64,000 bases of DNA from Candidatus Poribacteria bacterium (GTDB taxonomy: Bacteria; Poribacteria; WGA-4E; WGA-3G): assembly GCA_965242965.1 (NCBI GenBank), contig OZ251518.1, forward strand, positions 4,736,001 through 4,800,000, in the 5' to 3' direction. The notes under the pieces are model-generated. The model searched no databases, was not told where the DNA came from, and worked only from the letters and a program-made list of their open reading frames with translations. Shown here one piece after another: positions 1 through 64,000 of this stretch (positions within the stretch are counted from its first letter, which is position 1; each line of letters opens with the position of its first letter). The position numbers and the translations under genes were made by a program.

Positions 1-2051
1 ATCGCCAAACCGAAACATACCAGACCTACCCGCGCGACTATTATTTGTGGATTTGGGAGAACCCGCGACCGGATGTTGAAATTGAATCCGTTGAGATTCA
101 GCCGATAGAGCGAAAATTCATCATCGCCGCTATCACCCTCGGTTATCTTGACGAAGCCCCGGTTTCTCGCCACCCGCGCCGCGAACTCAAGATTACGCTT
201 CCACAACCAGACGATGCCGAAAAATCGTTTGACATGGAAGTGGAGGTAGATAGGGGTGTCGCGACATATCCGTATCCACTCCCTGAAAACTCGGCGGCTG
301 CTTTCATCAATGACGATTTCAGAGGGTGGGGCGAATCCCAAAACAACAAAAGCAGTCCGGCGTATGTGGAGGTATCCGCTACTCCCTCGGCGAGCGTGGA
401 AATCAAAAACCACGGCGAAACACTCGGCACCGTGAATTGGGGAGAAGTGGAAGAAAAAGGCACGGTGCAACCGAACGAGCGCGTCAAGGTGCAGCTCATT
501 GATACCGGCAGAAACTGGGTGCATACCACCGTGCTTGATGACGACACGAACAAACCGGTGCCGTGTCGTATCCATTTCCGTTCCCCGCACGGCGTTCCGT
601 ATGCACCGCACGGCCATCATGCGCATGTCAATTCAAACATGGGCACGTGGCACATCGATGTCGGCGGCGATGTGCGGCTTGGGCAAATCAGTTATGCCTA
701 TATTGACGGCACTTGCCAAGGCTGGCTACCGCGCGGCGAGGTGATTGTGGATGTCGCCCGTGGTTTTGAATACACGCCGCTGCGGACTTCCGTGGAGATT
801 CAACCGGGACAGCGCGAACTCACGCTGCGCCTCAAGCGGTGGTGTAATATGAACGCCGAACGCTATTTTAGCGGCGACACGCATGTCCACTTCCTCTCTA
901 CGCAAGGCGCGCACACCGAAGCGCAAGGCGAAGACCTCGGGGTAGTCAACCTGCTTCTCTCGCAGTGGGGACATCTCTTCACGAATACCGAAGAGTTCAT
1001 CGGCAGGCCGACGGTATCGGCTGATGGCAGGAGCATCGTCTATGCTACGCAAGAGAATCGCCAGCATGTGCTAGGGCATCTCACCTTGCTCGGTTTGAAA
1101 GAGCAGGTTGCGCCGTGGTGTTCCGATGGCCCCGGTGAGGCAGAGCTCGGTGGGAACATGGAGACGACGCTTTCGCACTGGGCAGATGCATGTCATGCGC
1201 AAGGCGGCACCGTCGTCTTGCCGCATATCCCGAATCCGAACTGCGAACCCGCAACGCTCATCGCCACCGGGCGCGTCGATGCCGTTGAATACCTCACCAA
1301 TGCGATGTATGGACACATTGAATACTACCGCTATCTCAATTGCGGCTATAAACTGCCACTCGTCGGTGGGACAGATAAAATGTCCAGCGACGTGCCGGTC
1401 GGCGTTTACCGCACCTACGTCCACATCCCTGAAAATGAGGAATTCAACTACGATAATTGGTGCAAATATATGAGTGCCGGCAATACTTTCCTCAGCGGCG
1501 GTCCGATGATTCGGCTCACCGTTGATGGACAGCCGGTCGGCAGCACTATCAATCTGCCCGGCAACGGAGGCACGGTAGAAGTGGAGGCATCCGCGGATTC
1601 CATCTTCCCTATCCACACGTTGCAAATCGTTCAGGAGGGGAAAGTCGTCGCGTCTACGGAGGATAAAAACGGGGCGCGCCAGCTGCGACTGAAGGCAAAC
1701 CTGAAAGTAGATAAGCATTCGTGGATCGCGGCGCGATGCGGCGGACCTGGGTATGCGCAAGCCGTTCCGCATCACGATGGTTGGGGACGCGGCATTATCG
1801 CGCACACATCGCCAGTTTACCTCGCTGTCGGCGGAGAGTGGTGGATGTTCGATCCGGAAACCGCCAATTACATGCTGACGCTGATTGAAGGGGGATTGTC
1901 TTACATCAGTGAGCGCGCCCGGCACCATCACCCTGGCACCGTTACGCATCACCACGGTGAGGAAGACCATTTGGAGTTCTTGTCTCGGCCATTCAATCAA
2001 GCGCGCGAGGCAATTCATCGTCGGATGCATCAGTTGGGTATCCCGCATTAA
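1..2051 (+). CDS. CehA/McbA-like PHP-fold metallohydrolase (5' truncated by window edge)
   Basis: Frame is open from position 3; PHP metal-binding motifs GDTHVH, ENRQHVLGHL, LPHIP, DAVE and GGTD. Confidence 0.8.
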   Translation, partial: RQTETYQTYPRDYYLWIWENPRPDVEIESVEIQPIERKFIIAAITLGYLDEAPVSRHPRRELKITLPQPDDAEKSFDMEVEVDRGVATYPYPLPENSAAAFINDDFRGWGESQNNKSSPAYVEVSATPSASVEIKNHGETLGTVNWGEVEEKGTVQPNERVKVQLIDTGRNWVHTTVLDDDTNKPVPCRIHFRSPHGVPYAPHGHHAHVNSNMGTWHIDVGGDVRLGQISYAYIDGTCQGWLPRGEVIVDVARGFEYTPLRTSVEIQPGQRELTLRLKRWCNMNAERYFSGDTHVHFLSTQGAHTEAQGEDLGVVNLLLSQWGHLFTNTEEFIGRPTVSADGRSIVYATQENRQHVLGHLTLLGLKEQVAPWCSDGPGEAELGGNMETTLSHWADACHAQGGTVVLPHIPNPNCEPATLIATGRVDAVEYLTNAMYGHIEYYRYLNCGYKLPLVGGTDKMSSDVPVGVYRTYVHIPENEEFNYDNWCKYMSAGNTFLSGGPMIRLTVDGQPVGSTINLPGNGGTVEVEASADSIFPIHTLQIVQEGKVVASTEDKNGARQLRLKANLKVDKHSWIAARCGGPGYAQAVPHHDGWGRGIIAHTSPVYLAVGGEWWMFDPETANYMLTLIEGGLSYISERARHHHPGTVTHHHGEEDHLEFLSRPFNQAREAIHRRMHQLGIPH

Positions 2052-2074
2052 CGGATGCTGATAATCCCGTTGGC

Positions 2075-2335
2075 CCGTAGCGCGGGGGCCTGTCCCCCGC
2101 ATGCTCCGTTAATCCCGTTGGCCCGTAGCGCGGGGGCCTGTCCCCCGCGTGCTCCGTGGCACGGCGAGGGACAGGCCCTCGCCCTACGGCGGTAAGAGGG
2201 CGTTTTAGGTGACGTAGCGCGGGGGCCTGTCCCCCGCGATCTACCGACCTAGGCGGAAAATGCCAGCAACCCAGAGACTACGGATGTTTGATGCTAAGAC
2301 TGACGCACGGCGAGGGACAGGCCCTCGCCCTACGG
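2075..2335. repeat. GTAG-family REP cluster
   Basis: Copies of GTAGCGCGGGGGCCTGTCCCCCGCG and the inverted GCGAGGGACAGGCCCTCGCCCTAC. Confidence 0.9.
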
Positions 2336-2391
2336 AAATAGAGAGATTCGGAATAAATTATAGAGAGTTGTCCTTACAAGAGGAGAAAACC

Positions 2392-3366
2392 ATGCCAAAA
2401 GAATTAGTTGCACTCGCCCCCCGTCAACCAGTCTTAAGAGACTACGAAGACGGTCCTTTACCAGCCGATAGCGTGCGCGTCCAAGTCGAATTCGGCGCGC
2501 CGAAACGCGGCACCGAGATGACAATGTATTACGGACTCCGCGGCGCGGGGTTCCCACAAGGACTCGGAAATATGTGCGTCGGCAGCGTCATCGAAATCGG
2601 CGACGAAGTGGAAGGCGTTGAACTCGGTGAACGTGTCGCTGGACACGGGCATCTCAAGGAGACGCACACCTGGAACGCGCAGCGCATCCTCAAAATGAAC
2701 GAGCGGATGACGTGGAAAGAGGCGGTCTGCTATGATCCGGCGCATTTCGCCCTCGCCGCGATTCGTGATGGACAGGTGCGCGTCGGGGACCGGGTTGCAG
2801 TCTTCGGGCTCGGTGCCATCGGGTTAGTGACACAGCAATTCGCGAAGGTGGCAGGCGCGGATTTCGTCGCCGCCGTAGATCCGATTGCAGGGCGGCGCGC
2901 TGTCGCCGAAAAAACCGGTGCAGACCTGGTTCTCGATCCGACTGCGTGCAATGTCGGTGAAGTGCTGCACGAAGCCACCGGCGGCCTCGGCGTGGATGTC
3001 GCCATTGAAACGAGTGCGAATTACCACGCGCTTGACGATGCTATCCGCAGTGTCGCATTTGAGGGAACGGTTGTCGTTGCGGGGTGGGCGAAGGAGTGTA
3101 AAGGCGGGCTGGACCTGGGTGCCGTTGCGCATTTCAACATCCCGAATCTCATCTTCGCGCGTGCCAACAGCGACCCGAACCGCGATCATCCGCGCTGGAG
3201 TTTCGGCAGGATTATCGATACGTGTTGGAAGTGGCTCTCCGAGGGCCGGTTTGATTGCGAGGACATCGTTAATCCGGTGGTGCCTTTTGCGGATGCCGCC
3301 ACAGCTTATGAGGAGATGGATAACCATCCGGAGCGGAGTGTTAAGTTGGGTGTATCTTTTGCGTAG
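2392..3366 (+). CDS. Zinc-binding/MDR-family alcohol dehydrogenase-like oxidoreductase
   Basis: AGGAG RBS before ATG 2392; Rossmann motif VFGLGAIG, GVDVAIE. Confidence 0.85.
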   Translation: MPKELVALAPRQPVLRDYEDGPLPADSVRVQVEFGAPKRGTEMTMYYGLRGAGFPQGLGNMCVGSVIEIGDEVEGVELGERVAGHGHLKETHTWNAQRILKMNERMTWKEAVCYDPAHFALAAIRDGQVRVGDRVAVFGLGAIGLVTQQFAKVAGADFVAAVDPIAGRRAVAEKTGADLVLDPTACNVGEVLHEATGGLGVDVAIETSANYHALDDAIRSVAFEGTVVVAGWAKECKGGLDLGAVAHFNIPNLIFARANSDPNRDHPRWSFGRIIDTCWKWLSEGRFDCEDIVNPVVPFADAATAYEEMDNHPERSVKLGVSFA

Positions 3367-3367
3367 G

Positions 3368-3972
3368 CGTGGCGAGGGACAGGTTTCCCTCGTCCTACGT
3401 GCCCTGTGGCGATTGCCTATTTCTTCCCGTAGCGCGGGGGCCTGTCCCTCGGTGCATCAAAAACCGCCGCTCATAACGTAGCGCGGGGGCCTGTCCCCCG
3501 CGATGCCAATTGTCTGAAGCAGGATTTACAAGATTTACACGATTTACAAGATTATTTCCCGCGCAATGCATTCTTTTTGCTGCAATGGGTGCCTCTTCAG
3601 GTCCTTTAGGCCCTTAGGCATGGCGAGGGACAGGCCCTCGCCCTACGGTGGGAGGAGGGTGTTTTAGGTGACGTAGCGCGGGGGCCTGTCCCCCGCGATC
3701 TGCCGAACGAAACGAGAAACGTCCACAGCCCAGAGGCCACGGACGTTTGCTGTTAAGACCGAGGCACAGCGAGGGACAGGCCCTCGCCCTACGGTGGTAG
3801 GAGAGGTGTTTTAGGTGACGTAGCGCGGGGGCCTGTCCCCCGCGATCTACCGACCTAAACGAAAACCGTCCACAGCCCAGAGACTACGGACGGTTTCTGT
3901 GATAACCGAGGCACGGCGAGGGGAACCCGCTCGCATGCGCGTGTGGCATGCGAGGGCCCTCGCCCTACGGTT
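3368..3972. repeat. REP/REPIN cluster
   Basis: Multiple inverted GTAG REP pairs plus a GTCTGAAGCAGGATTTACAAGATT 9-nt-period repeat. Confidence 0.9.
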
Positions 3973-4015
3973 CGGCGGCGCGGTTCGGATAGCCACGAAA
4001 TAAAACGCACCTTAT

Positions 4016-4756
4016 CTAATTTTGCTTCTGGTAAACCGCGCTCACACCCGTACTCGGCCAAAACAAACTGAAGTGTTTCCCATCCCAAGTATAGGTGCTC
4101 AACGACGGATTAGAACCCCCATCCGGTGTCCATTGGATAGTCCCTTTCCGCGCATCAAACGGTTCAATCAGTTCATACGCCCCGGACGAAAAGTCATCCG
4201 AGATGGTTTCCAGCACTTCTCCCACCAACTCCTGTTCCGCTTGTTGTTGCGAGAATGTCGTTGTCGTGAGGCGCAACGTGCCGGTGAGTTCCAACCGGTT
4301 GCCGCGCACTTCATAGCGCGTGAGCTCGTAAGCACCACTCAGCGTCTGCGCCACTCGGTAGGCTTTGGAGAAAACGAGAATAGACGCTGATTTTGAGACG
4401 TTTTCTTCACTGATGCCATCCCGCACATAGACTTTGACAGAGATACCAATCGGTGGGACCACCGGATCGATCGGCAGCGGCGGTGCTGTCCACTGCACCT
4501 CGGGTCCTGTTTCTAAAATCAGCGTGCCATCGGAGACTTCCCATTCGTAAGTCAGGGTATCGTCTTCGGGATCAAACACCCGCACGCGAAATTCGACGGT
4601 GTCACCGTATTGGACCTCGTTTGGGACGGTGAAACTGTTAATTTTCGGCGGATCGTTGGTGAGCTTCTTGTATTCGCCGCAGCCACTGACGATTGCGAGT
4701 ATCGCGCATGCTACGACGTAAATTGTGAACGGTTTATAGTGTGAAAAAACTTTCAT
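4016..4756 (-). CDS. Predicted lipoprotein with PKD/Ig-like domain
   Basis: Lipobox-like VSGC; NDPPKI...DPEDDTLTYEW; AGGAG RBS. Confidence 0.75.
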   Translation of the reverse strand: MKVFSHYKPFTIYVVACAILAIVSGCGEYKKLTNDPPKINSFTVPNEVQYGDTVEFRVRVFDPEDDTLTYEWEVSDGTLILETGPEVQWTAPPLPIDPVVPPIGISVKVYVRDGISEENVSKSASILVFSKAYRVAQTLSGAYELTRYEVRGNRLELTGTLRLTTTTFSQQQAEQELVGEVLETISDDFSSGAYELIEPFDARKGTIQWTPDGGSNPSLSTYTWDGKHFSLFWPSTGVSAVYQKQN

Positions 4757-4799
4757 AACTTTCTACTCCTTTGGCGCGAGGTTGGCCCTCGCGGTTTTA

Positions 4800-5425
4800 A
4801 TTGTCTGAAGCAGGATTAGCAGGATTTCCAAGATGTCCAAGATTAGGAACTCCTTGGCGATGCAAATCAACTTTCTTACCGTAGCGCGGGGGCCTCTCCC
4901 CGGTGCATCAAAAACCGCCGCTTATGACGTAGCGCGGGGGCCTGTCCCCCGCGAGCCCTCAGTTGTCTGAAGCAGGATTTACAAGATTATCTCTCGCGCA
5001 ACGAGCATGCTTTTTGCAATGGATGCCTCTTCAGGTCCTTTAGGACCTGCATGTCTATAGAAAAACAGCCCTGCCACCGTTTTCAAGGTCCGCTAGGACC
5101 TTAATCAAGCGGCAGCCAAGTGAGCAGAGGCACATTAAGACCTAAAGGACCTTAGGGTGCCGTTAATCCTGCTCATCTATAGACATTAAGGACCTAAAGG
5201 ACCTTAGGCAAGGCGAGGGACAGGCCCTCGCCCTACGTGCCATGCGGTGATTGCCTATTGCTTACCGTAGCGCGGGGGCCTGTCCCCCGCGAACGTTCAA
5301 TTGTCTGAAGCAGGATTTGCAAGATTAGCAGGATTTACAAGATGAAGATTTCCGCGTTTCCAAGCGGTTGCTGTGCAGCGGCAAAACGCCACGGTTACCG
5401 TAGCGCGGGGGCCTTTCCCCCGTAA
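4800..5425. repeat. Mixed REP cluster (GTAG REPs, AGGTCCTTTAGGACCT/CTATAG elements, 9-nt-period repeats)
   Basis: Repeat units recur throughout the window. Confidence 0.9.
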
Positions 5426-5600
5426 TGCCAATCGAATGCCCAGCCAGTTCACTGATGATAAGCGGAACGTCACTCTCATCCAACGCTTGCACGCCCTCCT
5501 CCCCGACATGCCAAAAGCCCGCCGCAGTGTAGACGTACTGGACCCCGTCATACGTGAAAGTAATCCCCGTCTCGTGAGGAACGCAATGGATCTTGCTCAT
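5325..5600 (-). CDS. Small hypothetical protein whose 3' end runs into REP sequence (possibly truncated)
   Basis: GGGAG RBS 6 nt before ATG 5600; first ~55 aa look protein-like, tail GERPPRYG is REP-derived. Confidence 0.4.
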   Translation of the reverse strand: MSKIHCVPHETGITFTYDGVQYVYTAAGFWHVGEEGVQALDESDVPLIISELAGHSIGITGERPPRYGNRGVLPLHSNRLETRKSSSCKSC

Positions 5601-5618
5601 GCTCATCTCCCTTATGAT

Positions 5619-5658
5619 AAAAAAACCCGGCCGCGCCGTACCGCGGCCGGGGTCTTCG
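5619..5658 (-). terminator. Rho-independent terminator of the LRR gene
   Basis: Minus strand CCCGGCCGCG-loop-CGCGGCCGGG followed by a T-run. Confidence 0.8.
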
Positions 5659-5683
5659 GTTCTGCGCTTGTGGTGATGGCGCG

Positions 5684-6712
5684 CTATTTCCCAAACGCAC
5701 CCGCAACCCACACCAGATCCTGAATGTTGACAACACCATCGCCGTTCACATCTGCAACGTGCTCACCCGTTTTCCCGAACTGACCGGCAACCAGCGTGAG
5801 ATCCTGAATGTTGACGACACCGTCCCCATTCACATCCGCGACATTGTCAAATTCCACCTCTATCCCCTTCGCCTGCAAAGCGGGAATATGCGTGTAGAGA
5901 GAGGCATAACTGAGCGGGCATCCGCCGAGAAGCAGCCTCTCCAAGTTTGTCAGGTTTTCCAGCACCGAGATATCCGAGACGGCGGTGCCGTGGAGATACA
6001 GCGTCACCAAGTTTGTGAGACTTGCCAGCACCGAGATATCCGAGACGGCGGTTTCGCCGAGATTCAGCTCCGTCAAGTTTGTGAGTCCTGCCAGCATAGA
6101 TACATCTGAAACTGCGGTGCCGTAGAGATTCAGCACCTTCAAGTTTATCAGGTTTTCCAGCGGCGAGATATCCGAGACGGCGGTGCCGCTGAGATCCAGC
6201 CTCTCCAAGTTTGTGAGACTTGCCACCGAGACATCCGAGACGGCGGTGTTCCAGAGAATCAGCACCTTCAAGTTTATCAGGTTTTCCAGCGGCGAGATAT
6301 CCGAGACGGCGGTGTGGCTGAGAAACAGCGTCTCCAAGTTTGTCAGGTTTTCCAGCGGCGAGATATCCGAGACAGCGGTGGTGCTGAGAAACAGTTCCGT
6401 CAAGTTTGTGAGTCCTGCCAGCGCCGAGATATCCGAGAAGGCGGAGAATCCGAGATTCAGCCACTCCAAGTTGACTGCATGCTCCAGCCCGGTGAGATCT
6501 GCTATCCCACGGAAGCTGAAGCCTGCATCAAGCTCCGTTAACTCGCGCATCGCATCCGCCGTGATGGCCGCATCTGCCGGCAACCCAAGGGCTTCGCGGA
6601 TGACCGCCGCTAACTCGTCATCGGGGATGTTGACTTCTTGTGCGGTGGCGGTCGTCACTGCCATCGCGGCTATTAACACCAGTGTTAAGGTTAAAAGCGT
6701 TAATTTTTTCAT
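5684..6712 (-). CDS. Secreted internalin-like leucine-rich repeat protein with C-terminal dockerin-like domain
   Basis: Signal peptide MKKLTLLTL; IPDDELAAVIR cap; ~9 22-aa LRRs; two DVNGDGVVNIQDL motifs; AGGAG RBS. Confidence 0.9.
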   Translation of the reverse strand: MKKLTLLTLTLVLIAAMAVTTATAQEVNIPDDELAAVIREALGLPADAAITADAMRELTELDAGFSFRGIADLTGLEHAVNLEWLNLGFSAFSDISALAGLTNLTELFLSTTAVSDISPLENLTNLETLFLSHTAVSDISPLENLINLKVLILWNTAVSDVSVASLTNLERLDLSGTAVSDISPLENLINLKVLNLYGTAVSDVSMLAGLTNLTELNLGETAVSDISVLASLTNLVTLYLHGTAVSDISVLENLTNLERLLLGGCPLSYASLYTHIPALQAKGIEVEFDNVADVNGDGVVNIQDLTLVAGQFGKTGEHVADVNGDGVVNIQDLVWVAGAFGK

Positions 6713-6734
6713 TTGGATTTCTCCTTTTGTGTAT

Positions 6735-7095
6735 CGGGACCGGGAGGTCCCTCCTACTGAAGAGGGCGGCCATAGACATCCACCCTCATTCGGATTTCGA
6801 TGCACGGCGAGGGACAGGCCCTCGCCCTACGGTAATTCATCGGTAGGCGCGGTTTGCAACTGCGCCTACCGAGGTTGTGTGCGAGCTCGTGTGCCCGCCC
6901 ATGTCTCGTCTGTCTGAATCAGGATGGACAAGATTTACAAGATTTCCAGGATGAGGAGTCTCCTGTCGTAGGAGACTTGCTTTCCCGGTAGGAGCGACCT
7001 CCCGGTCGCGATGTCTACCAGGCAGGCTTTGGATAAGCGATGTGCTCATAATCCTGTTAATCCTATAATCCTGCAGATCCTGATTCCGACGATTT
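6735..7095. repeat. REP cluster
   Basis: Several REP families and AATCCTG-type 9-nt-period repeats. Confidence 0.85.
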
Positions 7096-7118
7096 CCACG
7101 GCGAATTGGCCGTGTGAA

Positions 7119-8909
7119 TCATCTACCATTGACATACCGAACCAAACTCGCGAGTGTCACCCTCCCTCGGTTTGGGTGACTGGTACGGCTATCCGGCAGG
7201 CTTCCGTTCGCGTTGTCCGGCTCGCCTCCATCTTCGTTATCTGACAGGCTTCCGTTCGCGTTGTCCGGCTCGCCTCCGTCTTCGTTATCCGGCGGGCTTC
7301 CGTTCGCGTTGTCCGGCTCGCCTTCATCTTCGTTGTCTGGCGGGCTTCCGTTCGCATTGCCAGACTCGCCTCCGTTCTCGTCAACATTCTTGTCAACGAG
7401 GCAGAGATCTGCATCCCAACTATCGTCTCTCAAGAACGATGTCTCGCAGTGGACGAGCATCGCGCCGAAGACTTCCATGAGAATAGCGGAGCCGACAGGC
7501 CCTAGCCGATCGCCACCGCCTTGGACACCTGCCTCACGCATCAGGTAAAGAAAGAGCGGCGTGTGCTTTGCGAGGTCGCCCTGCAATTCCTTGTCAATGC
7601 CGTTCCATCCCGGAATGTTATTGAACTCCAGGTCTTGCGCGGAATCAATGCCGTATGCTTTTGGCAGTGCCTTCGCGACTTTTTGCCCACTTGGCAATCC
7701 CAACACATACCCTCGGAGGAGGTTTCGGAAGGCCAATGACCTGTCGTTTTGTGGCGAATTCCGCCCAACAACCGGATCTGGCAGGCGAACCAATTCATCT
7801 GCCAGCAGATGGTCAATCGCTTTCGACTTCGCGTAAGGATGACACTTCTTGACGTTCAAAAGGAACCGCCAATCCACGGTGAGTTCCGGCGGCACTTGTG
7901 CGAAGCCGAGGGTGCCGAAGCGTTCGTCAAATATCTCAATCGCCGGATAATCCGCGTTGACCGGATACTGAGAACGCACCATGGAATGCCCAAAGCGATA
8001 GGCAGCGGCGGCAAACTCAACCGGCATGATGAGGTGGCGATCATCGCAAAACAATGCGTTGAAGCAAGAGGACTCCTCCTTTTCGTCTTTGGATTCAGTC
8101 TCGCCTTCTGTGGCGGCTCCTGAATTTTCGTCAGGCTTGGGGTCATCCGCCTTTTTCGCATTTTCCTCGGCGTTGAGTTCTGCCGCGCAGTTCTCAATCC
8201 GTTTCACAGCGACCTCATAAATCGCTGTATCACAGATGCGATTCAAGAAGTCGTAGAGCACAATGGCTTGGTAGTGGTACCTCGCCTCTTTTTGCGCTGC
8301 CTCAAAACTCCGTCCGATGAGCAGACGGTTATGAAAGCGCAAGAACAGCAGGTGCAGCTGTGAAAGGAAGAGGTTTTCGTCGTTGCGCGGATCGCCGAGC
8401 AACGCATGCCCATCCGCGCGGCGCGGCACATCGCTCGGATTCTCAACGCCGTTAACCTGACTGCCAACAAGCAGCCGCCCCCGTTGGCTTGGGTCATACA
8501 GATGCGGCGACACATCAGGCCCGAATCCATAGACAGCATCCAGGTCAAGGGAGGCAGACCGGAGATTCGGCAGTTTTTTCACTGCTGCCTTGTCCAATGC
8601 TTTCCCATGGAGTTTGCTGCCAGCATCCAGCGTGATATCGTGATCCACGAACTGCGCGAAGAACGTGTAGGCAGCGGGAATCTCACTGTTACCGGAAGCA
8701 TCCTCGGCATCGTGCATGATCCCGCCCGGTCCGCCGAGCAGGGCTGCAATCTCCTCCGCCTGATTTTGGTCGATTTCCACGCCGGCTGCCTCTGCCATGT
8801 CGTATGCCCATGTTGGTAAATCCGGGAATAACCTGCCGAAATTCCCAAGGCGGAGATGGGCACAGCCAATGGGCATGGAAGTTCCATGCATGGATTTTTT
8901 GTTATTCAT
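7119..8909 (-). CDS. Heme peroxidase, peroxidase-cyclooxygenase (animal-type) superfamily
   Basis: FAQFVDHDIT, GDPRNDEN, RFHN, AAYRFGHS, TPLFLYLMREA motifs. Confidence 0.85.
   Translation of the reverse strand: MNNKKSMHGTSMPIGCAHLRLGNFGRLFPDLPTWAYDMAEAAGVEIDQNQAEEIAALLGGPGGIMHDAEDASGNSEIPAAYTFFAQFVDHDITLDAGSKLHGKALDKAAVKKLPNLRSASLDLDAVYGFGPDVSPHLYDPSQRGRLLVGSQVNGVENPSDVPRRADGHALLGDPRNDENLFLSQLHLLFLRFHNRLLIGRSFEAAQKEARYHYQAIVLYDFLNRICDTAIYEVAVKRIENCAAELNAEENAKKADDPKPDENSGAATEGETESKDEKEESSCFNALFCDDRHLIMPVEFAAAAYRFGHSMVRSQYPVNADYPAIEIFDERFGTLGFAQVPPELTVDWRFLLNVKKCHPYAKSKAIDHLLADELVRLPDPVVGRNSPQNDRSLAFRNLLRGYVLGLPSGQKVAKALPKAYGIDSAQDLEFNNIPGWNGIDKELQGDLAKHTPLFLYLMREAGVQGGGDRLGPVGSAILMEVFGAMLVHCETSFLRDDSWDADLCLVDKNVDENGGESGNANGSPPDNEDEGEPDNANGSPPDNEDGGEPDNANGSLSDNEDGGEPDNANGSLPDSRTSHPNRGRVTLASLVRYVNGR
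7195..7380 (-). repeat. 48-bp in-frame tandem repeat, ~4 copies (GEPDNANGSPPDNEDG)
   Basis: CAGGCTTCCG at 7197 and 7245, period 48. Confidence 0.9.
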
Positions 8910-9109
8910 TGTTTTTCCTTCCTTCAGTCAATTGCGAGAGTTTTCTCTCGGTGTTATAAAACATGCGATCCGATTATGAGAAAACTTCTCCTTGCTTGCG
9001 CGGGGCAAGCGGTTTATGATAGGATTAACGCGTAGCGAGGGCGGAGTTTTCATCTCTCCCTCGCGTTGCGTTGGCTGTGGATGGGCTCGTGTGCCCACCC
9101 GGGACTGAG

Positions 9110-9295
9110 GATGTCTGAATCAGGATTTGCAAGATTCTAGGATTTCCAAGATGAGGGTTGCTTGTCATCGTAGACCCTCTGTCGCGGTAGGAACGATTTC
9201 CCTGATTGCGATTGCTACGAGGGTTAGCCTTGGCTAAGCGATGCGCTCCCAATCCTGTAAATCCTATAATCTTGTGAATCCTGATTCAGACAGTT
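9110..9295. repeat. Inverted pair of GTCTGAATCAGGATT/AATCCTGATTCAGAC repeats flanking a REP
   Basis: Same architecture as 6912-7090. Confidence 0.8.
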
Positions 9296-9456
9296 AATTG
9301 CAAATCGTCACCAGACAACGTGTCTGGGGTTACGGCGGGAGGTTGCAGGTGCTTTTCCGCAGTGCAGGGCCTCCCGTAAACGTGGAAACGTTCCAAAATT
9401 CGCGCGTAGTGAATACGCACTGAAAAGATTGAAATCGGTTAGGCCCTTTCAATCTC
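9296..9456 (-). other. Hairpin-dense 3' trailer of the orphan ORF
   Basis: Minus-strand stems AGATTGAAA/TTTCAATCT, GTGCGTA/TACGCGC, TGGAA/TTCCA, CGGGAGG/CCTCCCG, CCAGACA/TGTCTGG. Confidence 0.55.
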
Positions 9457-10245
9457 CTATTCTGTGAAATTCAAATCAAAGAAACGAGGCTCTTGGCCAT
9501 GAGTTCCGGGTACCAACGTGTGAGCATGACGCGCAATCTGCTCAAAAGCCTCGTAGGTAATTTCAAACTCACTGTGCACTGCAAAGTATGCCTCATCTAA
9601 CTCGTACAATCTTGGCTTTTCGCCTCTCACGGCGAGAGAGTCAAAAATGTAACCGTAAAGCGAGAAATCGTCTTCTCTTTGAAGTTCCTCGATATAGAGG
9701 GTGAACCGATTCACCCCTTCCGCGCATTCTCTCGCTAGCCTCTCAAGGCGATCAAAACACGCAAGAATAACTTGAGCCGGGGCCAGGTTGTCCTCGCAGA
9801 TGGCACGGAATGCTTCAAAAGCGAATGCCATATAGTCCCTGCTAACATGCTGGTCTATAAGATCTCGGTGAAGATCTCTATCGGTAGCAGCATCAACGAA
9901 AGCTCGGCTATAATCTGCTCGCAACTTGCCATCTAGCCATTGGCGAGTGTCGCGAAAGTCGTTTGCCACATTTACCCACGCCACGTTGGCCTCTGTTGAA
10001 TGAGCCAAGGTTTGGACGAAATGGGGATGTTGACTTTCTCGGTTGCGGAGACTTGCAGCGTAAGCGGTTTTAAGGGATACGCTAGCGTTTAGAGTCACGA
10101 GCTTGGTTTCAACGATCGATTTGCCAAGTTTGGCCAAACGAAACTCTGCCTCCGGATCGTATTTGACTTGAGCACCGGTCAAATTAATCACATTCACGAT
10201 GTAACCGGGAATAGATGTTAAAACGGCGGTGCAAAGAGTTATCAT
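9457..10245 (-). CDS. Orphan hypothetical protein, 262 aa
   Basis: Long ORF with AGGAG RBS 10 nt upstream; no family recognised; codon usage looks more A/T-ending than neighbours. Confidence 0.7.
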   Translation of the reverse strand: MITLCTAVLTSIPGYIVNVINLTGAQVKYDPEAEFRLAKLGKSIVETKLVTLNASVSLKTAYAASLRNRESQHPHFVQTLAHSTEANVAWVNVANDFRDTRQWLDGKLRADYSRAFVDAATDRDLHRDLIDQHVSRDYMAFAFEAFRAICEDNLAPAQVILACFDRLERLARECAEGVNRFTLYIEELQREDDFSLYGYIFDSLAVRGEKPRLYELDEAYFAVHSEFEITYEAFEQIARHAHTLVPGTHGQEPRFFDLNFTE

Positions 10246-10857
10246 GGATCTTTATCTCCTAACTGATTTTTCTGCGTAACATTCCATCAGAAGCGTTACC
10301 CAGAATCAGGTTAAAAACACCTGCCACCATCAGGTTGCTATCCCGTTACCCCCATCCCCTCGGTTCGCCCACACCATCAAAAATGCGCGAAGATAGTAAC
10401 CTGCACCGCCAAAAACGGCGCGCGGAAACTTATCACGCAGGCAAGAGTGGACAAATAGGGAAAATAAAACGGAAACGGTTGCAACCGAAGTGGCAGGGAA
10501 AACATGCACCGGGACCAAATTCCCGATGCAACGAAAATAACCCGCCACGCAAAGAATGCGTGCGGGATCGAAGACAACAAGACGACGAAAGTCGCCGCTG
10601 TCAAGTGAATAAACTTTGCTTAACGCCTGTGGGTGTCGGGGGGGGTCGAGCCTCCCCTCTGGGCATTAAGGTGAACGGGAACTCGTCGTGACGGCGCGAC
10701 AACGGGCATAGACGCACGGCAAGCGTGCATCTCTCGGTGCCCAAGCAGGTCTACGGTGACCTCGGTAGCAATGGAAAAAACAATTCGCTGGTTCACGGTA
10801 TCGTTCCTCTGTTCGGTTTCGCGGTGGCGCGTTTTTTTCGCGCGTATCACCACGTTT
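10246..10857 (-). ncRNA. Candidate ~600-nt structured RNA or 5' leader
   Basis: Downstream of three consensus promoters; many helices whose G-U wobbles mostly form only on the minus strand. Confidence 0.6.
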
Positions 10858-10863
10858 GCATTA

Positions 10864-11037
10864 ATGATACATGAAAATGCAATAAATGTCAAACATTTTT
10901 CGCGAAAAATCGTGGAAATGTTCACAATTAACCACATTCTATAGGAATTTCGGTTTTTTGTCAACGTTTTTCTACGAAAAATCGCCAAAAATGTTTAAAA
11001 CTGAGTCTATTTTAGCAAATGTCGCGTTTTTTGTCAA
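10864..11037 (-). promoter_or_regulatory. Three tandem sigma70 promoters
   Basis: TTGACA(10892-87)-17-TATCAT; TTGACA(10964-59)-17-TAGAAT; TTGACA(11037-32)-17-TAAAAT. Confidence 0.85.
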
Positions 11038-11089
11038 GGTTATTTCGCGAAAAAAACGCTGTTATTTCGCGAAAAAAACGCTGCTGCTA

Positions 11090-11565
11090 CCGTAGCGCGG
11101 GGGCCTGTCCCCCGCGATCTACCGACCTAAACGAAAACCGTCCGCAGCCCAGAGACTACGAACGGTTTCTGTGACAATCTAGGCACGGCGAGGGACAGGC
11201 CCTCGCCCTACGGTGCTCGGCGCGGTTTTCTACGTTTCACCGTAGCGCGGGGGCCTGTCCCCCGCGATCTACCGACCTAAACGAAAACCGTCCGCAGCCC
11301 AGAGGCCACGAACGGTTTCTGTGACGAACGAGGCACGGCGAGGGACAGGCCCTCGCCCTACGGGTCGGCGGCACGGTTTGGATAGCCAGAAAATAAAACG
11401 CACATTAAGGTCTTACAGACCTAAAGAGACGTTTCCGCGCAATAAAAACCTCTAATCCTGCTAATCTTGAAAATCTTGGAAATCCTGCTCATATTCGGCG
11501 AGGGACAGGCCCTCGCCCTACGGGAACCCCTGAACGCATCGAGACCAGGAGGTCTCTCCTACGGG
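11090..11565. repeat. REPIN cluster
   Basis: Two near-identical inverted REP pairs (11091-11212, 11241-11362), similar to 3820-3970. Confidence 0.9.
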
Positions 11566-11577
11566 GGAAGGAGGATA

Positions 11578-13020
11578 TCAAAATTCTCTCTTAATCCCAA
11601 ACATCACTGACGTTTTATGAATCGGTTCAAATCCCGTTTCAACGCGACGGAAGCGGTATTCTCGGAGGATAATCGTCTCTAGCGGCGGATAAATCGCATA
11701 GCGGAGCTCTACGCTGAACGCTGACTTTTCATCCAAGTCAAACAGATCTCCGAAGAAGTTGGTATCTCCACCTTCGCCGATGTCTCGCTTGGTATAGAAC
11801 GCCCGCGCAGATAACCGCGGGACTACCCCCGATTCCGTGATACCGATATAGAGTTTCGGCTCGCCATCGGTGTAATCCTCAAACGTGCCTAAAAAATAGA
11901 ATTGCGGCAACGGCTGCCAGATCAGTTGCGAAAAATAGCCGCGTCGCGCAGCGGTGTCCGTATCCGCGCCTAAAAACTGCGGCACATTTGTCCTCGGCAA
12001 ACCTATCTTCGCCGATTCATAAGTATAATCAAACACGGAAGGAATGTATCCATCGCTGAAGAGGCGGTATTCAAGTTTGAAAACGGCTTGCGTCCACGCA
12101 AACCCTACGCCGACAGCATTTCCCCACGTGAGTCTCGTTCCTCCGGTAGGAGAGACCTCCTGGTCTCGATTCCCCCCAGTAGGAGAGACCTCCTGGTCTC
12201 GATTAAGAGAAACCCCCCGGTCTCGATTAGGCGCATCCTCCCGATCTCGATTTTCGCCTGTATTCAAAAAAACGACATCGTCATACACATTCAACCGAAA
12301 CGTGCCGGTCTCGAAAATCGGAAACCCGACATCAGCCCCCAGCGCGATGAGTGGTTCCTCGCCAATTTCCTGCACATTCGCATCGATGTCGGTAAGATAG
12401 GTAGCACCTACTTCAAATCGGGTGAAGAGACTGTTATTTTCGGCGCGTTGAAAGGGCCGGAAAAACGCGCGTCCGCCAAAGATTGTCGGCGCGCCAATAT
12501 CGTTGAGCATCGTCTCAACGCCGTATCGGTTGTCGGAACTTCTGAGGTTTAGCTGCACGCCGCGCCTATCGTAGTTGGAATAGCCGGACATGATCGAACC
12601 GTGCCCAATGGTCAGATAGTCCAATTCCCCGAAACGGAAATGGAACGGCTCATTCGGTTGTCCATAACGGATATAGCGGATGAGCCGCAGCCACGTGCTA
12701 GGATTATTCCAATCTTCGGCATCTTCGGCGAGGAATCGGGGTTCATCGGTTTCAGCGAACGGATTGTAAAGCACCACCAAGTCCAATCCGAGTCCGAGTG
12801 CGCCGATGGGGATATCGGGTTGCAGCTGAATCTGAAGGAACGGATTGCTGTCAATAAAGGTTAGGCCGCCCCCATCTAAACCGCCTTTTGCGAAGGGACG
12901 TGTTTCTACCGCGCCCGTTAGCAATTCCTCTTCCTCCATCGGCGCATCTTGTGCGTAAATGTGAGCGGCGAGCGCGAAAATCAGAACGCCAATCGCAACC
13001 CATTTCTTCGTTTTCCTCAT
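11578..13020 (-). CDS. Hypothetical exported/outer-membrane beta-rich protein with in-frame REP insertion
   Basis: Signal peptide, C-terminal F, LRYIRYGQP...RFGEL segment; start overlaps the ABC ATPase stop. Confidence 0.75.
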   Translation of the reverse strand: MRKTKKWVAIGVLIFALAAHIYAQDAPMEEEELLTGAVETRPFAKGGLDGGGLTFIDSNPFLQIQLQPDIPIGALGLGLDLVVLYNPFAETDEPRFLAEDAEDWNNPSTWLRLIRYIRYGQPNEPFHFRFGELDYLTIGHGSIMSGYSNYDRRGVQLNLRSSDNRYGVETMLNDIGAPTIFGGRAFFRPFQRAENNSLFTRFEVGATYLTDIDANVQEIGEEPLIALGADVGFPIFETGTFRLNVYDDVVFLNTGENRDREDAPNRDRGVSLNRDQEVSPTGGNRDQEVSPTGGTRLTWGNAVGVGFAWTQAVFKLEYRLFSDGYIPSVFDYTYESAKIGLPRTNVPQFLGADTDTAARRGYFSQLIWQPLPQFYFLGTFEDYTDGEPKLYIGITESGVVPRLSARAFYTKRDIGEGGDTNFFGDLFDLDEKSAFSVELRYAIYPPLETIILREYRFRRVETGFEPIHKTSVMFGIKREF

Positions 13021-13772
13021 GCGACAATCCTTCCGTCTTTCATGTGGATAACCCGGTCTGCGTTCGCCTTCAACCCTTCGTGGTGTGTCACGATGGCGAT
13101 GGTAGTCTGGTGTTCTTGGCGCAGTTCTTGGATGAGATTCATCAGGTTATCGCTTTGGCGGCTGTCAAGGTTCGCGGTGGGTTCATCGGCGAAGATGATT
13201 TTCGGACGGTTGGCGAGGGCGCGCGCAAAAGAGACGCGCTGTTTCTCGCCGCCAGACAACTGCGCAGGCCGGTGATGGAAGCGTTCTGCTAACCCGACTT
13301 GCGTTAACAATTCTTGTGCGCGGTTCGCGGCTTCCTCGGTGTTTGTTCGCGCAATGTCCATCGCAACCATCACGTTTTCTAGTGCGGTGAGGTAGGGCAA
13401 AAGATGGAACAGTTGGAAGACAAACCCGATTTTCTCGCGGCGGATTTGGCTCATGTCGTGTCGGGAGGGGAATCGAGACCGGGAGGTCTCTCCTACGGGG
13501 CCGGAGGGATCCCCTGCCGAGGGGAGTCGAGACCGGGAGGTCTCTCCTACCGAGGAGATGGTTTCACCATCAATGCGGAGTTCGCCTTCATCAGGCGTTA
13601 AGATACAGCCGAGGAGGCTAATCAGCGTCGTCTTGCCGCAGCCGCTGTCGCCCATAATCATCACCAATTCGCTTGCTTGAATAGTGATGTCCACCGAATC
13701 AATCGCAACGACGGTGGCATCACCGGTGCCGAAGCGTTTGGTTAAGTTTGTGCCTTCTACGATTGCCGCCAT
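13017..13772 (-). CDS. LolD/MacB-type ABC transporter ATP-binding protein with in-frame REP insertion
   Basis: GDSGCGKTT, IGFVFQ, LSGGEKQR, ADEPTANLD. Confidence 0.9.
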   Translation of the reverse strand: MAAIVEGTNLTKRFGTGDATVVAIDSVDITIQASELVMIMGDSGCGKTTLISLLGCILTPDEGELRIDGETISSVGETSRSRLPSAGDPSGPVGETSRSRFPSRHDMSQIRREKIGFVFQLFHLLPYLTALENVMVAMDIARTNTEEAANRAQELLTQVGLAERFHHRPAQLSGGEKQRVSFARALANRPKIIFADEPTANLDSRQSDNLMNLIQELRQEHQTTIAIVTHHEGLKANADRVIHMKDGRIVA

Positions 13773-13785
13773 TATGTTTTCCTCA

Positions 13786-14916
13786 CTAGAGCTCACCCCT
13801 GAACGCTATCATCGGATCGACGGTGATTGCCTTCCGTGCCGCTAAATAGCCGCTCAGGCAGCACACAATCAGACTAATCCCTGCCACGATGAGCGATTCC
13901 ACAAAGTGAATTGCGACGAAAATCGGGGCTGCCGCCGCGAAAAGATATGCCAGAACCAGGCCGCACAAAACGCCGCTCACCGAGATCAGCGCGACCTGCT
14001 TCAGGAGCAGGGACATCACGTATCCGTTTGACGCGCCGATCGCTTTCAGCACGCCGATCTCCTGCGTCTTCTCAAGCATCGTGACGTAGGTAATCATGCC
14101 GACGAGAAGTCCCGCCGCCAGCCAAAGCATGACGCGCAGGAATTGCACCGCTTTCATCGGTTCATTGACATAATACTCGATGATGTCTCCGAGTGTCTGT
14201 TTCAAAGTGCGCGCCTCAATGGTCTCAAGCGAATCCAAATCGGAGGCGAGTTGCGATGCGGGTTGATTTTCGGTTGTTTTAGCAATCATCATGTTGACAT
14301 GCGGCGAATTGCCGAGCAACACTTTCTGCGCGATGCGGACATCCGTGAAGAGCAGCGGCGTATCCAAAACGAACATCAGACTTTTCGCCTTGCCGACTAC
14401 CCGCAGTTTCTCGTTGCCGATGGAAATCTGTTCGCCGATTTCCAGTCCCATCTTTTCGTCAACAACCACCTCAAACGGTGCCTGGTCTTCGGGACGATAG
14501 TCGTCGAACTGGCTCGGCGTGAACAGTCTCCCCTCAATCACCCGCTTCGGGCCGCCGAGTTTTCCCAATTTATAGCCGACGATGATTGCTTTCGTCGATT
14601 TCCCTCGGACCGTTGGGCGCGCCTGCGCGAAAACCAGCGGCGAAGCAGAATCCGGCACTAAGCCAGGTGACGAATTTAACCACGCCATGTATTCCTCAAT
14701 GACGAGGGAGAACCCGATGAAGGCACCGCCAGAACCTTCGGCGGAAATCCAGACGTTAGCACCGGTGGATTCCACGTATTGCCGCGCTTGGATACGCATG
14801 CCGTTCATGATGCCGCCCAATAATAGAATGAGCGACATCAGCACGGTGATGCCGAGTGCTGTCAGCACGACGCGTGCCCGGCGGTATCGCATGTCTTTAA
14901 GGAATAAGGTTTTCAT
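13786..14916 (-). CDS. MacB/FtsX-type ABC transporter permease
   Basis: N-terminal TM, periplasmic domain, EIGVLKAIGAS, C-terminal TMs; alternative start at 14937. Confidence 0.9.
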   Translation of the reverse strand: MKTLFLKDMRYRRARVVLTALGITVLMSLILLLGGIMNGMRIQARQYVESTGANVWISAEGSGGAFIGFSLVIEEYMAWLNSSPGLVPDSASPLVFAQARPTVRGKSTKAIIVGYKLGKLGGPKRVIEGRLFTPSQFDDYRPEDQAPFEVVVDEKMGLEIGEQISIGNEKLRVVGKAKSLMFVLDTPLLFTDVRIAQKVLLGNSPHVNMMIAKTTENQPASQLASDLDSLETIEARTLKQTLGDIIEYYVNEPMKAVQFLRVMLWLAAGLLVGMITYVTMLEKTQEIGVLKAIGASNGYVMSLLLKQVALISVSGVLCGLVLAYLFAAAAPIFVAIHFVESLIVAGISLIVCCLSGYLAARKAITVDPMIAFRGEL

Positions 14917-14978
14917 TTTTTCTACCAGGTCTGTCATCGCCGTTGGCGATGCCTACGTTCTTGTGATTTCTTCAACTG

Positions 14979-15215
14979 CTACTGGGCGCATTTCCGATCT
15001 TCATGGATTAAAGTATCCACAAACGCTTCGCGCTCATCCTCGGTCATCGCGTCCCAATCCAACTCCCGCGACGCGCAGAGTCGGCGAAGTTGTAATTCGG
15101 CATAGTCCATCAGAGCCGTGCGTTTAGGAAGTTCGGGCCCCGCATGCGCAATCGGGCGCGCGGGCTCCTTCCTCAACGGCATCTGTTCAACCTTCCATTT
15201 TGTTGTTAAATCCAT
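14979..15215 (-). pseudogene. Antitoxin-like protein remnant
   Basis: YAELQLRRLCASRELDWDAMTEDEREAFVDTLIHEDR resembles small proteins recalled as upstream partners of PIN toxins; overlapped by a 12-codon MRPVAVEEITRT* stub. Confidence 0.4.
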
Positions 15216-15226
15216 GACGTTTAAGT

Positions 15227-15742
15227 CAGGGTATTTCATAAATCCGTGTAGGAGAAACCTCCCGGTCTCGATGCAATAGGGCGGCGCGCCTACCGGGGCC
15301 GCGCAGGCAGAAAGTCTCCCTTCATCGTAGGGCGAGGGCCTGTCCCTCGCCATGCGTTTTGCTGCCAGACCGCCTTACCCCTGTAGGTCAGGATCGCCTG
15401 ATCCTGACCCGTTTGTGATCAGGCGAGCACAAACTACAGATGGGGAAACACACATCGTGACGATGGGGCTCGCGGGGGACAGGCCCCCGCGCTACGATAA
15501 AGAATGCCCCCCTCACCGTAGGGCGAGGGCCCTCGGATGCCACACGCGCAGGCGAGCGGGTTTCCCTCGCTATCGCTCGCGCAATCCAACGCTCGCGGGG
15601 GACAGGCCCCCGCGCTACGGGAACATCGAGACCCGAGGTCTCTCCTACCGAGAAGACATCAAGACCGGAGGGCTCTCCTACCGAGAAGACATCAAGACCG
15701 GAGGGCTCTCCTACCGAACGCATCGAAATATGAAACACCCTC
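15227..15742. mobile_element. MITE-like element with 14-bp TIRs and REP cargo
   Basis: CAGGGTATTTCATA...TATGAAACACCCTC flanked by an AGT direct repeat. Confidence 0.7.
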
Positions 15743-15787
15743 AGTTAAATCCACGACGTTAAAACCTCTAATAAGTGGCGTTCATTG

Positions 15788-16678
15788 TTAGGACGCGGCA
15801 AGCCGCTCATGCATCGTCTGACGTTTCCGACGGTGCAATTGGACATGCGATTGATATGTTCCCACATCCTCCTCCGTTCCCGTTTCACGTTCTAAAAAGA
15901 GCGGGAAATCGGACGCGGGCGGCTTCGCGTTGTGATACGCATGGCTATAACTTCGCATAATAATGCGCTGCTCTCGGTTCAACGTCTCCAGCCATTCTGG
16001 CGACGAATGAAACCGGTCAGCCGGCGTAACCCACGATGGACAATACGCGATGAAAATGTTATAGCGCACCACATCGCTTTCGTTCGGTTCAACGCGATGC
16101 CAGATGCTTGAATGCATCACCGTCATCGTGCCTTTGCGCGGACAGACGATTTTCTCGCCGGGAATGCTCTTGTGCGTATCGTAGCCGTCCATATATTGAT
16201 GACGATGGCTACCCGGTAGCACGACCAAATTGCCCATCTTCTCACGCGGCAAATCGGTGAGCCAATACCCGATTTTGATTTGCAACGGCAACTTTGGTGA
16301 AAACACGCCGTAGGGGAGAGCCCGCGCGCCATCGGGATGCCATTGGTTATACTGCTTGCCGCCGGGTGGACGCAGGAAAAACTGGCTCTGATGGAGTTTC
16401 AGCAGTTCGCCGAACAAATCGTAGGCGAAACCGACGTGCCGCCGATGATCGATCAAGTCAGCGAAAACCGCATCGCGTTCAACAATGTTCTCCAGCCCCA
16501 GATACCCGCCTTTGGTATACTTTGGATGCTTCGCCGCCACCCGGTCGATCGCGTCAATATAGGCATCGCTCTCGTCTTCGGAAAGCGCGTCCTCAATGAA
16601 GATGATGCCGTCTTCGTTAAACGTTTGCCACTGCGCGGGGGTGAACCCTGGCGGTGCATCGCGATAATTGTTTTCCAT
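15788..16678 (-). CDS. Phytanoyl-CoA dioxygenase (PhyH) family 2OG-Fe(II) oxygenase
   Basis: WHPD, GNLVVLPGSH, IWHR...N...R motifs. Confidence 0.9.
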   Translation of the reverse strand: MENNYRDAPPGFTPAQWQTFNEDGIIFIEDALSEDESDAYIDAIDRVAAKHPKYTKGGYLGLENIVERDAVFADLIDHRRHVGFAYDLFGELLKLHQSQFFLRPPGGKQYNQWHPDGARALPYGVFSPKLPLQIKIGYWLTDLPREKMGNLVVLPGSHRHQYMDGYDTHKSIPGEKIVCPRKGTMTVMHSSIWHRVEPNESDVVRYNIFIAYCPSWVTPADRFHSSPEWLETLNREQRIIMRSYSHAYHNAKPPASDFPLFLERETGTEEDVGTYQSHVQLHRRKRQTMHERLAAS

Positions 16679-16724
16679 GGTTGGATCCTCTTAAGCATCG
16701 CACAGGCGATTGCTTCTATAACCC

Positions 16725-19274
16725 CTATTTCTTTTTGCCGAAATGGTTGGCAATCTGCACCAGATCCAAAATATTGACGGTGCCATCGGCGTTGATATCA
16801 GCGTTGGGATTTGGATTAGGCGCGCCCGGATTCCCAATTTCTTGCGCAACTTGCACCAAATCCTGAATATTTACCTCGCCATCTTCATTCAGGTCGTATT
16901 GAGCAGTAGATGCGGTGGTGGCATCGTCTACCTCAAAGCGAAGGGTTTCCGTAAAATCCACCCGAAGAGTGTTCTCTGCTTTATCCCGCACTGTCATCTC
17001 AGCAAGTCCCCATGTGCCGGGGATACTCCCAACCGGTAAAATAATCGTTTGATGGTAGTCGTGATAGACAGTCGGATCTCCGGAAAAATAGACCTGATAA
17101 AAATCCGGTCCGTAATGTCTAAAGAAATGTGTCACACCCTGCGGGTCGCGCAAATACATCGCGTTTGCCGCATAGCCACTGATATTATCCTTAACGCGAA
17201 ACTTAATGTCAACCCGCGTTTCCCCATTTGGTGCTTCAGGTTGCGTCGGTTCTGCGTGAATGCGAATCCTGTTCACATCCAGCACCGGCGGGGTGACATC
17301 CGGACGTGTCGTTACGATATCAATGGTAGCCGGAGGTTCATCAATTACCACCTGTTCGTCCCTCAGAGCGTGCCCTGGGTTCGTAAAGTAGACTCCTCTC
17401 TCGTTTAAGGCAACATCCACCATTGCGATATAAGGGACAGTGTAACTCCCGCTAGGGAGGTAATCAGGCACTTTAAGTTGAACGCTGGCCACGCCAGTCT
17501 CTGGATGATATTCACCCCATTCCTCGGCGCGCCGAGAGTAGGTTTCAGTGCTTGCATCGTTCAATTGCGCATAGACTCCGCTGATACCGGTTTCTTCAAA
17601 AATCCGCCAAGAGACGGTGAGAATTTGGAGAGGTCTTCCGGCTTCAGATGCTTTTGACAAACTGAGGCGCATTGAATTTTTGACGTAATCTGGCGGTTCA
17701 TCATCCGCCAAAGGGTTGTTGACGTAGAGTTTCCACCCGAAATCGACTTGGGATTCGTGCCGTTCATTGCCTTGGGCATCCCGGAGAGTAATTGCGTCCG
17801 GTGCCCAATAGCCATTTGCCGCGTAACGCGACAACGTCTCCCATCCGCGCAAGGTGTGCCCCGCATGAACCCGCTGTCCATCTGCGCTGACTGGGTAAAC
17901 CCATAAGTCAAAGAAGGTGCCTTTATCACTAAAAACCCTGATGGGAGCCGCTTGCGCGGCATCAAACTTACCTTCTCTGTGAAGTTCTAACTCTACGATT
18001 ATCTTTTTATCTTCTTCAGGTGCCCCGTGAACCTGTATATCCACCCGAATAATCCGTCCTGGATAGACGACATCGGGATACAGATTGTAGACCTCAAACG
18101 TCAAATCTGGGCGGATGCGCGAGATATAACGGGTCCCGTGCATAATCCGATTCTGAATAAAAGTGTATTTGGCCGGTGCGCGCGACCGTAATTTATCCGG
18201 GTTGACGACGTAAAAACTGATGCTCTCTGCCATGTCTTCATTCGGATTTTTTGCGTGCGCGTAGGCAGATACGAACTCAGTCTGCTTGGTAGTAGCCCAG
18301 CCATCGGCATCCTCCGGGCTCTCATACCAGCCGCCCAGTTGGATCCAATCTTGCTTGAGCCGCCGGTCGAATAGGTTTGCCCACAAAAAGTGTGCCTTTT
18401 CATGCAAAATCAACCGGTGAATATAGCCGGCATTTTGCCCTTTAAAAGCGGATTCCATGAACTCAATGTAGCCGTTCTCCGGCCACGCGACCGCGGGTGC
18501 GCCCGGATAAAGCGGATGCGGGGTTCCATCTAGCCGCCGTACCAGATATTTCAGTCCCGGAGTTTTGTGCATTCCTTGGGGAAATTCCTCCAGCATCGTG
18601 ACAAGCGCGATGAGCTCTTCTGCCTTGAAAATTGTAAAGCGTCCCGCGTGTTCAGCAGTCGTGGCTTGGGTGAGTTTGCTATAATTCGGAACGTCTAAAC
18701 TCACACCGTAGCGTTCCCGCAATATCCGTTCAATAGCGTAGTTGTCCGTTCCATCTTGTGTGACGAACCTCACTACAGCATGATGAAGCCTTTTTGAGAA
18801 GAACCTACCCCTCACGCCATCAATCTCGGCTAACAGGGGTTCGGCATACGTAAGTGCCGCTTCCGCAATTGTGACAATTCTCAGGCCGTTCTGAAATTCA
18901 ACTGCAATGTCATTTTGAATATGCCGTTGGCTCAATCTCCACAAAGTCGGCTGCACTGTGGAGTCACTGGCGTAAAAATCGTTCATCGGTTGCGGAACGG
19001 ACTCGAAGGTTTGGAATAACCGATAAGCCTGCCCCGCGCTCCATTCAGGACCGAGGTAAACAGAATATCGTCTCATCAACTGCAAAGATGCACTGTGCGC
19101 CGGAACCTGCACCGGTTCGTCTACCAATCTAACTTGCACAGGTTGAATGAGACTCGCGCTTTCAGTTCCTTGCGGGGTGGCATCTATCTCCCAAGAATAG
19201 GTATAAGCACCACTTTGAAAAACAATACCGCAAAAAAGGAGAGCCGAAATCAGCGTCAGTTGCAGGGTTTTCAT
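16725..19274 (-). CDS. Secreted HExxH zinc metallopeptidase-like protein with C-terminal dockerin-like domain
   Basis: Signal peptide MKTLQLTLI; LHEKAH and VSAYA...EDMAE; DLNEDGEVNIQDL and DINADGTVNILDL. Confidence 0.75.
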   Translation of the reverse strand: MKTLQLTLISALLFCGIVFQSGAYTYSWEIDATPQGTESASLIQPVQVRLVDEPVQVPAHSASLQLMRRYSVYLGPEWSAGQAYRLFQTFESVPQPMNDFYASDSTVQPTLWRLSQRHIQNDIAVEFQNGLRIVTIAEAALTYAEPLLAEIDGVRGRFFSKRLHHAVVRFVTQDGTDNYAIERILRERYGVSLDVPNYSKLTQATTAEHAGRFTIFKAEELIALVTMLEEFPQGMHKTPGLKYLVRRLDGTPHPLYPGAPAVAWPENGYIEFMESAFKGQNAGYIHRLILHEKAHFLWANLFDRRLKQDWIQLGGWYESPEDADGWATTKQTEFVSAYAHAKNPNEDMAESISFYVVNPDKLRSRAPAKYTFIQNRIMHGTRYISRIRPDLTFEVYNLYPDVVYPGRIIRVDIQVHGAPEEDKKIIVELELHREGKFDAAQAAPIRVFSDKGTFFDLWVYPVSADGQRVHAGHTLRGWETLSRYAANGYWAPDAITLRDAQGNERHESQVDFGWKLYVNNPLADDEPPDYVKNSMRLSLSKASEAGRPLQILTVSWRIFEETGISGVYAQLNDASTETYSRRAEEWGEYHPETGVASVQLKVPDYLPSGSYTVPYIAMVDVALNERGVYFTNPGHALRDEQVVIDEPPATIDIVTTRPDVTPPVLDVNRIRIHAEPTQPEAPNGETRVDIKFRVKDNISGYAANAMYLRDPQGVTHFFRHYGPDFYQVYFSGDPTVYHDYHQTIILPVGSIPGTWGLAEMTVRDKAENTLRVDFTETLRFEVDDATTASTAQYDLNEDGEVNIQDLVQVAQEIGNPGAPNPNPNADINADGTVNILDLVQIANHFGKKK

Positions 19275-19345
19275 CGTTTTCACCAGCTTTCGTAAGCCTG
19301 GGAGGCGGCGGCCATGGCATCTCACGTCCATGGCCGCCGTGACAA

Positions 19346-21142
19346 TTATGCGCGACTCTGGCGCAAGCGCGCTTCAAGTGCCGCTAACTCCTCCGACAAC
19401 ACCGCCGGCAACCGCTCGCCGAAACGCGCGTAATGCTCTCGGATAGAGCCGATTTCGTTCAGCCACTCTTCTACATCAACGTTCAGCAGTTCTGCCATCT
19501 GCTCTTCGGTGACATCCAAGCCGTCCGTGTCAATCCCGCCGGTGGCAGGCAGGTAACCGATAGGTGTCTCAACCGCTTCCACTTTTCCAGTGACGCGTTC
19601 GACAATCCATTTCAGGACGCGGCTGTTTTCGCCGAAGCCGGGCCACAGCCAGCCGCCATCGGCATCCTTCCGGAACCAGTTGACATAGAAAATCTTCGGC
19701 AGCTTGCTTGCATCGGTGCTTTTACCCATCTGCAGCCAGTGCGCGAAGTAGTCACCCATGTTGTAGCCGCAGAAAGGCAACATGGCCATCGGGTCGCGGC
19801 GGAGTTCCCCCACCGTCCCTGCCGCTGCTGCTGTCCGTTCCGAAGACATCGCGGAGCCGATGAACGTGCCGTGCTGCCAATTGAACGCCTCATAGACGAG
19901 CGGCACTGTCGTTGCACGTCTGCCGCCGAAGAGAATCGCCGAGATGGGCACCCCCGCGGGGTTCTCCCAGTTCGCATCGATGATGGGACACTGCGCGGCG
20001 GGTGTGGTATATCGCGCGTTCGGATGCGCCGCGGGCTTCTCATCGCCGGGGTGCCACTCTTCGCCGAGCCAACTCGTTAACGTCTCCGGCGGTTCCTCCG
20101 TTTGCTCTTCCCACCAGACATCGGTGTCGGGAGTGAGTGCCGCGTTCGTGAAGATGGAATTTGATGCCAAAGTATGCATCGCGTTCGGGTTGGTGTGCAT
20201 CGAGGTGCCGGGAGCAACGCCGAAGAACCCGGCTTCGGGGTTGATAGCATAGAGTCTGCCATCTTCACCAATTTTCATCCACGCGATGTCATCACCAATG
20301 CATTCCGCTTTCCACCCCGGAATCGTCGGTGTGAGCATGGCGAGGTTCGTCTTACCACACGCGCTCGGAAACGCCGCGGCGACATAAGTCTTCTCGCCTT
20401 CCGGGCTCGTCAACCCGACGATGAGCATGTGTTCCGCCATCCATCCATCATTTTTCGCCATGACAGACGCGATGCGGAGCGCGTAGCATTTTTTACCGAG
20501 CAGTGCATTGCCGCCATAGCCGCTCCCGAAGGACCAGATCGAACGTTCCTCCGGAAAATGGACGATGTATTTGTTATCCGGATTGCACGGCCAGACAACA
20601 TCCTCCTCTCCCGCTGCAAGCGGCATGCCGACGGAGTGTAAGCACGGCACAAAATCGCCATCTTCGCCGAGGACATCTAACACCGCGCTGCCAATGCGCG
20701 TCATAATCCGCATGTTGACAACGACATAGGGCGAATCGCTAATCTCCACCCCAATTTGCGAAATCGGCGAACCGAGCGGGCCCATGCTGAACGGCACGAC
20801 ATACATCGTTCTGCCCTTCATGCATCCCTTAAACAGCCCTTTCAGCGTCGTTTTCATGTCGGCCGGATCGTGCCAATTGTTAGTCGGTCCCGCTTCCGTT
20901 GGGGTTTTCGCGCAAATGAAGGTGCGCCCTTCAACGCGGGCGACATCTTCCGGGTTCGAGCGCGCGAGATAACTTCCGGGCCGCTTCGTCGGATCCAACC
21001 GAACAAAAGTGCCTTTTTGGACGAGTGCCTCGCATAGCCGTTCGTTCTCTTCCTGCGAACCATCGCACCAATAGATATTATCAGGTTGACACAGCTGGGC
21101 GGTTTCTTCCACCCAACTGCGTAGTTTCTCGTTGTTTGTCAT
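19346..21142 (-). CDS. pckG: Phosphoenolpyruvate carboxykinase (GTP)
   Basis: [37 protein letters not shown]. Confidence 0.97.
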
Positions 21143-21246
21143 TCATTTCTCCTTTTGAGGCGCGCGTTCCAAGCGCGCCTACGGTTATTAAATCAAAAGC
21201 GGTGTTCGGTTTTTCCTGCACCGCAAACAGGTTTCCTTGCAACAAC

Positions 21247-21519
21247 TTAACGATAGGCATTCCTGCGATGTTTGATGCGATAAACGTCAATCAGGCGATG
21301 CCGTTCATCTATCTCATAGAGGACTCGGTAAGCTCCAACGCGGATTCGCCAATGAGAACCAGCCTCCCTTGCCAGTTTAACTGCACCACGTGGACGCGGG
21401 TTGTGTGCCAAACGCTGTAAAACAGCATTAATGCGATCGATGGCACTTTGCGGCAATCTCTGTAATTGCCGTTCGGCTCGTCCTTCCAAACGGACGCTAT
21501 AAATCGCCGGTGAATTCAA
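21247..21519 (-). CDS. RelE/ParE family toxin
   Basis: NPRPRGAVKL...WRIRVGAYRVLYEID...IKHRRNAYR. Confidence 0.9.
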   Translation of the reverse strand: MNSPAIYSVRLEGRAERQLQRLPQSAIDRINAVLQRLAHNPRPRGAVKLAREAGSHWRIRVGAYRVLYEIDERHRLIDVYRIKHRRNAYR

Positions 21520-21722
21520 AGTTTCCCCTCTGCTTTCAACTCGGCACGAATTTCGCTATAGTCCCGAAAAGTTGTTTCGGATCTTACAGCGACATCCATT
21601 TCCAGCGTATCCTCTAAATCCTCAATGTGTTCTATCAGAAGGCGATATTCCTTCATGGATAGAACAACCGCAGTCTTCCGTCCTTTAGCATTCACCAAGA
21701 ATCTGGGATTGACAGTAAACAT
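21516..21722 (-). CDS. Cognate antitoxin (Phd-like)
   Basis: KGRKTAVVLSMKEY...EDLED; GGAGG RBS; overlaps toxin start. Confidence 0.85.
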   Translation of the reverse strand: MFTVNPRFLVNAKGRKTAVVLSMKEYRLLIEHIEDLEDTLEMDVAVRSETTFRDYSEIRAELKAEGKL

Positions 21723-21772
21723 GAATAACCTCCTTCTGTGCAAAATACTCACGCATGTTCTGCACAGAATAT

Positions 21773-21801
21773 AGTATACCATAAATTTCGGCTTTTGTCA
21801 A
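21773..21801 (-). promoter_or_regulatory. sigma70 promoter of the TA operon
   Basis: TTGACA-17-TATACT with extended TG. Confidence 0.75.
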
Positions 21802-21807
21802 ATCAGA

Positions 21808-23625
21808 TTAAAACGCCGCGCCCAAATTGATATGAATTTTCCCGCGCAACGCCGATTCACCCGCGGCGAGTCCATAATCCAACCGCAGGATGCCGCCCTT
21901 CGATTCCAGTCGCACGCCGAGGCCATAGCCCACGCGCACTTTATCAAAAACGGAGGGACGTTCGATTAGCGTTACCGCACCCACATCGGTGAAAGCGAAC
22001 ACTTGTGATGCCTGCCCAACCAGAAACCGATACTCCAATGTGGCATGCACACGGCGCGGACCGGAAAACCAATCCTCATCGTAACCGCGCAAAGTGTTCG
22101 CGCCACCGAGATAGAAAAGTTCCGTTGACGGGATGTTTGTGCCCCACGCGGCGGCACCGTGTAACTCTAGCGCAACCGTCTGATTCCGCCATGTCGGAAA
22201 ATATTGCTGGAGCGAAAGCCAGACTTTGCGGAGCCGGAAGTCGCTGCGCGAAATCTCAAACGCGATGCTGTCACGCCTGCCCCGGGTCGGGTTGAGAAAA
22301 TAGTCGCGAGTATCGCGCGTGAACTGCAGCGTGAGGCTATACTTCGTGCCGCTGTAGGCCTCCTGCGCTGAGAGGGGGATATTATATGGATATAGAAATC
22401 TGTTCCCACTTTCCGGGGGGAGCCCTGCCAGATTCTCCGATGGAAAGCCTGTTTCTGGGATGTTAATGCGTTTATAGCCTAGCGTCAGCACGCCTTCAAA
22501 GACGCTGCCAAAATCGGTTTTGCCGCTCAAACTGGCAGAACGCTCATCAGATTCTGCTTCCGTAACCGGGTTGCGCTGTCGAAGTTGCGCGTATTCTACG
22601 CCGATAGCTATCGGCTTCCCCAGTATCCACGGTTCCTCGTAACCGAGACGCAGCGTGCTGCGCAAACCTGTTTTCCAATAGAAGTTGGCTTGTCTCCCGG
22701 TGCCTAACAGATTGGTTTCGCGTGCCTCAAGGACACCGGTGAGCCGCGGCGCGGTATCTGCTTCCGAATCCGGCGGCGCGTAACCGATGACACCGCTCAG
22801 TCTGCCGGTGCGCGCTTCGGTTACCCGAGCGTGAAAGTTAACCGTGTCATCCGATTTACCCGCCTCTAACACATTCGGATTGATTTGATAGAAATACCCT
22901 AAATTCCTCAGTCGTCGGTAACTCGCGTCAATTTCACCCTGGTCAAAGCGTGTGTCCGGTTTAAGCGAGATTTCACGCAACACCACCGCTTCTTTCGTTT
23001 TCTGCAACCCGCTGACTTTCACTTCACCGATGCGTATTGGCACGCCTTCGCGGATATGCAACTGAAAATCCACGGTGCCCTTTTCCGATGAGAACTGAAA
23101 ATCTGTCGGTTCAACCTCAATTTTCGGATAGCCGTGTTCGCTGGACAACATCTGAATTCTCTCAATACCACGCGCCAGAGCGGTATCCGTGAAAAGTTGT
23201 CCCTCCCGTAAACCGAGGGCGCGGCGTATATCGTCTTGAGAAATCGGAATTGCGTGCGATGGATTCCAATGAATCGTTATCACACCCGTGCGGAGGCGTT
23301 TTCCTTCAACTACCTTGGCGATGAGGGATACCTGCTCTTTCGCAACGGCTGTAACTTCAGGCGTTATCTCGGCGAACACAAATCCCTCTTTCCGATATGC
23401 GGCCAGAAGCCGCTCAAAACCCGCAACAATTTCAGCACGAGTGTAGGTTTCTCCCACTTGCAACCCAAAACGGGTTTCCAACGTTGGCCTATTAAGGTGT
23501 TCGTTGCCTTCAAAGCGGATCTGGCGAATGCGATAAGACTGCGCCGCCTCTTCAACCTCGCACAGAACGTTTGTCAGGACAGAATAAAAAAGTAAACTCA
23601 GCAGTGCCAGCAGATGCACGCGCAT
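21808..23625 (-). CDS. BamA/TamA (Omp85) family outer membrane protein with POTRA domains
   Basis: IRFEGN POTRA, ETNLLGTG, FYLGGANTLRGY, terminal F. Confidence 0.9.
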   Translation of the reverse strand: MRVHLLALLSLLFYSVLTNVLCEVEEAAQSYRIRQIRFEGNEHLNRPTLETRFGLQVGETYTRAEIVAGFERLLAAYRKEGFVFAEITPEVTAVAKEQVSLIAKVVEGKRLRTGVITIHWNPSHAIPISQDDIRRALGLREGQLFTDTALARGIERIQMLSSEHGYPKIEVEPTDFQFSSEKGTVDFQLHIREGVPIRIGEVKVSGLQKTKEAVVLREISLKPDTRFDQGEIDASYRRLRNLGYFYQINPNVLEAGKSDDTVNFHARVTEARTGRLSGVIGYAPPDSEADTAPRLTGVLEARETNLLGTGRQANFYWKTGLRSTLRLGYEEPWILGKPIAIGVEYAQLRQRNPVTEAESDERSASLSGKTDFGSVFEGVLTLGYKRINIPETGFPSENLAGLPPESGNRFLYPYNIPLSAQEAYSGTKYSLTLQFTRDTRDYFLNPTRGRRDSIAFEISRSDFRLRKVWLSLQQYFPTWRNQTVALELHGAAAWGTNIPSTELFYLGGANTLRGYDEDWFSGPRRVHATLEYRFLVGQASQVFAFTDVGAVTLIERPSVFDKVRVGYGLGVRLESKGGILRLDYGLAAGESALRGKIHINLGAAF

Positions 23626-23750
23626 TGTGGTGTTTCCCTCTCGCGTATTTTATGGGACTATTTTAACACACAGGACGCGTTCAATGCAAACTAAATAGGA
23701 AGAAATTGAATTGCGCAAATTCTACCAAATTTCGCGTAGAAAAAATAAAT

Positions 23751-23779
23751 TTGCTAAAAAGCGTAAAATGTGGTATTAT
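23751..23779 (+). promoter_or_regulatory. sigma70 promoter
   Basis: TTGCTA-17-TATTAT with extended TG. Confidence 0.6.
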
Positions 23780-23839
23780 ATACTACAAACTTGCGAAACT
23801 ATCAATTATTTGCATTAGATTTTTGGAGCGACACAGATT

Positions 23840-25825
23840 ATGCCAAATGCCTTACTTGTCTATCCGGAGTTTCCGCCCTCGTTTTGGGGCTTTAAATACG
23901 CCTTGGACTTCGTCGGGAAACGATCTTCGATGCCGCCCCTCGGACTCTTAACAATCGCAGGGATGTTCCCTAAGCATTACGGGCTGAAAGCCGTCGATAT
24001 GAACATCGAACCGCTGACCGAGGCGCATCTGGAATGGGCAGATGTCGTCCTCACCTCAACGATGATTGTTCAGAAAGAATCGTTTTATGAAGTGGTGGAG
24101 CGATGTAATCGCGCCGGCGTGCCTATTATTGCGGGCGGACCGCACCCAACCTCTTACCACGACAATATCCGGGAGGAATGCGATGGCACCGTAGATCATT
24201 TCCTCTTCGGCGAGGTGGAAGAGACGTTTGAAGGGTTCTTAACGGACTTTGAGAGTGGCGCCGCGCAGGAAGTCTACCGCGAGACTCGCAAGCCGGCGAT
24301 TACCCTCGCGCCGCTGCCGCGCTATGATTTGATTGACATCAACGCCTACGGTTCGATGGCACTTCAATTTTCGCGCGGATGCCCGTTTAACTGCGAATTC
24401 TGCGACATCACGAAACTATTCGGGCGCGTGCCACGCACCAAGACGAACGAACAGATGCTCTCGGAATTCGAGATGCTCTACCAACTCGGTTGGAACGGCG
24501 CGATGTTTGTCGTTGACGATAACTTCATCGGCAATAAGCGCGACGCGATGCGCTTACTACCCGCTGTCACTGAATGGCAGAGAGAACGGAATTTCCCCTT
24601 CTCTCTCTATACCGAGGCAAGCGTGAACCTCGTTGAAATCCCGGAGATGCTTGACGCGATGAGCGATGCCGGGTTTAACATGGTATTCCTCGGCATTGAG
24701 AGCCCGAACGATACCGCGCTCCTCAGCACTTCCAAGGGACAGAACACCAGCAAGGACGAAGATGCCAGCAGTTACCTGCTCCGCGCTGTCCGGAAAATCC
24801 AGAGCAGAGGGATGGAAGTCACCGGCGGATTTATCATCGGGCTTGATGGCGACACGGAGTTTGACTCGCACATCGATTTCATTCAGGAAGCCGGCATCCC
24901 GATGGCGATGGCGGGACTGCTGACGGCGTTGAAAGAGACGGATCTCTGGCATCGCTTGAAACAGGAAGACCGGCTGCTTGTCGAATCTAGCGGCAACAAC
25001 ACCGATATGACGCTGAATTTCGTTCCGGAGATGCCGCGCGAGCAACTCTTGTCCGAATACCGCCGCGTCATCTCAACCCTCTATGATCCGACGTTGAAAA
25101 ACTATTTTGACCGGTGTCTCACTCTCTTGCAGCACATGCGTCCAACCGGGCACAATGTCAGGAGCATCGGTAAAATGGAGCTTACCGGCTTTATGCGCTC
25201 CATCCAGCGGCAACTTTTCTCGAAGCAGGGTATCGCCTATGCCCGCTACCTCGTGAAGGTGCTGAAGGACCATCGTGGCATGCTACCCGAGGCAGTGCGG
25301 CTAGCAGTCATGGGCTACCATCTGGAGAAAATGACGCGTCACACCGTCGCCGTTGAGGATTTCCGGAACCTCCTAGCCGATGAGATGGACGCGTTCAAGG
25401 CGCACATCGCGCAATTCGCAAAGACGCAAGGCGAGCGGATGAGCGAAGTGAGTCAATACGCGCAGCAACTCTCCACCCGTGTCAAGGCGGAATACGACAC
25501 GATTCATGAAGATTTCCGATACGCGGCGCACGAAGCACTCGCGGGATTCCAGACCTCGGTGTTCAAGGAATACCTTGAAGCGGAGTTTGACGCTTTCAAA
25601 GCGACGGTTTCCGGCTTCGCGAAGGCGCAAAGCGACCGGCTCGGTGAGGTGCAGTCTTACGTGCAGAACCTGTTCGCCCGCGTCCGCTCTCAGCACGAAC
25701 AACTGCACGACGATTTCAAGCATAACGTCCAAGAGACGTTTGACGCTTTTCAGGAGTCCGTCACGCGGCATTTAGAGCAACTTTTCGGGTGTGTCCCGGT
25801 GCAAATTGAAGAGTTGCAGGCGTAA
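23840..25825 (+). CDS. B12-binding radical SAM protein (DUF4070 type) with duplicated helical C-terminal extension
   Basis: PPLGLLT, GGPHPT, RGCPFNCEFC, VDDNFIG. Confidence 0.9.
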   Translation: MPNALLVYPEFPPSFWGFKYALDFVGKRSSMPPLGLLTIAGMFPKHYGLKAVDMNIEPLTEAHLEWADVVLTSTMIVQKESFYEVVERCNRAGVPIIAGGPHPTSYHDNIREECDGTVDHFLFGEVEETFEGFLTDFESGAAQEVYRETRKPAITLAPLPRYDLIDINAYGSMALQFSRGCPFNCEFCDITKLFGRVPRTKTNEQMLSEFEMLYQLGWNGAMFVVDDNFIGNKRDAMRLLPAVTEWQRERNFPFSLYTEASVNLVEIPEMLDAMSDAGFNMVFLGIESPNDTALLSTSKGQNTSKDEDASSYLLRAVRKIQSRGMEVTGGFIIGLDGDTEFDSHIDFIQEAGIPMAMAGLLTALKETDLWHRLKQEDRLLVESSGNNTDMTLNFVPEMPREQLLSEYRRVISTLYDPTLKNYFDRCLTLLQHMRPTGHNVRSIGKMELTGFMRSIQRQLFSKQGIAYARYLVKVLKDHRGMLPEAVRLAVMGYHLEKMTRHTVAVEDFRNLLADEMDAFKAHIAQFAKTQGERMSEVSQYAQQLSTRVKAEYDTIHEDFRYAAHEALAGFQTSVFKEYLEAEFDAFKATVSGFAKAQSDRLGEVQSYVQNLFARVRSQHEQLHDDFKHNVQETFDAFQESVTRHLEQLFGCVPVQIEELQA

Positions 25826-25861
25826 ACACGCGTCTGCACGCGATCTGGATTCGGGGCCCTC

Positions 25862-27421
25862 ATGCCGTTTATTGAGATAGATAACCTTCATTTTACCTAT
25901 CCGAGTCGCGAGACACCGACGCTCCGCGGCATTAATGCCACCGTTGCATCTGGCGACTTTGTGTTGCTCACAGGCCCGACAGGCTGTGGTAAATCCACGT
26001 TACTGCGAACGATGAACGGCTTAATCCCACATTCTTCGACAGGAACGCTCAGTGGCAGCGTTCGCCTCGATGGAAAAAATGTGGCGGAACAGCCCATCGC
26101 AGTGACGTGTCGGCAGGTAGGACTCTTGTTCCAAAACCCTGACGAACAACTCTTTTGCACGCGCGTTGAAGACGAGATCGCATTTGGGCTGGAAAACCTC
26201 GGGCTCCCACCCGAACAAATCGCGCCGCGCATTGACGAGGCACTCACGCAAGTAGGCTTACACGGCTTCCGGGAACGGCGGATTTCAGAACTTTCCGGCG
26301 GCGAAAAACAGCGCGTCGCGCTCGCATGCTTCTGCGCAATGCAACCACAGGTGCTACTCCTCGATGAACCGACTAGCCACCTCGATGCTCGCGGGACAAG
26401 CGACATCCTTGACATCATTAAACGACTGAACACGACTCTAGGAATCACAACGATTTTAGCGACGCACCGCACCGCCGAAGTCGCGCCGTTATGCACCCGC
26501 GTCTGGCTCATGCACGAAGGCGAACTCTGCTTGGATAAACCGAAAGACGAGGCATTCACCAATCCTGAGCCCTACCACCGTCTGGGAGTCCAAGTACCGG
26601 TAGGAGAGACCTCCTGGTCTCGATGCAATACCCTTATCGGGACAAGGATGTCCCTCCTACCCCATGCGGGTGCGGTAGGCGAGCCCTCCCGGTCTCGATG
26701 CACCCCTTCCCTACTCCTCACTCTCCGCAACGTCAGTTTCCGCTATCCGAACACCGATGCCGTCGCGTTAAAACCGACTTCTTCCGAGGTTTGCCGCGGT
26801 GAAGTAGTCGCCATCATGGGCGCGAACGGTTCGGGAAAGACGACATTAATTCATCTCATGGCAGGTCTGCTTCGGCCATCAGCGGGTGAACTCAGCGTCG
26901 CGGATAAGAGGGTGAGTCGAAAAAAACGTCCTAAACTCCACCAACTCGCGGGAAAAGTCGGCATCGTGTTCCAAAATCCAGATCTACTCTTACAAGCCGA
27001 ATCCGTCACCGATGAGGTGGCTTTCGGCCCCAAAAACCTGAAATTAGCCCGCGCGTCGCTCCAAACCCGTGTCACTGATACGCTTTCGCGCTTCGATTTG
27101 GACTGTCTTGCCACCGAGGCACCTTATTCACTTTCACGCGGACAACGTCAGCGCGTCGCCGTTGCGGCAAACTTTTCGCTCTATCCTGAACTCTTTCTAC
27201 TAGACGAACCCACCACGGGACAGGACGCGCAACACCTGCATCAGTTGATGGACGAATTATGCGCTGAAATCAAGCGAGAAAACAGAAGCCTTATTTTCGC
27301 CACGCACGATGTGCAACTCACGTTAACCTACGCAGACCGGGTGTGGTTGCTTCGGGAAGGGGAATTGATTTTTGATGGGCATCCCGATACCGCGCCGTTG
27401 CAACAGGCTTCGTTAATGTAA
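25862..27421 (+). CDS. ECF transporter fused double ATPase (REP insertion in linker)
   Basis: Two Walker A motifs, two FQNPD motifs, LSGGEKQR and LSRGQRQR. Confidence 0.9.
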   Translation: MPFIEIDNLHFTYPSRETPTLRGINATVASGDFVLLTGPTGCGKSTLLRTMNGLIPHSSTGTLSGSVRLDGKNVAEQPIAVTCRQVGLLFQNPDEQLFCTRVEDEIAFGLENLGLPPEQIAPRIDEALTQVGLHGFRERRISELSGGEKQRVALACFCAMQPQVLLLDEPTSHLDARGTSDILDIIKRLNTTLGITTILATHRTAEVAPLCTRVWLMHEGELCLDKPKDEAFTNPEPYHRLGVQVPVGETSWSRCNTLIGTRMSLLPHAGAVGEPSRSRCTPSLLLTLRNVSFRYPNTDAVALKPTSSEVCRGEVVAIMGANGSGKTTLIHLMAGLLRPSAGELSVADKRVSRKKRPKLHQLAGKVGIVFQNPDLLLQAESVTDEVAFGPKNLKLARASLQTRVTDTLSRFDLDCLATEAPYSLSRGQRQRVAVAANFSLYPELFLLDEPTTGQDAQHLHQLMDELCAEIKRENRSLIFATHDVQLTLTYADRVWLLREGELIFDGHPDTAPLQQASLM

Positions 27422-27434
27422 AGGAAATACCCCT

Positions 27435-28283
27435 ATGCTAACCCCCCGCGCCAAAATCCTCATGATGCTGATGAGCGGATGCCTCGTCATCTTGCTGGAC
27501 AGTCCAAGCGCGCTGCTGAGCTGTTTCCTTGCGAGTCTGACGCTTATCGCGCTCTCAAAACCGACGCTGCGCCAGATACGCCTCCTCGCTGTTTTCCTCT
27601 TTTTTACGACGTGGGGGTTAATTTACAGTCAGGCAATTTTCTACAATGCCTCGCCGCGCACGGTGTTTCTGACGCTCGTCCCCGCGGATTTCCCATTCAT
27701 CGGTGAAATGACAGGCGGCATCCGCGTCTATCGCGAAGGGCTCTTTCACGGCATCGTCCAATCCCTTCGCTTTAATACGACGCTCACCCTCGGCTGTTTC
27801 ATTATCTGGACGACGCAACCCCGCGACTTGCTCCGTGCTTTGGTGCAGTTGCGGGTGCCTGGCACACTCGCCTTCATGGTAACCACCGCGCTCCATTTTA
27901 TCCCCGTGATTGCAAACGAGGCGGCGACAGTCCTCCGTTCACAGCGATTGCGCGGATTTCGTTATTTACGGATGAACTTGTTCGCCACAGTGCGCGGTAT
28001 CCTTAACAGTTTTCGTCCGATTTTGGCAGGTAACATCCGCCATGCGACGCAACTCGGCGAATCGGTTGAGAGCCGCGGGTTTTCGCCGGATGCGGAACGT
28101 CACGCGCGTTTCCAAGATGCGTCTACAAAAATGCGGTTTTGGGACCTAGGTCTGCTTTCGGGCCTGGCAACCTGCGTCATCGGCATCGTCTGTCTGAAGG
28201 TGCTTTATTTCTGTTATGCGAATGGGCTCTATTACGCCTCGTGGCTGCGGCATGCATATACCTTCACGCGGGAAGTGTTGTAA
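27435..28283 (+). CDS. ECF transporter transmembrane T component
   Basis: ALHFIP, QRLRG, ESRG motifs. Confidence 0.85.
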   Translation: MLTPRAKILMMLMSGCLVILLDSPSALLSCFLASLTLIALSKPTLRQIRLLAVFLFFTTWGLIYSQAIFYNASPRTVFLTLVPADFPFIGEMTGGIRVYREGLFHGIVQSLRFNTTLTLGCFIIWTTQPRDLLRALVQLRVPGTLAFMVTTALHFIPVIANEAATVLRSQRLRGFRYLRMNLFATVRGILNSFRPILAGNIRHATQLGESVESRGFSPDAERHARFQDASTKMRFWDLGLLSGLATCVIGIVCLKVLYFCYANGLYYASWLRHAYTFTREVL

Positions 28284-28323
28284 TCGCAAAGGCATGCGGC
28301 GTGGACAGAATAAATAAAAAAAG

Positions 28324-28352
28324 TTGACAAACGCGCGATTTTGTGGTATTAT
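28324..28352 (+). promoter_or_regulatory. rpsT promoter
   Basis: TTGACA-17-TATTAT. Confidence 0.75.
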
Positions 28353-28539
28353 ATTATAGTAGTGACGCAGACGAACCTGGGTAGGAGAGACCTCCTGGTC
28401 TCGATGCCCTCATCATATTGTAGGAGTGACGCAGACGAACCTGGGTAGGCGCGTTTTGAAACCGCGTCTATCAGTGAGGGATTCTTGCATCTGCGTCCAG
28501 ACTGATTATATCAACCTAACTCAAAAAAGGAGTTTACCT

Positions 28540-28812
28540 GTGAATCGAAAATCAGCAATGAAGCACGCACGTGCGGATGAAACCAAACGTGTGAGAAACC
28601 GACACCGTAAATCGACGCTACGCACGCTGCTCCGGCAAACCGAGGATGCTCTTGACGCTGGCAACGTTGAGGCCGCACAGACATTATTCCGTTCTTCGGC
28701 GAGTCTACTGGACCGGGCGGCTGGCAAGGGTGTCATCAAAAAAGGCACGGCGAACCGCCAAAAGTCGCGTCTCAACCGCAAACTGAACGCGCTCATCGCG
28801 GCCGCGGCATAA
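28540..28812 (+). CDS. rpsT: 30S ribosomal protein S20
   Basis: KSAMK...RNRHRKSTLRT...LDRAAGKGVIKKGTANRQKSRL; AAGGAG RBS, GTG start. Confidence 0.95.
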   Translation: MNRKSAMKHARADETKRVRNRHRKSTLRTLLRQTEDALDAGNVEAAQTLFRSSASLLDRAAGKGVIKKGTANRQKSRLNRKLNALIAAAA

Positions 28813-28828
28813 TCGGATAGGCGGATAA

Positions 28829-29270
28829 GCAGTAGGAGAGCCCCGGCAACCGTAGCGCGAGGGCCTGTCCCTCGCGTGCTGTCTCGATGCCCTCTTGCAG
28901 CAGGAGAGCCCCGCCAACCGTAGCGCGAGGGCCTGTCCCTCGCGTGCTGTCTCGATGTCCTCTTGCAGTAGGAGAGCCCCGCCAACCGTAGCGCGAGGGC
29001 CTGTCCCTCGCGTGCTGTCTCGATGTCCTCTTGCAGTAGGAGAGCCCCGCCAACCGTAGCGCGAGGGCCTGTCCCTCGCGTGCTGTCTCAATGCCCATGC
29101 AGTAGGAGAGCCCCGCCAACCGTAGCGCGAGGGCCTGTCCCTCGCGTGCTGTCTCAATGGCCTCTTGCAGTAGGCGAGACCTCGGGCCTCGATGCAGGCG
29201 GTGGTATCGGGACAAGGATGTCCCGCCTACCGAAAACACATGTCGGGACAAGGATGTCCCGCCTACGGGA
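28829..29270. repeat. Tandem array of five 66-68-bp nested REP units plus trailing REPs
   Basis: Unit starts at 28831, 28899, 28967, 29035 and 29101. Confidence 0.9.
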
Positions 29271-29298
29271 ATCTTCATTAGATCCGCCGATAAATGCC

Positions 29299-30696
29299 AT
29301 GCCAAAACCTCACACGAACCTCCGCGAAATTGCACTAACTTGCCTGATGTCCATCTCGCAGACGCGAGCGTCGGTAGCCGCTGTCGTTGACAAGGCGTTC
29401 CGGAAACACGCGCTCAGCGGCCGCGAACGCCGATTCGTCAACGGGCTCGTTTACGGCGTTGTCCGATGGCAGAAGCATCTCGATTGGGTGCTGAACCACT
29501 ATATCAATCCGCGGTTTCAGTTGGACACGCGGCACCGCAACATTCTCCGCCTCGGCGCGTTTCAGTTGTTACACTTGGACGGTATCCCTGCGCACGCCGC
29601 GATTTTTGAGACTGTCCAACTCGCCAAAGGGACATCGGGACAGGGAGGCTCCGCCTACAAGCAGCGCGTCAGCAAAACAGCCGGGTTCATCAACGGCGTT
29701 TTGCGTTCTGTGCAGCGCAAGGCGCACAGGTTAACCTATCCGCGGCTTGGCGACAATCCTGTTGAACATATTTCCATCTCCCAGTCCTATCCGACATGGA
29801 TGGTGAAACGGTGGCTTGAGACGCGCGGGGTTTCGTGGACGCTGGAGTTCTGCCGAGCGAGCAATCAGGTTGCGCCGCTCTCCCTACGCGTCAATTCTCT
29901 CGTTACGCGACGCGAGGAACTTCGCGAATCGCTGGCGGCAAATGGCATCGCCACGCGCCTCTCCCAGGTTGCAACCGATGGGTTAATCCTTGATAACCTT
30001 GCGTCCTCAGCGAATGAGGACGCTTTAAAGGCGTTGCTCAATCGCGAAGACATCTATGTGCAAGACGAGAGCGCGATGCTCGTCGCGCCGCTCCTCGCAC
30101 CGGCAGAGATGCAACTCATCGTTGAAGTGTGTGCCGCACCGGGCGGCAAAACGACGCACCTCGCGCACCTGATGGGCAATGCGGGAAAAATTATCGCCGT
30201 AGATGTCTCCGACAAGCGACTCGCCGTGTTGCTAAAGAACTGCACCCGGGTCGGCGCGCTTAACGTTGAAACACTGGCACTTGATGCAACCCAGGCAGAC
30301 CTCGGGTTCATCGCCAACGCCGATGCAGTGCTGATTGATGTGCCGTGTTCGGGGTTTGGCACGCTGCGGCGGCACGCAGATATCCGATGGAACAGGACCG
30401 CCGAGCACCTCCGCATGCTCCGAGAAGTGCAATTGAATCTGCTGCGCAACGCCGCAATGCATCTGAAACGTGGCGGCGTGCTAGTATACAGCACTTGTAG
30501 TATTGAACCGCAGGAAAACGAGGATATCATCCATCGGTTTCTCGCAGAGTTCCCGATGTATACGGTAGAACACGCGCGGACATTCTTACCGCATCTCCCA
30601 CCAAACGCGCTAACGCCGGAAGGTTTCGTCCAGACGTTCCCGCATGAACATGGCGTTGATGGCGCGTTCGCCGCGCGCCTCCGCAAGAATGATTGA
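29299..30696 (+). CDS. rsmB: 16S rRNA m5C967 methyltransferase (NusB-like N domain)
   Basis: LRLGAFQL, VQDE, CAAPGGKT, DVPCSG, YSTCS. Confidence 0.92.
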   Translation: MPKPHTNLREIALTCLMSISQTRASVAAVVDKAFRKHALSGRERRFVNGLVYGVVRWQKHLDWVLNHYINPRFQLDTRHRNILRLGAFQLLHLDGIPAHAAIFETVQLAKGTSGQGGSAYKQRVSKTAGFINGVLRSVQRKAHRLTYPRLGDNPVEHISISQSYPTWMVKRWLETRGVSWTLEFCRASNQVAPLSLRVNSLVTRREELRESLAANGIATRLSQVATDGLILDNLASSANEDALKALLNREDIYVQDESAMLVAPLLAPAEMQLIVEVCAAPGGKTTHLAHLMGNAGKIIAVDVSDKRLAVLLKNCTRVGALNVETLALDATQADLGFIANADAVLIDVPCSGFGTLRRHADIRWNRTAEHLRMLREVQLNLLRNAAMHLKRGGVLVYSTCSIEPQENEDIIHRFLAEFPMYTVEHARTFLPHLPPNALTPEGFVQTFPHEHGVDGAFAARLRKND

Positions 30697-31288
30697 CTTC
30701 AATCTCTACGCTATCACCGACCGGCACCGCTGCGCGCCAACCGCGTTATTAGTCGTCATTTCGGAACTGCTAGACGCAGGCGTGCGAGCCATTCAATTGC
30801 GCGAAAAGGATTTAGACGCGCGCGCGTTGTCCCAATTGGCAAAACCGATAGCCGAACGGTGCCGACGTTACGATGCCGCTCTCTTCATCAACGGAAACGT
30901 CAAAGTTGCACAGGATGTTGGGGCGGCAGGGGTTCATCTGCCTGCGTCCGTAACAGCGCGCGTCAGCGAAACCTTACAAATCGGATGTTCCATCCACAAT
31001 TTTGACGAAGCGAAAAAACGGGAAGCAGAGGGTGCCGATTTCATCACCTACAGTCCCATCTACCGCACCGCCAGCAAACCGGGATATGGTCCCGCGGTCG
31101 GCGTAGCCAACCTTGCGCGGCTCGCAAAACAGATAACGGTTCCTATCTTCGCGCTTGGCGGCGTTACGCCAGAACGGGTTGCGGCGTGCATGGAGGCGGG
31201 TGCTGCTGGCATCGCTGTGATGTCAGGCGTGATGTCTCCCACCGGCGCGGGGGAACAAGCAAGACGGTATCTCAAGGCATTGCGTTAA
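30689..31288 (+). CDS. thiE: Thiamine-phosphate synthase / TenI family
   Basis: LYAITD, IQLREK, GVHL, SPIYRTASK, ALGGV. Confidence 0.8.
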   Translation: MIDFNLYAITDRHRCAPTALLVVISELLDAGVRAIQLREKDLDARALSQLAKPIAERCRRYDAALFINGNVKVAQDVGAAGVHLPASVTARVSETLQIGCSIHNFDEAKKREAEGADFITYSPIYRTASKPGYGPAVGVANLARLAKQITVPIFALGGVTPERVAACMEAGAAGIAVMSGVMSPTGAGEQARRYLKALR

Positions 31289-31300
31289 AACATTTTTTGC

Positions 31301-31329
31301 TTGCAAACTCGCGCGTTTTGTGGTATCCT
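31301..31329 (+). promoter_or_regulatory. sigma70 promoter at the island's left edge
   Basis: TTGCAA-17-TATCCT with extended TG. Confidence 0.55.
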
Positions 31330-31342
31330 ATAATTACATGAA

Positions 31343-31795
31343 GATGTTTCATATTTCGATGCGTTCGGTAGGAGAGCCCTCCGGGTCTTGATTTCTTCCC
31401 GTAGCGCGGGGGCCTGTCCCCCGCGAGCGTTGAATTCCGCGTGCACGCACGCTGGCGAGGGACAGGCCCTCGCCCTACGGTAACGCACGCCGTTTTTTCG
31501 GACGCATCGTTTTAGGTCCTACGGACCTGAAGAGAATAAGAGACGTTTTTCCCGTAGCGCGGACAATGGCGAGGGACAGGCCCTCGCCCTACGGTGAAGT
31601 GCCGTTTTTTTTCGTAGTGCGGGGGCCTGTCCCCCGCGATCGTTGGATTGCGCGGACGATGGCGAGGGGAACCCGCTCGCAGGCGCGTGTGGAAACCTGC
31701 AAGGGCCCACTACGATGAAGGGGGGCTTTCTGCCGCCGCGGCCCCGGTAGGCGCGCCGCCCTATTGCATCGAGACCCGGAGGTCTTTCCTACGGG
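31343..31795. repeat. REP cluster beginning with a single MITE-type end
   Basis: GATGTTTCATATTTCGATG followed by multiple REPs. Confidence 0.8.
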
Positions 31796-31887
31796 ACAGG
31801 TGATTCTCCGCAAGGCACATGGGAAATTACCCATAAGGGACGGGAGTCTCTGAAAATCCGATAACCCGTAATAGGGAGGGAAAATCC

Positions 31888-32385
31888 ATGGACATGATTT
31901 CACTCACGCATCAGGTGACACCACCCGAATTTTCCGAGTTGTCGCTCCCAGCGCGAAAATTAGGCTCCGAATTGCAACACCGAGTTGACGAAGTGAACAA
32001 TCCGATATTGGAGAACCTGAACCTCGTTGACTTAGCAAAAGCCGCAAACCTGACGCACCTGCAGGCAGTCAACGCGCTACAGGAACTCAACGAAGTCGAA
32101 CTCATTTCTGTTGAAAACTACAACGGTTACAACGGGTTCGCCGGCAGAGACATGCATAACCTGAAATTGGAGTTTGACGTAATCACCTTTGTCATTTACG
32201 ACGCGCTGTGCGAAAAAGAGCAAGCGCATCAGTGGCAGGAGATTCAAACCCTTTTCAAGGACAATTCCAAGACCGGGGAAGATCTCTACAGATACCTACG
32301 CGAACACTATCATCGCGACATTGTTTACCTCGTCGAGTATTACCGCGTCTTGACGTGGGAGAAACCGCGCCGGCGCGAGTGGTAG
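31888..32385 (+). CDS. Hypothetical protein (possible HTH segment)
   Basis: GGAGG RBS; LVDLAKAANLTHLQAVNALQEL resembles a wHTH. Confidence 0.6.
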   Translation: MDMISLTHQVTPPEFSELSLPARKLGSELQHRVDEVNNPILENLNLVDLAKAANLTHLQAVNALQELNEVELISVENYNGYNGFAGRDMHNLKLEFDVITFVIYDALCEKEQAHQWQEIQTLFKDNSKTGEDLYRYLREHYHRDIVYLVEYYRVLTWEKPRRREW

Positions 32386-32410
32386 ACTTCGTCAAGGAAG
32401 GGAATCGAAA

Positions 32411-32833
32411 ATGGACATCCGAAAGATGACAGATGCCGAAGTCTATGAACGCGGGCTTGAAGTGCTTTTGAAGGAACTGGGCCCCGATGAAATGCCCCGC
32501 TTCCTCCAACAGTGCAAACCGCGCACCTACGATTACACCGCAACGCGGCAGCAATCGCTAAAAAATGAGGAACTTGACACAATTGTCAATTGTATCCGAC
32601 AGGAAGAATTGGAGAGACAAGCCGAAGAACAGGTGAAGGCACACCGCATCACCGCATGGCGCAATAACTCGGCGGAACTTACCGAACTGGAACGCTTTGA
32701 AATCGGGCATAAAGCACTTGTGGCGAAGTTGGGACTCTCCGGAACATGGACGTTTTTACGCACCATTTTGAGCACGGAAACCACGGTGATTCCGCCGATG
32801 CTAAGCCATCTCCACCCGAATCCGAGTTGGTGA
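32411..32833 (+). CDS. Antitoxin-like protein with internally duplicated domain (possible 3' frameshift)
   Basis: ERGLEVLLKELGPDEMPRFLQQ...DYT followed by EIGHKALVAKLGLSGTWTFL. Confidence 0.6.
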   Translation: MDIRKMTDAEVYERGLEVLLKELGPDEMPRFLQQCKPRTYDYTATRQQSLKNEELDTIVNCIRQEELERQAEEQVKAHRITAWRNNSAELTELERFEIGHKALVAKLGLSGTWTFLRTILSTETTVIPPMLSHLHPNPSW

Positions 32834-32932
32834 GTCCTCCACGGCAACAGGTATCCTAGCACCGCGCCGACTCTCTAAAACGGCAAACCGCGAAGATTGA
32901 GGCTGAAACGAAATCTAGCGTTCGTTTTTTCC

Positions 32933-33125
32933 TTGTAATTTTATGCATTTTATGGTATCCTATTAAGACCGGTTCGTGAACGTTCTTTCAACACTCGGAC
33001 CGGCCGAAGCGCAACTCCGCATCGGTAAGAAACGACGCGCCGCTTACCCGCGCGTCAACCCCCGCAACTCAACGATGGAGGCAGTCAACTTGCAGAAGCA
33101 GACGCTGCAACTCCGGAGAGTTTAT
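32933..33125 (+). promoter_or_regulatory. Promoter plus conserved structured leader, copy 1
   Basis: TTGTAA-17-TATCCT followed by a ~155-nt leader near-identical to 36016-36171. Confidence 0.7.
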
Positions 33126-33166
33126 GCAGCCCGTTCAGGGCACGCAATCGCTGATACAAAGAGGAA

Positions 33167-35464
33167 ATGATGCTCAAAGAGACTATCGATCACATTTTCG
33201 AGTTCACGGAAACTCTGACATCCAACGATTCTAACAAAGCCGTAACCAAGCATTTTGTCGTTTTACCTATCCTCCGCGACTTGGAATGGAACTGCGACAA
33301 TCTGGAGAACTTAGAGGTTTTTCCAGACAAAAGCACCGAAAGCGGCACCGTTGACTACGCCTTACAACACGATGGAAAATCGCGCGTATTCATTGTGGTT
33401 AAACGCTGGCCCACAGAACTCGACCCTGATGAACTTTACGATGAAACCGCCCTTTACGCTTCTCAAGAAGAGGTTGATTTTGTCGTTCTCACCAACGGCA
33501 AGACATGGGACTTCTATCTGCCTAATCTACCAGACGTTCCATGGGAAACGAGAAGGTTTTGCTCCATCGATCTTGACAACGAGAATGAGGCAGTCTCCGA
33601 TTTTCAGAAATATCTGTCCAAATCTCATGTTCTGGATGCCAGCGCAAGAGAGGCGGCAGAAGCGATTGTCAAAAAACCGGAAAAACCTACCTCCGAAGAA
33701 CTACTCCGCGATGTCCGGAAGATAATCAGGAAAATTGAGGACAAATCCACCAGCGGCGACTATATCTTCCGCGGCGAACCTGAATGCTATCCGAAAGTCT
33801 CCTCAGCTCTTTACCGCCAATACGAAGAAATTCCGATAGATGGATCCAATGTCGAAGATTTCCAAGATAAGATGCTAATCGCGGCGCAAGAGCATCTCCC
33901 CGGAACAACCAGCGACTCTGAAACCCCAGTAAGGAAACCAGACGACTCTTTTGAGACCTTAACCGAACTCCAACACTACGGGGGTAAAACGAACCTCATC
34001 GACTTTACGACCGATTCTCGTGTAGCACTTTTCTTCGCCTGCGACGGTTCGCCCGGCAAGAAGGGGAGGGTTATCCTACGGAAAAGAGGGGACAGAGAAG
34101 ATCTCGTTGAAAACCCGCGCGAACCGAGCAACCCCCTTAATCGTGTCATCGCTCAGAAGAGCATATTCGTTCGACCTCGCCAAGGCTGCGTTGAATTCAA
34201 TCAAAACAAGGATGTTGTTGAGATTCCGGCAGACCTCAAGAAGCCTATGCTGGAATACCTGCAAAAGTATCACAACATTTCTGCGAAAACTATCTATAAC
34301 GACCTGTATGGATTCATCAGAACACAGGATATCCATCTCAGGGCCTACAAAGAACTTTACAGAGGTTTTTCTGCAGCGGATAAAGATGATCTGGACAAGG
34401 CCATCCGGCACTATAACAAGGCGATAGAACTTAAACCCGATTTTTTCGGAGCCTATAACGACCGCGGTATTGCTTATGGCAAAAAGGGCGACTTTGACAG
34501 TGCTATCAAAGACCTTAACAAGGCAATTGAACTCAACCCTAATCTCGCCGAGGCGTATAACAACCGCGGCCTCTCTTACCTCCAAAAAGGCGAGATTGAT
34601 ACCGCCATTCACAACTACAGCAAGGCAATTGAACTCAACCCTAATCTCGCCGAGGCATATAACAACCTTGGCACTGCTTACCTCCAAACAGGCGAACTTG
34701 ACAACGCCATTCACAACTACAGCAAGGCAATTGAACTCAAACCCAATCGCGTCAAAGTCTATAACAACCGCGGCAAAGCCTATGCAGGAAAAGGTGAGTT
34801 TGACAACGCTATCGCAGATTTTAACAAGGCAATCAAACTCAATCCTGTTGATGCCGAAGCCTATTACAATCGTGGTAACGCTTACGCCCAAAAAGGCGAA
34901 CTTGACAACGCCATCAAAGACTTTACCAAAACAATCGAACTCAATCCCGATTTTTTCGGAACCTATAACAACCGCGGTGTTGCTCATAGCGAAAAGGGCG
35001 AATTTGACAAAGCCATCCAGAACTATGACAAGGCGATAGAACTCCATCCTGTTTACGCCGAAGCCTATTACAACCGCGGCATTGCTTATGACACAAAGGG
35101 CGAATTTGACAAAGCCATCCAGAACTATGACAAGGCGATAGAACTCCATCCCGTTTACGCCGAAGCCTATTACAACCGCGGCACTACTTACTTCCAAAAA
35201 GACGAGGTTGACAACGCTATCAAAGACTTTACCACGGCGATAGAACTCAAACCCGATTCTGCCATTGCCTATTGCAACCGCGGCGAAGCGTGGATGCACC
35301 GCCGCGAATGGGACAAAGCCAAAGCAGACCTAACCGTTGCCAAAAACATGGCTTACAATATCATCGTCTCATTTCAGAGCGATTATGAAAACGTCGCGGA
35401 CTTTGAAGAGAAAAACGGCGTTACGGTGCCACCAGACATCAAGGCAATGCTGACCCCGGCGTAG
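33167..35464 (+). CDS. HsdR_N-like (degenerate) + FRG domain + ~9-10 TPR protein
   Basis: VDYAL..IVVKR, VLTNGKTW; YIFRGE, LQHYGGKTNLIDFT, ALFFAC; repeated AYxNRG TPRs. Confidence 0.85.
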   Translation: MMLKETIDHIFEFTETLTSNDSNKAVTKHFVVLPILRDLEWNCDNLENLEVFPDKSTESGTVDYALQHDGKSRVFIVVKRWPTELDPDELYDETALYASQEEVDFVVLTNGKTWDFYLPNLPDVPWETRRFCSIDLDNENEAVSDFQKYLSKSHVLDASAREAAEAIVKKPEKPTSEELLRDVRKIIRKIEDKSTSGDYIFRGEPECYPKVSSALYRQYEEIPIDGSNVEDFQDKMLIAAQEHLPGTTSDSETPVRKPDDSFETLTELQHYGGKTNLIDFTTDSRVALFFACDGSPGKKGRVILRKRGDREDLVENPREPSNPLNRVIAQKSIFVRPRQGCVEFNQNKDVVEIPADLKKPMLEYLQKYHNISAKTIYNDLYGFIRTQDIHLRAYKELYRGFSAADKDDLDKAIRHYNKAIELKPDFFGAYNDRGIAYGKKGDFDSAIKDLNKAIELNPNLAEAYNNRGLSYLQKGEIDTAIHNYSKAIELNPNLAEAYNNLGTAYLQTGELDNAIHNYSKAIELKPNRVKVYNNRGKAYAGKGEFDNAIADFNKAIKLNPVDAEAYYNRGNAYAQKGELDNAIKDFTKTIELNPDFFGTYNNRGVAHSEKGEFDKAIQNYDKAIELHPVYAEAYYNRGIAYDTKGEFDKAIQNYDKAIELHPVYAEAYYNRGTTYFQKDEVDNAIKDFTTAIELKPDSAIAYCNRGEAWMHRREWDKAKADLTVAKNMAYNIIVSFQSDYENVADFEEKNGVTVPPDIKAMLTPA

Positions 35465-35545
35465 GTGCAACCTCCGAAATCTGTCACTTCCCGAATGCGC
35501 AACGCTTTTTTCTTGGCACAAATCGCTTCTTAAGGCTAAATTAAC

Positions 35546-35950
35546 GGGGGTGTTTCATATTTCGATGTGTTCGGTAGGAGAGCCCGCCAGGTCTTGATGT
35601 CTTCTCGGTAGGAGAGACCTCTGGTCTCGATTTTCCCGTAGGGCTTTTCTCTGCCCGTAGCGCGGGGGCCTGTCCCCCGCGATCTCCATCGTCAAGAGGG
35701 GCGTTTTAGGTCCTTAATAAAAACACGCGCGGCCCTGGCAAAGACTATTAAGGACCTAAAGGACCTTAGCGTTCTTCGCAGGCGCGCGGGCTATAGACAT
35801 TAAGGTCCTACGGACCTAAGAGAACCAGAGACGTTTTTCCCGTAGCGCGGACAATGGCGAGGGACAGGCCCTCGCCCTACGATGAAGGGGGGCAGCCCTA
35901 TTGCATCGAGACCAGGAGGTCTCTCCTACGGGGATTTATGAAACCCCCTC
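35546..35950. mobile_element. MITE-like element with REP cargo
   Basis: GGGGGTGTTTCATA...TATGAAACCCCCTC. Confidence 0.65.
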
Positions 35951-35976
35951 AAATTAACGTCATCTTCACATTTTTC

Positions 35977-36171
35977 TTGCAAAGTTTTGCATTTTATGGT
36001 ATTCTATGTTTAACACTGGTTCGTGAACGTTCGCTCAACACTCGGACCGGCCGAAGCGCAACACCGCATCGGTAAGAAACGACGCGCCGTTCGACCGCGC
36101 GTCAACACCCGTAACTCAACGATGGAGGCAGTCAACTTGCAGAAGAAGACACTGCAACTCCGGAGAGTTTA
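35977..36171 (+). promoter_or_regulatory. Promoter plus conserved structured leader, copy 2
   Basis: TTGCAA-17-TATTCT; leader paralogous to copy 1. Confidence 0.7.
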
Positions 36172-36223
36172 TTCGTATTGTCCCTATTAGGGACACATTT
36201 TTGACTATCACTGAAGAGAGAAG

Positions 36224-37585
36224 ATGAACACGCAACAACCAGACGAACTCAACCGCGTGCTGGAAAAGATCTGTGAGATAGCTGAGAAATCGGCTAGCGG
36301 TGACTACGTCTACCGCGGCGAACCTGCCTGCTATTCTAAAGTCTCCTCAACCCTCTATCGCGAATACGAGGAAGAAATTGACGAGGAGAGTTTTGAGATA
36401 GATGTCGTCCAAGAAGAAATTCTAGGCGAGGCGAGAAAGTATACCCGCGAAACAGCCGATGATTTGGAGATTTTGACAGAACTTCAACACCACGGCGGGA
36501 AAACCAACCTGATCGATTTTACGACTGACTACCTCATTGCTCTTTTCTTTTCATGTGATGGAGAGCATGCCCAAGCCGGCCGGGTTATCTTGCTAGAAAA
36601 GGAATCGGCCGACTACAAGGTCGAAAAACCGCCGAAGACGATTAATCGCGTGGAGTCCCAGAAAAGCATATTCGTGCAAGCATCCGAAGGGTTTGTTGAA
36701 CCGGACGAGGTAGTAACTGTTCCCCAAGACCTTAAGCAGGCTATGCTAAACTATCTGCGGAAGCATCACGACATCTCCACCGAAACTATCTACAACGACT
36801 TGCATGGATTTATCACGAACCGGAGTATCCATGAAAGTGCCTACACGCTGTTTCATAAAGGGATGACCTGTCAAAATCGAGGAGATTCAGCGAAAACGCG
36901 GGCAAAAAAACAGGTGTGGTATGATAAAGCCGTGGGCCATTATACCGAAGCTTTGGAACAGAAACCTGATTTTCACGAGGCCTATAACAATCGCGGTGCT
37001 GCTTACAAGGAAAAAGGTGAACTTGATAACGCGATTCAAGACTTTACCACGGTGATAAAACTCAATCCCGTTTACGCTAAAGCCTATAACAACCGCGGTG
37101 CTGCTTACCTTGAAAAAGGCGAACTTGACAGCGCTATCAATGACTTAACCACGGCGATAGAACTCAATCCTGATTACGCCACAGCCTATTACAACAGCGG
37201 CACTGCTTACCTCCAAAAAGGCGAACTTGACAACGCTATCAATGACTTAACCACGGCGATAGAACTTAAACCCGATTCTGCCAATGCCTATAACAACCGC
37301 GGTGTTGCTCATAGCGAAAAGGACGAATTTGACAAGGCCATCCAGAACTTTGACAAAGCGATCCAATTCAAACCCGATGATGCCACAGCCTATAGCAATC
37401 GCGGCAAAGTGTGGATGCATTTAGGCAAATGGAACAAAGCCAAAGCAGACCTAACCGTTGCCAAGGACAGCGGCGTGGATATCATCGCCTCCTTTCAGAT
37501 CGATTATGAAAGCGTCGCGGACTTTGAGAAGAAAAACGGCGTTACGGTGCCAGCAGACCTCGCGGTGATGCTAACCTCTGAGTAG
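36224..37585 (+). CDS. FRG domain + ~5-6 TPR protein
   Basis: YVYRGE, LQHHGGKTNLIDFT, ALFFSC, SQKSIF; TPRs. Confidence 0.85.
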   Translation: MNTQQPDELNRVLEKICEIAEKSASGDYVYRGEPACYSKVSSTLYREYEEEIDEESFEIDVVQEEILGEARKYTRETADDLEILTELQHHGGKTNLIDFTTDYLIALFFSCDGEHAQAGRVILLEKESADYKVEKPPKTINRVESQKSIFVQASEGFVEPDEVVTVPQDLKQAMLNYLRKHHDISTETIYNDLHGFITNRSIHESAYTLFHKGMTCQNRGDSAKTRAKKQVWYDKAVGHYTEALEQKPDFHEAYNNRGAAYKEKGELDNAIQDFTTVIKLNPVYAKAYNNRGAAYLEKGELDSAINDLTTAIELNPDYATAYYNSGTAYLQKGELDNAINDLTTAIELKPDSANAYNNRGVAHSEKDEFDKAIQNFDKAIQFKPDDATAYSNRGKVWMHLGKWNKAKADLTVAKDSGVDIIASFQIDYESVADFEKKNGVTVPADLAVMLTSE

Positions 37586-37630
37586 GTTCAACCTCCAAAA
37601 TCGTCTTTTCCAGATTGTTAGGATTTCTCG

Positions 37631-37751
37631 TTGCAAATTTACGCAGTTTGTGGTATCCTATCAAGGGTTCGTGAACGTTCGCTGCCGAAAGGAGCGGAGA
37701 CTTCTCGGACCCGCCAAAGTGCATTACTGCACGCGCAACGGAGGAAAGAAG
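37631..37751 (+). promoter_or_regulatory. Promoter plus diverged leader, copy 3
   Basis: TTGCAA-17-TATCCT; GGGTTCGTGAACGTTC...TCGGACCC. Confidence 0.6.
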
Positions 37752-38546
37752 ATGAACATACAACAAGACCGGATTGACACGGTGCAAGAAATCGTCACTC
37801 GCGGTTTCAATTACCTAGACCAAGGCCATCTGGACAAGGCTGTCGCGCTCTTCACTACCGTGATAGATCTTGAACCGGACCGGGCCGTAGTTTATCACTA
37901 TCGAGGCGAAGCCTACTACACTCAAGGCGCATTTGACAATGCCATCAGCGATTTTAGCAAGGCGATAGCAATTGAGTCCGACTTTGCCGAAGCCTATAGC
38001 AATCGCGGTATGGCTTACGAGGCTAAAGGTGAACTTGACCTGGCCATCCAAGACTATAATACGGGGATAAGACTGAACCCCCATGAGACATTAGCCTATT
38101 ACCATCGTGCCAGGTTCTACAGTTTCGGTGAGGAAGAGGAAATCGCACTTGACCTGGCCATCCAAGACTATAACATGGCGATAAAATTGGATCGCTATTT
38201 TGTCAACGCCTATCACAATCGCGGGCTGAGTTACTTGATGCTAGAAGACTTTGACCGAGCCGTCGAAGACTTTGACATGGCAATAAAGTTGAATCCAAAT
38301 CTCGTCAATGCCTATAAAGGTCGCGGTATGGCTTACACCTTCATGGAAAAGTTTGAGCATGCTGTCAATGACTATAGCAAGGCAATAGAACTCGATCCTG
38401 ATGATGCTGAAACCTATCGCGATCGCGGCAAAGCATGGATGCACCTTAGCAAATGGGAAAAAGCCGCAGCCGACTTGATTGCGGCCGGTGAAATCCCTCC
38501 TGAAGATGTCGTCGCTGCCTTGAGTGCTTCGGAATCTGAGTCGTAA
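37752..38546 (+). CDS. Stand-alone TPR protein (~7 repeats)
   Basis: GGAGG RBS; TPRs and the WMHL-KW cap shared with the paralogs. Confidence 0.85.
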   Translation: MNIQQDRIDTVQEIVTRGFNYLDQGHLDKAVALFTTVIDLEPDRAVVYHYRGEAYYTQGAFDNAISDFSKAIAIESDFAEAYSNRGMAYEAKGELDLAIQDYNTGIRLNPHETLAYYHRARFYSFGEEEEIALDLAIQDYNMAIKLDRYFVNAYHNRGLSYLMLEDFDRAVEDFDMAIKLNPNLVNAYKGRGMAYTFMEKFEHAVNDYSKAIELDPDDAETYRDRGKAWMHLSKWEKAAADLIAAGEIPPEDVVAALSASESES

Positions 38547-38640
38547 GACAACCTTGAAGATTCGGGAAATAGATCGGAAATGTTGACGAGGCAGTAGCCC
38601 GAAACTGGGAATGACCGATTCCGAACTCGCTCATTTTTTC

Positions 38641-38670
38641 TTGACATTACGTTGTTTTTTATGGTATACT
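38641..38670 (+). promoter_or_regulatory. Promoter of the R-M operon
   Basis: TTGACA-18-TATACT. Confidence 0.65.
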
Positions 38671-38743
38671 AATTCCATACGAAACTTACGCGAAAACCGT
38701 CTTGGATTTCCATCTGAGACGTTAACATGACGGAGTCCAACTC

Positions 38744-40057
38744 ATGTCGCCGAATGAAATTTTTGACTGGTTTAACCAAACACCCATTGATAAGACCTGG
38801 TCATTTGACGGATGCAAACCGTCAGACACAGGGAAATGGACGCACGGGTACCATCGCTACCCCGCCAAGTTTATTCCTCAACTTGTTGAGCGTCTGATCG
38901 ATACCTACATATCCAACGGGTCCGCTCACGTAAACGATCCGTTTATGGGATGTGGCACAACTGTTGTCACTGCGATATCCAGAGGGTTTCAAGCGAGCGG
39001 CACGGACATTAACAAAGTCGCTCATTTGGTAACCCAAACGAAAGCGTCCCCGATCCAACCCGACTATCTTGACAAAAAAGTTAAGCAATTTTTGTCACGA
39101 ATTTGTCCGCTCGGTGAAGGGCAGAGTTTTTTCGGCACACGCCAGGTCTGCCCCCAAATTCCAGATAAACATCTGGAACGGATTGACTATTGGTTTACAG
39201 AAGAAACGCGTGATGAAATGGGGAAAATCCTAAACGTGATTCTGGACGAAACGGATCAAGCGGTTCGGTGTTTCCTTCTCGTAGCGTTTAGTCACGTTCT
39301 CAAAACCTGTTCGATTTGGAGCCAAGGGAGCACCAAACCGACGCGCGATTTGAGGAAACGGCCGACACTTCCGTACGATGCGATCAAACGGCACCTCACC
39401 AAGATGCTAAAGGGAAACACGCATTTTTATCAAGTCGTGCCATCTCATGTGCGAGACCTGTTGGATGGTTATCTAAACGTCCACGTGGGCTCCGCCGAAA
39501 GACAATCTGTACCCGATGATAGCGTTGATCTGATCGTCAGTTCAAGTCCTTACGTGACAAGTTACGAATATGCCGATCTACATCAACTGTCAACGATCTG
39601 GTTGGATTTAGCCGATGACCTGAAAGAATACAGAAAACAGTTCATTGGAACGTCCTACAAGCACTACGATGACAAACCGCTGCGGAGTCAAATCGCCTCC
39701 GAGATTGTCTCCCAAATGGTGCCCCAAAGTAGGAAAAAAGCGAAAGAAATTGAAGCCTTCTTCATCGACATGCAGGAGGTGTTCAATGAGAGTTTTAGAA
39801 TCCTGAAACCGGGGGGCAGATGTTGCTACGTCATTGGCAACACGAAGCTCAAAGGTGTTGAAATCCTCAACGCCGAAGCCTTCGCGGAGTCCCTGCAATA
39901 CTCAGGCTTCAAACTCGATCGGCTCATTAAGCGGGAAATCCCCTTGAAAATTCTCCCCCAGAAACGGGATGAAAAAACTGGGAGATTTGCCAGTAAGGAT
40001 AAAGCCGACTCCGAAGCGTACCCAACAGAGTATGTCGTGATTGGGTTAAAGGAGTAG
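38744..40057 (+). CDS. DNA methyltransferase (probably N4-cytosine) of a type II R-M system
   Basis: HRYPAKFIPQL, DPFMGCGTT (motif I), SSPY (SPPY-like motif IV). Confidence 0.9.
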   Translation: MSPNEIFDWFNQTPIDKTWSFDGCKPSDTGKWTHGYHRYPAKFIPQLVERLIDTYISNGSAHVNDPFMGCGTTVVTAISRGFQASGTDINKVAHLVTQTKASPIQPDYLDKKVKQFLSRICPLGEGQSFFGTRQVCPQIPDKHLERIDYWFTEETRDEMGKILNVILDETDQAVRCFLLVAFSHVLKTCSIWSQGSTKPTRDLRKRPTLPYDAIKRHLTKMLKGNTHFYQVVPSHVRDLLDGYLNVHVGSAERQSVPDDSVDLIVSSSPYVTSYEYADLHQLSTIWLDLADDLKEYRKQFIGTSYKHYDDKPLRSQIASEIVSQMVPQSRKKAKEIEAFFIDMQEVFNESFRILKPGGRCCYVIGNTKLKGVEILNAEAFAESLQYSGFKLDRLIKREIPLKILPQKRDEKTGRFASKDKADSEAYPTEYVVIGLKE

Positions 40058-40063
40058 GGAATC

Positions 40064-40762
40064 ATGAATTTTGAAGACCTGAAAAATATGTACTCGGCGG
40101 CGCAGTTAAGCGAAGGCGCGGAAGCCTATCGGTCTGTTTCCCAACTCTTGCAGGATGCCAAGGGACAGCATAAGCAAGATTTTTTGAGGGCTAAGCCGCA
40201 CGGAGACCACGAACAGAGCTGGCGTGCCTTTAAGGGCAAAAACTTTGAGAAATTGATTCGACACATTATCACGGACTCAATTGAAGCCCTCGGAATGAAG
40301 GTAATCGACGGTAATAAATTGGAGAAGAGCAAAAGCGTAAACCTGTCGCAGGAATTAAGCCAAGTGAAGCGAAATTTGGCAATTGATTACGGCGAGTTTG
40401 GTTTGCATCTCCCCGACGTTGATATTGTCGTCTACAACCCTAAAAATTGCAGGGTTATCGCTTTAATCTCCAGCAAAGTCACGTTGAGAGAACGGATTGC
40501 CCAGACAGGCTACTGGAAACTCAAATTGCTGGAAGATAAAACTACCGCTAACATCAAGGTCTATTTTATCACGCCTGACGAAGATGGAACCTTGACGAGC
40601 GCATATCTTCCCAAGAAAGGACGAGCGATTGTTGAGGTCGACCTTGATGGCACCTATGTCCTAACCGAGGCATCGCTTGAGCAGAGTGACAAGGTTAAAC
40701 TGTTTGAGCATTTCATTGATGATTTCAGGCAGTTAATCGAAGAGAGCAAGGCATCTTTATGA
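40064..40762 (+). CDS. Type II restriction endonuclease, BsaWI-like
   Basis: QSWRAFKGKNFE, PDVD, SSKVTLRERIAQ resemble the PDxD...KxxxRER core of CCGG-family REases; adjacent to the MTase. Confidence 0.75.
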   Translation: MNFEDLKNMYSAAQLSEGAEAYRSVSQLLQDAKGQHKQDFLRAKPHGDHEQSWRAFKGKNFEKLIRHIITDSIEALGMKVIDGNKLEKSKSVNLSQELSQVKRNLAIDYGEFGLHLPDVDIVVYNPKNCRVIALISSKVTLRERIAQTGYWKLKLLEDKTTANIKVYFITPDEDGTLTSAYLPKKGRAIVEVDLDGTYVLTEASLEQSDKVKLFEHFIDDFRQLIEESKASL

Positions 40763-40869
40763 AACTTGCTGGTGGCGCGTAGTCCGACGAAGGCTATAAG
40801 CCCCTCACTGAAAAACGGAGTGTTAGGCATCAGAGCAACCGCGCCTAACGAAAGAAAAGGAGGATTCGC

Positions 40870-41457
40870 GTGTCAAAACCAACGGTTAGGGGACTTGTTA
40901 TGGAGTTCTTTGAAAATCACCCCAACCAAGAGATCCCGCACGCTCTTGTCTTGGCTTGGGTGGATCCAAAGTATGAGGAAGCGCACGGCCGCCGCCCTCT
41001 TGATACACGGCGAAGAATCAGAGATCTCTGTAAGGAAAACAAACTCACTAAGATTCGTGACGGTGTCTACAAATATGACCCGAATCGTGCCCAAGGTGTC
41101 AAGTTGCGAGGTTTCTCAGAAACTACAAAGAGAGACGCATTGGAACGAGATAACTACCAATGTGTTCTCTGTGGCCGCGGGCGCGAAGATGGGATTACCC
41201 TCACCGTAGACCACATCATTCCAAGGGATAATGACGGCCCCAACACCCTTGAAAACGCTCAAACGCTCTGTTCTCAACACAATCTGCTCAAGAAGAACTA
41301 CTCCCAAACCGAAGCCGGGAAACGGTACTTCATCAGAATGCATGAAACCGCGGTTGCCAATCAGGACGAGAAGATGATAGCGTTCTGCCGAGCGGTTTTC
41401 GATGCTTACGATGAATACGAAGTGGACTTCCACATCCCGCGACCGGACAGGGACTAA
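40870..41457 (+). CDS. HNH endonuclease with N-terminal wHTH-like region
   Basis: RDNYQCVLC...VDHIIP...NAQTLCSQHN; GGAGGA RBS, GTG start. Confidence 0.85.
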   Translation: MSKPTVRGLVMEFFENHPNQEIPHALVLAWVDPKYEEAHGRRPLDTRRRIRDLCKENKLTKIRDGVYKYDPNRAQGVKLRGFSETTKRDALERDNYQCVLCGRGREDGITLTVDHIIPRDNDGPNTLENAQTLCSQHNLLKKNYSQTEAGKRYFIRMHETAVANQDEKMIAFCRAVFDAYDEYEVDFHIPRPDRD

Positions 41458-41501
41458 GCGAATCTCAAGCCACCAAACGTTTGGCTACAAGCGGTTCAGA
41501 T

Positions 41502-41795
41502 ATGAACGTGAAGAAAGACAGGAAACCCTCTCAGCCAGAGCTCAAGTTCCGCGCGCTTTTGGATAAAATATCCGAGCGGACAGGCGAAGGAAGAGGCAAT
41601 TACGCTGTGGACCGGCACCAGCAACCAATGCCGGATATTGATACTATCTTGAAGGAAGCGGAACTGTTAGAGAAAACTGAACAGGCATCTTCAAGTCTTG
41701 TTGAACCGGTATTGCAAGCAACGGCTCAGAGAAAGCGCGTAATCCGAACGCGGACAGCCGATGCGTTGTGTTCCGAGCGCAGTTTCCAGAAATGA
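41502..41795 (+). CDS. Small hypothetical protein or remnant
   Basis: Only ORF filling the gap; no motif recognised. Confidence 0.3.
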   Translation: MNVKKDRKPSQPELKFRALLDKISERTGEGRGNYAVDRHQQPMPDIDTILKEAELLEKTEQASSSLVEPVLQATAQRKRVIRTRTADALCSERSFQK

Positions 41796-41806
41796 CAGTG
41801 CAAAAC

Positions 41807-42595
41807 ATGAAACAAATCTTAACCATCGCAGGTTCAGACTCCGGCGGCGGTGCCGGCATACAGGCGGACATTAAAGCCATCTCCGCAAACGGCGGATTCG
41901 CAATGTCCGCGATAACCTCTGTCACGGCGCAGAATACGGTGGCGGTGACGAGCGCGTTCGATCTGCCGATTTCGCTCATTGAGGCGCAACTGGATGCAGT
42001 CTTCACCGACTTTGAGGTGGCAAGCGTCAAGACCGGGATGCTTTCTTCATCGGAGATTGTGGCGGCGGTATCGCAGAAGTTGCGTGAATACGCGCCGCCT
42101 GCCATCGTCGTAGATCCGGTGATGATCTCCAAGAGTCGGTTTCCTTTGTTGAAAGAAGAGGCGATTGCGAGTCTTAAGGCGGAATTGATTCCGCTTGCCA
42201 CGCTCATCACGCCGAACGTCTACGAGGCGGAATTGCTGGCGCGACGGGAGATCCAGACTACGGATGATGCCAAAGCCGCGGCGCAGGTTATTGCGGCGTT
42301 GGGATGCGAGGCGGTGCTGGTAAAAGGCGGGCATCTCGGCGGCGCGCAGGCAACGGATGTGCTTTATTTCGGCGGCGAGTGGCACTTTTTCGAGGCGGAA
42401 CGCATTGATACGCAGAATACGCACGGCACGGGTTGCACCTATTCCGCCGCCATCGCGACGCAACTCGCGCACGGCAAGGAACTTACGGAGGCGATCCGCG
42501 CGGCGAAGGCGTATATTACAAACGCCATCCGCCACGCGCTGGACATCGGACATGGGCATGGCCCAACGAATCATTTTTATTCCCTCGCGCGATAA
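41807..42595 (+). CDS. thiD: HMP/HMP-P kinase
   Basis: LTIAGSDSGGGAGIQADIK, VVDPVM, THGTGCT. Confidence 0.95.
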   Translation: MKQILTIAGSDSGGGAGIQADIKAISANGGFAMSAITSVTAQNTVAVTSAFDLPISLIEAQLDAVFTDFEVASVKTGMLSSSEIVAAVSQKLREYAPPAIVVDPVMISKSRFPLLKEEAIASLKAELIPLATLITPNVYEAELLARREIQTTDDAKAAAQVIAALGCEAVLVKGGHLGGAQATDVLYFGGEWHFFEAERIDTQNTHGTGCTYSAAIATQLAHGKELTEAIRAAKAYITNAIRHALDIGHGHGPTNHFYSLAR

Positions 42596-42599
42596 TCAC

Positions 42600-42942
42600 C
42601 GTGGCCCGTAGCGCGGGGGCCTGTCCCCCGCGATTCCCTCGCGCGATAATCACCATGGCCCGTAGCGCGGGGGCCTGTCCCCCGCGATCGTTGGCATGGC
42701 GAGGGGAACCCGCTCGCATGCGCGTGTGGCATGCGAGGGCCCAAGCCCTACGGTGAGGGGTGGCGTTTTTTCACCGTAGCGCGGGGGCCTGTCCCCCGCG
42801 ATTCCCTCGCGCGATAATCACCGTGGCCCGTAGCGCGGGGTCTTGTCCCCCGCGATTGTTGGCATGGCGAGGGACAGGCCCTCGCCCTACGGTGAGGGAC
42901 AGGCGTTTTTTCACCGTAGCGCGGGGGCCCTCGCCCTACGGG
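42600..42942. repeat. REP cluster
   Basis: Repeated GATAATCACC...CGTAGCGCGGGG units. Confidence 0.9.
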
Positions 42943-42957
42943 CCAGCGGCATAAAAT

Positions 42958-43338
42958 CTATAGCCGTTGCCGCCCCGCAAAACCGGTATCTGTCTCGTGC
43001 CAATATCGGATTTTTTGTTCACCGAGCCGCCAGCAGAGGTAGACCTCCTTGCCATCGCGCAGGTGCGGGAAATCGATGAGGCCCGGGTCAAGTCCTTTGA
43101 GGTGACATCCTCGGTTTGCGATGCGTTCGATGATCTGGCGGAATTGCGTGCCGGCGCGGAGATATTCAGGTGAACGCTTATCGCCGCCGTTCAATGAGAT
43201 AACCTCAAACATCGGCGTGAGTTCTGCGTGGAGTTCTGTGAGTTCGCTTTTCAGTGCCTGCAGCGTGAGGATATCCTCGGTTAATTGGGGGATGCACTGG
43301 TTTGCTTCTTCTAGGGTGAAGTATCGTTTTTGTTGCAT
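42958..43338 (-). CDS. DUF2203-family protein
   Basis: RYFTLEEAN...KGLDPGLIDFP...YLCWRLGE...WH..DTGFAGR. Confidence 0.85.
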   Translation of the reverse strand: MQQKRYFTLEEANQCIPQLTEDILTLQALKSELTELHAELTPMFEVISLNGGDKRSPEYLRAGTQFRQIIERIANRGCHLKGLDPGLIDFPHLRDGKEVYLCWRLGEQKIRYWHETDTGFAGRQRL

Positions 43339-43378
43339 GTTCGGTTCTCCTGTGGCGTTGTGGAAATTGCGTTTAGTT

Positions 43379-44009
43379 GAGGGTGTTTCATATCTCGATT
43401 GCCCCCGGTAGGAGAGACCTCCTGGTCTCGATGTTCCCGTAAGGCTTTTCTCCGCCCGTAGCGCGGGGGCCTGTCCCCCGCGATCGTTGGGCTGCGCGAG
43501 CATGGCGAGGAAAACCCGCTCGCATGCGCGTGTGGCATGCGAGGGCCCTCGCCCTACGGTACCGGATGCCGTTTTTTCTACGCATCGTTTTAGGTCCTTT
43601 AGGACCTACATGTCTATAGAAAAATGTGCCGGTCCCATGTCAAGGTCCTTTAGGTCCTTAATAAAAACACGCGCGGACCCGGTAAAATCTATTAAGGACC
43701 TAAAGGACCTTAGGGTTCTTCGCGTTCGCGCGTGCTATAGACATTAAGGTCCTACGGACCTAAGAAACGTTTTTTTCTAGCGCGAGCGATGGCGAGGGAA
43801 ACCCTCTCGCATGCGCGTGTGGCATGCGAGGGCCCAAGCCCTACGTGAAGGGGCGGCGTTTTCTCACCGCAGCGCGGGGGCCTGTCCCCCGCGATCTCCA
43901 TCGTGACGATGTGTGTTTCCACCTCTGTAGTTTGTGATCGCCTGATCACAAACAGGTCAAGCTCTGGGCACCGGGAGGGCTCTCCTACACGGATTTATGA
44001 AACACCCTC
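43379..44009. mobile_element. MITE-like element with perfect 14-bp TIRs and REP cargo
   Basis: GAGGGTGTTTCATA...TATGAAACACCCTC flanked by a GTT direct repeat. Confidence 0.75.
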
Positions 44010-44056
44010 GTTTAGTTGGTAATTTACACGAATTTGGGGAATATGTCAAGATAAAT

Positions 44057-44136
44057 CTGAGCAGGATTCACAAGATTCACAAGATTGAAGCAGGATTTAC
44101 AAGATTGAAGCAGGATTTACAAGATTTACAAGATTA
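44057..44136. repeat. GCAGGATTTACAAGATT tandem repeat
   Basis: Three units with 9-nt sub-periodicity. Confidence 0.8.
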
Positions 44137-44193
44137 GAGCATCTTGGAAACCGAGCGTCCTTTGGAAATACATAAGACAACACAGCCCACAGA

Positions 44194-45828
44194 ATGGCAA
44201 ATGAATCCAACACAACGATAAACCAAAACGTCACCCGTGCGGCGGGCATTGTCAGCATCGCCGTGATGGGTTCGCGGATTCTCGGGCTCGCCCGCGAGGT
44301 CGCGATAGCGTTCTATTTTCCTGCGCGGACAGGTGCGGATGCGTTTTACCTCGCGTTTCGCATCCCGAATTTCCTCCGCGATCTGTTCGGCGAAGGCATC
44401 TTGAGCAAGGCGTTTATTACTACCTTCCTCGCAACGGAAAGCGAAGAGGGAGAGGCGGCGGCGTGGCACCTCGCGAACCGCGTCTTTAATCTGACGGCAC
44501 TCATCCTGCTCTGCATCACGATACTCGGTATCGCCTTCGCACCCGCCATCGTTGATGTGTTGACTCGCGAGAATTTTGAAGAGGCGTTGGAACCCGGCGA
44601 GCATTACGGCTTTCACAGCAAGGTTGAGCTCACCATATACCTCACGCAGTTGATGTTTCCTTATCTGCTGTTCGTCTCGCTCGCGGCGATTGCGATGGGG
44701 TTGCTCAACAGCAAGGGGAGGTTTGGGGTGCCGGCGTGCGCGTCGTCTTTTTTTAACCTGAGTTCGCTCTTCATCGGCGTAGGCGGTTACTATGTGTGTC
44801 AACAGGCAGGGATGCACCCGGTAACGGGAATGGCGGCGGGTGTCATCGTCGGGGGCATCGCGCAGTTCGTCATTCAGGTGCCGTCAATGTATCGAGTCGG
44901 CTTTCGGTATCGCCCGCTTCTCAGCCTCCGCGATGCGAGAGTGCGCCAGGTCTTCAGTCTCATCGGACCGGCGGTGTTAGGCGTGGCAGCCGTGCAGGTT
45001 AATCAGTTTACGAACACCTTTTTTATCACGGAAGATTCGGGATGGTTGACATGGATAAACCGCGCCTACCGCGTGATGCATCTTCCTATCGGGATATTCG
45101 GTGTGGCGATTTCCACGGTAGCACTGCCGCAACTTGCGCGGTTCGCCACGGCGGGTGAGACAGCCAATTTCCGCAACGCGCTCTCTTACGCGCTGCGATT
45201 GATGCTGACGTTAACACTCCCCGCTTCTGTCGGGTTGATGGTGTTATCGGCACCCATCTGCCGACTGCTTTATGAACGCGGGCAGACTTTTGAGGTAGAC
45301 ACGCTTGCAACGGCGGGTGCCCTGTTTGTCTACGCCTTCGGGTTGTGCGGATTTTCGGCACTCAAAATCGTGACAGATGGGTTTTACGCCTACAAAGACA
45401 TCCGCGCGCCGGTGATTGTCAGCGTCTGCGCCGTCACGCTCAACATCGCGCTGAACTATCTCTTTATCTATGAAGGATTATTTTTAGACCATCGTGCAGT
45501 CGTATTTTCGACTGTTTTGACGGTGACGCTGAACTTTTCTGTCCTCTTGGTGCTGCTGCGCCGCAAAGTCGGCAGATTGGGACTCTCCTCGCTCATCCGC
45601 CTGACGTTGAAAACCGTCATCGCCTCGGTAGTGATGGGGCTCAGCTGCTGGGTCGCGAACGGGATTATTGAGGGGGATTGGCTCGGCACGGAGGGATTCG
45701 TGACACGAGTTATCGGCGTTTTCCTTCCCATCGGCATCGGCGTTATCGTGCTTGCGGGGATGTATAAAGCGTTGAAAGTGAAAGAGTTTGATGATATTAT
45801 AGAGATGTTCAAGCGGAGATTATCATGA
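44194..45828 (+). CDS. murJ: Lipid II flippase MurJ/MviN
   Basis: SRILGLARE, ADAFYLAFRIPNFLRDLFGEG, LPIGIFGVAI. Confidence 0.95.
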   Translation: MANESNTTINQNVTRAAGIVSIAVMGSRILGLAREVAIAFYFPARTGADAFYLAFRIPNFLRDLFGEGILSKAFITTFLATESEEGEAAAWHLANRVFNLTALILLCITILGIAFAPAIVDVLTRENFEEALEPGEHYGFHSKVELTIYLTQLMFPYLLFVSLAAIAMGLLNSKGRFGVPACASSFFNLSSLFIGVGGYYVCQQAGMHPVTGMAAGVIVGGIAQFVIQVPSMYRVGFRYRPLLSLRDARVRQVFSLIGPAVLGVAAVQVNQFTNTFFITEDSGWLTWINRAYRVMHLPIGIFGVAISTVALPQLARFATAGETANFRNALSYALRLMLTLTLPASVGLMVLSAPICRLLYERGQTFEVDTLATAGALFVYAFGLCGFSALKIVTDGFYAYKDIRAPVIVSVCAVTLNIALNYLFIYEGLFLDHRAVVFSTVLTVTLNFSVLLVLLRRKVGRLGLSSLIRLTLKTVIASVVMGLSCWVANGIIEGDWLGTEGFVTRVIGVFLPIGIGVIVLAGMYKALKVKEFDDIIEMFKRRLS

Positions 45829-45891
45829 GGTGCAACGAACAGGATAGGCGCGATTTGAAAGCGCGCATACCAGACTGATGGACAGACATTT

Positions 45892-46671
45892 ATGCTAACA
45901 AAACGAATTATTCCGTGTTTAGATGTGCGCGCGGGCAAGGTGACAAAAGGGATTGCCTTCAAAGGCAACGTCAATGTGGGGGATCCGGTAGAAATGGCGC
46001 GCTTTTACTATGAAGGCGGTGCAGATGAGCTCGTTTTTTACGACATCACGGCGAGCAACGAACGGCGCGATATCATGATTGATGTCGTCTCCGCTGTCGC
46101 CGCCGAGATTTTTATTCCGTTTTCTGTCGGCGGCGGGTTAAGAACGCTGGAGGATATGCGTCGTGTGCTTCTCGCCGGTGCGGAAAAGGTGAGCATCGAT
46201 TCGGGTGCGGTGCGGCATCCGCCGTTAATTTCGGAAGGCGCGCGTGCGTTCGGCAGCCAATGCGTCGTGCTGAGCATGCAGGTAAAACGCGTGCAGAAAA
46301 GCAAGCAGATTCCGAGCGGCTACGAGATTTATATTGACGGCGGCAGAACCCCGGTCGGCTGGGATGCGCTGGTGTGGGCCTCGCGCGGCGTTGAGTTAGG
46401 CGCGGGCGAAATTGTCGTCAACAGCATCGATGCCGATGGCACGAAAGCCGGCTATGAACTTGCGTTAACGGGTGCGATTGCGGCTCGGGTGCCGGTGCCG
46501 GTGATTGCCTCTGGCGGCGCGGGGAATCCACAACACCTGCGCGATGTCTTCGTCAAAAGCAACGCCGATGCTGCCATCGTCGCCTCCATCACGCACTACG
46601 GCGAGTTCACCATTAAGAATATCAAATCCTATTTGGAGACAGAAGGCGTGAGTGTCAGAGATACGTGGTAA
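45892..46671 (+). CDS. hisF: Imidazole glycerol phosphate synthase cyclase subunit
   Basis: [35 protein letters not shown]. Confidence 0.97.
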
Positions 46672-46674
46672 CAG

Positions 46675-47490
46675 GAGAGTGTTTCATAAATCCGTGTAGG
46701 AGAGTCCTCCCGCGTGCTCCCGTAGGAGAGACCTCCTGGTCTCGATGCAATAGGGCGGCGCGCCTCCCGGGGGCGCGGCGGCAGAAGGTCCCCCTTGAAC
46801 AAACGTCTCTTAGGTCCTTTAGGTCCTTAATGTCTATAGCACTCGCGTCCGCGAAGAGCCCTAAGGTCCTTTAGGTCCTTAATAGGTTTTGCCAGGGCCG
46901 CGCGTATTTTTTATTAAGGACCTAAAGGACCTTGCCGTGGGACAGACACGTTTTTCTATAGACATGTAGGACCTAAAGGACCTAAGACTGCCTCTTGCCG
47001 ATGGCCAACGCGGGGGACAGGCCCCCGCGCTACGGGAAAAAAACGGCGTGCGTTACCGTAGGGCTTGGGCCCTCGGATGCCATCCGCGCATCCGAGCGGG
47101 TGTCCCTCGCCATCGCTCGCGCTACGGAAAAAACGTCTCTTGTTCTCTTCAGGTCTGTAAGACCTTAATGTCTATAGCACTCGCGTCCGCGAAGAACGCT
47201 AAGGTCCTTTAGGTCCTTAATAGATTTTGTCATGCTGTGCGTTTTTTATTAAGGACCTAAAGGACCTTGATATGGGCCGACACGTTTTTCTATAGACATG
47301 TAGGACCTAAAGGACCTAAGACTGCCTCTTGCCGATGGCCAACGCGGGGGACAGGCCCCCGCGCTACGATAAAAAACGCCCCCTCACCGTAGGGCTTGGG
47401 CCCTCGCATGCCACACGCGCATGCGAGAGGGTTCCCCTCGCCATCGTTCCCGCTACGGGAACATTGAGACCGGGAGGGCTCTCCTACCCA
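46675..47490. repeat. Large REP cluster beginning with a single MITE-type end
   Basis: GAGTGTTTCATAAATCCGTGTAGG; two AGGTCC/CTATAG elements. Confidence 0.85.
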
Positions 47491-47508
47491 GATAGCACGG
47501 AGTCTGTT

Positions 47509-49413
47509 ATGAGCATCCGCATCCAATTGACATTGAGTTACATCGGCATCGTGCTTTTGGTGCTATTCGCCATGTATCTCTACCTCGGCACGACGCTGAA
47601 GGCATCCCTCAGCAGCCGCATCACCGGCGAACTAGAAATTCAGGCGGCACTCTCCCGCGAATTCCTGCTGGATGCATTGCCCCAAACCAATCGGTTTACT
47701 TATGAAATCGACGACCTCATCGACCGGCTCGGAAAAATAGGGGGGATGCGGTTGACGTTCATTGACGTTGACGGACATGTCCGGGGAGATACGGAACGTG
47801 ATGGAGCGGAACTCCGCGCAATGGACAACCACCTCAACCGTCCGGAGGTGCAAGATGCATTGGAGAAGGGACGCGGTATCCGCGACAGATATAGCACGAC
47901 AACACAGACAGAATTTCGCTATTTCGCGGTGCCCGTGGAACGCGCCGGGGAACTGCTCGGTATCTGTCGCGTCGCGCTACCGATGAAGGCGGTAAACAGC
48001 GCGATTTTCGATCTCTGGCGCATGCTCCTCCTTGTCAGCGCAGCGGGGCTCCTTTTGGCGATTCTATTCAGCATTTTCACCGCTGGTGCCATCGTGAAGC
48101 CGATTGAAAATTTGACGCAGACGACGCAATCCCTGGCCGCCGGAAAAATTGACTCGCGCGTGCCGGTGAATTCTTCTAATGAATTAGGGCAACTCTCGCG
48201 GAATTTCAACCTGATGGCGAATCGGGTGCAAGGACAGATTTACCGCATCTCTCAAGAGCATCAACGGCTGGAGACTATTTTGACGAATATGAACGAGGGG
48301 GTGTTGCTCCTCAACGGCGCGTATGAGGTTACCTACGCGAATCCCGCCGCTATTGCGATGTTAACGCTTCCCGAAGCACAGCGAGGGACAGGCACTCGCC
48401 AGACGATGGAAGAAGGGGACGAGGCATACATCGGCAGGGCCCTAATCGAAATCAACAGGAAACCGGAATTGCAGGCACTGCTCAAGGAGGCGAAGGAGAC
48501 TGGCAAGGTGGCATTTACAGAGATTCGGCTTGGAAACCTGATGGAGCCGGAGGCAGAGGTTACCGTCGTCCCCATCACCACGCCAGAAAATAGAGGCACC
48601 GCCGATGCGGCTCCCCGTGCTTCAGAACCCGAGTATCTCATCGTCATTCACGATGTGAGTCAGGTGCGGCAGCTAGAACGTATCCGTTCAGATTTTGTGG
48701 CGAACGTCTCACACGAACTGCGCACCCCGCTCACCTCCATTCAGGGATACGCCGAAACCTTGCTGAACGGTGAATTTGACTCCTCAATAGGCTCTGGCCT
48801 TGACACCACCGAAAAAAAACGACGCGAAGAATTCCTCATCAAAATCCTCAATCACGCCGCGCGTCTCTCGCGATTAGTCGCTGATCTACTCGAATTATCA
48901 CGACTTGAATCCGGTGACGTTGAACTCAAACGCGCCCCCTGTCCCCTCAACGCCTTCCACGAAACGATTTTAGACGTGTTTGAGCCGGTGTTAGAAGAAT
49001 CAGGCGTAGTTTTGACATGGAGCACTCCGGAAACGTTGCCGCAGGTGAACGTTGACAAGCAGCTCTTCATGCAAGTATTCGTGAATCTTATTGACAATGC
49101 AATTAAATACACGCCAGATGGCGGCACGATTGAAGTATCAGCGGAAGTATCGGATGCCGAACTCATCGTGCATGTAAAAGACACCGGCATCGGCATCCCG
49201 TCGGAATCGCAGTCGCGCGTCTTTGAGCGGTTTTATCGTGTGGACAAAGGCCGCGCGAGAGAGATGGGCGGCACTGGGCTCGGGCTCGCTATTACCAAAC
49301 ACATCGTGTTGCGCCACGGCGGACGCATCTGGCTGGAAAGCACTTTAGGACAAGGCACCGTGTTTCATGTCGCGCTGCCCAATCCCCTTATGCCCGCGCA
49401 CCTTGCAGCGTAG
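47509..49413 (+). CDS. PhoR-like sensor histidine kinase (HAMP, PAS, HisKA, HATPase)
   Basis: MDNHLNRPEV, FVANVSHELRTPLT, NLIDNAIKY, FERFYRVDK, GTGLGL. Confidence 0.9.
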   Translation: MSIRIQLTLSYIGIVLLVLFAMYLYLGTTLKASLSSRITGELEIQAALSREFLLDALPQTNRFTYEIDDLIDRLGKIGGMRLTFIDVDGHVRGDTERDGAELRAMDNHLNRPEVQDALEKGRGIRDRYSTTTQTEFRYFAVPVERAGELLGICRVALPMKAVNSAIFDLWRMLLLVSAAGLLLAILFSIFTAGAIVKPIENLTQTTQSLAAGKIDSRVPVNSSNELGQLSRNFNLMANRVQGQIYRISQEHQRLETILTNMNEGVLLLNGAYEVTYANPAAIAMLTLPEAQRGTGTRQTMEEGDEAYIGRALIEINRKPELQALLKEAKETGKVAFTEIRLGNLMEPEAEVTVVPITTPENRGTADAAPRASEPEYLIVIHDVSQVRQLERIRSDFVANVSHELRTPLTSIQGYAETLLNGEFDSSIGSGLDTTEKKRREEFLIKILNHAARLSRLVADLLELSRLESGDVELKRAPCPLNAFHETILDVFEPVLEESGVVLTWSTPETLPQVNVDKQLFMQVFVNLIDNAIKYTPDGGTIEVSAEVSDAELIVHVKDTGIGIPSESQSRVFERFYRVDKGRAREMGGTGLGLAITKHIVLRHGGRIWLESTLGQGTVFHVALPNPLMPAHLAA

Positions 49414-49587
49414 CGCGGTGGTGCATCGAGACTGGGAGGTCTCTCCTACGGACTCGCGATGCCCGCGCCCCTTGCAGCGTAGCGCGGCCGTTCGGGATCA
49501 GGCGATCCCGAACTACGGTCTTGATGCCCGCGCCCCTTGCATCGTAGCGCGAGTTCTGCGTGTTATACCTGTCCCCCGCGATGCCCG

Positions 49588-50256
49588 CTAAATCTGCCAC
49601 GCTTCTTGCGTCCACGCCATCTCCCAAAAGAGATACTCATAACGGCTGCTGAACAGAAAATGCCGCTTCAGCCGTGCTTTTTCGGCGGAACTGCTCTCCG
49701 CTGTCAACTCGTTCAGGAGGCTGCGCAACCACTTGCCTAAAGCGAGGAATTCCTCGGAGGCATACATCTCTATCCATTCTTGATAGAGCGGTTCGGGAGA
49801 ACCTCCCTGCTGTGCTAGCGTTGTGCCTATCTCGGCGTAACCCCACTGGCACGGCAACACGCCTGCGATGATGTCCGCCAGCGTGCCGCTCTGTGCAACG
49901 CTCAGCAAATGCCGCGTGTAGGCGTGCGTTGTCGGTGCCACCGGTGCTTGCTCCATCTCAGCGGCGGAGATGCCAAACTTTTCACAATACCCGCGGTGTA
50001 AATCCATCTCGGTGTTCAGGGTTTCGTTGAGCAGTTGTGAAAAGAGTGCCATCGTCGCCTCATCGGGTGCCTTGATAACGCCGTGCGCAAATACACGGCT
50101 ATAGTCTAACAGGAACAGATAGTCCTGAACGAGGTAGAACTTGAACTTCTCTGTCGGCAGTGTGCCATCGGCAATGCCGCGGACGAAGGGGTGCCCCAGG
50201 TCTGCCTCCCAAATCGGTGCGGCGGATTGTCTGAGTTCATCGGTAAATTGAGTCAA
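49588..50256 (-). CDS. tenA: Thiaminase II
   Basis: HPFV, FKFYLVQDY, LPCQWGY, YEYLFW; TTG start with AGGAG RBS. Confidence 0.92.
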   Translation of the reverse strand: MTQFTDELRQSAAPIWEADLGHPFVRGIADGTLPTEKFKFYLVQDYLFLLDYSRVFAHGVIKAPDEATMALFSQLLNETLNTEMDLHRGYCEKFGISAAEMEQAPVAPTTHAYTRHLLSVAQSGTLADIIAGVLPCQWGYAEIGTTLAQQGGSPEPLYQEWIEMYASEEFLALGKWLRSLLNELTAESSSAEKARLKRHFLFSSRYEYLFWEMAWTQEAWQI

Positions 50257-50345
50257 AAGTTTCGTCTCCTTGAAAGGTTATTTGGTGTCACACCAAATTC
50301 ATTGATGAATTGTGTATGACACCTCAACACAACGAGGTTATCACC

Positions 50346-51230
50346 ATGTTTGAAAAACTTGGAATTGTCACTAATATCTGGAGCGTGGAAATGCAAAACG
50401 GCGCACGCTTTGATAATCTAATGGTTGCATTCGGTGAAAACGGGTTCCGCGACCTGGAGGTGCGCGAAGGTGATTACCTCCGCGATTCCGCCTTTGGTGC
50501 AGTCATTACGCAACTTGAATCGGCAATGCCCGATTACTCCGATGCCGAGTGGAAAACCCTCGCCGAGGCGGTGTGGAACGGAAAACCGCATCCCACTAAG
50601 CATCCCGCGCTCTTTGAAGAGGTAGCCGCCTTCACCCGAAAAGCAACGGGGCTCACCTTGAGTTACGCGATGTCCCACCCGTGGCTTTCGGATTTCGAGG
50701 AGGCAAACACCGAACGGATACTCACGGCGAAGAAGTTGGCGTATCTGCTGTGTCCTTCTCGCGCGCGGCTCCGCCTCGTTGATCTGGATACCGAAGACGC
50801 GATTGACGAAGCTGTCGCTGTCGCGAACCTCCAACGTTATCACACGCTTTTGCCGAATTATCCGATGATTTTCGCCGTGGAGAACGCGCGTCAATCCGCT
50901 TTGCTAACCCTGAAATTAGCCATCGCCGGCGGCGCAAAACTCACCTACGACGAAACGAATACCTATCGTGCCGATGGGACAACGCTGAATTCGCCTGAGG
51001 CATTCTGGGCTTCCGTAGAGATGTCGTATCTCACCTCCGTGCATTTCAAGCAGAAGACAGCGGCCGGCGTGCTATCGGAAGTCGGCGATGGGTTTGTGGA
51101 TTTTCGCGCCATTGCCGCCCATTTGCGCGAGCGCGATTATACCGGTGACCTGCTGCTTGAAAACACCCCGACTTCGCATTCGTTGGCGGATGCATCGCGG
51201 AGCCGGGACTATCTGTGCGGATTAATGTGA
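50346..51230 (+). CDS. Sugar phosphate isomerase/epimerase-like TIM-barrel protein
   Basis: AVEN, VHFK, GDGFVDF, LLEN motifs; GAGG RBS. Confidence 0.7.
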   Translation: MFEKLGIVTNIWSVEMQNGARFDNLMVAFGENGFRDLEVREGDYLRDSAFGAVITQLESAMPDYSDAEWKTLAEAVWNGKPHPTKHPALFEEVAAFTRKATGLTLSYAMSHPWLSDFEEANTERILTAKKLAYLLCPSRARLRLVDLDTEDAIDEAVAVANLQRYHTLLPNYPMIFAVENARQSALLTLKLAIAGGAKLTYDETNTYRADGTTLNSPEAFWASVEMSYLTSVHFKQKTAAGVLSEVGDGFVDFRAIAAHLRERDYTGDLLLENTPTSHSLADASRSRDYLCGLM

Positions 51231-51400
51231 GAGGGTTTCATAACTCCGTTTCGGTATTTATTCCCCCTTGGGGAAGGACGAATACCAGAAGCCATCGGGC
51301 CCACCTCTGTAGTTCGGGAGCGCCCGCTCCCGAACAGGTCAGGATCAGGCGATCCTGACCTACAGGGGTGAGGAGGTCTGTCAACTTATGAAACACCCTG
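51229..51400. mobile_element. Short MITE-like element
   Basis: GAGAGGGTTTCATA...TATGAAACACCCTG; no TSD visible. Confidence 0.5.
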
Positions 51401-51506
51401 ATTAATATAACAAAACGGAACTATAAATGCCATATTTCCATCGGTCGGCGCGCTTTTCGGGAACGCTGCGCGGTTGCAAACCGCGCACAGAAGGTTGGCA
51501 TTGGGT

Positions 51507-52625
51507 TCACACGGCGATGGCGTGCTTCCGCAAAACCTCATCGTTCAACGTAACGCCGAGCCCCGGCTTCGTTGAGGGAATGATATACCCATTTTCCCAC
51601 TGCAAGGGCTCCTGCAGAATTTCGGCGTGGAAGCCGTCCCACTTATGGATGCCCTCCTGAATCAGGAAATTAGGGCTACAGACATCAAGTTGGATGTTCG
51701 CCGCGCCGCCGATAGGACCGCCGTAGAGATGCGGCGCGATCTGCGCATAGTGCGCCTCACCCATCGCCGCAATCTTCTTCGCCTCAAGGATGCCGCCCGT
51801 TATCGTCAGATCCATCTGCAAAATAGAGGCGGCTTGTTGTTCCAATAAATCAACGAACTCATACTTCGTGAGCAACCGTTCGCCGGTGGCAATCGGGATG
51901 CTGGTAGACTGCGCCACGCGCGCCATCTCCTTGACATTCTCCGGCGGCACCGGCTCTTCAAACCAGAGCGGTTCGTAGGGTTCAACGCGTTTGGCAAAAC
52001 GGATGGCACTGTTCGTGTTGAATTGCCCGTGCGTTCCGATGAGAATATCGCACCTATCGCCGACGGCATCGCGGATAGCACGGACAACACTTTCGGCGTA
52101 GTTGAGCGTCTCCAATCTATCCACGGCGCGCGCATCCACCGGGTCGAATTTCACAGCGGTGAACCCTTTTTCTACGTAAGCGAGCGCGAGTTCCGCTGTT
52201 TTTTCGGGAGAATCGCCGCGCCGCCATTCTAGCAAATAGGAATAGGCGCGCAGTTTTTCATGGAATACGCCGCCGAGGAGATTGTAAATCGGCTGGTTCA
52301 CCGCCTTGCCGACGATGTCCCAGCACGCCATCTCAATCGCGCTCATCGCGGGAGTCGTCAGTGGGCCGGCGTGGCGCACAGCCGGTCCTTCGTAAAGCGT
52401 ATGCCAGATCTTTTCAATCTGAAACGGATCTGCGCCGATGAGGAAGCGTTCTCCCCAATCCTTGATTAACGCGACGACGACGTGGTTGAGTTGCGTGTGA
52501 TAGGTGCATTCGCCCGCGCCTTCAATCCCCTCATCAGTGATGAGTTTGACGAAAATCCAGCGTCTGCCGCCCCAGTGCGGCGGCGGCACGTCAACGAGAT
52601 ATGTTTGGACTTCAACAATTTTCAT
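51507..52625 (-). CDS. Mandelate racemase / galactonate dehydratase-like enolase
   Basis: SAIEMACWDIVGK, KFD, WFEEP, ATGER, APH. Confidence 0.9.
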   Translation of the reverse strand: MKIVEVQTYLVDVPPPHWGGRRWIFVKLITDEGIEGAGECTYHTQLNHVVVALIKDWGERFLIGADPFQIEKIWHTLYEGPAVRHAGPLTTPAMSAIEMACWDIVGKAVNQPIYNLLGGVFHEKLRAYSYLLEWRRGDSPEKTAELALAYVEKGFTAVKFDPVDARAVDRLETLNYAESVVRAIRDAVGDRCDILIGTHGQFNTNSAIRFAKRVEPYEPLWFEEPVPPENVKEMARVAQSTSIPIATGERLLTKYEFVDLLEQQAASILQMDLTITGGILEAKKIAAMGEAHYAQIAPHLYGGPIGGAANIQLDVCSPNFLIQEGIHKWDGFHAEILQEPLQWENGYIIPSTKPGLGVTLNDEVLRKHAIAV

Positions 52626-52649
52626 GGGGTTTTCTCCTTGCTTGTCCTA

Positions 52650-52896
52650 CAGGCGTGGCGAGGGACAGGCCCGCGCCCTACGATGCGTTTCCAATAGGCA
52701 TGGCGAGGGACAGGCCCGCGCCCTACGAGGTTTAAAGCGGCGTGGTGTGGGACAGGCACTCGCTATGCGATGCGTTTCCAATAGGCATGGCGAGGGACAG
52801 GCCCTCGCCCTACGATGCGTTAAAGCGGCGTGGTGAGGGACAGGCACTCACCCTACGATATGTTTCCCCCGTAGGAGAGACCTCCCGGTCTCGATG
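52650..52896. repeat. Head-to-tail REP array
   Basis: Five GGCGAGGGACAGGCCC..CCCTACG-type units plus one GTAGGAGAGACC REP. Confidence 0.85.
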
Positions 52897-52939
52897 GGAT
52901 TCCTATGACAGATCCTCGCACTACGAGGTTTAAGATTTC

Positions 52940-55141
52940 TTACGGATTCCACCAATACGTCACCTTCGCGACAAGCGTCGTATCGCGCAAGCCGCTTGAC
53001 AAACTCTCCGTACCGTATGTTTGGTTGAAAACGAAGTAGAAATCGCTGCCGGGCCGATAGATATAGTTGATTAAGAAATTCGCTGTCACCAGTTCTCTGT
53101 CGCTGCTCCACTGCAGATAGAGTTTAGCGAACATGTCTGTAGAAAACGAATAGACTACGCGGCCGCCGAAGATGTTCGTATTGAACGTGCCTTGCTGCAG
53201 CAGGATGCGGTTAAATTCGTAGCGCGGCTCAAGGCTGAAACGTCCCGTCGGCCGAAAGTCAACCCGAAGATCGAATCCGCGACGCGAGCCATCGTAGAAA
53301 TCGCCGAAGTTCAGCGATAGCCGTCCGGTAAACCTCTGGTTTCCTTCCGCATTCAGCGTGAGGCTGTAGTTAGTATAGTGATATTCGCCCGGCGGGATGA
53401 TAACGCCATCTCGGATCTCAAAATCCTCGTCAAGGAACTCAAATTCTCTGCGGATGCGAACGCCGCCCCAGCCGCCCTGTTCCAATTCCAGCCATGTGCT
53501 CCAGATGAATGTCCGCGTTTCCAGTTGATTGTCTGCATTGAGGATAACATCAATCTCCGGTCCAATCCACAACCGCCGGAGCCCGTACCAATGAAGGTAA
53601 GGCGTGCCGCGGGCCTCCGCCCGAAGCCAGCGCGCGCCCGCGCGTTGCACATAGCCGACTTCCGGGTTAAAATCCTCTCCGATGTCCGTGTAGGAGGCGT
53701 TCAGCCGTGCGACGTTGCTTTGCCAATTTCCGCCGAAATACCAAGCGTTCGGACTAGGCGTATTGCGCCCGGTAACCGCATCGGTGCTTTCAAATGTGCG
53801 CGCCCATAATCCACGAAAATTCATCTTATCGGTAGGCCGATAGACGAAATCCACGCCGGTCGCGCTGTTCTGGATGTCAGCACCGCCTTTATGAATCGCT
53901 ATCATGCCGAGACTCGATCCAGTAAAAAGGTCGCGTTTCACGCGTAGCACCGAATAATTAGTCCGCGGAACGTCCACGGCATCTACATCTTCTGTCGCCG
54001 CCGCTGCATATTTATCGGTGAGGACGTTCAGAAACCCGACACCGTAGTTGCCCATCTTGCCGGTAACTTTTCCGCCTGTGAGGATGGGGATGGCGTGCTC
54101 TTCCGCAATGCCGATGCGGCGGCTGTAGAAAAGCAGCAACGGCGGCGGCGCGTTGAAACTGGTGCGCGGAATGCCGAAATCAAAGATGCCGGCACCTTCC
54201 AAGAAAAACTGGCGTTTTTCAGGAAAAAAGAGGCTAAACCGCGTTAAGTTCGCCTGCTCCTGGTCTGCTTCAACTTGCGCGAAATCGGTATTCACCGTGA
54301 GATCTGCCGTTAAATTGGAGGTGAGGCTAATCTTCGCGTCCGCGCCCAAATCCAGCACGCTGTCTGTGCCATCGGTATCTGTGCGTCTCACACCGGGCAG
54401 TAGATAGGGGAGGAACTCGATGTTTCGCCGGGTTGAGATTCCTGAGAGTCCCGTGAGTTTGCCGAGGTTAGTCGTGCGATAGCGCGCCCGCCAATTATAC
54501 GCCGCTGGCACGGGTGCCCAGGTTCCCTCCTCCTGATTTTTCGGCAAGGCGCGCCCGACGTTGAGCCCCCATTCCAGTGTATCTCCCGCCTTAAACCGAA
54601 GTTGGCTGATCGGAATTGCTATTTCTGCTGTCCAATTATCGGCGTTGATTTTCGCTTTGGCATCCCAGACAGCGTTCCAGTTTTCGTTTCGGCTGTCGCC
54701 GCTATCCATGATTGCCACATCTTCGCGTGAGCCGAGAGGGTTGACCCGGAAAAAGAACCCACTACGCCTGTCGTTGTAAGTGTCTAACAGGACGAAGACA
54801 TTGTCATTATCCCACAACATCGTATCGCGGCGCATCTTATTAGCGATAATTTTCGCAGGTTCGGATTCGCTGCAGAGGAACCCGAAATAGAGGTGTTTCG
54901 CATCGTAAAGGACTCGCACCTCTGTCGGTTCAGTCAGCGGCGCGCCTTCATCGGGTTCAAATTGCGTGAACTGCCGAATCGGCATCGCGTGCTGCCAATC
55001 CTCTTCCGAAAGTTCTCCATCAATTTCAACGCTTTGATAGGTGCGGTAGGGGCTCACTTCGCGTTCCGCCGCCGCGCAGACAGTGCCACTCCCGATGCAA
55101 AGAAGAATAAAAAACGTGAGGTATCTACAAAAGTCATCCAT
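52940..55141 (-). CDS. CBM9-like / DUF5916 outer-membrane protein
   Basis: IDGELSEEDW, NTDFAQVEAD, RFSLFFPEKRQFFLEG, FYSRRIG; C-terminal KVTYWWNP. Confidence 0.85.
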   Translation of the reverse strand: MDDFCRYLTFFILLCIGSGTVCAAAEREVSPYRTYQSVEIDGELSEEDWQHAMPIRQFTQFEPDEGAPLTEPTEVRVLYDAKHLYFGFLCSESEPAKIIANKMRRDTMLWDNDNVFVLLDTYNDRRSGFFFRVNPLGSREDVAIMDSGDSRNENWNAVWDAKAKINADNWTAEIAIPISQLRFKAGDTLEWGLNVGRALPKNQEEGTWAPVPAAYNWRARYRTTNLGKLTGLSGISTRRNIEFLPYLLPGVRRTDTDGTDSVLDLGADAKISLTSNLTADLTVNTDFAQVEADQEQANLTRFSLFFPEKRQFFLEGAGIFDFGIPRTSFNAPPPLLLFYSRRIGIAEEHAIPILTGGKVTGKMGNYGVGFLNVLTDKYAAAATEDVDAVDVPRTNYSVLRVKRDLFTGSSLGMIAIHKGGADIQNSATGVDFVYRPTDKMNFRGLWARTFESTDAVTGRNTPSPNAWYFGGNWQSNVARLNASYTDIGEDFNPEVGYVQRAGARWLRAEARGTPYLHWYGLRRLWIGPEIDVILNADNQLETRTFIWSTWLELEQGGWGGVRIRREFEFLDEDFEIRDGVIIPPGEYHYTNYSLTLNAEGNQRFTGRLSLNFGDFYDGSRRGFDLRVDFRPTGRFSLEPRYEFNRILLQQGTFNTNIFGGRVVYSFSTDMFAKLYLQWSSDRELVTANFLINYIYRPGSDFYFVFNQTYGTESLSSGLRDTTLVAKVTYWWNP

Positions 55142-55269
55142 GATACGCAAAACCTTAGGACTTATCAAGATGGGTATTTTGAAAGTTAATGATATGATAC
55201 CAGATTTTGCAAATTTTTACACGTTTAAAGACAGACCGCGCGCGATGGTGTTTAGCAAGGTTCCTGCTA

Positions 55270-55495
55270 CCGTAGGGCGAGGGCCTGTCCCTCGCCGTGC
55301 AGCAATCACCGTAGGGCGAGGGCCTGTCCCTCGCCATGCCGCGATTTTAACAGAAAACGTCTGTCATCTCTGTCTGCCGGGCGTTTTCTGTCACGTTTGG
55401 AAGATCGCGGGGGACAGGCCCCCGCGCTACGAAAAAAAGAGGTCTTTTCTGTCGCCGATGAAAAATCGCGGGGGACAGGCCCCCGCGCTACGAAA
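55270..55495. repeat. REP cluster
   Basis: Two forward and two inverted GTAG REPs. Confidence 0.85.
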
Positions 55496-55605
55496 AAAAG
55501 AAGCTTTTTCGTTTAACGTGAACAATTTTTCCCTTGACAAAAACCGGAAAAATAACAAAATTTATCCGCTGATGACAACTTTTTACTAGAAGGAGCGAAC
55601 GGAGC

Positions 55606-56721
55606 ATGTTTAACAAAATCCTGATAGCCTGCGGGTTTGGCATCGTGGTAATGGGAATTGGGATATTTTATTTTCTTACCCAACCCACGGGACAGCGAGG
55701 AATTCCCGCCGAGGCGAAAGCCTTACTTGATAAAATTTACGCCTATTCAGGCACACTCACACTAGAGGAGCAAAGGCAATTTTCTGAATTTCCTTCAATG
55801 TTGGAAGCGATAGATTCGCGTCACCCTCTTCCCAAAAGTGAATTAACCCGGTTAGAGGCGCACTTCCGTGAAGTCTATAGAGACAATCCGGAACTGATGG
55901 CCGCGGGGCATTTACATGGCCACGGCTCGGCTTCCGGGACAAGCAAGCGTGCCATCGGCATCCGGCGATTGATTTCGAAGATTGAAGAAATGGCGTATTC
56001 AGCAGAGAGTAAAGCCATCCTGGTCCGCCAATTGGAAAAACTCTATGCAGCAGCCAACGATGAGCCGCTACAGCAGAAGTTAAATAGACTCCTCTTGGAA
56101 TCTTTGAATGCCCACCCCGAGAATTTCGTCGGATTAGACTACGATGCGAATACAGGACGGGTTTTGAGGCTCTATCGAGACACCGTCTACCTCTATAAAA
56201 CCCGTATTTACGAACCAGATGGGAGTGTCCGGGTGGAAGTCACCGGGAGTCGCAGTTCTCTTGATGAAGAACTTCAAGCGAGTTTTGATGAGTATTTTGA
56301 AAAACTCCAAACGCATCACTTGAACAGCGATGTCCCGCTATCTCCGCCCTCAAATTTACGCATTATTGAGATATACACAGATACGCTGCCCGAGAACGCG
56401 ATCTTAAAGGCAATAGAGGCAGGCGTAGATGAATTGCCCGAAGATTCCCGACAAGGAAAACTTTATGTCGTTGATGACCAGGGGCAAGAACGGGAGTATG
56501 AACCTGAAATGTCCGTGCCTGCAACCATCCGCGAGGAAACAGGCGTGGAAAACAACGACACACCGGAATCCACGACAGAAATCACTCAATTTTTAGAGCA
56601 GCTCACCAACGAAGAGATCGAGAGACTCTTAGAAAAGAGTGACGAGGAGTTAGAAGCCGAACTTGAAAGGTATTTCACGCCAGAGGTTGAGCAACGCCGC
56701 CGGAAACAACGAGGGGACTAA
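55606..56721 (+). CDS. Hypothetical membrane-anchored protein
   Basis: AGGAG RBS, N-terminal TM, HLHGH motif, acidic tail. Confidence 0.7.
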   Translation: MFNKILIACGFGIVVMGIGIFYFLTQPTGQRGIPAEAKALLDKIYAYSGTLTLEEQRQFSEFPSMLEAIDSRHPLPKSELTRLEAHFREVYRDNPELMAAGHLHGHGSASGTSKRAIGIRRLISKIEEMAYSAESKAILVRQLEKLYAAANDEPLQQKLNRLLLESLNAHPENFVGLDYDANTGRVLRLYRDTVYLYKTRIYEPDGSVRVEVTGSRSSLDEELQASFDEYFEKLQTHHLNSDVPLSPPSNLRIIEIYTDTLPENAILKAIEAGVDELPEDSRQGKLYVVDDQGQEREYEPEMSVPATIREETGVENNDTPESTTEITQFLEQLTNEEIERLLEKSDEELEAELERYFTPEVEQRRRKQRGD

Positions 56722-56751
56722 ATTGCATTGTGTCGTTTTTCGATTGCACCG

Positions 56752-58029
56752 TTACAACCTATCCACCGTATACGCATCCAGCAACTCCTCATCAATTTCC
56801 ACCCCAAATCCCGGTTTCTCATCCAACGTGAAAAACCCATCGCGCGGGACGGGCCGCAATCGATGATACAACTCATTTTCAACGCCTTCGCGGGAAGGAC
56901 CGAATGTCTCCGCCATACACGACATCGGCAGACACGCAGTCAGATGCAACCCCCACGGTGTGCCTGCCTGATGGGGCCACGTCGGAATCCCGAGATCCGC
57001 CGCCTCACGCGCAATACGAAGGCACTCGGTGAAACCACCTGCCCAACTGACATCCGGCTGAATCATGTCTGCCGCTTTCCAGCGCAATAACTCGCGAAAG
57101 CCGTATCGCGTGAATTCATGCTCACCGGAAACAATCCATGTCGGTTGCACCTCTTGCACCAACTGCGCCATGCCGGCGTAGTCGTCAAGCGGAATAGGTT
57201 CCTCAATCCATTTGAGGCGCGCATCGGCTGTTGCCGCTGCAAACCGAAGCGTGTAGTTCACATCCCAGCGGAGATAGATGTCTGCCATCAATTCCACATC
57301 GGAACCGATAGCATCGCGAGCGGCGAAAATCTGCGCCACGTTCTCAGCGAAGCCGTGTTCTCCTTCGGCAAGCCCGTTGCGGAGAGGCAGTTTGCAAGCA
57401 GCGAAACCGTTCTCTGCGTAGTAGCCGACATCAGAGCCTGTGGCATAAGCGGGAATTTCAAGGCGCGGGGTATCGGTGAAAAGGCTGTAGACAGGCGCGT
57501 CAAGAATCTTACCACAGAGATCGACAAGAGCCAACTCTATGCCGCTGAGCGCATAGATAACCACGCCGCGCCGTCCGTAAATAGAACTGATATGATACAG
57601 GTGTTCCCAGAGAACCTCGACATCGAGCGGGTCGCGGCCGTGGACGAAGTGTTGGAGATGTTTTTCAATAATCATTGCCCCGGCGAGCCCGCCGCCGCCG
57701 AGCCCATAGCCTTTCAAGCCTTTATCGGTGGTGATTTCTACCATGAGCGCACCAGCTTGCGTTGCAAAAGGACCGCGCCAATCGACGTGGCGCAACGAAT
57801 TTGCAGCACGTAGCGCGGGGGCCTGTCCCCCGCGATCTTCCGCACGGGGTGAAGATTGGGGGTTATTGGAAGGCATCGAGACCGGGAGGTCGCGCCTACT
57901 CGCGAAGCCCATCGTGGACATGGCGCGTGGGTTCAGATTAATGTGCCACGTGCGGATGCCAGCGACGGTGTGTCGGGTTTTGGCGAGCGTTTTCCATTTA
58001 GCAGAGAGTAGGGTTTCGGTGGATTTCAT
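56752..58029 (-). CDS. L-rhamnonate dehydratase-like enolase with a 90-bp in-frame REP insertion
   Basis: YGRRG, CKLPL, WIEEP, SGEHE, QPDVSWAGG. Confidence 0.85.
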   Translation of the reverse strand: MKSTETLLSAKWKTLAKTRHTVAGIRTWHINLNPRAMSTMGFASRRDLPVSMPSNNPQSSPRAEDRGGQAPALRAANSLRHVDWRGPFATQAGALMVEITTDKGLKGYGLGGGGLAGAMIIEKHLQHFVHGRDPLDVEVLWEHLYHISSIYGRRGVVIYALSGIELALVDLCGKILDAPVYSLFTDTPRLEIPAYATGSDVGYYAENGFAACKLPLRNGLAEGEHGFAENVAQIFAARDAIGSDVELMADIYLRWDVNYTLRFAAATADARLKWIEEPIPLDDYAGMAQLVQEVQPTWIVSGEHEFTRYGFRELLRWKAADMIQPDVSWAGGFTECLRIAREAADLGIPTWPHQAGTPWGLHLTACLPMSCMAETFGPSREGVENELYHRLRPVPRDGFFTLDEKPGFGVEIDEELLDAYTVDRL

Positions 58030-58062
58030 AAGTTGACATCTGATGTTGAGGTTTTGATGCTC

Positions 58063-58169
58063 ATTTTACACACATTGTGTGCAAATGTCAAGTTAGGTTT
58101 CAAAATCTCTCGCCGCTAGCATCGTTTCTGGCGAAATTTTTGACATCAATTGCGAAATTAATGTATAAT
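58063..58169. promoter_or_regulatory. Divergent sigma70 promoters with a palindrome
   Basis: Minus TTGACA(58091-86)-17-TAAAAT; plus TTGACA(58140)-18-TATAAT; CACACA-T-TGTGTG at 58069-58081. Confidence 0.7.
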
Positions 58170-58220
58170 AATAGCAGAAGCTTTCATCAGGAAATTCAGG
58201 ATTATCTACGGGGAGACTCC

Positions 58221-59387
58221 ATGAAAATCAGAGACATTCGCGCCATAGAAATCACGTTAAACCCGAAACCGAAGACACCCCCGCGCACACCGAGCCGCGC
58301 GGGGACGTTTCAACTCAATCGTCCTATTTCTCGCTATCAGACGCTTGATGGCGGGCAGCGTCATATTTCTTCGTCTGAATGGAAACGGCCCGCTTGCATT
58401 GTGACAGCCGAAGATGGGACGTGGGGATTCGGGCTTTCGCTTTACGGCGCGCCTGTGACCCGCATTATTGAAGACCACTTTGCCCCACATCTCATCGGGC
58501 AAAATGGCATGGCGACAGAGAAGTTATGGGATATGATGGTGCGCTTGTCAACAGCCTTCGGCGCGACCGGACTCACCAGTTACGCCATCAGTGCAGTCGA
58601 TTGCGCGCTCTGGGATCTCAAAGGCAAACTGCTCGGCAGACCGGTTTATGAACTGCTCGGCGGACCGCAAAAGGAGAAAATTTTCTGTTACGCCTCCGGC
58701 TTCGATCAAGAATGGTATATGGAACTCGGTTTCAAGGCGACAAAACTCTTTACTCCCTGGGGCCCTGAGCAAGGGCTCACGGGGTTAAGAAAACTTGAAT
58801 CTCTGGTTGCAAGCACACGCGAGACAATTGGACCGGATGTTGAACTTATGCTGGACGCTTGGACCGGGTTTGACGTGGAACACACCGTGCGCGTCGCCGA
58901 AACCATGAAACCTTACGGACTGAAGTGGGTTGAGGATTACATTCCCGCCGATGACTTTGTCGGCTATGAGACGACGCGGCAACGCATTCCGTGGCAAACG
59001 CTTGCGACAGGGGAACATTGGTATCTGCCGACAGTTTTCGCTGCAGCGGCAGGAAGACGACTCGTTGACATTTTCCAACCCGATGTTTTGTGGTGTGGCG
59101 GCATTACCGCCGCAGCCAAAATCTGTCACATCGCCGAGGCGAACGGCATCTCGGTGATTACGCACGCCGGCATGAATTATCCTTATGGACAACATCTTGC
59201 TATGGCGATGCCCGCGATTACGTGGGGCGAACGTTCCGAAGGCGTATCCGCGCCCGGTGTCCCGTTAGAAGAGATGGTGAAACTGCCCGGCACTTCTGTC
59301 ATCAAAGATGGATACGTCGCGCCTTCGGATGCCCCGGGCTTCGGGTTGGAAATCGATGCGGCGTGGATAGAAAACGCTATTTCGTAG
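58221..59387 (+). CDS. L-rhamnonate dehydratase-like enolase
   Basis: AISAVDCALWDLKGK, KWVED, ATGEH, QPDVLWCGG; GGGAG RBS. Confidence 0.88.
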   Translation: MKIRDIRAIEITLNPKPKTPPRTPSRAGTFQLNRPISRYQTLDGGQRHISSSEWKRPACIVTAEDGTWGFGLSLYGAPVTRIIEDHFAPHLIGQNGMATEKLWDMMVRLSTAFGATGLTSYAISAVDCALWDLKGKLLGRPVYELLGGPQKEKIFCYASGFDQEWYMELGFKATKLFTPWGPEQGLTGLRKLESLVASTRETIGPDVELMLDAWTGFDVEHTVRVAETMKPYGLKWVEDYIPADDFVGYETTRQRIPWQTLATGEHWYLPTVFAAAAGRRLVDIFQPDVLWCGGITAAAKICHIAEANGISVITHAGMNYPYGQHLAMAMPAITWGERSEGVSAPGVPLEEMVKLPGTSVIKDGYVAPSDAPGFGLEIDAAWIENAIS

Positions 59388-59415
59388 ATGTCGTAGATGT
59401 CGTAGACGTGCTGAT

Positions 59416-60111
59416 ATGGATTTGCATTACACCGACGTAGTCCCTTGGGGCCGTTCCTTCGAGGAATACCGCGATATGTTTAACCTGTCTACAGCGGAGC
59501 TCGCACTGAAAATCGCGGGTGTCGGCGACGGACCGGCTTCCTTCAACGTGCAGATGTATCAGCGCGGAACACCGATAATCTCCATCGATCCGATTTATCG
59601 GTTTTCCGTGCAGGAATTACGCGCGCGAATCAAGGCTACCTACGATGACGTTATCGCGCAGACGCGCGCGAATCAAGACAAATTCGTCTGGACTCACATC
59701 GCCTCTGTCGATGAACTGGCGAAACGCCGCATGCAGGCGATGCACCGGTTCTGCGAGGATTTTGAACGCGGAAAGCGGCAAGGAAGGTATGTCAACGCGG
59801 CACTGCCTAAACTCCCCTTTTCCGACGGACAGTTCGATCTCGCGTTATCGTCGCATTTTCTTTTCCTCTATTCGGATAACAGAGACTTGGCGTTTCATCT
59901 TGAATCTATACGAGAGCTCCTGCGGATAGCGGCGGAAGTGCGGATTTTTCCAGTGGTTGATTTCAATAGCGAACCTTCGCCGTTTTTATCGCCTGTGCTT
60001 GACGCGCTTGAAACAGATGGGATTCCCTGTGCTGTCGAGCAGGTCACGTATCACTTCCAGAAAACAGGAAATGAGATGCTCAGGTTAAAACACCGGTTCG
60101 CGGGGAAATAA
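59416..60111 (+). CDS. SAM-dependent methyltransferase
   Basis: WGRSFEEY, VGDGPASF, LPFSDGQFDLALSSHFLFLY. Confidence 0.85.
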   Translation: MDLHYTDVVPWGRSFEEYRDMFNLSTAELALKIAGVGDGPASFNVQMYQRGTPIISIDPIYRFSVQELRARIKATYDDVIAQTRANQDKFVWTHIASVDELAKRRMQAMHRFCEDFERGKRQGRYVNAALPKLPFSDGQFDLALSSHFLFLYSDNRDLAFHLESIRELLRIAAEVRIFPVVDFNSEPSPFLSPVLDALETDGIPCAVEQVTYHFQKTGNEMLRLKHRFAGK

Positions 60112-60112
60112 C

Positions 60113-61066
60113 ATGGCTCTCAATTTTGTTGAGGCACTCTCAACCGACAATCTCTCGGCGATAACGGCGATTCCCAAAGCAGACTTGCACTGCCACGCCC
60201 TCTTCGGCACGCGCCTCGAAAATGTGGAACGTTGGTTGGGGCATCCGCTGACGAAACCACCGCCGAAAATGAACGGGTTGGAAGGAATGCTAGCGTATGC
60301 TAGGGAATTTTTACACCCGCATTTTCGGTGCCGTAGGGGATTTGAATTTGTGGCAACATCAGCCGTGCGCGACGCAATCCGTGATGGCGTTGTCATTTTT
60401 GAGATGAGTTTTGACATCCGCATCGCGGAATTTTATTCCGACGGTTTGGCAGGGCTGTGCGTGTTTATTGAGAATTTAGTTGACTGCCACAGAATGCAGA
60501 TAAACCTGCGTCCGGAACTCGGCTTCCCCCGGACGAGTGCGGACAACCGAGAGCATGTTGAATTGGCGCATCACGCGATAGAACTCGGGACATTTCACTC
60601 GCTCGATTTGTATGACGACGAAGCCGCCTGCTCTCCGGAAGCAGTGAAACCGTTGTATACGAAGGCACGCGATGCTGGCATGAAACTGAAAGCGCACGTC
60701 GGAGAGTTCGGCGGCGCGGCGGAAATTAGGCGCACCGTAGAACTCTTGAAATTGGATGAGGTTCAGCACGGCATTGGTGCTGCAGCGTCCGAGGAAGTCA
60801 TGCACTGGCTCGCCGAAAATGACATCCAATTGAACGTGTGTCCGACGAGCAATGTGATGTTGGATGCAGTGTCAGAGCTCGCCGTGCATCCCATCCGAGT
60901 TTTGTATGATAATGGCGTGCGAGTGAGCGTGAACACCGATGATCTGATGATATTCGGGCAGAGCGTCTCTGATGAGTATCGGAATCTTTACCGGGCGGGT
61001 GTTTTCAGCGCGCAAGAATTGGAGGAGATTCGGCGCGCGTCACTTAGAGAATACGTATCACCATAA
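60113..61066 (+). CDS. Adenosine deaminase family protein
   Basis: PKADLHCH, AHVGE, VCPTSN, NTDD. Confidence 0.88.
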   Translation: MALNFVEALSTDNLSAITAIPKADLHCHALFGTRLENVERWLGHPLTKPPPKMNGLEGMLAYAREFLHPHFRCRRGFEFVATSAVRDAIRDGVVIFEMSFDIRIAEFYSDGLAGLCVFIENLVDCHRMQINLRPELGFPRTSADNREHVELAHHAIELGTFHSLDLYDDEAACSPEAVKPLYTKARDAGMKLKAHVGEFGGAAEIRRTVELLKLDEVQHGIGAAASEEVMHWLAENDIQLNVCPTSNVMLDAVSELAVHPIRVLYDNGVRVSVNTDDLMIFGQSVSDEYRNLYRAGVFSAQELEEIRRASLREYVSP

Positions 61067-61293
61067 AAACGATTTCCCAATGCAGCCTGCGGGGCCGGAG
61101 ATTTGTATGTATGATACCAAACAAGAAGAGCGCGTTTCCGCTCTGTAGTCCGAACTCGCCAGAGTTTGACATGTCTTTCTGGGAGATTTTAATCTGGACA
61201 AGGCATAAATTATCGCCAGAATTCTCTTGCTATTTCCTAAACAATATGATAGACTCAACCTAATAGTTCAAAATCAACAAGGAGGCACGAACA

Positions 61294-62310
61294 ATGCGTT
61301 CTCAGTGTTCCTGTTCTGGGAATTCCTCAGAAAATCCGATTGTGAGGCTATCTCCGCGCAATGAAGAGACGATTTCGTTGCCGCACGTCTTCCGGTGGGC
61401 ACCGGTAGATAACGCTCACAACTATGTTCTCGTGATTAGCGAGATTCGGGGAAAGCAAGCCGTCTGTATCAAAGAGCCGCAGGAGCCGCGGAGCGTCCTA
61501 GAAGCGGCGGATGTAGCGGTGAATCGAAACTACCTCTGGCACCTTGAAGCGATGGACGAAGATGGCCAGACAATCGCTACGACGCAGGGCCCCTGCGGCA
61601 CCGAGATACGCACCTTTGCAGTTCCCAACTCCGATAAGCAAGGTAACGCTCCGCACGGCCGGCGGGTTCTCCTTGATTTCTCTCATCGCCAGTCAGACAT
61701 CAGGGGGCTCGGCGTGTATAACTTCTCGCAGCATACCGTATACACCCTCCTACAAAATAGCGGCTTTGAAGTTGGGAAAAACGCGGACAGAAAGTTGTCA
61801 ACCGCAATGCTTGATGGCTACGATATGCTAATTCTTCACGGCAAATACGCGGGTTCGCTTATTCCCTTTATTCCGAGTGAAGTTGCGGCAGTCACCGATT
61901 ACGTATCCGGCGGTGGAAACCTGTTTGTGCTGTGTTGGGGCAGCGGCGGTGGCGTTGATATGTCCGAACTGTATAACCCTTTGCTCAAGGAATTTGACAT
62001 TGAGTTGAAACCAATGCCGGAACCGCAATTTAGGAAGGCAGAACATCTTGCAGTAGAGATTTTCCAAGGTATCACCGAAATCGCACTACAGTGCCCCGCT
62101 GAAATCCTTGGAAATGGCTACGATGTACTGGCAGGTTCCGTAACCGGTAATCCGTTGTTAATCCGAAGAAACTACGGTAACGGGACGGTTTGGGTTTCCG
62201 CCATGGGCATGGCTTTTCAGGATGCATATATGGCTGGCACCAGTGAAAGTGCTGCTAACAATCGGAACGCTTTTACTGCATTAATGACACATGTTTTTGG
62301 GAATGGATAG
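61294..62310 (+). CDS. Hypothetical protein: Ig-like N domain plus GATase-like (DUF4350-like) domain
   Basis: VLLDFSH, DYVSGGGNL, YGNGTV; GGAGG RBS; TTGCTA-17-TAGACT promoter at 61227-61255. Confidence 0.65.
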   Translation: MRSQCSCSGNSSENPIVRLSPRNEETISLPHVFRWAPVDNAHNYVLVISEIRGKQAVCIKEPQEPRSVLEAADVAVNRNYLWHLEAMDEDGQTIATTQGPCGTEIRTFAVPNSDKQGNAPHGRRVLLDFSHRQSDIRGLGVYNFSQHTVYTLLQNSGFEVGKNADRKLSTAMLDGYDMLILHGKYAGSLIPFIPSEVAAVTDYVSGGGNLFVLCWGSGGGVDMSELYNPLLKEFDIELKPMPEPQFRKAEHLAVEIFQGITEIALQCPAEILGNGYDVLAGSVTGNPLLIRRNYGNGTVWVSAMGMAFQDAYMAGTSESAANNRNAFTALMTHVFGNG

Positions 62311-62433
62311 GGCGGTGCCAGCACACCGACAGAGTTGGCAGCCTACATCCACACTGTTTTCGCTCCGTGGGAGCGGCGCAGGTAAATCGGGAGTATCTGC
62401 GAAGTTGCGGCTATTGAACGGAGGCACACAACG

Positions 62434-63723
62434 ATGCTGAAACGTATCAAAATTCAGGGGTTCAAATCCCTTGCAAATGTTGAAGTGAATCTGGACCCGC
62501 TCGCGGTGCTCATCGGCCCGAATGCATCAGGTAAAAGTAATTTCCTCGATGCCTTACAACTGCTCTCCCGGATAACCACTTGCCGGACGTTAAAAGAGGC
62601 ATTTGATTTGCCACACCGAGGGTACCCCCTAGAGTCATTCACTTTTGGACCAGAAGGCATCAAGAACCTGTTGGAACGCGAGACAGTGGCGTTCACTCTC
62701 GAAGTTGATGTTCAGTTATCCCCCCAAATCGTTGAAACCGTCAATCGACGCATTCAAGAAAGGGTGAAAAATAAATCTGTCTCAAAGCAATTCGTGCGTG
62801 AGCAGCATCTGCGGTATCGCATCGAGATTGAAATGCTCCCCAAACTCGGTATTTTGCAGGTAGCAGACGAATATCTCGCTGCACTGAATGCCAAAGGCGA
62901 GGTGAGTCGGAGACGGAAGCCGTTCTTGGAACAGATTGACGGCCAACTGCGTTTGCGGATGGAGGGACAGGCGCATCCACTCTACTATGAGCCGCATCTT
63001 GACTACAGTATTCTTTCCATGTCGCATTATCCGCCGCACTATCCACATGTCGTGGCGATGCAGGAAGAATTGGCGAACTGGTTCACCTACTACTTTGAAC
63101 CCCGAGAGCGAATGCGGATTCCGAATCCTGTCAAGGAGGTCGACCACGTTGGGGTGATGGGGGAAGACCTTGCGGCGTTTCTCAACACCTTACGGGCCCT
63201 CAACGAACCTCAGTTCAAGGCGGTTGAAAAATCGCTGCACGCCATTATCCCATCAATAACAGGGATTGATGTCAGTGTCAATAAGTTGGGCCAAGTTGAG
63301 TTGGATCTTCGTGAAGGCGAAAAATTCGTCTCCACTCGAATCGTATCGGAAGGCACGCTCCGCATTTTAGGGCTTTTAGCACTCAGCGGGGCAAAAAAGC
63401 CGCCGGTGCTCGTCGGGTTTGAAGAACCGGAAAACGGCATCCATCCGCGCCGCATTCAACGGATTGCTCGGCTTTTGGAAACCCGCAGAATTCTCCAAGA
63501 TACCCAATTCATCGTCACGACGCATTCACCGCTTTTGCCGGATCTCGTTCCTATTGACTCTGTATACCTCTGTCGCAAAGTGAACGGGACTACGGAGATT
63601 GAACCTTTTACAAAAACGCATGTGGGGGAGCTTTGGAAGGCACGGGAAATTCAGACAGCGTTGGATGCCGAAGATGATTTGGCTATTTCCGGACGTATCG
63701 TGAGGGGAGATTTTGATGCGTAA
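62434..63723 (+). CDS. AAA_21/ABC-type ATPase
   Basis: QGFKSL, GPNASGKSN, SEGTLR, EEPENGIHP, TTHSP. Confidence 0.9.
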   Translation: MLKRIKIQGFKSLANVEVNLDPLAVLIGPNASGKSNFLDALQLLSRITTCRTLKEAFDLPHRGYPLESFTFGPEGIKNLLERETVAFTLEVDVQLSPQIVETVNRRIQERVKNKSVSKQFVREQHLRYRIEIEMLPKLGILQVADEYLAALNAKGEVSRRRKPFLEQIDGQLRLRMEGQAHPLYYEPHLDYSILSMSHYPPHYPHVVAMQEELANWFTYYFEPRERMRIPNPVKEVDHVGVMGEDLAAFLNTLRALNEPQFKAVEKSLHAIIPSITGIDVSVNKLGQVELDLREGEKFVSTRIVSEGTLRILGLLALSGAKKPPVLVGFEEPENGIHPRRIQRIARLLETRRILQDTQFIVTTHSPLLPDLVPIDSVYLCRKVNGTTEIEPFTKTHVGELWKAREIQTALDAEDDLAISGRIVRGDFDA

Positions 63724-64000
63724 TATCAGCCTATTCGCCGAAGACGAAGCGCATGAAGATTTTCTCTCGGCTTTGGTTCACCGACTCGCTGATGACTACC
63801 ATGTGAAAATCAATCTCAAACCCCGTAATGTCCGCGGCGGACATGGAAAAGTTATCGCTGAGTTGAGACTGTATCAACAAGGTTTACGGGACTACAATGA
63901 ACCTTTACCTGATTTGATTGTCGTTGGAACCGATAGTAATTGCCGTGGGTTTGCGTCACGGAAAAAGGCGATTGATCAGGCAATCTCCACGGATTTTACC
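63716..64000 (+). CDS. DUF4276/TOPRIM-like partner of the AAA ATPase (3' truncated)
   Basis: MRNISLFAEDEAHEDFL...RGGHGKV...DLIVVGTDSNC; overlaps the ATPase stop and is open to the window end. Confidence 0.7.
   Translation, partial: MRNISLFAEDEAHEDFLSALVHRLADDYHVKINLKPRNVRGGHGKVIAELRLYQQGLRDYNEPLPDLIVVGTDSNCRGFASRKKAIDQAISTDFT

What the first reader, a model, noticed from the sequence alone, without database searches (positions are those of the whole stretch)
9296..11090. Candidate novel system: triple-promoter ~1.55-kb structured transcript encoding one orphan protein
Seen on the minus strand, in order: three consensus sigma70 promoters, ~600 nt of densely paired sequence with no recognisable gene, a long hairpin abutting an AGGAG RBS, an orphan 262-aa ORF, and ~160 nt of back-to-back hairpins. 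The whole unit is REP-free although REPs fill other gaps, and host repeats bound it on both sides. Known: tandem near-consensus promoters typify very abundant RNAs such as rrn operons, yet no rRNA, tRNA, tmRNA or RNase P signature is visible. Inference: an abundant large ncRNA with a cognate or embedded protein (RNP), or a domesticated RNA-replicon-like element.
Basis: partly seen in the sequence, partly recalled or inferred. Interest (0 to 1): 0.88.

Follow-up and report, generated by a model that had tools for sequence, protein, structure and literature searches.

The report
Multicopy promoter-leader module in Poribacteria
The three strong promoters and the long folded leader are one copy of a roughly 20-copy module that this sponge-symbiont-type bacterium places in front of many unrelated, mostly secreted-protein genes, so it is a reusable expression and control cassette and not a one-off RNA-protein machine.

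Summary

The unit is not unique. The promoters plus leader form a dispersed module with about 20 copies in this genome (77-90% identity). Same-genus genomes have 9 and 7 matches, a sister genus has 2, and 57 other family genomes have none.

In 16 of 17 full copies the module lies 67-308 nt upstream of a different, co-oriented gene, with no promoter-like site of its own in that spacer. These genes include a tyrosinase, a trypsin-like peptidase, dockerin, cohesin and TPR proteins and a C92 amidase; a haem peroxidase lies further downstream. The 262-aa protein follows only this copy.

The 375-nt core keeps a secondary structure with compensatory changes. It also keeps a 52-65-codon upstream ORF whose peptide shows no selection, an invariant poly-C tract and two terminator-like hairpins. 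No Rfam family matches.

Best reading: a propagated promoter plus cis-acting leader or attenuator cassette. The RNP and RNA-replicon readings are not supported. No transcription data were available.

The parts
11089..11370 (.). REP-like palindromic repeats (150-nt period, 1.9 copies) flanking the module's 5' end. Fifteen of the 18 aligned own copies start just after such a hairpin.
11039..11083 (-). 22-nt direct repeat (2 copies) holding the TTTCGCGAAA palindrome. This duplication is local to this copy.
11009..11037 (-). Promoter P1, TTGACA-17-TAAAAT (11/12, with TG before the -10 hexamer)
10936..10964 (-). Promoter P2, TTGACA-17-TAGAAT (11/12)
10864..10892 (-). Promoter P3, TTGACA-17-TATCAT (11/12)
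10491..10865 (-). Conserved 375-nt core of the module, which is the most conserved part of the leader. It is a structured RNA with 101 proposed pairs.
10820..10854 (-). 5'-proximal stem-loop starting just downstream of P3 (GGUG..CGCG / CGCG..CACC). Four pairs show changes on both sides.
10620..10796 (-). Upstream ORF: GAGGAAC, then GTG, 58 codons and TAA. It is open for 52-65 codons in 27 of 29 copies, and the peptide is not under detectable selection.
10638..10645 (-). Poly-C tract (8 C here, about 7-13 in other copies). It is present in all 29 copies, encodes Pro-Pro in the uORF, and is predicted to pair with the upstream G-rich run.
10573..10602 (-). Hairpin H-A, starting 17 nt after the uORF stop
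10531..10566 (-). Hairpin H-B (10 pairs, 99.7% of cells paired) with U-rich tail UUAUUUUCGU; terminator-like
10495..10530 (-). Hairpin T (10 pairs) with tail UGUUUUCC; terminator-like and kept in the sister-genus copy
10262..10490 (-). Distal leader, pyrimidine-rich and A-poor. It holds a third hairpin plus U-run (10335-10319) and the hairpin next to the ribosome-binding site (10309-10263). It is weakly conserved in 12 of 17 copies.
9457..10245 (-). 262-aa cargo ORF with AGGAG at 10260-10256. It is an all-alpha protein of unknown function, specific to this copy of the module.
9296..9406 (-). 3' module of two hairpins without a U-run. It is shared by 6 loci in the genome, 5 of them 1.8-2.5 kb downstream of a 5' module.
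9112..9292 (.). 181-nt MITE-like element with 41-nt inverted ends (88% complementary); a host repeat that bounds the unit

Best explanation
The region is one copy of a lineage-specific, propagated promoter-plus-leader cassette.

Each copy supplies 2-4 tandem near-consensus sigma70 promoters and a conserved, highly structured 5' leader to whatever gene lies downstream. In this copy that gene is a 262-aa all-alpha protein of unknown function. The promoters match the consensus as closely as the organism's own rRNA promoter does.

Shown:
- the copy number and the restriction to two genera;
- co-orientation with unrelated downstream genes that have no promoter-like site of their own;
- a conserved secondary structure with compensatory changes;
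- a maintained upstream ORF;
- two conserved hairpins with U-rich tails inside the leader.

Inferred: transcription starts at the three promoters. Most of the regulatory decision is taken in the leader, where the tandem terminator-like hairpins H-B and T stop or pause a large share of transcripts. Read-through into the cargo gene then depends on a condition sensed through the roughly 150-nt multi-helix domain, through translation of the uORF with its Pro-Pro codons, or both. The hairpin next to the ribosome-binding site would stabilise or gate the mRNA.

I put about 0.6 on 'cis-acting promoter/leader cassette' and about 0.3 on the specific conditional-termination step.
For: Copy number and distribution:
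- 25 DNA matches in the own genome.
- 17 full and 2 partial cores by nhmmer.
- A covariance model of domain 1 finds 20 matches in G000, 9 in G001, 7 in G002 and 2 in G004, and none in 57 other genomes of the family.

Link to downstream genes:
- In 16 of 17 full copies, an ORF of >=100 aa preceded by a Shine-Dalgarno-like motif starts 67-308 nt after the core on the same strand. None of those 16 spacers holds a promoter-like site.
- The downstream genes are unrelated to each other: Big_5, C92 peptidase, dockerin, TPR, tyrosinase, FRG+TPR, trypsin-like, cohesin with a T9SS tail, PG_binding_3 and FGE-sulfatase.
- The link with tyrosinase and haem peroxidase genes is shared by G000, G002 and G004. 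The G004 copy keeps two promoters and hairpin T.

Structure:
- 91.2% of 2892 cells are paired, against 32-45% when the partners are slid.
- 21 of 101 pairs have changes on both sides, against 12.8 +/- 2.2 in shuffles (0 of 500 reach the observed value).
- Covariation score is 0.141 against 0.103 in shuffles. RNAalifold independently gives 17 of 73 pairs with compensatory changes.
- The leader folds with z = -6.06.

Other features:
- H-B and T with their U-rich tails are present in all 29 aligned copies.
- uORF: [AG]TG follows GAGGA in all 29 copies, the frame is open for 52-65 codons in 27 of 29, and 6 of 8 indel events are multiples of three (read).
- Weak similarity runs on to within about 20 nt of the start codon in 12 of 17 copies. 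The hairpin before the ribosome-binding site is kept with different sequences.
Against: - No transcription data exist for this organism in the runs offered, so promoter use, RNA ends and read-through are all untested.
- No conserved alternative (antiterminator) pairing appeared when the 3' arms of H-B or T were masked. The hairpins behave as independent local stems.
- U-tails are short in some copies (UUUCCC after T).
- The structure tested was derived from the window's own fold, which inflates the paired-cell figure. Many pairs never vary.
- The copies are related by descent, so the shuffle control overstates significance.
- The expected number of chance promoter-like sites in the 16 spacers is only about 1.5, so finding 0 is weak on its own.
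- High nucleotide identity among copies could partly reflect recent spread or gene conversion and not function.
- The SD-like GGAAC of the uORF is also one arm of an invariant helix, so its conservation does not prove translation.
Confidence: 0.6

Rival explanations
1. The conserved part is a self-contained multicopy RNA gene. Promoters would drive a roughly 300-350-nt structured RNA that ends at the tandem terminators H-B/T and acts in trans, or as a dual-function RNA. The downstream genes would be neighbours reached only by leakage.
For: The strongest conservation runs from P1 to hairpin T: BLAST similarity ends at unit positions 587-642 in 12 of 16 copies. Two consecutive hairpins with U-rich tails occur in all 29 copies. 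Rfam-free structured RNA with covariation is supported. Three rRNA-grade promoters per copy would suit an abundant RNA.
Against: Sixteen of 17 copies are followed by a co-oriented gene at 67-308 nt with no promoter-like site of its own. Weaker homology continues to the ribosome-binding site in 12 of 17 copies. Co-orientation could, however, also arise from selection against strong convergent transcription.
Confidence: 0.2
2. The module is a multicopy gene for a small (about 58 aa) basic protein, and the 'leader' is simply its mRNA.
For: The SD-like GAGGAAC and [AG]TG are conserved, and the ORF is open in 27 of 29 copies. Indels are mostly multiples of three. Stop-creating variants are fewer than expected: 1 observed against 4.2 expected in this frame, compared with 4 against 5.6 and 11 against 7.8 in the other two frames. 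Gene callers predict the ORF in 80 metagenome clusters of 31-102 aa.
Against: pN/pS is 0.86 in this frame against 0.92 and 0.82 in the other two, so there is no peptide-level constraint. The codon-position signal is weak at 0.195/0.218/0.250. There is no Pfam or NCBIfam match. Nucleotide conservation is as strong or stronger after the stop codon. The 21 longer called forms are only frame extensions.
Confidence: 0.08
3. It is selfish or neutral repeated DNA, a non-autonomous mobile element that happens to carry promoters, with no regulatory role for the conserved RNA structure.
For: Copy number differs widely between close genomes at 20, 9, 7 and 2 matches. Most copies begin flush with an abundant REP-like hairpin, whose core occurs about 4,500 times in the genome. 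Cassette-like '5' module - cargo - 3' module' arrangements occur at 5 loci, plus one short fused copy.
Against: No terminal inverted repeats bound the module. No transposase or recombinase gene lies inside it. There is no phage, plasmid or viral match. Compensatory changes keep the helices. Orientation is biased in 16 of 17 copies. The association with the same gene family is kept across genera.
Confidence: 0.1
4. One reading: a single abundant large ncRNA with a cognate protein (RNP), or a domesticated RNA-replicon-like element.
For: Strong promoters, dense structure and an unannotated protein lie in one unit.
Against: The protein accompanies only 1 of about 20 module copies and was found in none of 60 relatives. 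No polymerase is present. There are no viral or plasmid matches.
Confidence: 0.02

Closest known systems
Putative mobile promoters, i.e. promoter reuse in prokaryotes (Nijveen, Matus-Garcia and van Passel 2012, PMC3575422; main text through the start of the reference list read, part 1 of 2)
   Same: Highly similar non-coding upstream sequence placed in front of non-homologous genes within one genome. The authors note that some such families carry RNA regulatory motifs and that their mode of movement is unknown.
   Different: That survey scored 100-nt windows (-150 to -50) at >=80% identity, and most of its families were pairs. Here the unit is 600-830 nt and has about 20 copies, 2-4 tandem consensus promoters, a covarying 375-nt structure, a uORF and terminator-like hairpins.
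Promoter-bearing miniature repeats such as Neisseria Correia elements and ERIC (named in PMC3575422; their properties are recalled)
   Same: Dispersed intergenic repeats that donate promoters and RNA hairpins to neighbouring genes.
   Different: Those are 100-160-nt elements with terminal inverted repeats and target duplications. This module has no terminal inverted repeats and is 4-6 times longer.
Leader-peptide or uORF transcription attenuators such as the trp/his leaders and the Salmonella mgtA and mgtCBR proline-codon leaders (recalled, not read here)
   Same: A 5' leader with a short translated ORF, here with conserved Pro-Pro codons, followed by hairpins with U-rich tails upstream of the regulated gene.
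   Different: Known attenuators are single-locus elements tied to one pathway and have a demonstrable terminator/antiterminator alternative. Here none was found, the uORF is 52-65 codons long, and the same leader serves about 20 unrelated genes.
rRNA operon tandem promoters and boxA antitermination leader
   Same: Several near-consensus promoters in tandem with A/T-rich upstream elements.
   Different: This genome's rrn operon has one perfect promoter-like site within about 180 nt upstream of the 16S gene and a boxA-like GTTGTTCTTTGAAAG (my reading against a recalled consensus). The module shares only CTTGACAAA with that leader and has no boxA-like motif. No module lies near the 16S gene.

Membership tests
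Any Rfam 15 family | Score at or above the family's gathering threshold | tested here: not met
   There were 0 matches in the whole 64-kb window. The best sub-threshold match in 9100-11300 scored 22.4 bits against a gathering score of 60.
Putative mobile promoter (promoter reuse) | Homologous non-coding upstream sequence before genes that are not paralogues | tested here: met
   Copies share 77-90% identity over about 570-770 nt. The downstream proteins fall in different Pfam families. Two pairs of copies do have paralogous cargo (1635k/1826k and 2613k/3293k).
Putative mobile promoter (promoter reuse) | Evidence that the unit moves | tested here: inconclusive
   Copy number is 20, 9, 7 and 2 across four genomes, but no insertion polymorphism or empty site was recovered. 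The upstream neighbour is not syntenic in G002.
MITE or Correia-type transposable repeat | Terminal inverted repeats at both ends | tested here: not met
   No inverted pair spans the module ends. The only TIR element is the separate 181-nt repeat at 9112-9292.
Leader-peptide transcription attenuator | Short ORF with start signals in the leader | tested here: met
   GAGGA followed by [AG]TG is present in 29 of 29 copies, and the frame is open for 52-65 codons in 27 of 29. Translation itself is untested.
Leader-peptide transcription attenuator | Intrinsic terminator between the leader ORF and the regulated gene | tested here: inconclusive
   Two hairpins with U-rich tails are conserved in 29 of 29 copies. 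Termination activity cannot be tested with these tools.
Leader-peptide transcription attenuator | Mutually exclusive antiterminator pairing | tested here: not met
   Masking the 3' arm of H-B, of T or of both gave no conserved alternative helix.
rrn-type antitermination leader | boxA-like element shared with the organism's rRNA leader | tested here: not met
   The longest shared word is the 9-mer CTTGACAAA in the promoter.
Small-protein gene | Purifying selection on the encoded peptide | tested here: not met
   pN/pS is 0.86 against 0.92 and 0.82 in the other two frames.
Known protein family for the 262-aa ORF | Significant profile or fold match | tested here: not met
   The best Pfam E-value is 0.041. 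NCBIfam and PADLOC gave nothing, and the ESM Atlas gave no usable hit. Foldseek against PDB gave no hit with E <= 0.001; the best was YaxB at E 0.19, TM 0.28.

The most novel reading that the evidence does not exclude
The 375-nt core is a new class of large cis-regulatory RNA, a ligand-, protein- or translation-sensing attenuator. It would place about 20 secreted or host-interaction genes of sponge-associated Poribacteria under one common signal behind rRNA-strength promoters. It would have spread through the genome as a portable 'regulon-building' cassette.
Probability: 0.3. Interest if true: 0.75.

Novelty: new variant of a known kind. Interest (0 to 1): 0.55.

Why it matters
If the module works as proposed, one uncultured symbiont lineage has built a regulon by copying a ready-made promoter and leader in front of unrelated genes. 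Those genes are oxidative enzymes, proteases and cohesin/dockerin and TPR proteins, which plausibly act on the host matrix.

That would be an unusually large and clear case of promoter and leader propagation. It would also add a new Rfam-free structured RNA of about 350 nt that already has 29 aligned examples.

Practically, the module marks a set of probably highly expressed, co-regulated accessory genes in Poribacteria. It also offers natural strong promoters for a phylum that has no genetic tools.

Tried and rejected
Expression. The look-up of sequencing runs listed 6 holders and no RNA holder. Read laying on X1-X4 gave contigs only.
- One 1049-nt contig (9372-10420) is identical in X2, X3 and X4.
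- The module stretch is covered by many short contigs (1123 records laid in X2), as expected for a collapsed repeat.
- No poly-C length variant reached the 10% listing threshold. I therefore dropped the idea that the C-tract is a phase-variation switch, although contigs cannot exclude rare variants.
- X1 (RNA only by a guess) gave two short pieces at 90-95% likeness, which are uninformative.

Other leads that went nowhere.
- rrn-derived leader: rejected.
- tRNA or tmRNA: none.
- Known ribozyme, riboswitch or large ncRNA classes: none in Rfam.
- I recall a 'Poribacteria-1' RNA motif from the literature. A full-text search for that name found 0 papers, and I could not check whether it is in Rfam 15. 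If it is, the module did not match it.
- Second long ORF in frame after the uORF stop ('LTAATFVV...'): judged an artefact of the A-poor composition. Overlapping frames are open there too, and pN/pS is 0.71 against 0.92 and 0.84.
- Larger protein containing the uORF peptide: the 21 longer called proteins are only upstream or post-poly-C frame extensions.
- Defence-system cargo: only the FRG+TPR cargo of another copy hits a PADLOC candidate family, PDC-S15. The 262-aa ORF does not.
- Pore-forming-toxin-like fold for the 262-aa protein: not significant.
- Metagenome scan for more copies: 2 loci only.
- Literature: searches for Poribacteria with 'non-coding RNA' and with 'metatranscriptom' and 'highly expressed' (listings and abstract starts only) showed nothing on this module. 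Supplements were not consulted.
Full report
**Observation**

On the minus strand the scan finds three sigma70-type sites. Each scores 11/12 with a 17-nt spacer: 11037-11009, 10964-10936 and 10892-10864. They are spaced 73 and 72 bp and sit in a 38% G+C stretch.

The three roughly 73-nt units share 42-51 identical positions in 76-77 alignment columns. They include a common CGATTTTTCG(C/T)(G/A)GAAA element upstream of each -35 hexamer, so they are old tandem copies.

The organism's 16S gene is preceded by a perfect TTGACA-17-TATAAT, and its 16S rRNA ends in CACCTCCTTTCT. The E. coli-type promoter and Shine-Dalgarno rules are therefore reasonable here.

Other features check out as follows.
- The leader from about 10857 to 10246 folds to -240.8 kcal/mol, against -202.2 +/- 6.4 for 20 shuffles (z = -6.06).
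- A hairpin at 10309-10263 ends two bases before AGGAG, and the ATG is at 10245.
- The 262-aa ORF, the 3' hairpins (9406-9296), the absence of REP cores inside the unit and the repeats on both flanks are all as described.
- Rfam gives nothing at gathering score in the whole window and only noise by E-value. ARAGORN finds nothing.

**What it really is**

The promoter-leader part is a dispersed repeat. A DNA search of the genome (5.70 Mb, 2 contigs) gave 25 matches. BLAST and nhmmer resolve these into 17 full and 2 partial cores at 77-90% identity, plus weaker fragments. Copies carry two to four promoter units.

By BLAST the strong similarity ends just after a hairpin at unit position about 594 in 12 of 16 copies. 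By nhmmer weaker similarity runs on to positions 733-833, within about 20 nt of the start codon, in 12 of 17 copies. An alignment of that distal part shows a conserved hairpin-plus-U-run. It also shows a hairpin next to the ribosome-binding site that is kept with quite different sequences.

What follows the module differs from copy to copy.
- Cargo includes a Big_5 lipoprotein, a C92 amidase, dockerin proteins, TPR proteins, a tyrosinase followed further on by a haem peroxidase, an FRG+TPR protein and a trypsin-like peptidase.
- It also includes a cohesin protein with a T9SS tail, a PG_binding_3 protein and an FGE-sulfatase.
- In 16 of 17 full copies an ORF of at least 100 aa with an SD-like motif starts 67-308 nt after the core on the same strand. 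None of those 16 spacers holds a promoter-like site at the scanner's threshold. The chance expectation is only about 1.5.
- The seventeenth copy (2502k) has no such ORF before 1.8 kb.
- The 262-aa protein follows only the window's copy and was found in none of 60 related genomes.

**Distribution**

BLAST finds the module in both other genomes of the genus and in one sister genus. One weak 38-nt hit lies elsewhere. Fifty-six further relatives have none.

A covariance model of the first domain (143 positions) gives 20, 9, 7 and 2 matches in G000, G001, G002 and G004. It gives none in 57 other genomes of the family, of which 55 are at least 90% complete.

A pattern from hairpin H-B hits 11 stretches in the species collection. 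Seven are in records titled Poribacteria, and four are single hits in other phyla, which is about the number expected by chance for this pattern. The organism is therefore a member of Poribacteria.

In G004 a copy with two promoters and the same hairpin T sits directly upstream of the haem-peroxidase homologue. In G002 a copy precedes a tyrosinase upstream of the peroxidase. In G000 two paralogous loci read module - tyrosinase - 218-aa ORF - peroxidase, and the window reads module - 262-aa ORF - repeat - peroxidase. The association with this gene set is therefore older than the genus.

**Anatomy of the core (10865-10491)**

Twenty-nine cores (17 own, 12 from relatives) align over 454 columns at 71% mean identity. 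RNAalifold predicts 73 pairs, 17 of them with compensatory changes.

A structure taken from the window's own fold (101 pairs, 20 helices) was counted on the alignment.

| Measure | Observed | Control |
|---|---|---|
| Cells paired | 91.2% | 32-45% with partners slid |
| Pairs changed on both sides | 21 | 12.8 +/- 2.2 in shuffles (0 of 500 reach it) |
| Covariation score | 0.141 | 0.103 shuffled; 0.03-0.055 slid |

The caveats are stated by the tool. The structure comes from one member, the copies are kin, and many pairs never vary. I read the result as moderate support for a conserved fold.

The parts of the core, in order, are:
- a 5' stem-loop;
- a roughly 150-nt multi-helix domain closed by an invariant GGAAC/GUUCC helix;
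- a stem that encloses a G-rich run and an invariant poly-C tract and also contains the uORF stop;
- three hairpins, H-A, H-B and T.

H-B (99.7% of cells paired) is followed by UUAUUUUCGU, and T by UGUUUUCC or UUUCCC, in all 29 copies.

**The upstream ORF**

GAGGAAC, 7-10 nt, then GTG (24 copies) or ATG (5 copies) opens a frame that stays open for 52-65 codons in 27 of 29 copies. One copy is cut to 43 codons by a +1 insertion and one runs on to 102.

- Of eight indel events I count in this stretch of the alignment, six are multiples of three.
- Variants that would create a stop are fewer than expected in this frame (1 observed, 4.2 expected) but not in the other two (4 against 5.6; 11 against 7.8).
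- Gene callers have predicted the ORF in 80 metagenome clusters.
- Against a functional protein, pN/pS is 0.86 against 0.92 and 0.82 in the other frames.
- Codon-position diversity is nearly flat at 0.195/0.218/0.250, and there is no family match.
- Longer called versions are frame extensions only.

The frame therefore looks maintained while the peptide does not. That pattern fits a regulatory uORF, but it is also compatible with chance plus RNA-level constraint. The poly-C tract gives Pro-Pro(-Pro) codons 5-8 codons before the stop, which I note as a possible stalling site. This is inference from recalled knowledge of polyproline stalling and was not tested.

**Mechanism**

Because the cargo genes lack promoter-like sites of their own and are co-oriented, I take the module to be their promoter and 5' leader. 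Two conserved terminator-like hairpins lie inside such a leader, and a third hairpin plus U-run lies further down (10335-10319). This suggests that most transcripts end or pause there and that read-through is the regulated step.

I could not find a conserved antiterminator alternative. The sensing step, whether uORF translation, a bound factor or a ligand for the 150-nt domain, remains open. The module has no boxA like the rrn leader, no terminal inverted repeats and no phage, plasmid or viral relatives.

How it spread is also unknown. Most copies begin flush with a REP-like hairpin whose core occurs about 4,500 times in the genome, and recombination at such repeats is one possibility. Five loci have the same 3' hairpin module 1.8-2.5 kb downstream of the 5' module, with different cargo between them. 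One short copy joins a single promoter to the 3' hairpins. This gives the family a cassette-like look.

**The cargo protein**

The 262-aa ORF has seven homologue clusters in metagenomes (43-92% identity; six are 255-263 aa and one is 337 aa) with many invariant residues. AlphaFold2 on this 8-row alignment gives an all-alpha model of long helices with mean pLDDT 80.8 and pTM 0.77.

Foldseek against the PDB finds nothing with E <= 0.001. The top rows are helical-bundle proteins at TM about 0.3. Pfam, NCBIfam, PADLOC and the ESM Atlas give nothing. It is a real gene of unknown function with no evident tie to RNA.

**Comparison and verdict**

The nearest described concept is promoter reuse, or 'putative mobile promoters' (PMC3575422, read). 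This module is an extreme and more elaborate case of it.

As a structured RNA it is not in Rfam. My literature searches turned up no description of it.

I rate it a new variant of a known kind. It is interesting to RNA biologists and to people working on sponge symbionts, but it is not the singular RNP or replicon that was proposed. Transcription evidence is the missing piece.

Noticed in passing
window 11101-11502; genome-wide: A REP-like palindrome with core GGGACAGGCCC occurs about 2,260 times on each strand of the 5.66-Mb contig and 50 times in the window. It often lies in 150-nt tandem or inverted arrangements.
   Followed up: partly
window 13017-13796 (-) and 11578-13020 (-): Short repeated peptide stretches sit inside otherwise ordinary ORFs: 'GETSRSR' twice in a 259-aa ORF that looks ATPase-like by eye (no family search was run on it), and 'NRDQEVSPTGG' twice in the 480-aa protein. 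The complementary frames read 'RDREVSPTG'. This looks like a small repeat inserted in frame into coding genes.
   Followed up: no
window 9112-9292: A 181-nt MITE-like element has 41-nt inverted ends (88% complementary) starting TGTCTGAATCAGGAT. That end word occurs 23-24 times per strand in the genome, often next to module copies or their 3' hairpin module.
   Followed up: partly
window 7119-7350 (-), C-terminus of the 596-aa haem peroxidase: The animal-haem-peroxidase homologue (Pfam E 1.2e-13) ends in three or more tandem acidic repeats ('GEPDNANGSPPDNEDG'). Homologues behind other module copies are 551-571 aa long.
   Followed up: no
G000:C1:2676316-2676622 (L042): A roughly 300-nt 'minimal' copy has one consensus promoter joined to the 3' hairpin module and a short inverted-end pair. 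It lies directly upstream of a 283-aa signal-peptide ORF that resembles the cohesin cargo of copy 5266k at its N-terminus (by eye; no family search was run on it).
   Followed up: partly
window 10829-10842 versus 11046-11059 and 11068-11081: The 14-nt word GCGTTTTTTTCGCG in the loop region of the 5' stem-loop is perfectly complementary to the word in the 22-nt repeats upstream of P1. Its meaning is unknown.
   Followed up: no
G000:C1:2613079 and 3293938 (L041, L045): Two paralogous loci read module - tyrosinase (Pfam E 1.5e-36) - 218-aa ORF - haem peroxidase. This pairing of two oxidative enzymes behind the module is also seen in G002.
   Followed up: partly

Follow-up and report, generated by a model that had tools for sequence, protein, structure and literature searches.

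A lineage-restricted, dispersed promoter-plus-leader cassette upstream of unrelated genes in Candidatus Poribacteria

Putative mobile promoters have been described as upstream regions that are at least 80% identical, stand before unrelated coding sequences in one genome and are common to related taxa (PMC3575422). Some of them carry RNA motifs, and post-transcriptional control may move with the promoter (Nijveen, Matus-Garcia & van Passel 2012, PMC3575422). Scoring in the survey was limited to positions −150 to −50, and its families are mostly pairs; its main text names no such family from Poribacteria (PMC3575422). Dispersed intergenic repeats that bring promoters are also on record: Correia/NEMIS in Neisseria and ERIC in Yersinia (cited in PMC3575422).

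We analysed a locus of this kind in a 64,000-nucleotide stretch of the genome of a Candidatus Poribacteria bacterium (the window; all coordinates below are window positions). Here the regions before non-paralogous genes are 80-92% identical over 360-830 nt, compared with the at least 80% over at least 50 nt by which mobile promoters are recognised; one pair of copies, own_3293k and own_2612k, which stand at a duplicated tyrosinase locus, would be excluded under that definition. The locus belongs to a lineage-restricted, dispersed family of promoter-plus-leader cassettes that is hitherto undescribed. Its features are collected in Table 1.

Table 1 Features of the window copy of the cassette and of the genes behind it, in order of transcription.
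Feature	Position	Strand	Basis or remark
Promoter P1, TTGACA-17-TAAAAT	11009-11037	minus	11/12, TG before the −10 box; kept in most own-genome copies
Promoter P2, TTGACA-17-TAGAAT	10936-10964	minus	11/12; sequence and copy alignment
A/T-tract dyad TTTTTCGCGAAAAA	10896-10909	minus	3 nt upstream of the P3 −35 box; read from sequence
Promoter P3, TTGACA-17-TATCAT	10864-10892	minus	11/12; in all 18 own-genome copies aligned
5'-terminal hairpin with A-rich loop (helices 1-3)	10820-10854	minus	84-96% of cells paired
Multi-helix junction closed by GGAAC/GUUCC (helices 4-11)	10671-10810	minus	Basis of covariance model R1
Local hairpin GATGCACG/CGTGCGTC		minus	Helices 9/10
Hairpin CUUAAUGCC...GGCGUUAAG with poly-C (helices 12-15)	10619-10670	minus	C8 at 10638-10645
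Local hairpin TTAATGCC/GGCGTTAA		minus	Helix 12
Hairpin GACAGC-GGCGAC/GUCGUC-GUUGUC (helices 17/18)	10573-10602	minus	Fold and pair counts
T1, terminator-like hairpin CCCGCACGCA-UUCUU-UGCGUGGCGGG and U-rich tail UUAUUUUCGU	10531-10566	minus	Helix 19, 99.7% paired
T2, terminator-like hairpin UGCAUCGGGA...UCCCGGUGCA and tail UGUUUUCC	10497-10530	minus	Helix 20
Local hairpin TGCATCGGGA/TCCCGGTGCA, part of T2	10530-10505	minus	Helix 20
Long interrupted helix closed by CCCUGCCAC/GUGGCAGG	10320-10497	minus	5' arm pyrimidine-rich, 3' arm purine-rich
GUUUUUAAC motif and hairpin by the ribosome site	10263-10318	minus	Minimum-energy fold and partition function
Shine-Dalgarno AGGAG (10260-10256) and ATG (10245-10243)	10243-10260	minus	Sequence and ORF list
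First downstream ORF, 262 aa	9457-10245	minus	No family match
Second gene, animal-haem-peroxidase-like protein, 596 aa	7119-8909	minus	PF03098, 1.2e-13

The promoters are of the sigma-70 type, with 17-nt spacers. P3 is present in 18/18 of the aligned copies and the upstream promoters are present in most of them. Going by the usual spacing, transcription from P3 would be expected to start near 10857-10859. This agrees with the upper end of the stretch examined here, 10246-10857, since 10857 lies 7 nt past the −10 box TATCAT (box end 10864). The lower end adjoins the ATG at 10245, so the stretch spans exactly the distance from promoter to start codon. The A/T-tract dyad before P3 could be an UP-element-like sequence or a protein site; P1 and P2 are also preceded by A/T tracts resembling TTTTTCGCGAAAAA. 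In a search of the own genome, the promoter module matched cassette loci almost exclusively, with no match at the locus of the genome's rRNA promoter stack. By extended-query searches and alignment, the repeat starts before the promoters, near 11118-11228. A separate, REP-like repeat family with hundreds of copies occupies 11090-11380.

An earlier note on this DNA had proposed that the minus strand between promoter and ribosome site forms a folded leader, with colinear nested helices in a long interrupted helix and with local hairpins, four of which it named. Every nested helix it named occurs in the sequence and in the computed minimum-energy fold of the minus strand, and all four local hairpins appear there as helices 20, 17/18, 9/10 and 12 of the structure whose pairs were counted below. 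Both strands were folded: the minus strand of 10240-10860 has a minimum free energy of −243.2 kcal/mol, far below that of its shuffles (mean −204.4, sd 6.7; z −5.78; none of 20 dinucleotide-preserving shuffles equalled the native value), and the plus strand reaches −213.0 kcal/mol (z −2.96). In a partition function calculated on 10240-10506, the closing stem formed by CCTGCCAC (10497-10490) and GTGGCAGG (10327-10320) has pair probabilities of 0.986-1.0. The reading of a structured RNA on the transcribed strand, between a promoter and a ribosome site, is supported.

The stretch is one of many copies, a property that the earlier note had missed. Searching the own genome (5.70 Mb, 2 contigs) by blastn with 10246-10860 returned 20 places at 70-100% identity. 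Most of the matches span 10860-10497 (364 nt) at 80-92% identity, and three extend to 540-596 nt. A nhmmer profile gave 22 matches in the same genome, 17 of them near full-length. We also built a covariance model, R1, on the junction domain (140 positions, 32 pairs), which scores the window copy at 152.7 bits. Across 151 Poribacteria genomes, R1 found 20 matches in the own genome (G000), 7 in G002 and 2 in G004, and none in the other 148; by this count the element occurs in 2 of the 22 genera sampled. Among 40 relatives searched by blastn with the 364-nt core, matches were confined to G001 (7 places), G002 (6) and G004 (3). G001 and G002 are of the same genus and G004 is of another genus in the same family, and the two methods together place the cassette in 4 genomes from 2 genera. 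A narrow distribution combined with high identity is also to be expected of a young selfish repeat.

A scan of 185,579 species genomes for the exact pattern of the T1 hairpin returned 9 stretches, 7 of them from Poribacteria and all of these scored by R1 at 125-150 bits. The other two, Planctomycetota contigs, were rejected as homologues: they have only a T1-like hairpin in common with the cassette and do not match R1. The same pattern gave one match in metagenomes, at the edge of its sequence. At gathering thresholds, Rfam 15 has no match anywhere in the window. At E ≤ 10, the best sub-threshold scores in 9900-11600 were 15.7-22.4 bits against cut-offs of 39-211, and for the minus strand of 10246-10857 there were none apart from two microRNA-model matches, one on each strand, that extend into the stretch from the promoter side. 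A Poribacteria-1 RNA motif exists. The RF03064 (RAGATH-18) model gave no match, and the relation to Poribacteria-1 is judged solely through the negative whole-library Rfam scan. A full-text search for “Poribacteria-1” returned no paper, and among the papers listed in full-text searches of main texts none joined Poribacteria with any RNA term.

A quick tree of the 29 copies (FastTree, midpoint root) has two deep groups. In the larger one a single clade unites the 16 main own-genome copies, and the G2 and the G1 copies each group in a separate clade. The duplicated tyrosinase loci own_3293k and own_2612k have an identical 267-nt tail and different variants of helices 8-10. As far as sequence relations can tell, the pattern would fit repeated recombination or gene conversion between copies and recent bursts of copying alike.

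An alignment of 29 copies (A1) shows a conserved core made up, from 5' to 3', of the 5' hairpin, the junction domain, the poly-C hairpin, the GACAGC hairpin, T1 and T2. The poly-C run measures C7-C11 in 29/29 copies and C8 in 18 of them. The T1 hairpin (10566-10541; approximately −16 kcal/mol) is nearly invariant and has at least five U in the following 8 nt in all 29; in the own genome its sequence is confined to cassette copies. T2 (10530-10505) is the site reported by a terminator scan, and its tail is U-rich in 14/29 copies. When the fold of the window copy is counted on A1, its 101 pairs are 90.7% paired across the 29 copies, compared with 32-45% for partners slid 1-3 columns along, the tested structure being derived from this one member. 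Twenty pairs are altered on both sides, a number equalled by 2/500 shuffles, and the covariation score is 0.136 versus 0.102, equalled by 0/500. Compensatory changes are clear at columns 157:205 (AU 15, CG 9, UG 4), 174:180 (GC 15, AU 10), 332:362 (AU 20, GC 7) and 313:324 (AU 16, UA 7). Covariation is modest overall and many pairs do not vary, because the copies are close kin; we take it as modest support for the proposed core structure. RNAalifold on sequence-based alignments recovered the core in part and the long helix not at all, and per-copy folds and pair counts on the named structure were therefore used. No conserved anti-terminator was found among the copies; with T1 invariant, covariation is blind to one. 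No ligand pocket was identified in the leader.

Past 10497 most copies are lost to blastn, yet homology goes on. Fourteen copies keep the pyrimidine-rich 5' arm (CCCUGCCAC AUUUCCGGUUGC ... UUUCCCCUGUUUGUC) and, on the 3' side, a purine-rich arm with GUGGCAGG at its end and GUUUUUAAC after it (alignment A2), and each of the fourteen folds individually into a long interrupted helix with the CCCUGCCAC/GUGGCAGG closing stem. The remaining copies have a shorter variant starting with CCUAUCUG, or no such module. The long helix of the window is 74.7% paired on the uncorrected sequence alignment, compared with 40-51% for slid partners, and its covariation score is 0.188 versus 0.150 (equalled by 0/500 shuffles); the 16 pairs with double changes are unexceptional, 54/500 shuffles having as many. 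Arm duplexes average −55.8 kcal/mol in their native combinations and −42.1 kcal/mol when arms are swapped between copies, a comparison made indecisive by differences in arm length.

The earlier note had also read the wobbles of the structure as G-U on the minus strand and A-C on the plus strand. For the long helix this asymmetry is clear: the 14 copies contain 165 G-U pairs against 4 A·C 1x1 mismatches, and the sense strand is stabler than the antisense in 13/14, by a mean of 18.8 kcal/mol, which marks the helix as a feature of the RNA and not a DNA palindrome. It does not carry over to whole leaders, of which only 18/28 are stabler on the sense strand, since the two strands of the core differ little in this regard. 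A search of the own genome found no occurrence of the long helix independent of the element. The hairpin by the ribosome site is conserved as a module too: judged by eye, about 9 of the 11 copies with GUUUUUAAC form a hairpin in this position, with stems that differ in sequence. The long interrupted helix and this hairpin, both put forward in the earlier note, are thus kept across copies above chance; they are also dispensable, since several copies lack them.

Behind the leader comes a gene in every case that could be evaluated. In 28/28 copies (one more, at a contig end, is left out of the count), an ORF of at least 70 codons starts on the same strand 46-418 nt past the core, so that the leader lies 5' of and co-oriented with its downstream gene, as an attenuator would. 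Which gene this is differs from copy to copy, many of the products being eukaryote-like or apparently secreted. A Pfam scan of 20 downstream proteins gave matches for 14: trypsin-like peptidase, tyrosinase, dockerin (below cut-off), FRG+TPR, TPR, a long coiled coil, cohesin with a secretion-tail-like end, WD40, lamin tail, PKD, patatin, animal haem peroxidase, LRR and LamG. By eye, approximately 10/17 of the first ORFs in the own genome have a start resembling a signal peptide, lipoprotein or membrane anchor. Some associations recur between genomes: tyrosinase and patatin genes stand behind copies in two genomes, and a homologue of the peroxidase that is the second gene of the window stands directly behind an element copy in G004 (L012, PF03098, 1.5e-16). 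The 262-aa ORF next to the window copy has no match in Pfam, NCBIfam or Atlas. As the stretch is a multicopy element, a sensor specific to this ORF is unlikely.

The reading we favour, at a probability of roughly 0.55, is that 10246-11037 on the minus strand is one copy of a dispersed promoter-leader cassette that acts in cis and exerts attenuation or stability control. As many as three near-consensus sigma-70 promoters in tandem, each preceded by an A/T tract, would drive a modular, structured 5' leader of about 600 nt and provide unrelated genes, in cis, with a common strong transcription start. The same genes would also have in common a checkpoint after initiation: most likely, a factor recognising the conserved core would govern whether transcription reads through the two terminator-like hairpins. 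Processing or stability of the read-through mRNA could then be set by the long helix and the terminal hairpins. The cassette presumably spreads and is homogenised by recombination between copies, as suggested by the clustering of copies by genome and by the tyrosinase loci, where an identical tail accompanies different core variants. A cis-acting module is favoured by the uniform orientation to the downstream gene, by conserved modules that continue past the terminator-like hairpins as far as the ribosome site, by the strong tandem promoters behind A/T tracts, and by a conserved multi-helix core that the two terminator-like hairpins follow.

The strongest competing explanation is a discrete small RNA: the conserved core of about 330-370 nt would be an abundant, multicopy, stand-alone transcript that ends at T1/T2 and works in trans or by protein binding, the genes receiving only incidental read-through. 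We regard this as rather unlikely. Two successive hairpins with U-rich tails do close the best-conserved part, and homology between copies falls just after T2, at 10497, but in many copies the long helix, GUUUUUAAC and the 3' hairpin follow these terminators up to the ribosome site. The T1 stem and loop are invariant in most copies and limited to them in the own genome, as this explanation would have it, while the U tracts themselves are interrupted (UUAUUUUCGU, UGUUUUCC) and that of T2 is U-rich in just under half of the copies. Three tandem 11/12 promoters would suit a small RNA; against it, all evaluable copies are co-oriented with an ORF and near it. In second place among the rivals comes a selfish or neutral dispersed repeat, of mobile-promoter or MITE-like type, whose structure would reflect its origin or spread and whose sole effect would be an outward promoter. 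The high copy number, the 80-92% identity within the genome and the clustering by genome speak for such a repeat, as do its restriction to 4 genomes in 2 genera, its position among very abundant REP-like repeats and the existence of deletion derivatives. It nevertheless seems quite improbable to us given the RNA-like character of the long helix, whose G-U excess and sense-strand stability are not those of a DNA palindrome and which has no independent copies outside the element. Compensatory changes preserve the helices, orientation to the downstream gene is uniform, the peroxidase, tyrosinase and patatin associations recur across genomes, and the ends, inspected by eye in the alignment, have no terminal inverted repeats or target duplications. 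A MITE or Correia-like palindromic repeat was rejected in particular, as the helix never occurs without the core, its G-U bias is on the sense strand and no inverted ends were seen by eye.

Two further proposals concern parts of the leader, and we consider both highly improbable. One, made in the earlier note, is a conformational switch in which GAUAGCAACCUG (10342-10331) leaves the long helix and pairs with CAGGUUACUAUC (10403-10392), controlling the ribosome-site hairpin. The complementarity of GATAGCAACCTG (10342-10331) with CAGGTTACTATC (10403-10392) exists at 11/12 positions, and in the window its duplex energy of −13.6 is better than that of 99% of shuffles, but the alternative has a predicted probability of 0.0 at each of its 12 positions, and a fold forced to contain it is less favourable by 18.5 kcal/mol. 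Among 12 testable copies, the homologous pairing is better than shuffles in 5 (the window and four others; fraction ≤0.04) and no better in 7, and 2 further copies lack the segment. The purine-rich 3' arm can pair with any pyrimidine-rich stretch, arm duplexes between copies averaging −42 kcal/mol; since the arms are generically complementary, we take the alternative pairing in most copies to follow from composition. The long helix does not occlude the Shine-Dalgarno AGGAG in the minimum-energy fold. Kinetic, co-transcriptional effects may act on the alternative pairing alongside what these calculations describe. The other proposal is that a short reading frame across the poly-C run works as an on/off switch driven by slippage. 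The run varies in length between copies, from C7 to C11, and in the window a TTG-started frame of 47 codons crosses it (10744-10601), yet the substitutions over the three phases of the poly-C part (179/111/144) have no codon periodicity. Besides 68 indels of 3 nt there are 31 of 1 nt and 15 of 2 nt, the phase of the longest open frame differs between copies, and the in-frame ATG of CUUAAUG, before which there is no Shine-Dalgarno, is replaced by ACG, ACA or AUA in 8/29 copies. The contigs of four runs contain no length variant at 10638-10645, although such contigs break at the repeat and lose rare variants, and paralogues confound the comparison. A poly-C run of this kind, followed by GCCGTTAA, is also present in an unrelated leader at C1:2.222 Mb, which was rejected as a homologue of the cassette (nhmmer E 0.07-0.22, blastn E ≥0.02). 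On the lack of periodicity, the 1- and 2-nt indels, the phase shifts and the loss of the ATG, a leader peptide or contingency locus was rejected, and a coding role of the leader appears unlikely.

Taking the cis-acting cassette as the preferred reading, a bolder version of it is possible, and we offer it tentatively: the leaders would make up an undescribed, large (~600 nt), modular class of cis-regulatory RNA that places a repertoire of host-interaction genes under one RNA-level signal by conditional read-through of two terminators, the cassette being copied from gene to gene by recombination. If so, the repertoire would include eukaryote-like repeat proteins, secreted oxidases, lipases and proteases, and the signal would either be derived from the host or report the physiological state of the symbiont. 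Copying by recombination would let new genes join the regulon in a single step. Poribacteria are uncultivated, and the control of the eukaryote-like and secreted proteins thought to mediate their life inside sponges is an unsolved problem, on which one promoter-plus-leader module before approximately 20 such genes would offer a concrete and testable handle.

In layout, the cassette resembles the leaders of attenuation systems. Riboswitches, T-boxes and protein-dependent antiterminator leaders have a structured sensor domain, then terminator hairpins, then a co-oriented gene. The cassette likewise has a conserved, sensor-like domain, terminator-like hairpins and then a gene, all co-oriented and in the 5' UTR. 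Unlike those leaders, it has no ligand pocket, anti-terminator or specifier that we identified, and its downstream genes belong to no common pathway; unlike the ancient riboswitch classes, its copies are 80-92% identical, occur in two genera only and have no Rfam family.

Other systems resemble the cassette in their dispersal. Transcribed in 5' UTRs, Correia/NEMIS and ERIC elements form long hairpins that affect mRNA processing (RNase cleavage) and stability. They are DNA palindromes of 100-150 bp with terminal inverted repeats and target duplications, whereas the cassette is larger and non-palindromic, and its hairpin is one module among several, never found alone, with mismatches biased to G-U on the sense strand. 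JUMPstart/ops with RfaH, and LoaP leaders, place a common element before many operons for surface or secreted products and are tied to one elongation or antitermination factor; ops is a signal of 12 nt in DNA or RNA, and the cassette leader a structured RNA of 600 nt. In the Borrelia lipoprotein upstream homology box and the 5' regions of Mycoplasma vlp/vsp, the same promoter region is recombined before different surface-protein genes, and the Mycoplasma regions carry homopolymer tracts. These are short promoters without a large conserved RNA structure, unlike the cassette, whose likeness to them is one of sequence arrangement.

The closest described concept is still the putative mobile promoter. 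Compared with the families of that survey, the cassette is long (~800 bp), combines up to three promoters with about 600 nt of structured RNA, is present in approximately 20 copies and is conserved in its pairing. As an instance of a regulatory RNA that moves with its promoter it would be unusually large and clear, and as such it bears on how regulons can be assembled fast.

The cassette, a multicopy unit of promoters and structured leader, is bounded upstream by a block of REP-like repeats whose family has hundreds of copies genome-wide, on both strands. This block stands between the cassette and the upstream genes. For the 262-aa ORF that directly follows the leader, searches of Pfam, NCBIfam and Atlas returned no relatives. 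In G004, a related Poribacteria genome of another genus in the same family, the element directly precedes a peroxidase gene, in place of this ORF, which may therefore be a lineage-specific insertion or no gene at all.

Features of the cassette and its surroundings and of a separate leader in the same genome (window positions unless a contig is named)
Feature	Position	Strand	Remarks
T-tract/A-tract dyads	10896-10909; about 10968-10985; about 11045-11075		TTTTTCGCGAAAAA or close variant; before each -35 box
262-aa ORF	9457-10245		directly 3' of leader
REP-like repeat	11090-11380		two ~140-bp units in tandem; GTAG-type hairpins, CCGTAGGGCGAGGGCC...
480-aa protein (weak ImpL63-like match), ABC ATPase, MacB/FtsX-type permease	11578-14937	cassette's strand	upstream
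Long leader preceding lamin-tail protein gene	G000:C1:2221900-2222650	minus	beyond window

Two further copies in the window's own genome (L021 and L036, at G000:C1:3.293 Mb and 2.612 Mb) lie at duplicated tyrosinase loci. Their 267-nt leader tails are identical, yet helices 8-10 of the conserved core are of different variants, which suggests that cassette copies have recombined with one another.

Two promoter-module-like repeats at G000:C1:2676321-2676467, with 80-83% identity to the P1/P2 promoter units, lie outside every detected copy of the structured core. A degenerate pattern of T1, the first of the cassette's two terminator-like hairpins, has exact matches in two Planctomycetota contigs, L079 (JAMOAF010000344.1) and L080 (JAQVNJ010000067.1), in surroundings unrelated to the cassette; by eye, the L079 match lies inside a non-coding-looking gap of ~250 nt. 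Neither contig matched the covariance model of the core's junction domain. The long leader preceding the lamin-tail protein gene is unrelated and no homologue of the cassette. It has in common with the cassette a small motif, a poly-C run and then downstream sequence: GCCGTTAA about 12 nt after the run, the cassette counterpart being ACCCCCCCC...GGCGTTAAG.

The T-tract/A-tract dyads preceding the -35 boxes are conserved across all cassette copies, and could represent UP elements or sites for a dimeric regulator.

Follow-up and report, generated by a model that had tools for sequence, protein, structure and literature searches.

A putative modular RNA leader shared by defence genes of sponge-symbiont Poribacteria

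Three genes for TPR proteins in a 64,000-nt stretch of a Candidatus Poribacteria genome (hereafter the window) are each preceded by a similar promoter followed by a similar hairpin-rich sequence. An earlier note had read these sequences as an undescribed structured RNA leader or an RNA antitoxin, which raises the question whether they form a common regulatory element and, if so, of what kind and for which genes.

Three leaders in the window and their relatives

The three copies, their promoters and the stems named in the earlier note were all confirmed, the latter by minimum-free-energy folds that reproduced the same stems (Table 1). With 8/12 hexamer matches the promoters lie slightly below the threshold of a simple sigma-70 scan and are for this reason missing from its list; the layout of the copy-1 promoter is kept in about 20 copies across the genome, a conservation that suggests sigma-70-type promoters. 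The leader behind them is composed of a 5' module A, a hairpin that differs in sequence and length between family members and a 3' module B, the last of which copy 3 lacks. Thermodynamic z-scores of the three copies are only -0.9, -1.5 and -1.8, so that the stability of the leader alone is unexceptional.

Table 1. Leader-associated features of the window, numbered from its first nucleotide (R1, covariance model of module B; R2, covariance model of module A)
Feature	Position	Strand	Details
Promoter-only copy	31294-31332	+	nhmmer match 4767294-4767332, model positions 1-38 only; same promoter type, without leader modules; left edge of island
Promoter, copy 1	32933-32961	+	-35 TTGTAA 32933-32938, 17-nt spacer, TG-extended -10 TATCCT 32956-32961; T-rich tract upstream
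Module A, copy 1	32969-33003	+	R2 45.2 bits, E 9e-13; fold; at the predicted 5' end or a few nt away
P1, copy 1	32969-32976 with 32996-33003		CCGGTTCG with CGGACCGG (RNA form CCGGUUCG/CGGACCGG); encloses 19-nt loop with UGAACG...CACU; inner stem P2 lost
Variable hairpin, copy 1 ('P2' of the earlier note)	33004-33025	+	CCGA-GCG...CGC-UCGG; fold
Module B, copy 1	33032-33125	+	R1 92 bits, E 1.8e-23; pair counts; fold
P3, copy 1	33034-33056		GACGCGC/GCGCGUC
P4, copy 1	33066-33070 with 33118-33122		AACUC with GAGUU
P5, copy 1	33077-33080 with 33111-33114		GGAG with CUCC
P6, copy 1	33081-33085 with 33104-33108		GCAGU with GCUGC
Helix competing with P6, copy 1	33090-33095 with 33105-33110		UUGCAG with CUGCAA
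uORF, copy 1	33090-33170	+	TTG start, 26 codons; TGA overlaps FRG-TPR ATG at 33167
FRG-TPR gene 1	33167-35464	+	765 aa; Pfam FRG 3e-12 and TPR; PADLOC PDC-S15 1.9e-16
Promoter, copy 2	35977-36005	+	TTGCAA, 17 nt, TATTCT
Module A, copy 2	36016-36050	+	R2 52.7 bits; fold
P1, copy 2	36016-36023 with 36043-36050		CTGGTTCG with CGGACCGG, one U-G wobble (RNA form CUGGUUCG/CGGACCGG)
Module B, copy 2	36079-36172	+	R1 90.5 bits, E 4.9e-23; fold
Terminator-like hairpin	36179-36205	+	UGUCCCUAUUAGGGACA then CAUUUUUGAC; between leader 2 and FRG-TPR gene 2
FRG-TPR gene 2	36224-37585	+	453 aa; PDC-S15
Promoter, copy 3	37631-37659	+	TTGCAA, 17 nt, TATCCT
Module A, copy 3	37665-37712	+	R2 49.5 bits; fold
P1, copy 3	37665-37671 with 37706-37712		GGGUUCG with CGGACCC; inner stem P2 has GAAA cap
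Hairpin, copy 3	37719-37732	+	GUGCA-UUAC-UGCAC; fold
Shine-Dalgarno, copy 3	37740-37745		GGAGGA; unpaired in fold
TPR-only gene	37752-38546	+	264 aa; behind copy 3
N6/N4 DNA methylase	38744-40057		after TPR-only gene
BsaWI-type restriction enzyme	40064-40762		after N6/N4 DNA methylase

The exact 15-mer GGTTCGTGAACGTTC occurs three times within the window, each time at one of the three leader sites; that the copies are more than a chance resemblance rests on a wider family. A search of the window's genome with nhmmer returned about 20 copies, and the covariance models bring the total to 21 loci, 17 with module A and 15 with module B (all 15 R1 matches at E<1e-16), the modules being split at ten of them (A without B at 6, B without A at 4). 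In a sister genome of the same genus, G108, which holds 12 to 14 leader copies, R1 gave 12 matches at E<=0.01, of which 11 at E<=1.2e-11, and R2 gave 14. An exact-pattern scan found at least 6 loci in the MAG 'Candidatus Poribacteria bacterium AGPOR5', and two diverged copies are present in a second genus. The leaders vary between 90 and 450 nt in length, and are grouped in islands (one locus holds three within 4 kb); in two genomes, complete copies stand in tandem ahead of a single gene. A scan against Rfam gave no match to any family at any threshold tried, in line with the earlier view of the leader as undescribed. Taken together, the leader appears to be a previously undescribed folded RNA of this sponge-symbiont Poribacteria lineage.

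Recent duplication, which the earlier note had named as an explanation that would refute its claim, applies only to copies 1 and 2, which are 89% identical across 202 nt. Throughout the family the leaders are 60-75% identical to each other while the genes behind them are unrelated; this level of identity indicates that the copies are old, and the blocks GTTCGTGAAC, CACTCGGAC and GGAGGCAGTCAACTTG are nonetheless invariant. The upstream open reading frame described for copy 1 does exist there and its TGA does overlap the ATG of the gene, but it is not conserved in the family: among the copies, all three frames occur from the invariant TTG across CTGCAA, and its length ranges from one codon (TTG then stop, 4 copies) up to 124 codons. 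The stop/ATG overlap of copy 1 is thus idiosyncratic.

Pairing within the leader

For alignment, the covariance models supplied 35 copies of module B and 40 of module A, drawn from three or four genomes. Module B has 92.3% of its cells paired, as compared to 27-44% when the partners are slid, and module A 91.3%, as compared to 24-51%. Both-side changes occur in 7/20 pairs (17 cells) of module B and in 5/11 pairs of module A, with scores that 0/500 shuffles reached in either case, although these shuffle controls overstate the support because all sequences arose by duplication within a single narrow lineage. Hence, the claim that the stems are conserved with some compensatory change holds above both shuffled and slid controls. 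The covariation is modest, since the key helices are nearly invariant in sequence: most compensatory cells fall into the P3 hairpin, P5 changes from GGAG/CUCC to AGAG/CUCU and GGCG/CGCC in other copies, and the variation of P6 consists of wobbles only. Invariant nucleotides gather in the junctions and loops (CAACUUG; UGAACGG/CACU), while the stems accept change.

Besides P6, which is paired in 97.1% of cells, module B can form an alternative 6-bp helix (UUGYRG:CUGCAA), for which 97.5% of cells are paired and 2 are compensatory. Both use the same CUGC, and module B thus has two mutually exclusive helices; in the leader of the GmrSD locus the alternative helix is lengthened to 8 bp and is the minimum-energy fold. 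Moreover, one sub-family of leaders is closed by a 16-19 bp long-range helix, P0. In two leaders its arms measure 17 and 19 nt, are 94-95% complementary and lie 301 and 350 nt apart, and all 5 arm differences among three TmtA orthologues are G-U compatible on the sense strand.

The same conservation could in principle reflect DNA rather than RNA, with the three invariant blocks being operators, immediately behind the promoter, at which a transcription factor represses a defence regulon. As would be expected of protein sites, the blocks do not vary on either strand of the presumed helices; a short GTTC..GAAC dyad adjoins +1, and regulators of phage anti-defence operons that bind both DNA and RNA provide a precedent (PMC13551039). 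We consider operators very unlikely, however. In the GGGUUCGUGCCGG variants the dyad is gone while the RNA pairing is retained and even lengthened by GCGC/GCGC, the compensatory changes in P2, P3, P4 and P5 would be meaningless for a duplex DNA site, and about 200 nt of conserved, hairpin-rich sequence go far beyond the size of an operator.

Position and cargo of the leaders

Each of the 21 loci in the window's genome is co-oriented with the next ORF, as are all 15 examined loci of G108, and at 20/21 own-genome loci this ORF begins within about 250 nt. The description as a leader of three TPR genes is correct for the window but too narrow, since the 21 loci stand before many unrelated defence systems. 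That the genes encode putative defence effectors was borne out for the FRG-TPR genes, which belong to the candidate defence family PADLOC PDC-S15. In this genome as a whole, the cargo includes PDC-S15 (two loci); SspD together with HNH, a CBASS cyclase and a patatin effector; PbeA with PbeC; HKD-Snf2; type I/IIG methylase-restriction (twice); TmtA (twice); an NsnB/AriA-like ATPase; GmrSD; Dsr1; a MORC-like ATPase; and a STAND NTPase with AAA-HEPN. The defence systems headed by leaders accordingly include PDC-S15 (FRG-TPR), Ssp/CBASS, Pbe, Tiamat, Dsr1, GmrSD and restriction-modification; HerA with a TGT/DpdA-like protein, DrmMII, CARF-HEPN, ParB-like proteins and DruF follow leaders in the relatives.

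For a comparison with PADLOC we used 19 first genes out of the 21 loci and, as a control, 33 other ORFs of the window. At E<=1e-5, 16/19 first genes had a match against 8/33 control ORFs; at E<=1e-30 the figures were 10/19 and 2/33. Two products encoded behind leaders, a small SNase and an exported LRR-dockerin protein, had no PADLOC match, the two ORFs of unknown function headed by the promoter-only copy had no Pfam match, and the window contains at least one defence-like gene, HEC-01A (62434-63723), without a leader. Covariance searching combined with a table of downstream genes, the route proposed in the earlier note, thus uncovered a larger family whose cargo is, as judged by homology, mostly but not wholly defence genes. 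Promoter and leader together would constitute a portable expression cassette, placed in this Poribacteria genus in front of about 20 mutually unrelated anti-phage defence genes or operons in each genome.

A cassette found in so many places might itself be the mobile unit: a MITE-like selfish or neutral repeat, a duplicated promoter cassette spread with defence islands, or a mere homologous-recombination handle for shuffling defence cassettes, its fold being non-regulatory. Several observations fit such an origin, namely REP-like palindromes in the window (35560-35950), inverted repeats of 17-19 bp that flank three or four leaders in the fashion of MITEs, conservation that begins abruptly at the promoter between orthologous loci, the clustering in islands, and one orphan copy without a gene of its own. 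Yet the inverted arms are absent from most copies and inspection of the sequence beside them revealed no target-site duplication. The uniform sense orientation directly upstream of an ORF, the invariance of specific blocks in old copies, and pairing kept by compensatory and wobble changes that are valid only on the sense RNA strand argue against this origin, so that we regard a repeat as unlikely.

The orphan copy would also suit a discrete small RNA or RNA antitoxin that is released and neutralizes the protein encoded behind it, and P0 could be an RNase III site for this release. The antitoxin part of the earlier proposal fails, however: ToxI-type tandem repeats are absent, the heterogeneous cargo extends to harmless methyltransferases and to multi-gene systems that are controlled in their own way, and a single RNA sequence would hardly bind 20 unrelated proteins. 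We hold this reading to be highly improbable.

Possible modes of action and known counterparts

We therefore favor, with a little more than even confidence, that the three leaders are members of a lineage-specific, modular, structured 5' leader by which defence genes are jointly regulated in cis. Transcription of the leader, its start and its processing are predictions from the sequence. The leader RNA would act after initiation as a shared control point of the defence regulon. Module A, whose hairpin lies at the 5' end or close to it and contains the invariant internal loop UGAACGG / CACU, may serve as a stabilizing and recognition hairpin. Module B, in which an invariant Shine-Dalgarno-like GGAGG is sequestered by pairing, may toggle between P6 (GCAGU:RCUGC) and the alternative UUGYRG:CUGCAA. 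Its setting would most probably depend on a shared factor acting in trans, be it a protein or an RNA, and not on a metabolite, and the outcome could be an altered life-time or processing of the mRNA or an altered read-through into the defence gene. No candidate factor was found for the leaders and no regulator gene was seen adjacent to them. In the folds of the three copies, no masking of the Shine-Dalgarno sequences of the real genes by the leader is visible.

Read-through in particular is the core of an alternative in which the leader is an RNA-only processive antitermination element, similar to put of phage HK022 or EAR, that binds the elongating polymerase and lets it withstand termination, whether Rho-dependent or intrinsic, so that horizontally acquired defence genes are read through. 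Module A starts 0-10 nt from the predicted start in short copies, the genes and operons of the cargo are long and look foreign, the portable cassette does not depend on a regulator gene next to it, and a search with PF02357 gave one match only and thus no specialised NusG paralogue. Terminator-like hairpins lie between leader and gene at copy 2, in orthologous or paralogous FRG-TPR leaders of two other genomes and at the PLD-SNF2 locus. Such hairpins follow only some leaders, though, and most copies have no recognizable terminator behind them; terminator-like sites are not enriched in the region either (12 vs 9.5 in shuffles). As many cargo units are single genes and Rfam offers no similarity to put or EAR, antitermination seems unlikely to us.

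Likewise, the leader could be a riboswitch that senses a metabolite or nucleotide and by which, for instance, an infection or stress signal turns on many defence systems together. Invariant nucleotides in junctions and loops amid change-tolerant stems, two mutually exclusive helices, tandem pairs or series of complete leaders at single genes of two genomes, and closure by a long-range helix into an autonomous domain speak for this reading. But since a terminator-like hairpin stands behind only some copies, no expression platform is evident through which the switch could act on a terminator or on the ribosome-binding site of the actual gene. Modules that occur separately (A alone at 6 loci, B alone at 4) are not what one usually sees in a single aptamer, a phyletic range as narrow as that of the leader is not typical of metabolite riboswitches, and the cargo offers no hint of a ligand; a riboswitch is in our estimate quite unlikely.

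A cis-acting leader controlled by a shared factor would place many immune systems under a single RNA switch, for which known systems offer partial parallels. The put RNAs of phage HK022 and the EAR elements of Bacillales are processive antitermination RNAs with phage late genes and polysaccharide operons as regulons. The Poribacteria leader resembles them as a structured RNA immediately after the promoter that would act in cis on its own transcript and requires no adjacent protein gene, but it has no Rfam match, is followed by terminators in only some copies and precedes defence genes. Multi-copy leaders of the ROSE type and STAB-SD mRNA stabilizers, such as the cryIIIA leader, are likewise multi-hairpin 5' UTRs before many genes of one genome, with an SD-like GGAGG at a long distance ahead of the actual start and, close to the 5' end, a hairpin able to shield the mRNA. 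The genes behind ROSE are heat-shock genes of uniform function whose true ribosome-binding site is masked, whereas the Poribacteria leader leaves this site free and has heterogeneous cargo; its GGAGG, unlike that of these leaders, is itself paired. Transcription factors of the WYL, BrxR and CapW type bind DNA and are encoded beside the systems of defence islands. As common regulators across diverse defence systems they are functional analogues, but the element shared in Poribacteria would be an RNA structure inside the transcripts and not a DNA-binding protein.

For phage anti-defence operons, regulators are known that bind a 5'-UTR repeat as DNA and as RNA (PMC13551039). In that report, the phage-side motifs are short and come with an HTH or RHH regulator encoded alongside them, whereas the Poribacteria leader is host-side, is built of modules over a length of 90-450 nt, stands before about 20 unrelated defence systems and has no adjacent regulator in sight. 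The phage motifs work via a trans-acting factor that recognizes the RNA, which for the Poribacteria leader is our proposal. Common to both is a conserved structured motif in the 5' UTR, right behind the promoter, that recurs in several operons involved in the conflict between phage and bacterium.

Architecture of the leader

Alignment of window positions 32900-33175, 35955-36230 and 37590-37760 demonstrated that the three leader copies described in the earlier note are real and revealed their common features, which are a promoter in which a 17-nt spacer separates TTGYAA from a TG-extended TATYCT box, the 3′ strand CTCGGACC and the invariant block GGTTCGTGAACGTTC. Across the window there are exactly three occurrences of the latter, each within a leader copy. 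Copies 1 and 2 extend for another 150 nt with 89% identity, and copy 3 leads straight into its ribosome-binding site. All stems listed in the earlier note were found in place and recur in the minimum-energy folds, the stability of which lies just 0.9 to 1.8 standard deviations above that of shuffled sequences.

The leader is modular and consists of module A, a variable hairpin and module B, in this order. Module A adjoins the predicted 5′ end and comprises P1, an internal loop and P2 (GGGUUCG-UGAACGG-YCGC-loop-GCGGC-ACU-CGGACCC). The helices of module B, P3 (GACGCG/CGCGUC), P4 (AACUC/GAGUU), P5 (GGAG/CUCC) and P6 (GCAGU/RCUGC), surround an invariant CAACUUG and a variable insert. In the family alignment of module B (A3, 35 copies from three genomes), 92.3% of the cells are standard pairs versus 27-44% with slid partners, and 7 of 20 pairs (17 cells) show changes on both sides; in that of module A (A5, 40 copies), 91.3% of the cells pair and 5 of 11 pairs are changed on both sides; the covariation score was attained by none of 500 shuffles for either module, all of these figures leaning towards structure because the alignments were fitted to their models and the sequences are kin. 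The compensatory changes of module B are mostly located in P3; P5 occurs with the variants AGAG/CUCU and GGCG/CGCC, P4 contains two pairs changed on both sides and P6 displays wobble variation only. A reading in which the conserved blocks serve as DNA operators appears very improbable to us. Directly 3′ of module B, UUCGU / GUUCGUGA recur in many copies and are identical to the 5′ strand of P1 in module A; they could represent a second recognition site or a competitor for the P1 3′ strand.

The stem UUGCAG/CUGCAA proposed in the earlier note is 97.5% paired with two compensatory cells and thus as well kept as P6. This alternative helix and P6 compete for CUGC, and since this strand is common to both helices, module B can adopt only one of two conformations at a time. 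Engagement in two pairings would also explain why the shared strands are invariant. The alternative helix of the GmrSD leader is lengthened to 8 bp and represents the minimum-energy fold. Module B furthermore hides an invariant GGAGG-N8-UUG in P5 and P6.

The TTG of this motif is invariant in 33 of the 35 aligned copies, but the frame through CTGCAA is 0, 1 or 2, and the uORF starting from it has as few as 1 codon (TTG-TAG, in four copies) and as many as 124. Neither frame nor length of the uORF that had been assigned to copy 1 is hence conserved across the family, and a conserved leader peptide was rejected. The same applies to a small protein encoded by the ORFs 32976-33170 and 36023-36190, because the indels of the family are not multiples of three.

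The true ribosome-binding sites of copies 1-3, including their Shine-Dalgarno sequences, are unpaired in the folds, and a terminator-like hairpin is present behind only some copies and without overlap with module B. Given this apparent lack of an expression platform, it is quite unlikely that the leader is a ligand (metabolite) riboswitch; when it is considered as a riboswitch-type aptamer, its stems are kept at 91-92%, but the core stems are nearly invariant and the sequences all stem from one lineage. Antitermination by the RNA alone would be expected to involve the terminator-like hairpins and is an unlikely explanation too, as just some copies are followed by one. We also considered ops/RfaH- or LoaP-type antitermination and discarded it, since a six-frame search of the own genome, i.e. 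that of the window, returned one PF02357 (NusG) match only and no specialised paralogue. A resemblance of GGAGGCAG to ops carries no weight in this assessment.

Distribution of the family and genes behind the leader

Building covariance models of module B (R1) and module A (R2), searching genomes with them and tabulating the downstream genes, as the earlier note had suggested, uncovered a larger family with mostly defence cargo. Searches by blastn and iterated nhmmer indicated about 20 copies of promoter plus leader in the own genome (5.7 Mb), of which the window covers C1:4736001-4800000. R1 retrieved 15 copies therein at E<1e-16 and R2 retrieved 17, the union amounting to 21 loci, 11 of which carry both modules, six module A only (including copy 3) and four module B only. 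Thus, the structured leader seen before three TPR genes is real, but the family to which it belongs is far larger.

Among 151 genomes sampled from the phylum, with 25 candidates scored per genome under strict filters, R1 matched beyond the own genome in G108 alone, a sister genome of the same genus with 12 copies, and yielded nothing in the other 149. R2 matched the own genome, G108 and G061, a genome of another genus with two copies, and gave three weak single matches. Six loci were contributed by the MAG 'Candidatus Poribacteria bacterium isolate AGPOR5' in an exact-pattern scan of species-representative genomes. A copy of G061 combines module A with a diverged module B (AGGUAGUCAAC...GUGCAAC) that R1 overlooked, and therefore the true distribution of the leader is probably wider than found. 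Viral contigs contained no match to the module A or module B pattern. A loose pattern detected at least 118 stretches in metagenomes, and none of the 80 loci among the matches listed fits R1. The pattern match at a Thermoanaerobaculales locus (L076) is regarded as a chance match, its R1 score falling short of E<=0.01, and loose regexes for module A and for the arm of the long-range helix P0 returned mostly noise.

In agreement with the earlier note, which had recognised no described riboswitch, no curated Rfam family matches the leader. At gathering score, Rfam 15 gave no match in the whole window; the sole match in window 32800-37900 at E<=10 was a chance miRNA, and that in eight further loci with full-length leaders at E<=1 was an unrelated sub-threshold L31. 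No leader common to defence systems is described in the literature searched. 'Poribacteria-1', presumably the name of a motif, was absent from the searchable papers and has no such Rfam match. The leader is a real, undescribed and lineage-restricted structured family.

At all 21 loci of the own genome and all 15 examined loci of G108, the leader is co-oriented with the next ORF, and at all but one of the own-genome loci (20 of 21) this ORF begins no more than about 250 nt away. One gene-less copy (genome 4565473-) precedes two further promoters and then the leader that belongs to the MORC-like gene, and both G108 and AGPOR5 possess two full A+B leaders in front of one C5-methylase gene. The island harbouring copies 1-3 encodes two unknown ORFs, two FRG-TPR proteins, one TPR protein, one HNH protein and an N6/N4 methylase that forms a type II restriction-modification pair with a BsaWI-type enzyme. 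The cargo of the own genome was identified with Pfam and PADLOC and is compiled in the table together with the coordinates of leader-associated features. The HSDR_N-tubulin gene, which also belongs to the own-genome cargo, precedes an unknown ORF of 217 aa and a helicase of the XPB/ERCC3 type; this unit is a candidate for an undescribed defence module.

Leader-associated features and genes found behind the leader (C1, contig OZ251518.1; L numbers, leader loci; match values from Pfam or PADLOC)
Feature	Location	Match value or detail
Island with copies 1-3	window 31300-41760	roughly 10 kb, between the thiamine genes thiE (30644-31288) and thiD (41768-42595)
Promoter-only copy	window 31294-31332	in the island
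UUCGU / GUUCGUGA, examples	window 36166-36175; L035:395-405; L039:436-446
tRNA-like sequence, read by eye	C1:155100-155200, minus strand	just outside L031; T-arm GGTTCAAATCC, anticodon loop TTCGTAA
Module C	L034:440-480; L039:555-585; L040:6695-6725; L031 (genome 154550-154575); L033 (genome 4395355-4395380)
Module D	L040 (genome ~442330-442400); L039:470-523
Tandem complete leaders	L030:10100-10900 (genome 4564700-4565480); L119; L077
Cargo: HSDR_N + tubulin-like fusion	L035:447-3047; L120:297-2591	Tubulin_2, 3e-44
Own-genome cargo: FRG-TPR, PDC-S15, x2		1.9e-16, 8.8e-18
Own-genome cargo: TPR protein, then N6/N4 methylase + BsaWI-type enzyme
Own-genome cargo: SspD with HNH, CBASS cyclase, patatin effector		SspD 4e-116; cyclase 3e-107; patatin effector 5e-105
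Own-genome cargo: PbeA with PbeC		5e-246; 3e-130
Own-genome cargo: MORC-like HATPase + unknown 370-aa protein
Own-genome cargo: HKD-Snf2		1e-64
Own-genome cargo: HSDR_N/N6_Mtase/Eco57I enzymes x2		1e-281, 8e-286
Own-genome cargo: TmtA x2		3e-194, 3e-106
Own-genome cargo: STAND NTPase with AAA-HEPN
Own-genome cargo: NsnB/AriA-like ATPase		3e-44
Own-genome cargo: GmrSD		1.5e-89
Own-genome cargo: Dsr1, then HNH-PIN protein		Dsr1 2.5e-209
Own-genome cargo: Sel1-trypsin protein
Own-genome cargo: 73-aa ORF, then Gp49/antidote toxin-antitoxin pair
Own-genome cargo: SNase
Own-genome cargo: LRR-dockerin protein with secretion tail		one clear exception (not defence)
Further cargo (G108/AGPOR5/G061): HerA with TGT/DpdA-like; DrmMII-type C5 methylase with HATPase
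Further cargo (G108/AGPOR5/G061): CARF-HEPN, ParB-like proteins, DruF		CARF-HEPN 1e-121

The presumption of putative defence genes downstream was substantiated by PADLOC, which matched 16 of the 19 first genes submitted at E<=1e-5 and 10 of them at E<=1e-30 versus 8 and 2, respectively, of 33 control ORFs, the control comprising all window ORFs of at least 200 aa outside the island, so that it is local rather than genome-wide, and several of its matches being generic ATPases or methylases. One control ORF (62434-63723) encodes a defence-type ATPase (PADLOC HEC-01A 6e-58, AriA/GajA-like) without a leader, and therefore the cassette is not used by every defence gene of the genome. Leaders in G108, AGPOR5 and G061 precede orthologues of some of the own-genome cargo, and the cargo of these relatives agrees with a defence context by PADLOC. 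Between orthologues, leader identity (85-91%) resembles coding identity (78-93%) and carries no extra signal, the G108 loci being incomplete upstream.

The composition of the cargo also bears on the proposal of an RNA antitoxin, which did not hold. A ToxI-like type III antitoxin would consist of tandem direct repeats in front of an endoribonuclease toxin gene, and the loci instead carry one leader per gene and at most two complete leaders in tandem; the cargo is moreover heterogeneous and includes methylases, ATPases and helicases. We thus consider a released sRNA or antitoxin extremely improbable.

Long-range closure, additional modules and repeats

In a sub-family whose promoters are of the TATAAT type, the leader is closed by the long-range helix P0. 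A distance of 301-350 nt separates the P0 arms, TAAAGUUUGGACAAUUU and AAAUUGUCCAAAGUUUA, which show 94-95% complementarity in two leaders. Comparison of the GmrSD and LRR leaders shows a compensatory U-A to C-G exchange in these arms, and all five differences among three TmtA orthologues result in G-U pairs on the sense strand. When the 5′ and 3′ leader ends were compared by duplexfold, P0 was supported for the TmtA and LRR leaders only (z of -2.5 and -2.3), the analysis being uninformative elsewhere. At the PLD-SNF2 locus, the P0 5′ arm TAAAGTTTGGGCAATTTG directly adjoins a tRNA-like sequence on the 3′ side of the latter and is located upstream of the leader's own promoter. This arm might additionally serve as the attachment site of an island.

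Module C (UUGAUGCAAAUUGUCYAAACUUU) is situated 20-40 nt before the start codon and constitutes the P0 3′ arm in three or four leaders. As no 5′ partner was found for it in the NOV_C/TmtA leader, module C may have an additional role of its own. Module D (GGUUGGUUUCUUUGC...), a 23-nt imperfect hairpin, lies between modules B and C in the GmrSD and LRR leaders.

Inverted arms are what a mobile MITE/REP repeat would display, and they exist at only 3-4 of the 21 loci. Target-site duplications are not visible by eye beside the arms, and all 21 loci are sense-oriented before an ORF, so that we regard a selfish repeat or recombination handle as rather unlikely. As a separate observation, window 35520-35960, between the first FRG-TPR gene and leader 2, is full of REP-like palindromes (e.g. 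GGTAGGAGAGACCTCTGGTCTCG and CCCGTAGCGCGGGGGCCTGTCCCCCGCG), and similar units interrupt other leaders, for example the GmrSD leader between promoter and module A. TG-extended consensus promoters are common in the own genome according to a regex census, the spacing of which missed the leader promoters.

Possible function and relation to known systems

A conserved, structured and sense-oriented element lies between promoter and defence genes; it contains two competing helices, is closed by P0 in a sub-family and occurs in modular form. Judging from these features, we lean towards the view that it acts as a cis-regulatory leader of a defence regulon. Within this reading, a conformational switch set by a factor receives about one third of our confidence.

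Because P1 of the short copies begins 5-10 nt past the -10 box, module A would be a 5′-terminal hairpin. Such hairpins can protect mRNAs from 5′-end-dependent decay. The invariant internal loop of module A suggests specific recognition, and module B would toggle between the P5/P6 fold, which hides GGAGG, and the alternative helix. Since the ribosome-binding sites are free and terminators accompany only some copies, the control point would most likely be mRNA stability, processing or read-through, with P0 as a candidate RNase III processing site. Control would most likely be set by a common trans-factor. Searching for a co-encoded regulator of the kind that Aca-like protein-bound 5′-UTR motifs have in their own or the adjacent operon, we found no HTH/RHH among 36, 24 and 14 neighbouring proteins except for a ParB-type HTH in one G108 operon.

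A more far-reaching and, with its details taken jointly, rather unlikely variant is an infection-responsive RNA switch through which some twenty mechanistically unrelated immune systems would obey a single command at the RNA level and form an 'immune regulon' of the cell. The signal sensed would be either a small alarm molecule or the disappearance of a phage-inhibited host factor, e.g. an RNase or RNA-binding protein that would hold defence mRNAs down via module A or P0. Infection would then cause the joint de-repression of restriction-modification, CBASS, Ssp/Pbe, Tiamat, Dsr1, GmrSD, STAND NTPase and FRG-TPR. As the cassette is portable, newly gained defence genes would join the regulon by landing behind it.

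To our knowledge, it is poorly understood how bacteria keep their numerous and often toxic defence systems coordinated and in check, and the regulators of defence we know of are proteins encoded beside single systems. Here, about 20 different and unrelated systems in one genome, ranging from candidates (PDC-S15 FRG-TPR) to well-known ones (CBASS, Ssp/Pbe, Tiamat, Dsr1, RM and GmrSD), are preceded by one and the same conserved, folded leader RNA that brings a promoter of its own. This would amount to an RNA-level regulon of immunity. The leader would also provide a practical marker, because genes behind it are strong candidates for new defence functions in this lineage, as exemplified by the 370-aa partner of the MORC-like ATPase, the HSDR_N-tubulin protein and the Sel1-trypsin protein. 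Owing to its compactness, the element can be tested in reporters despite its uncultured sponge-symbiont host.

Among known RNA elements, ROSE and other multi-copy leaders as well as stabilisers of the STAB-SD kind are similar to the leader, yet it is a member of neither group. Protein-bound structured 5′-UTR motifs have been reported for phage anti-defence operons (PMC13551039). The leader appears not to be a member of these motifs, but it is to them that it would come closest in its working.
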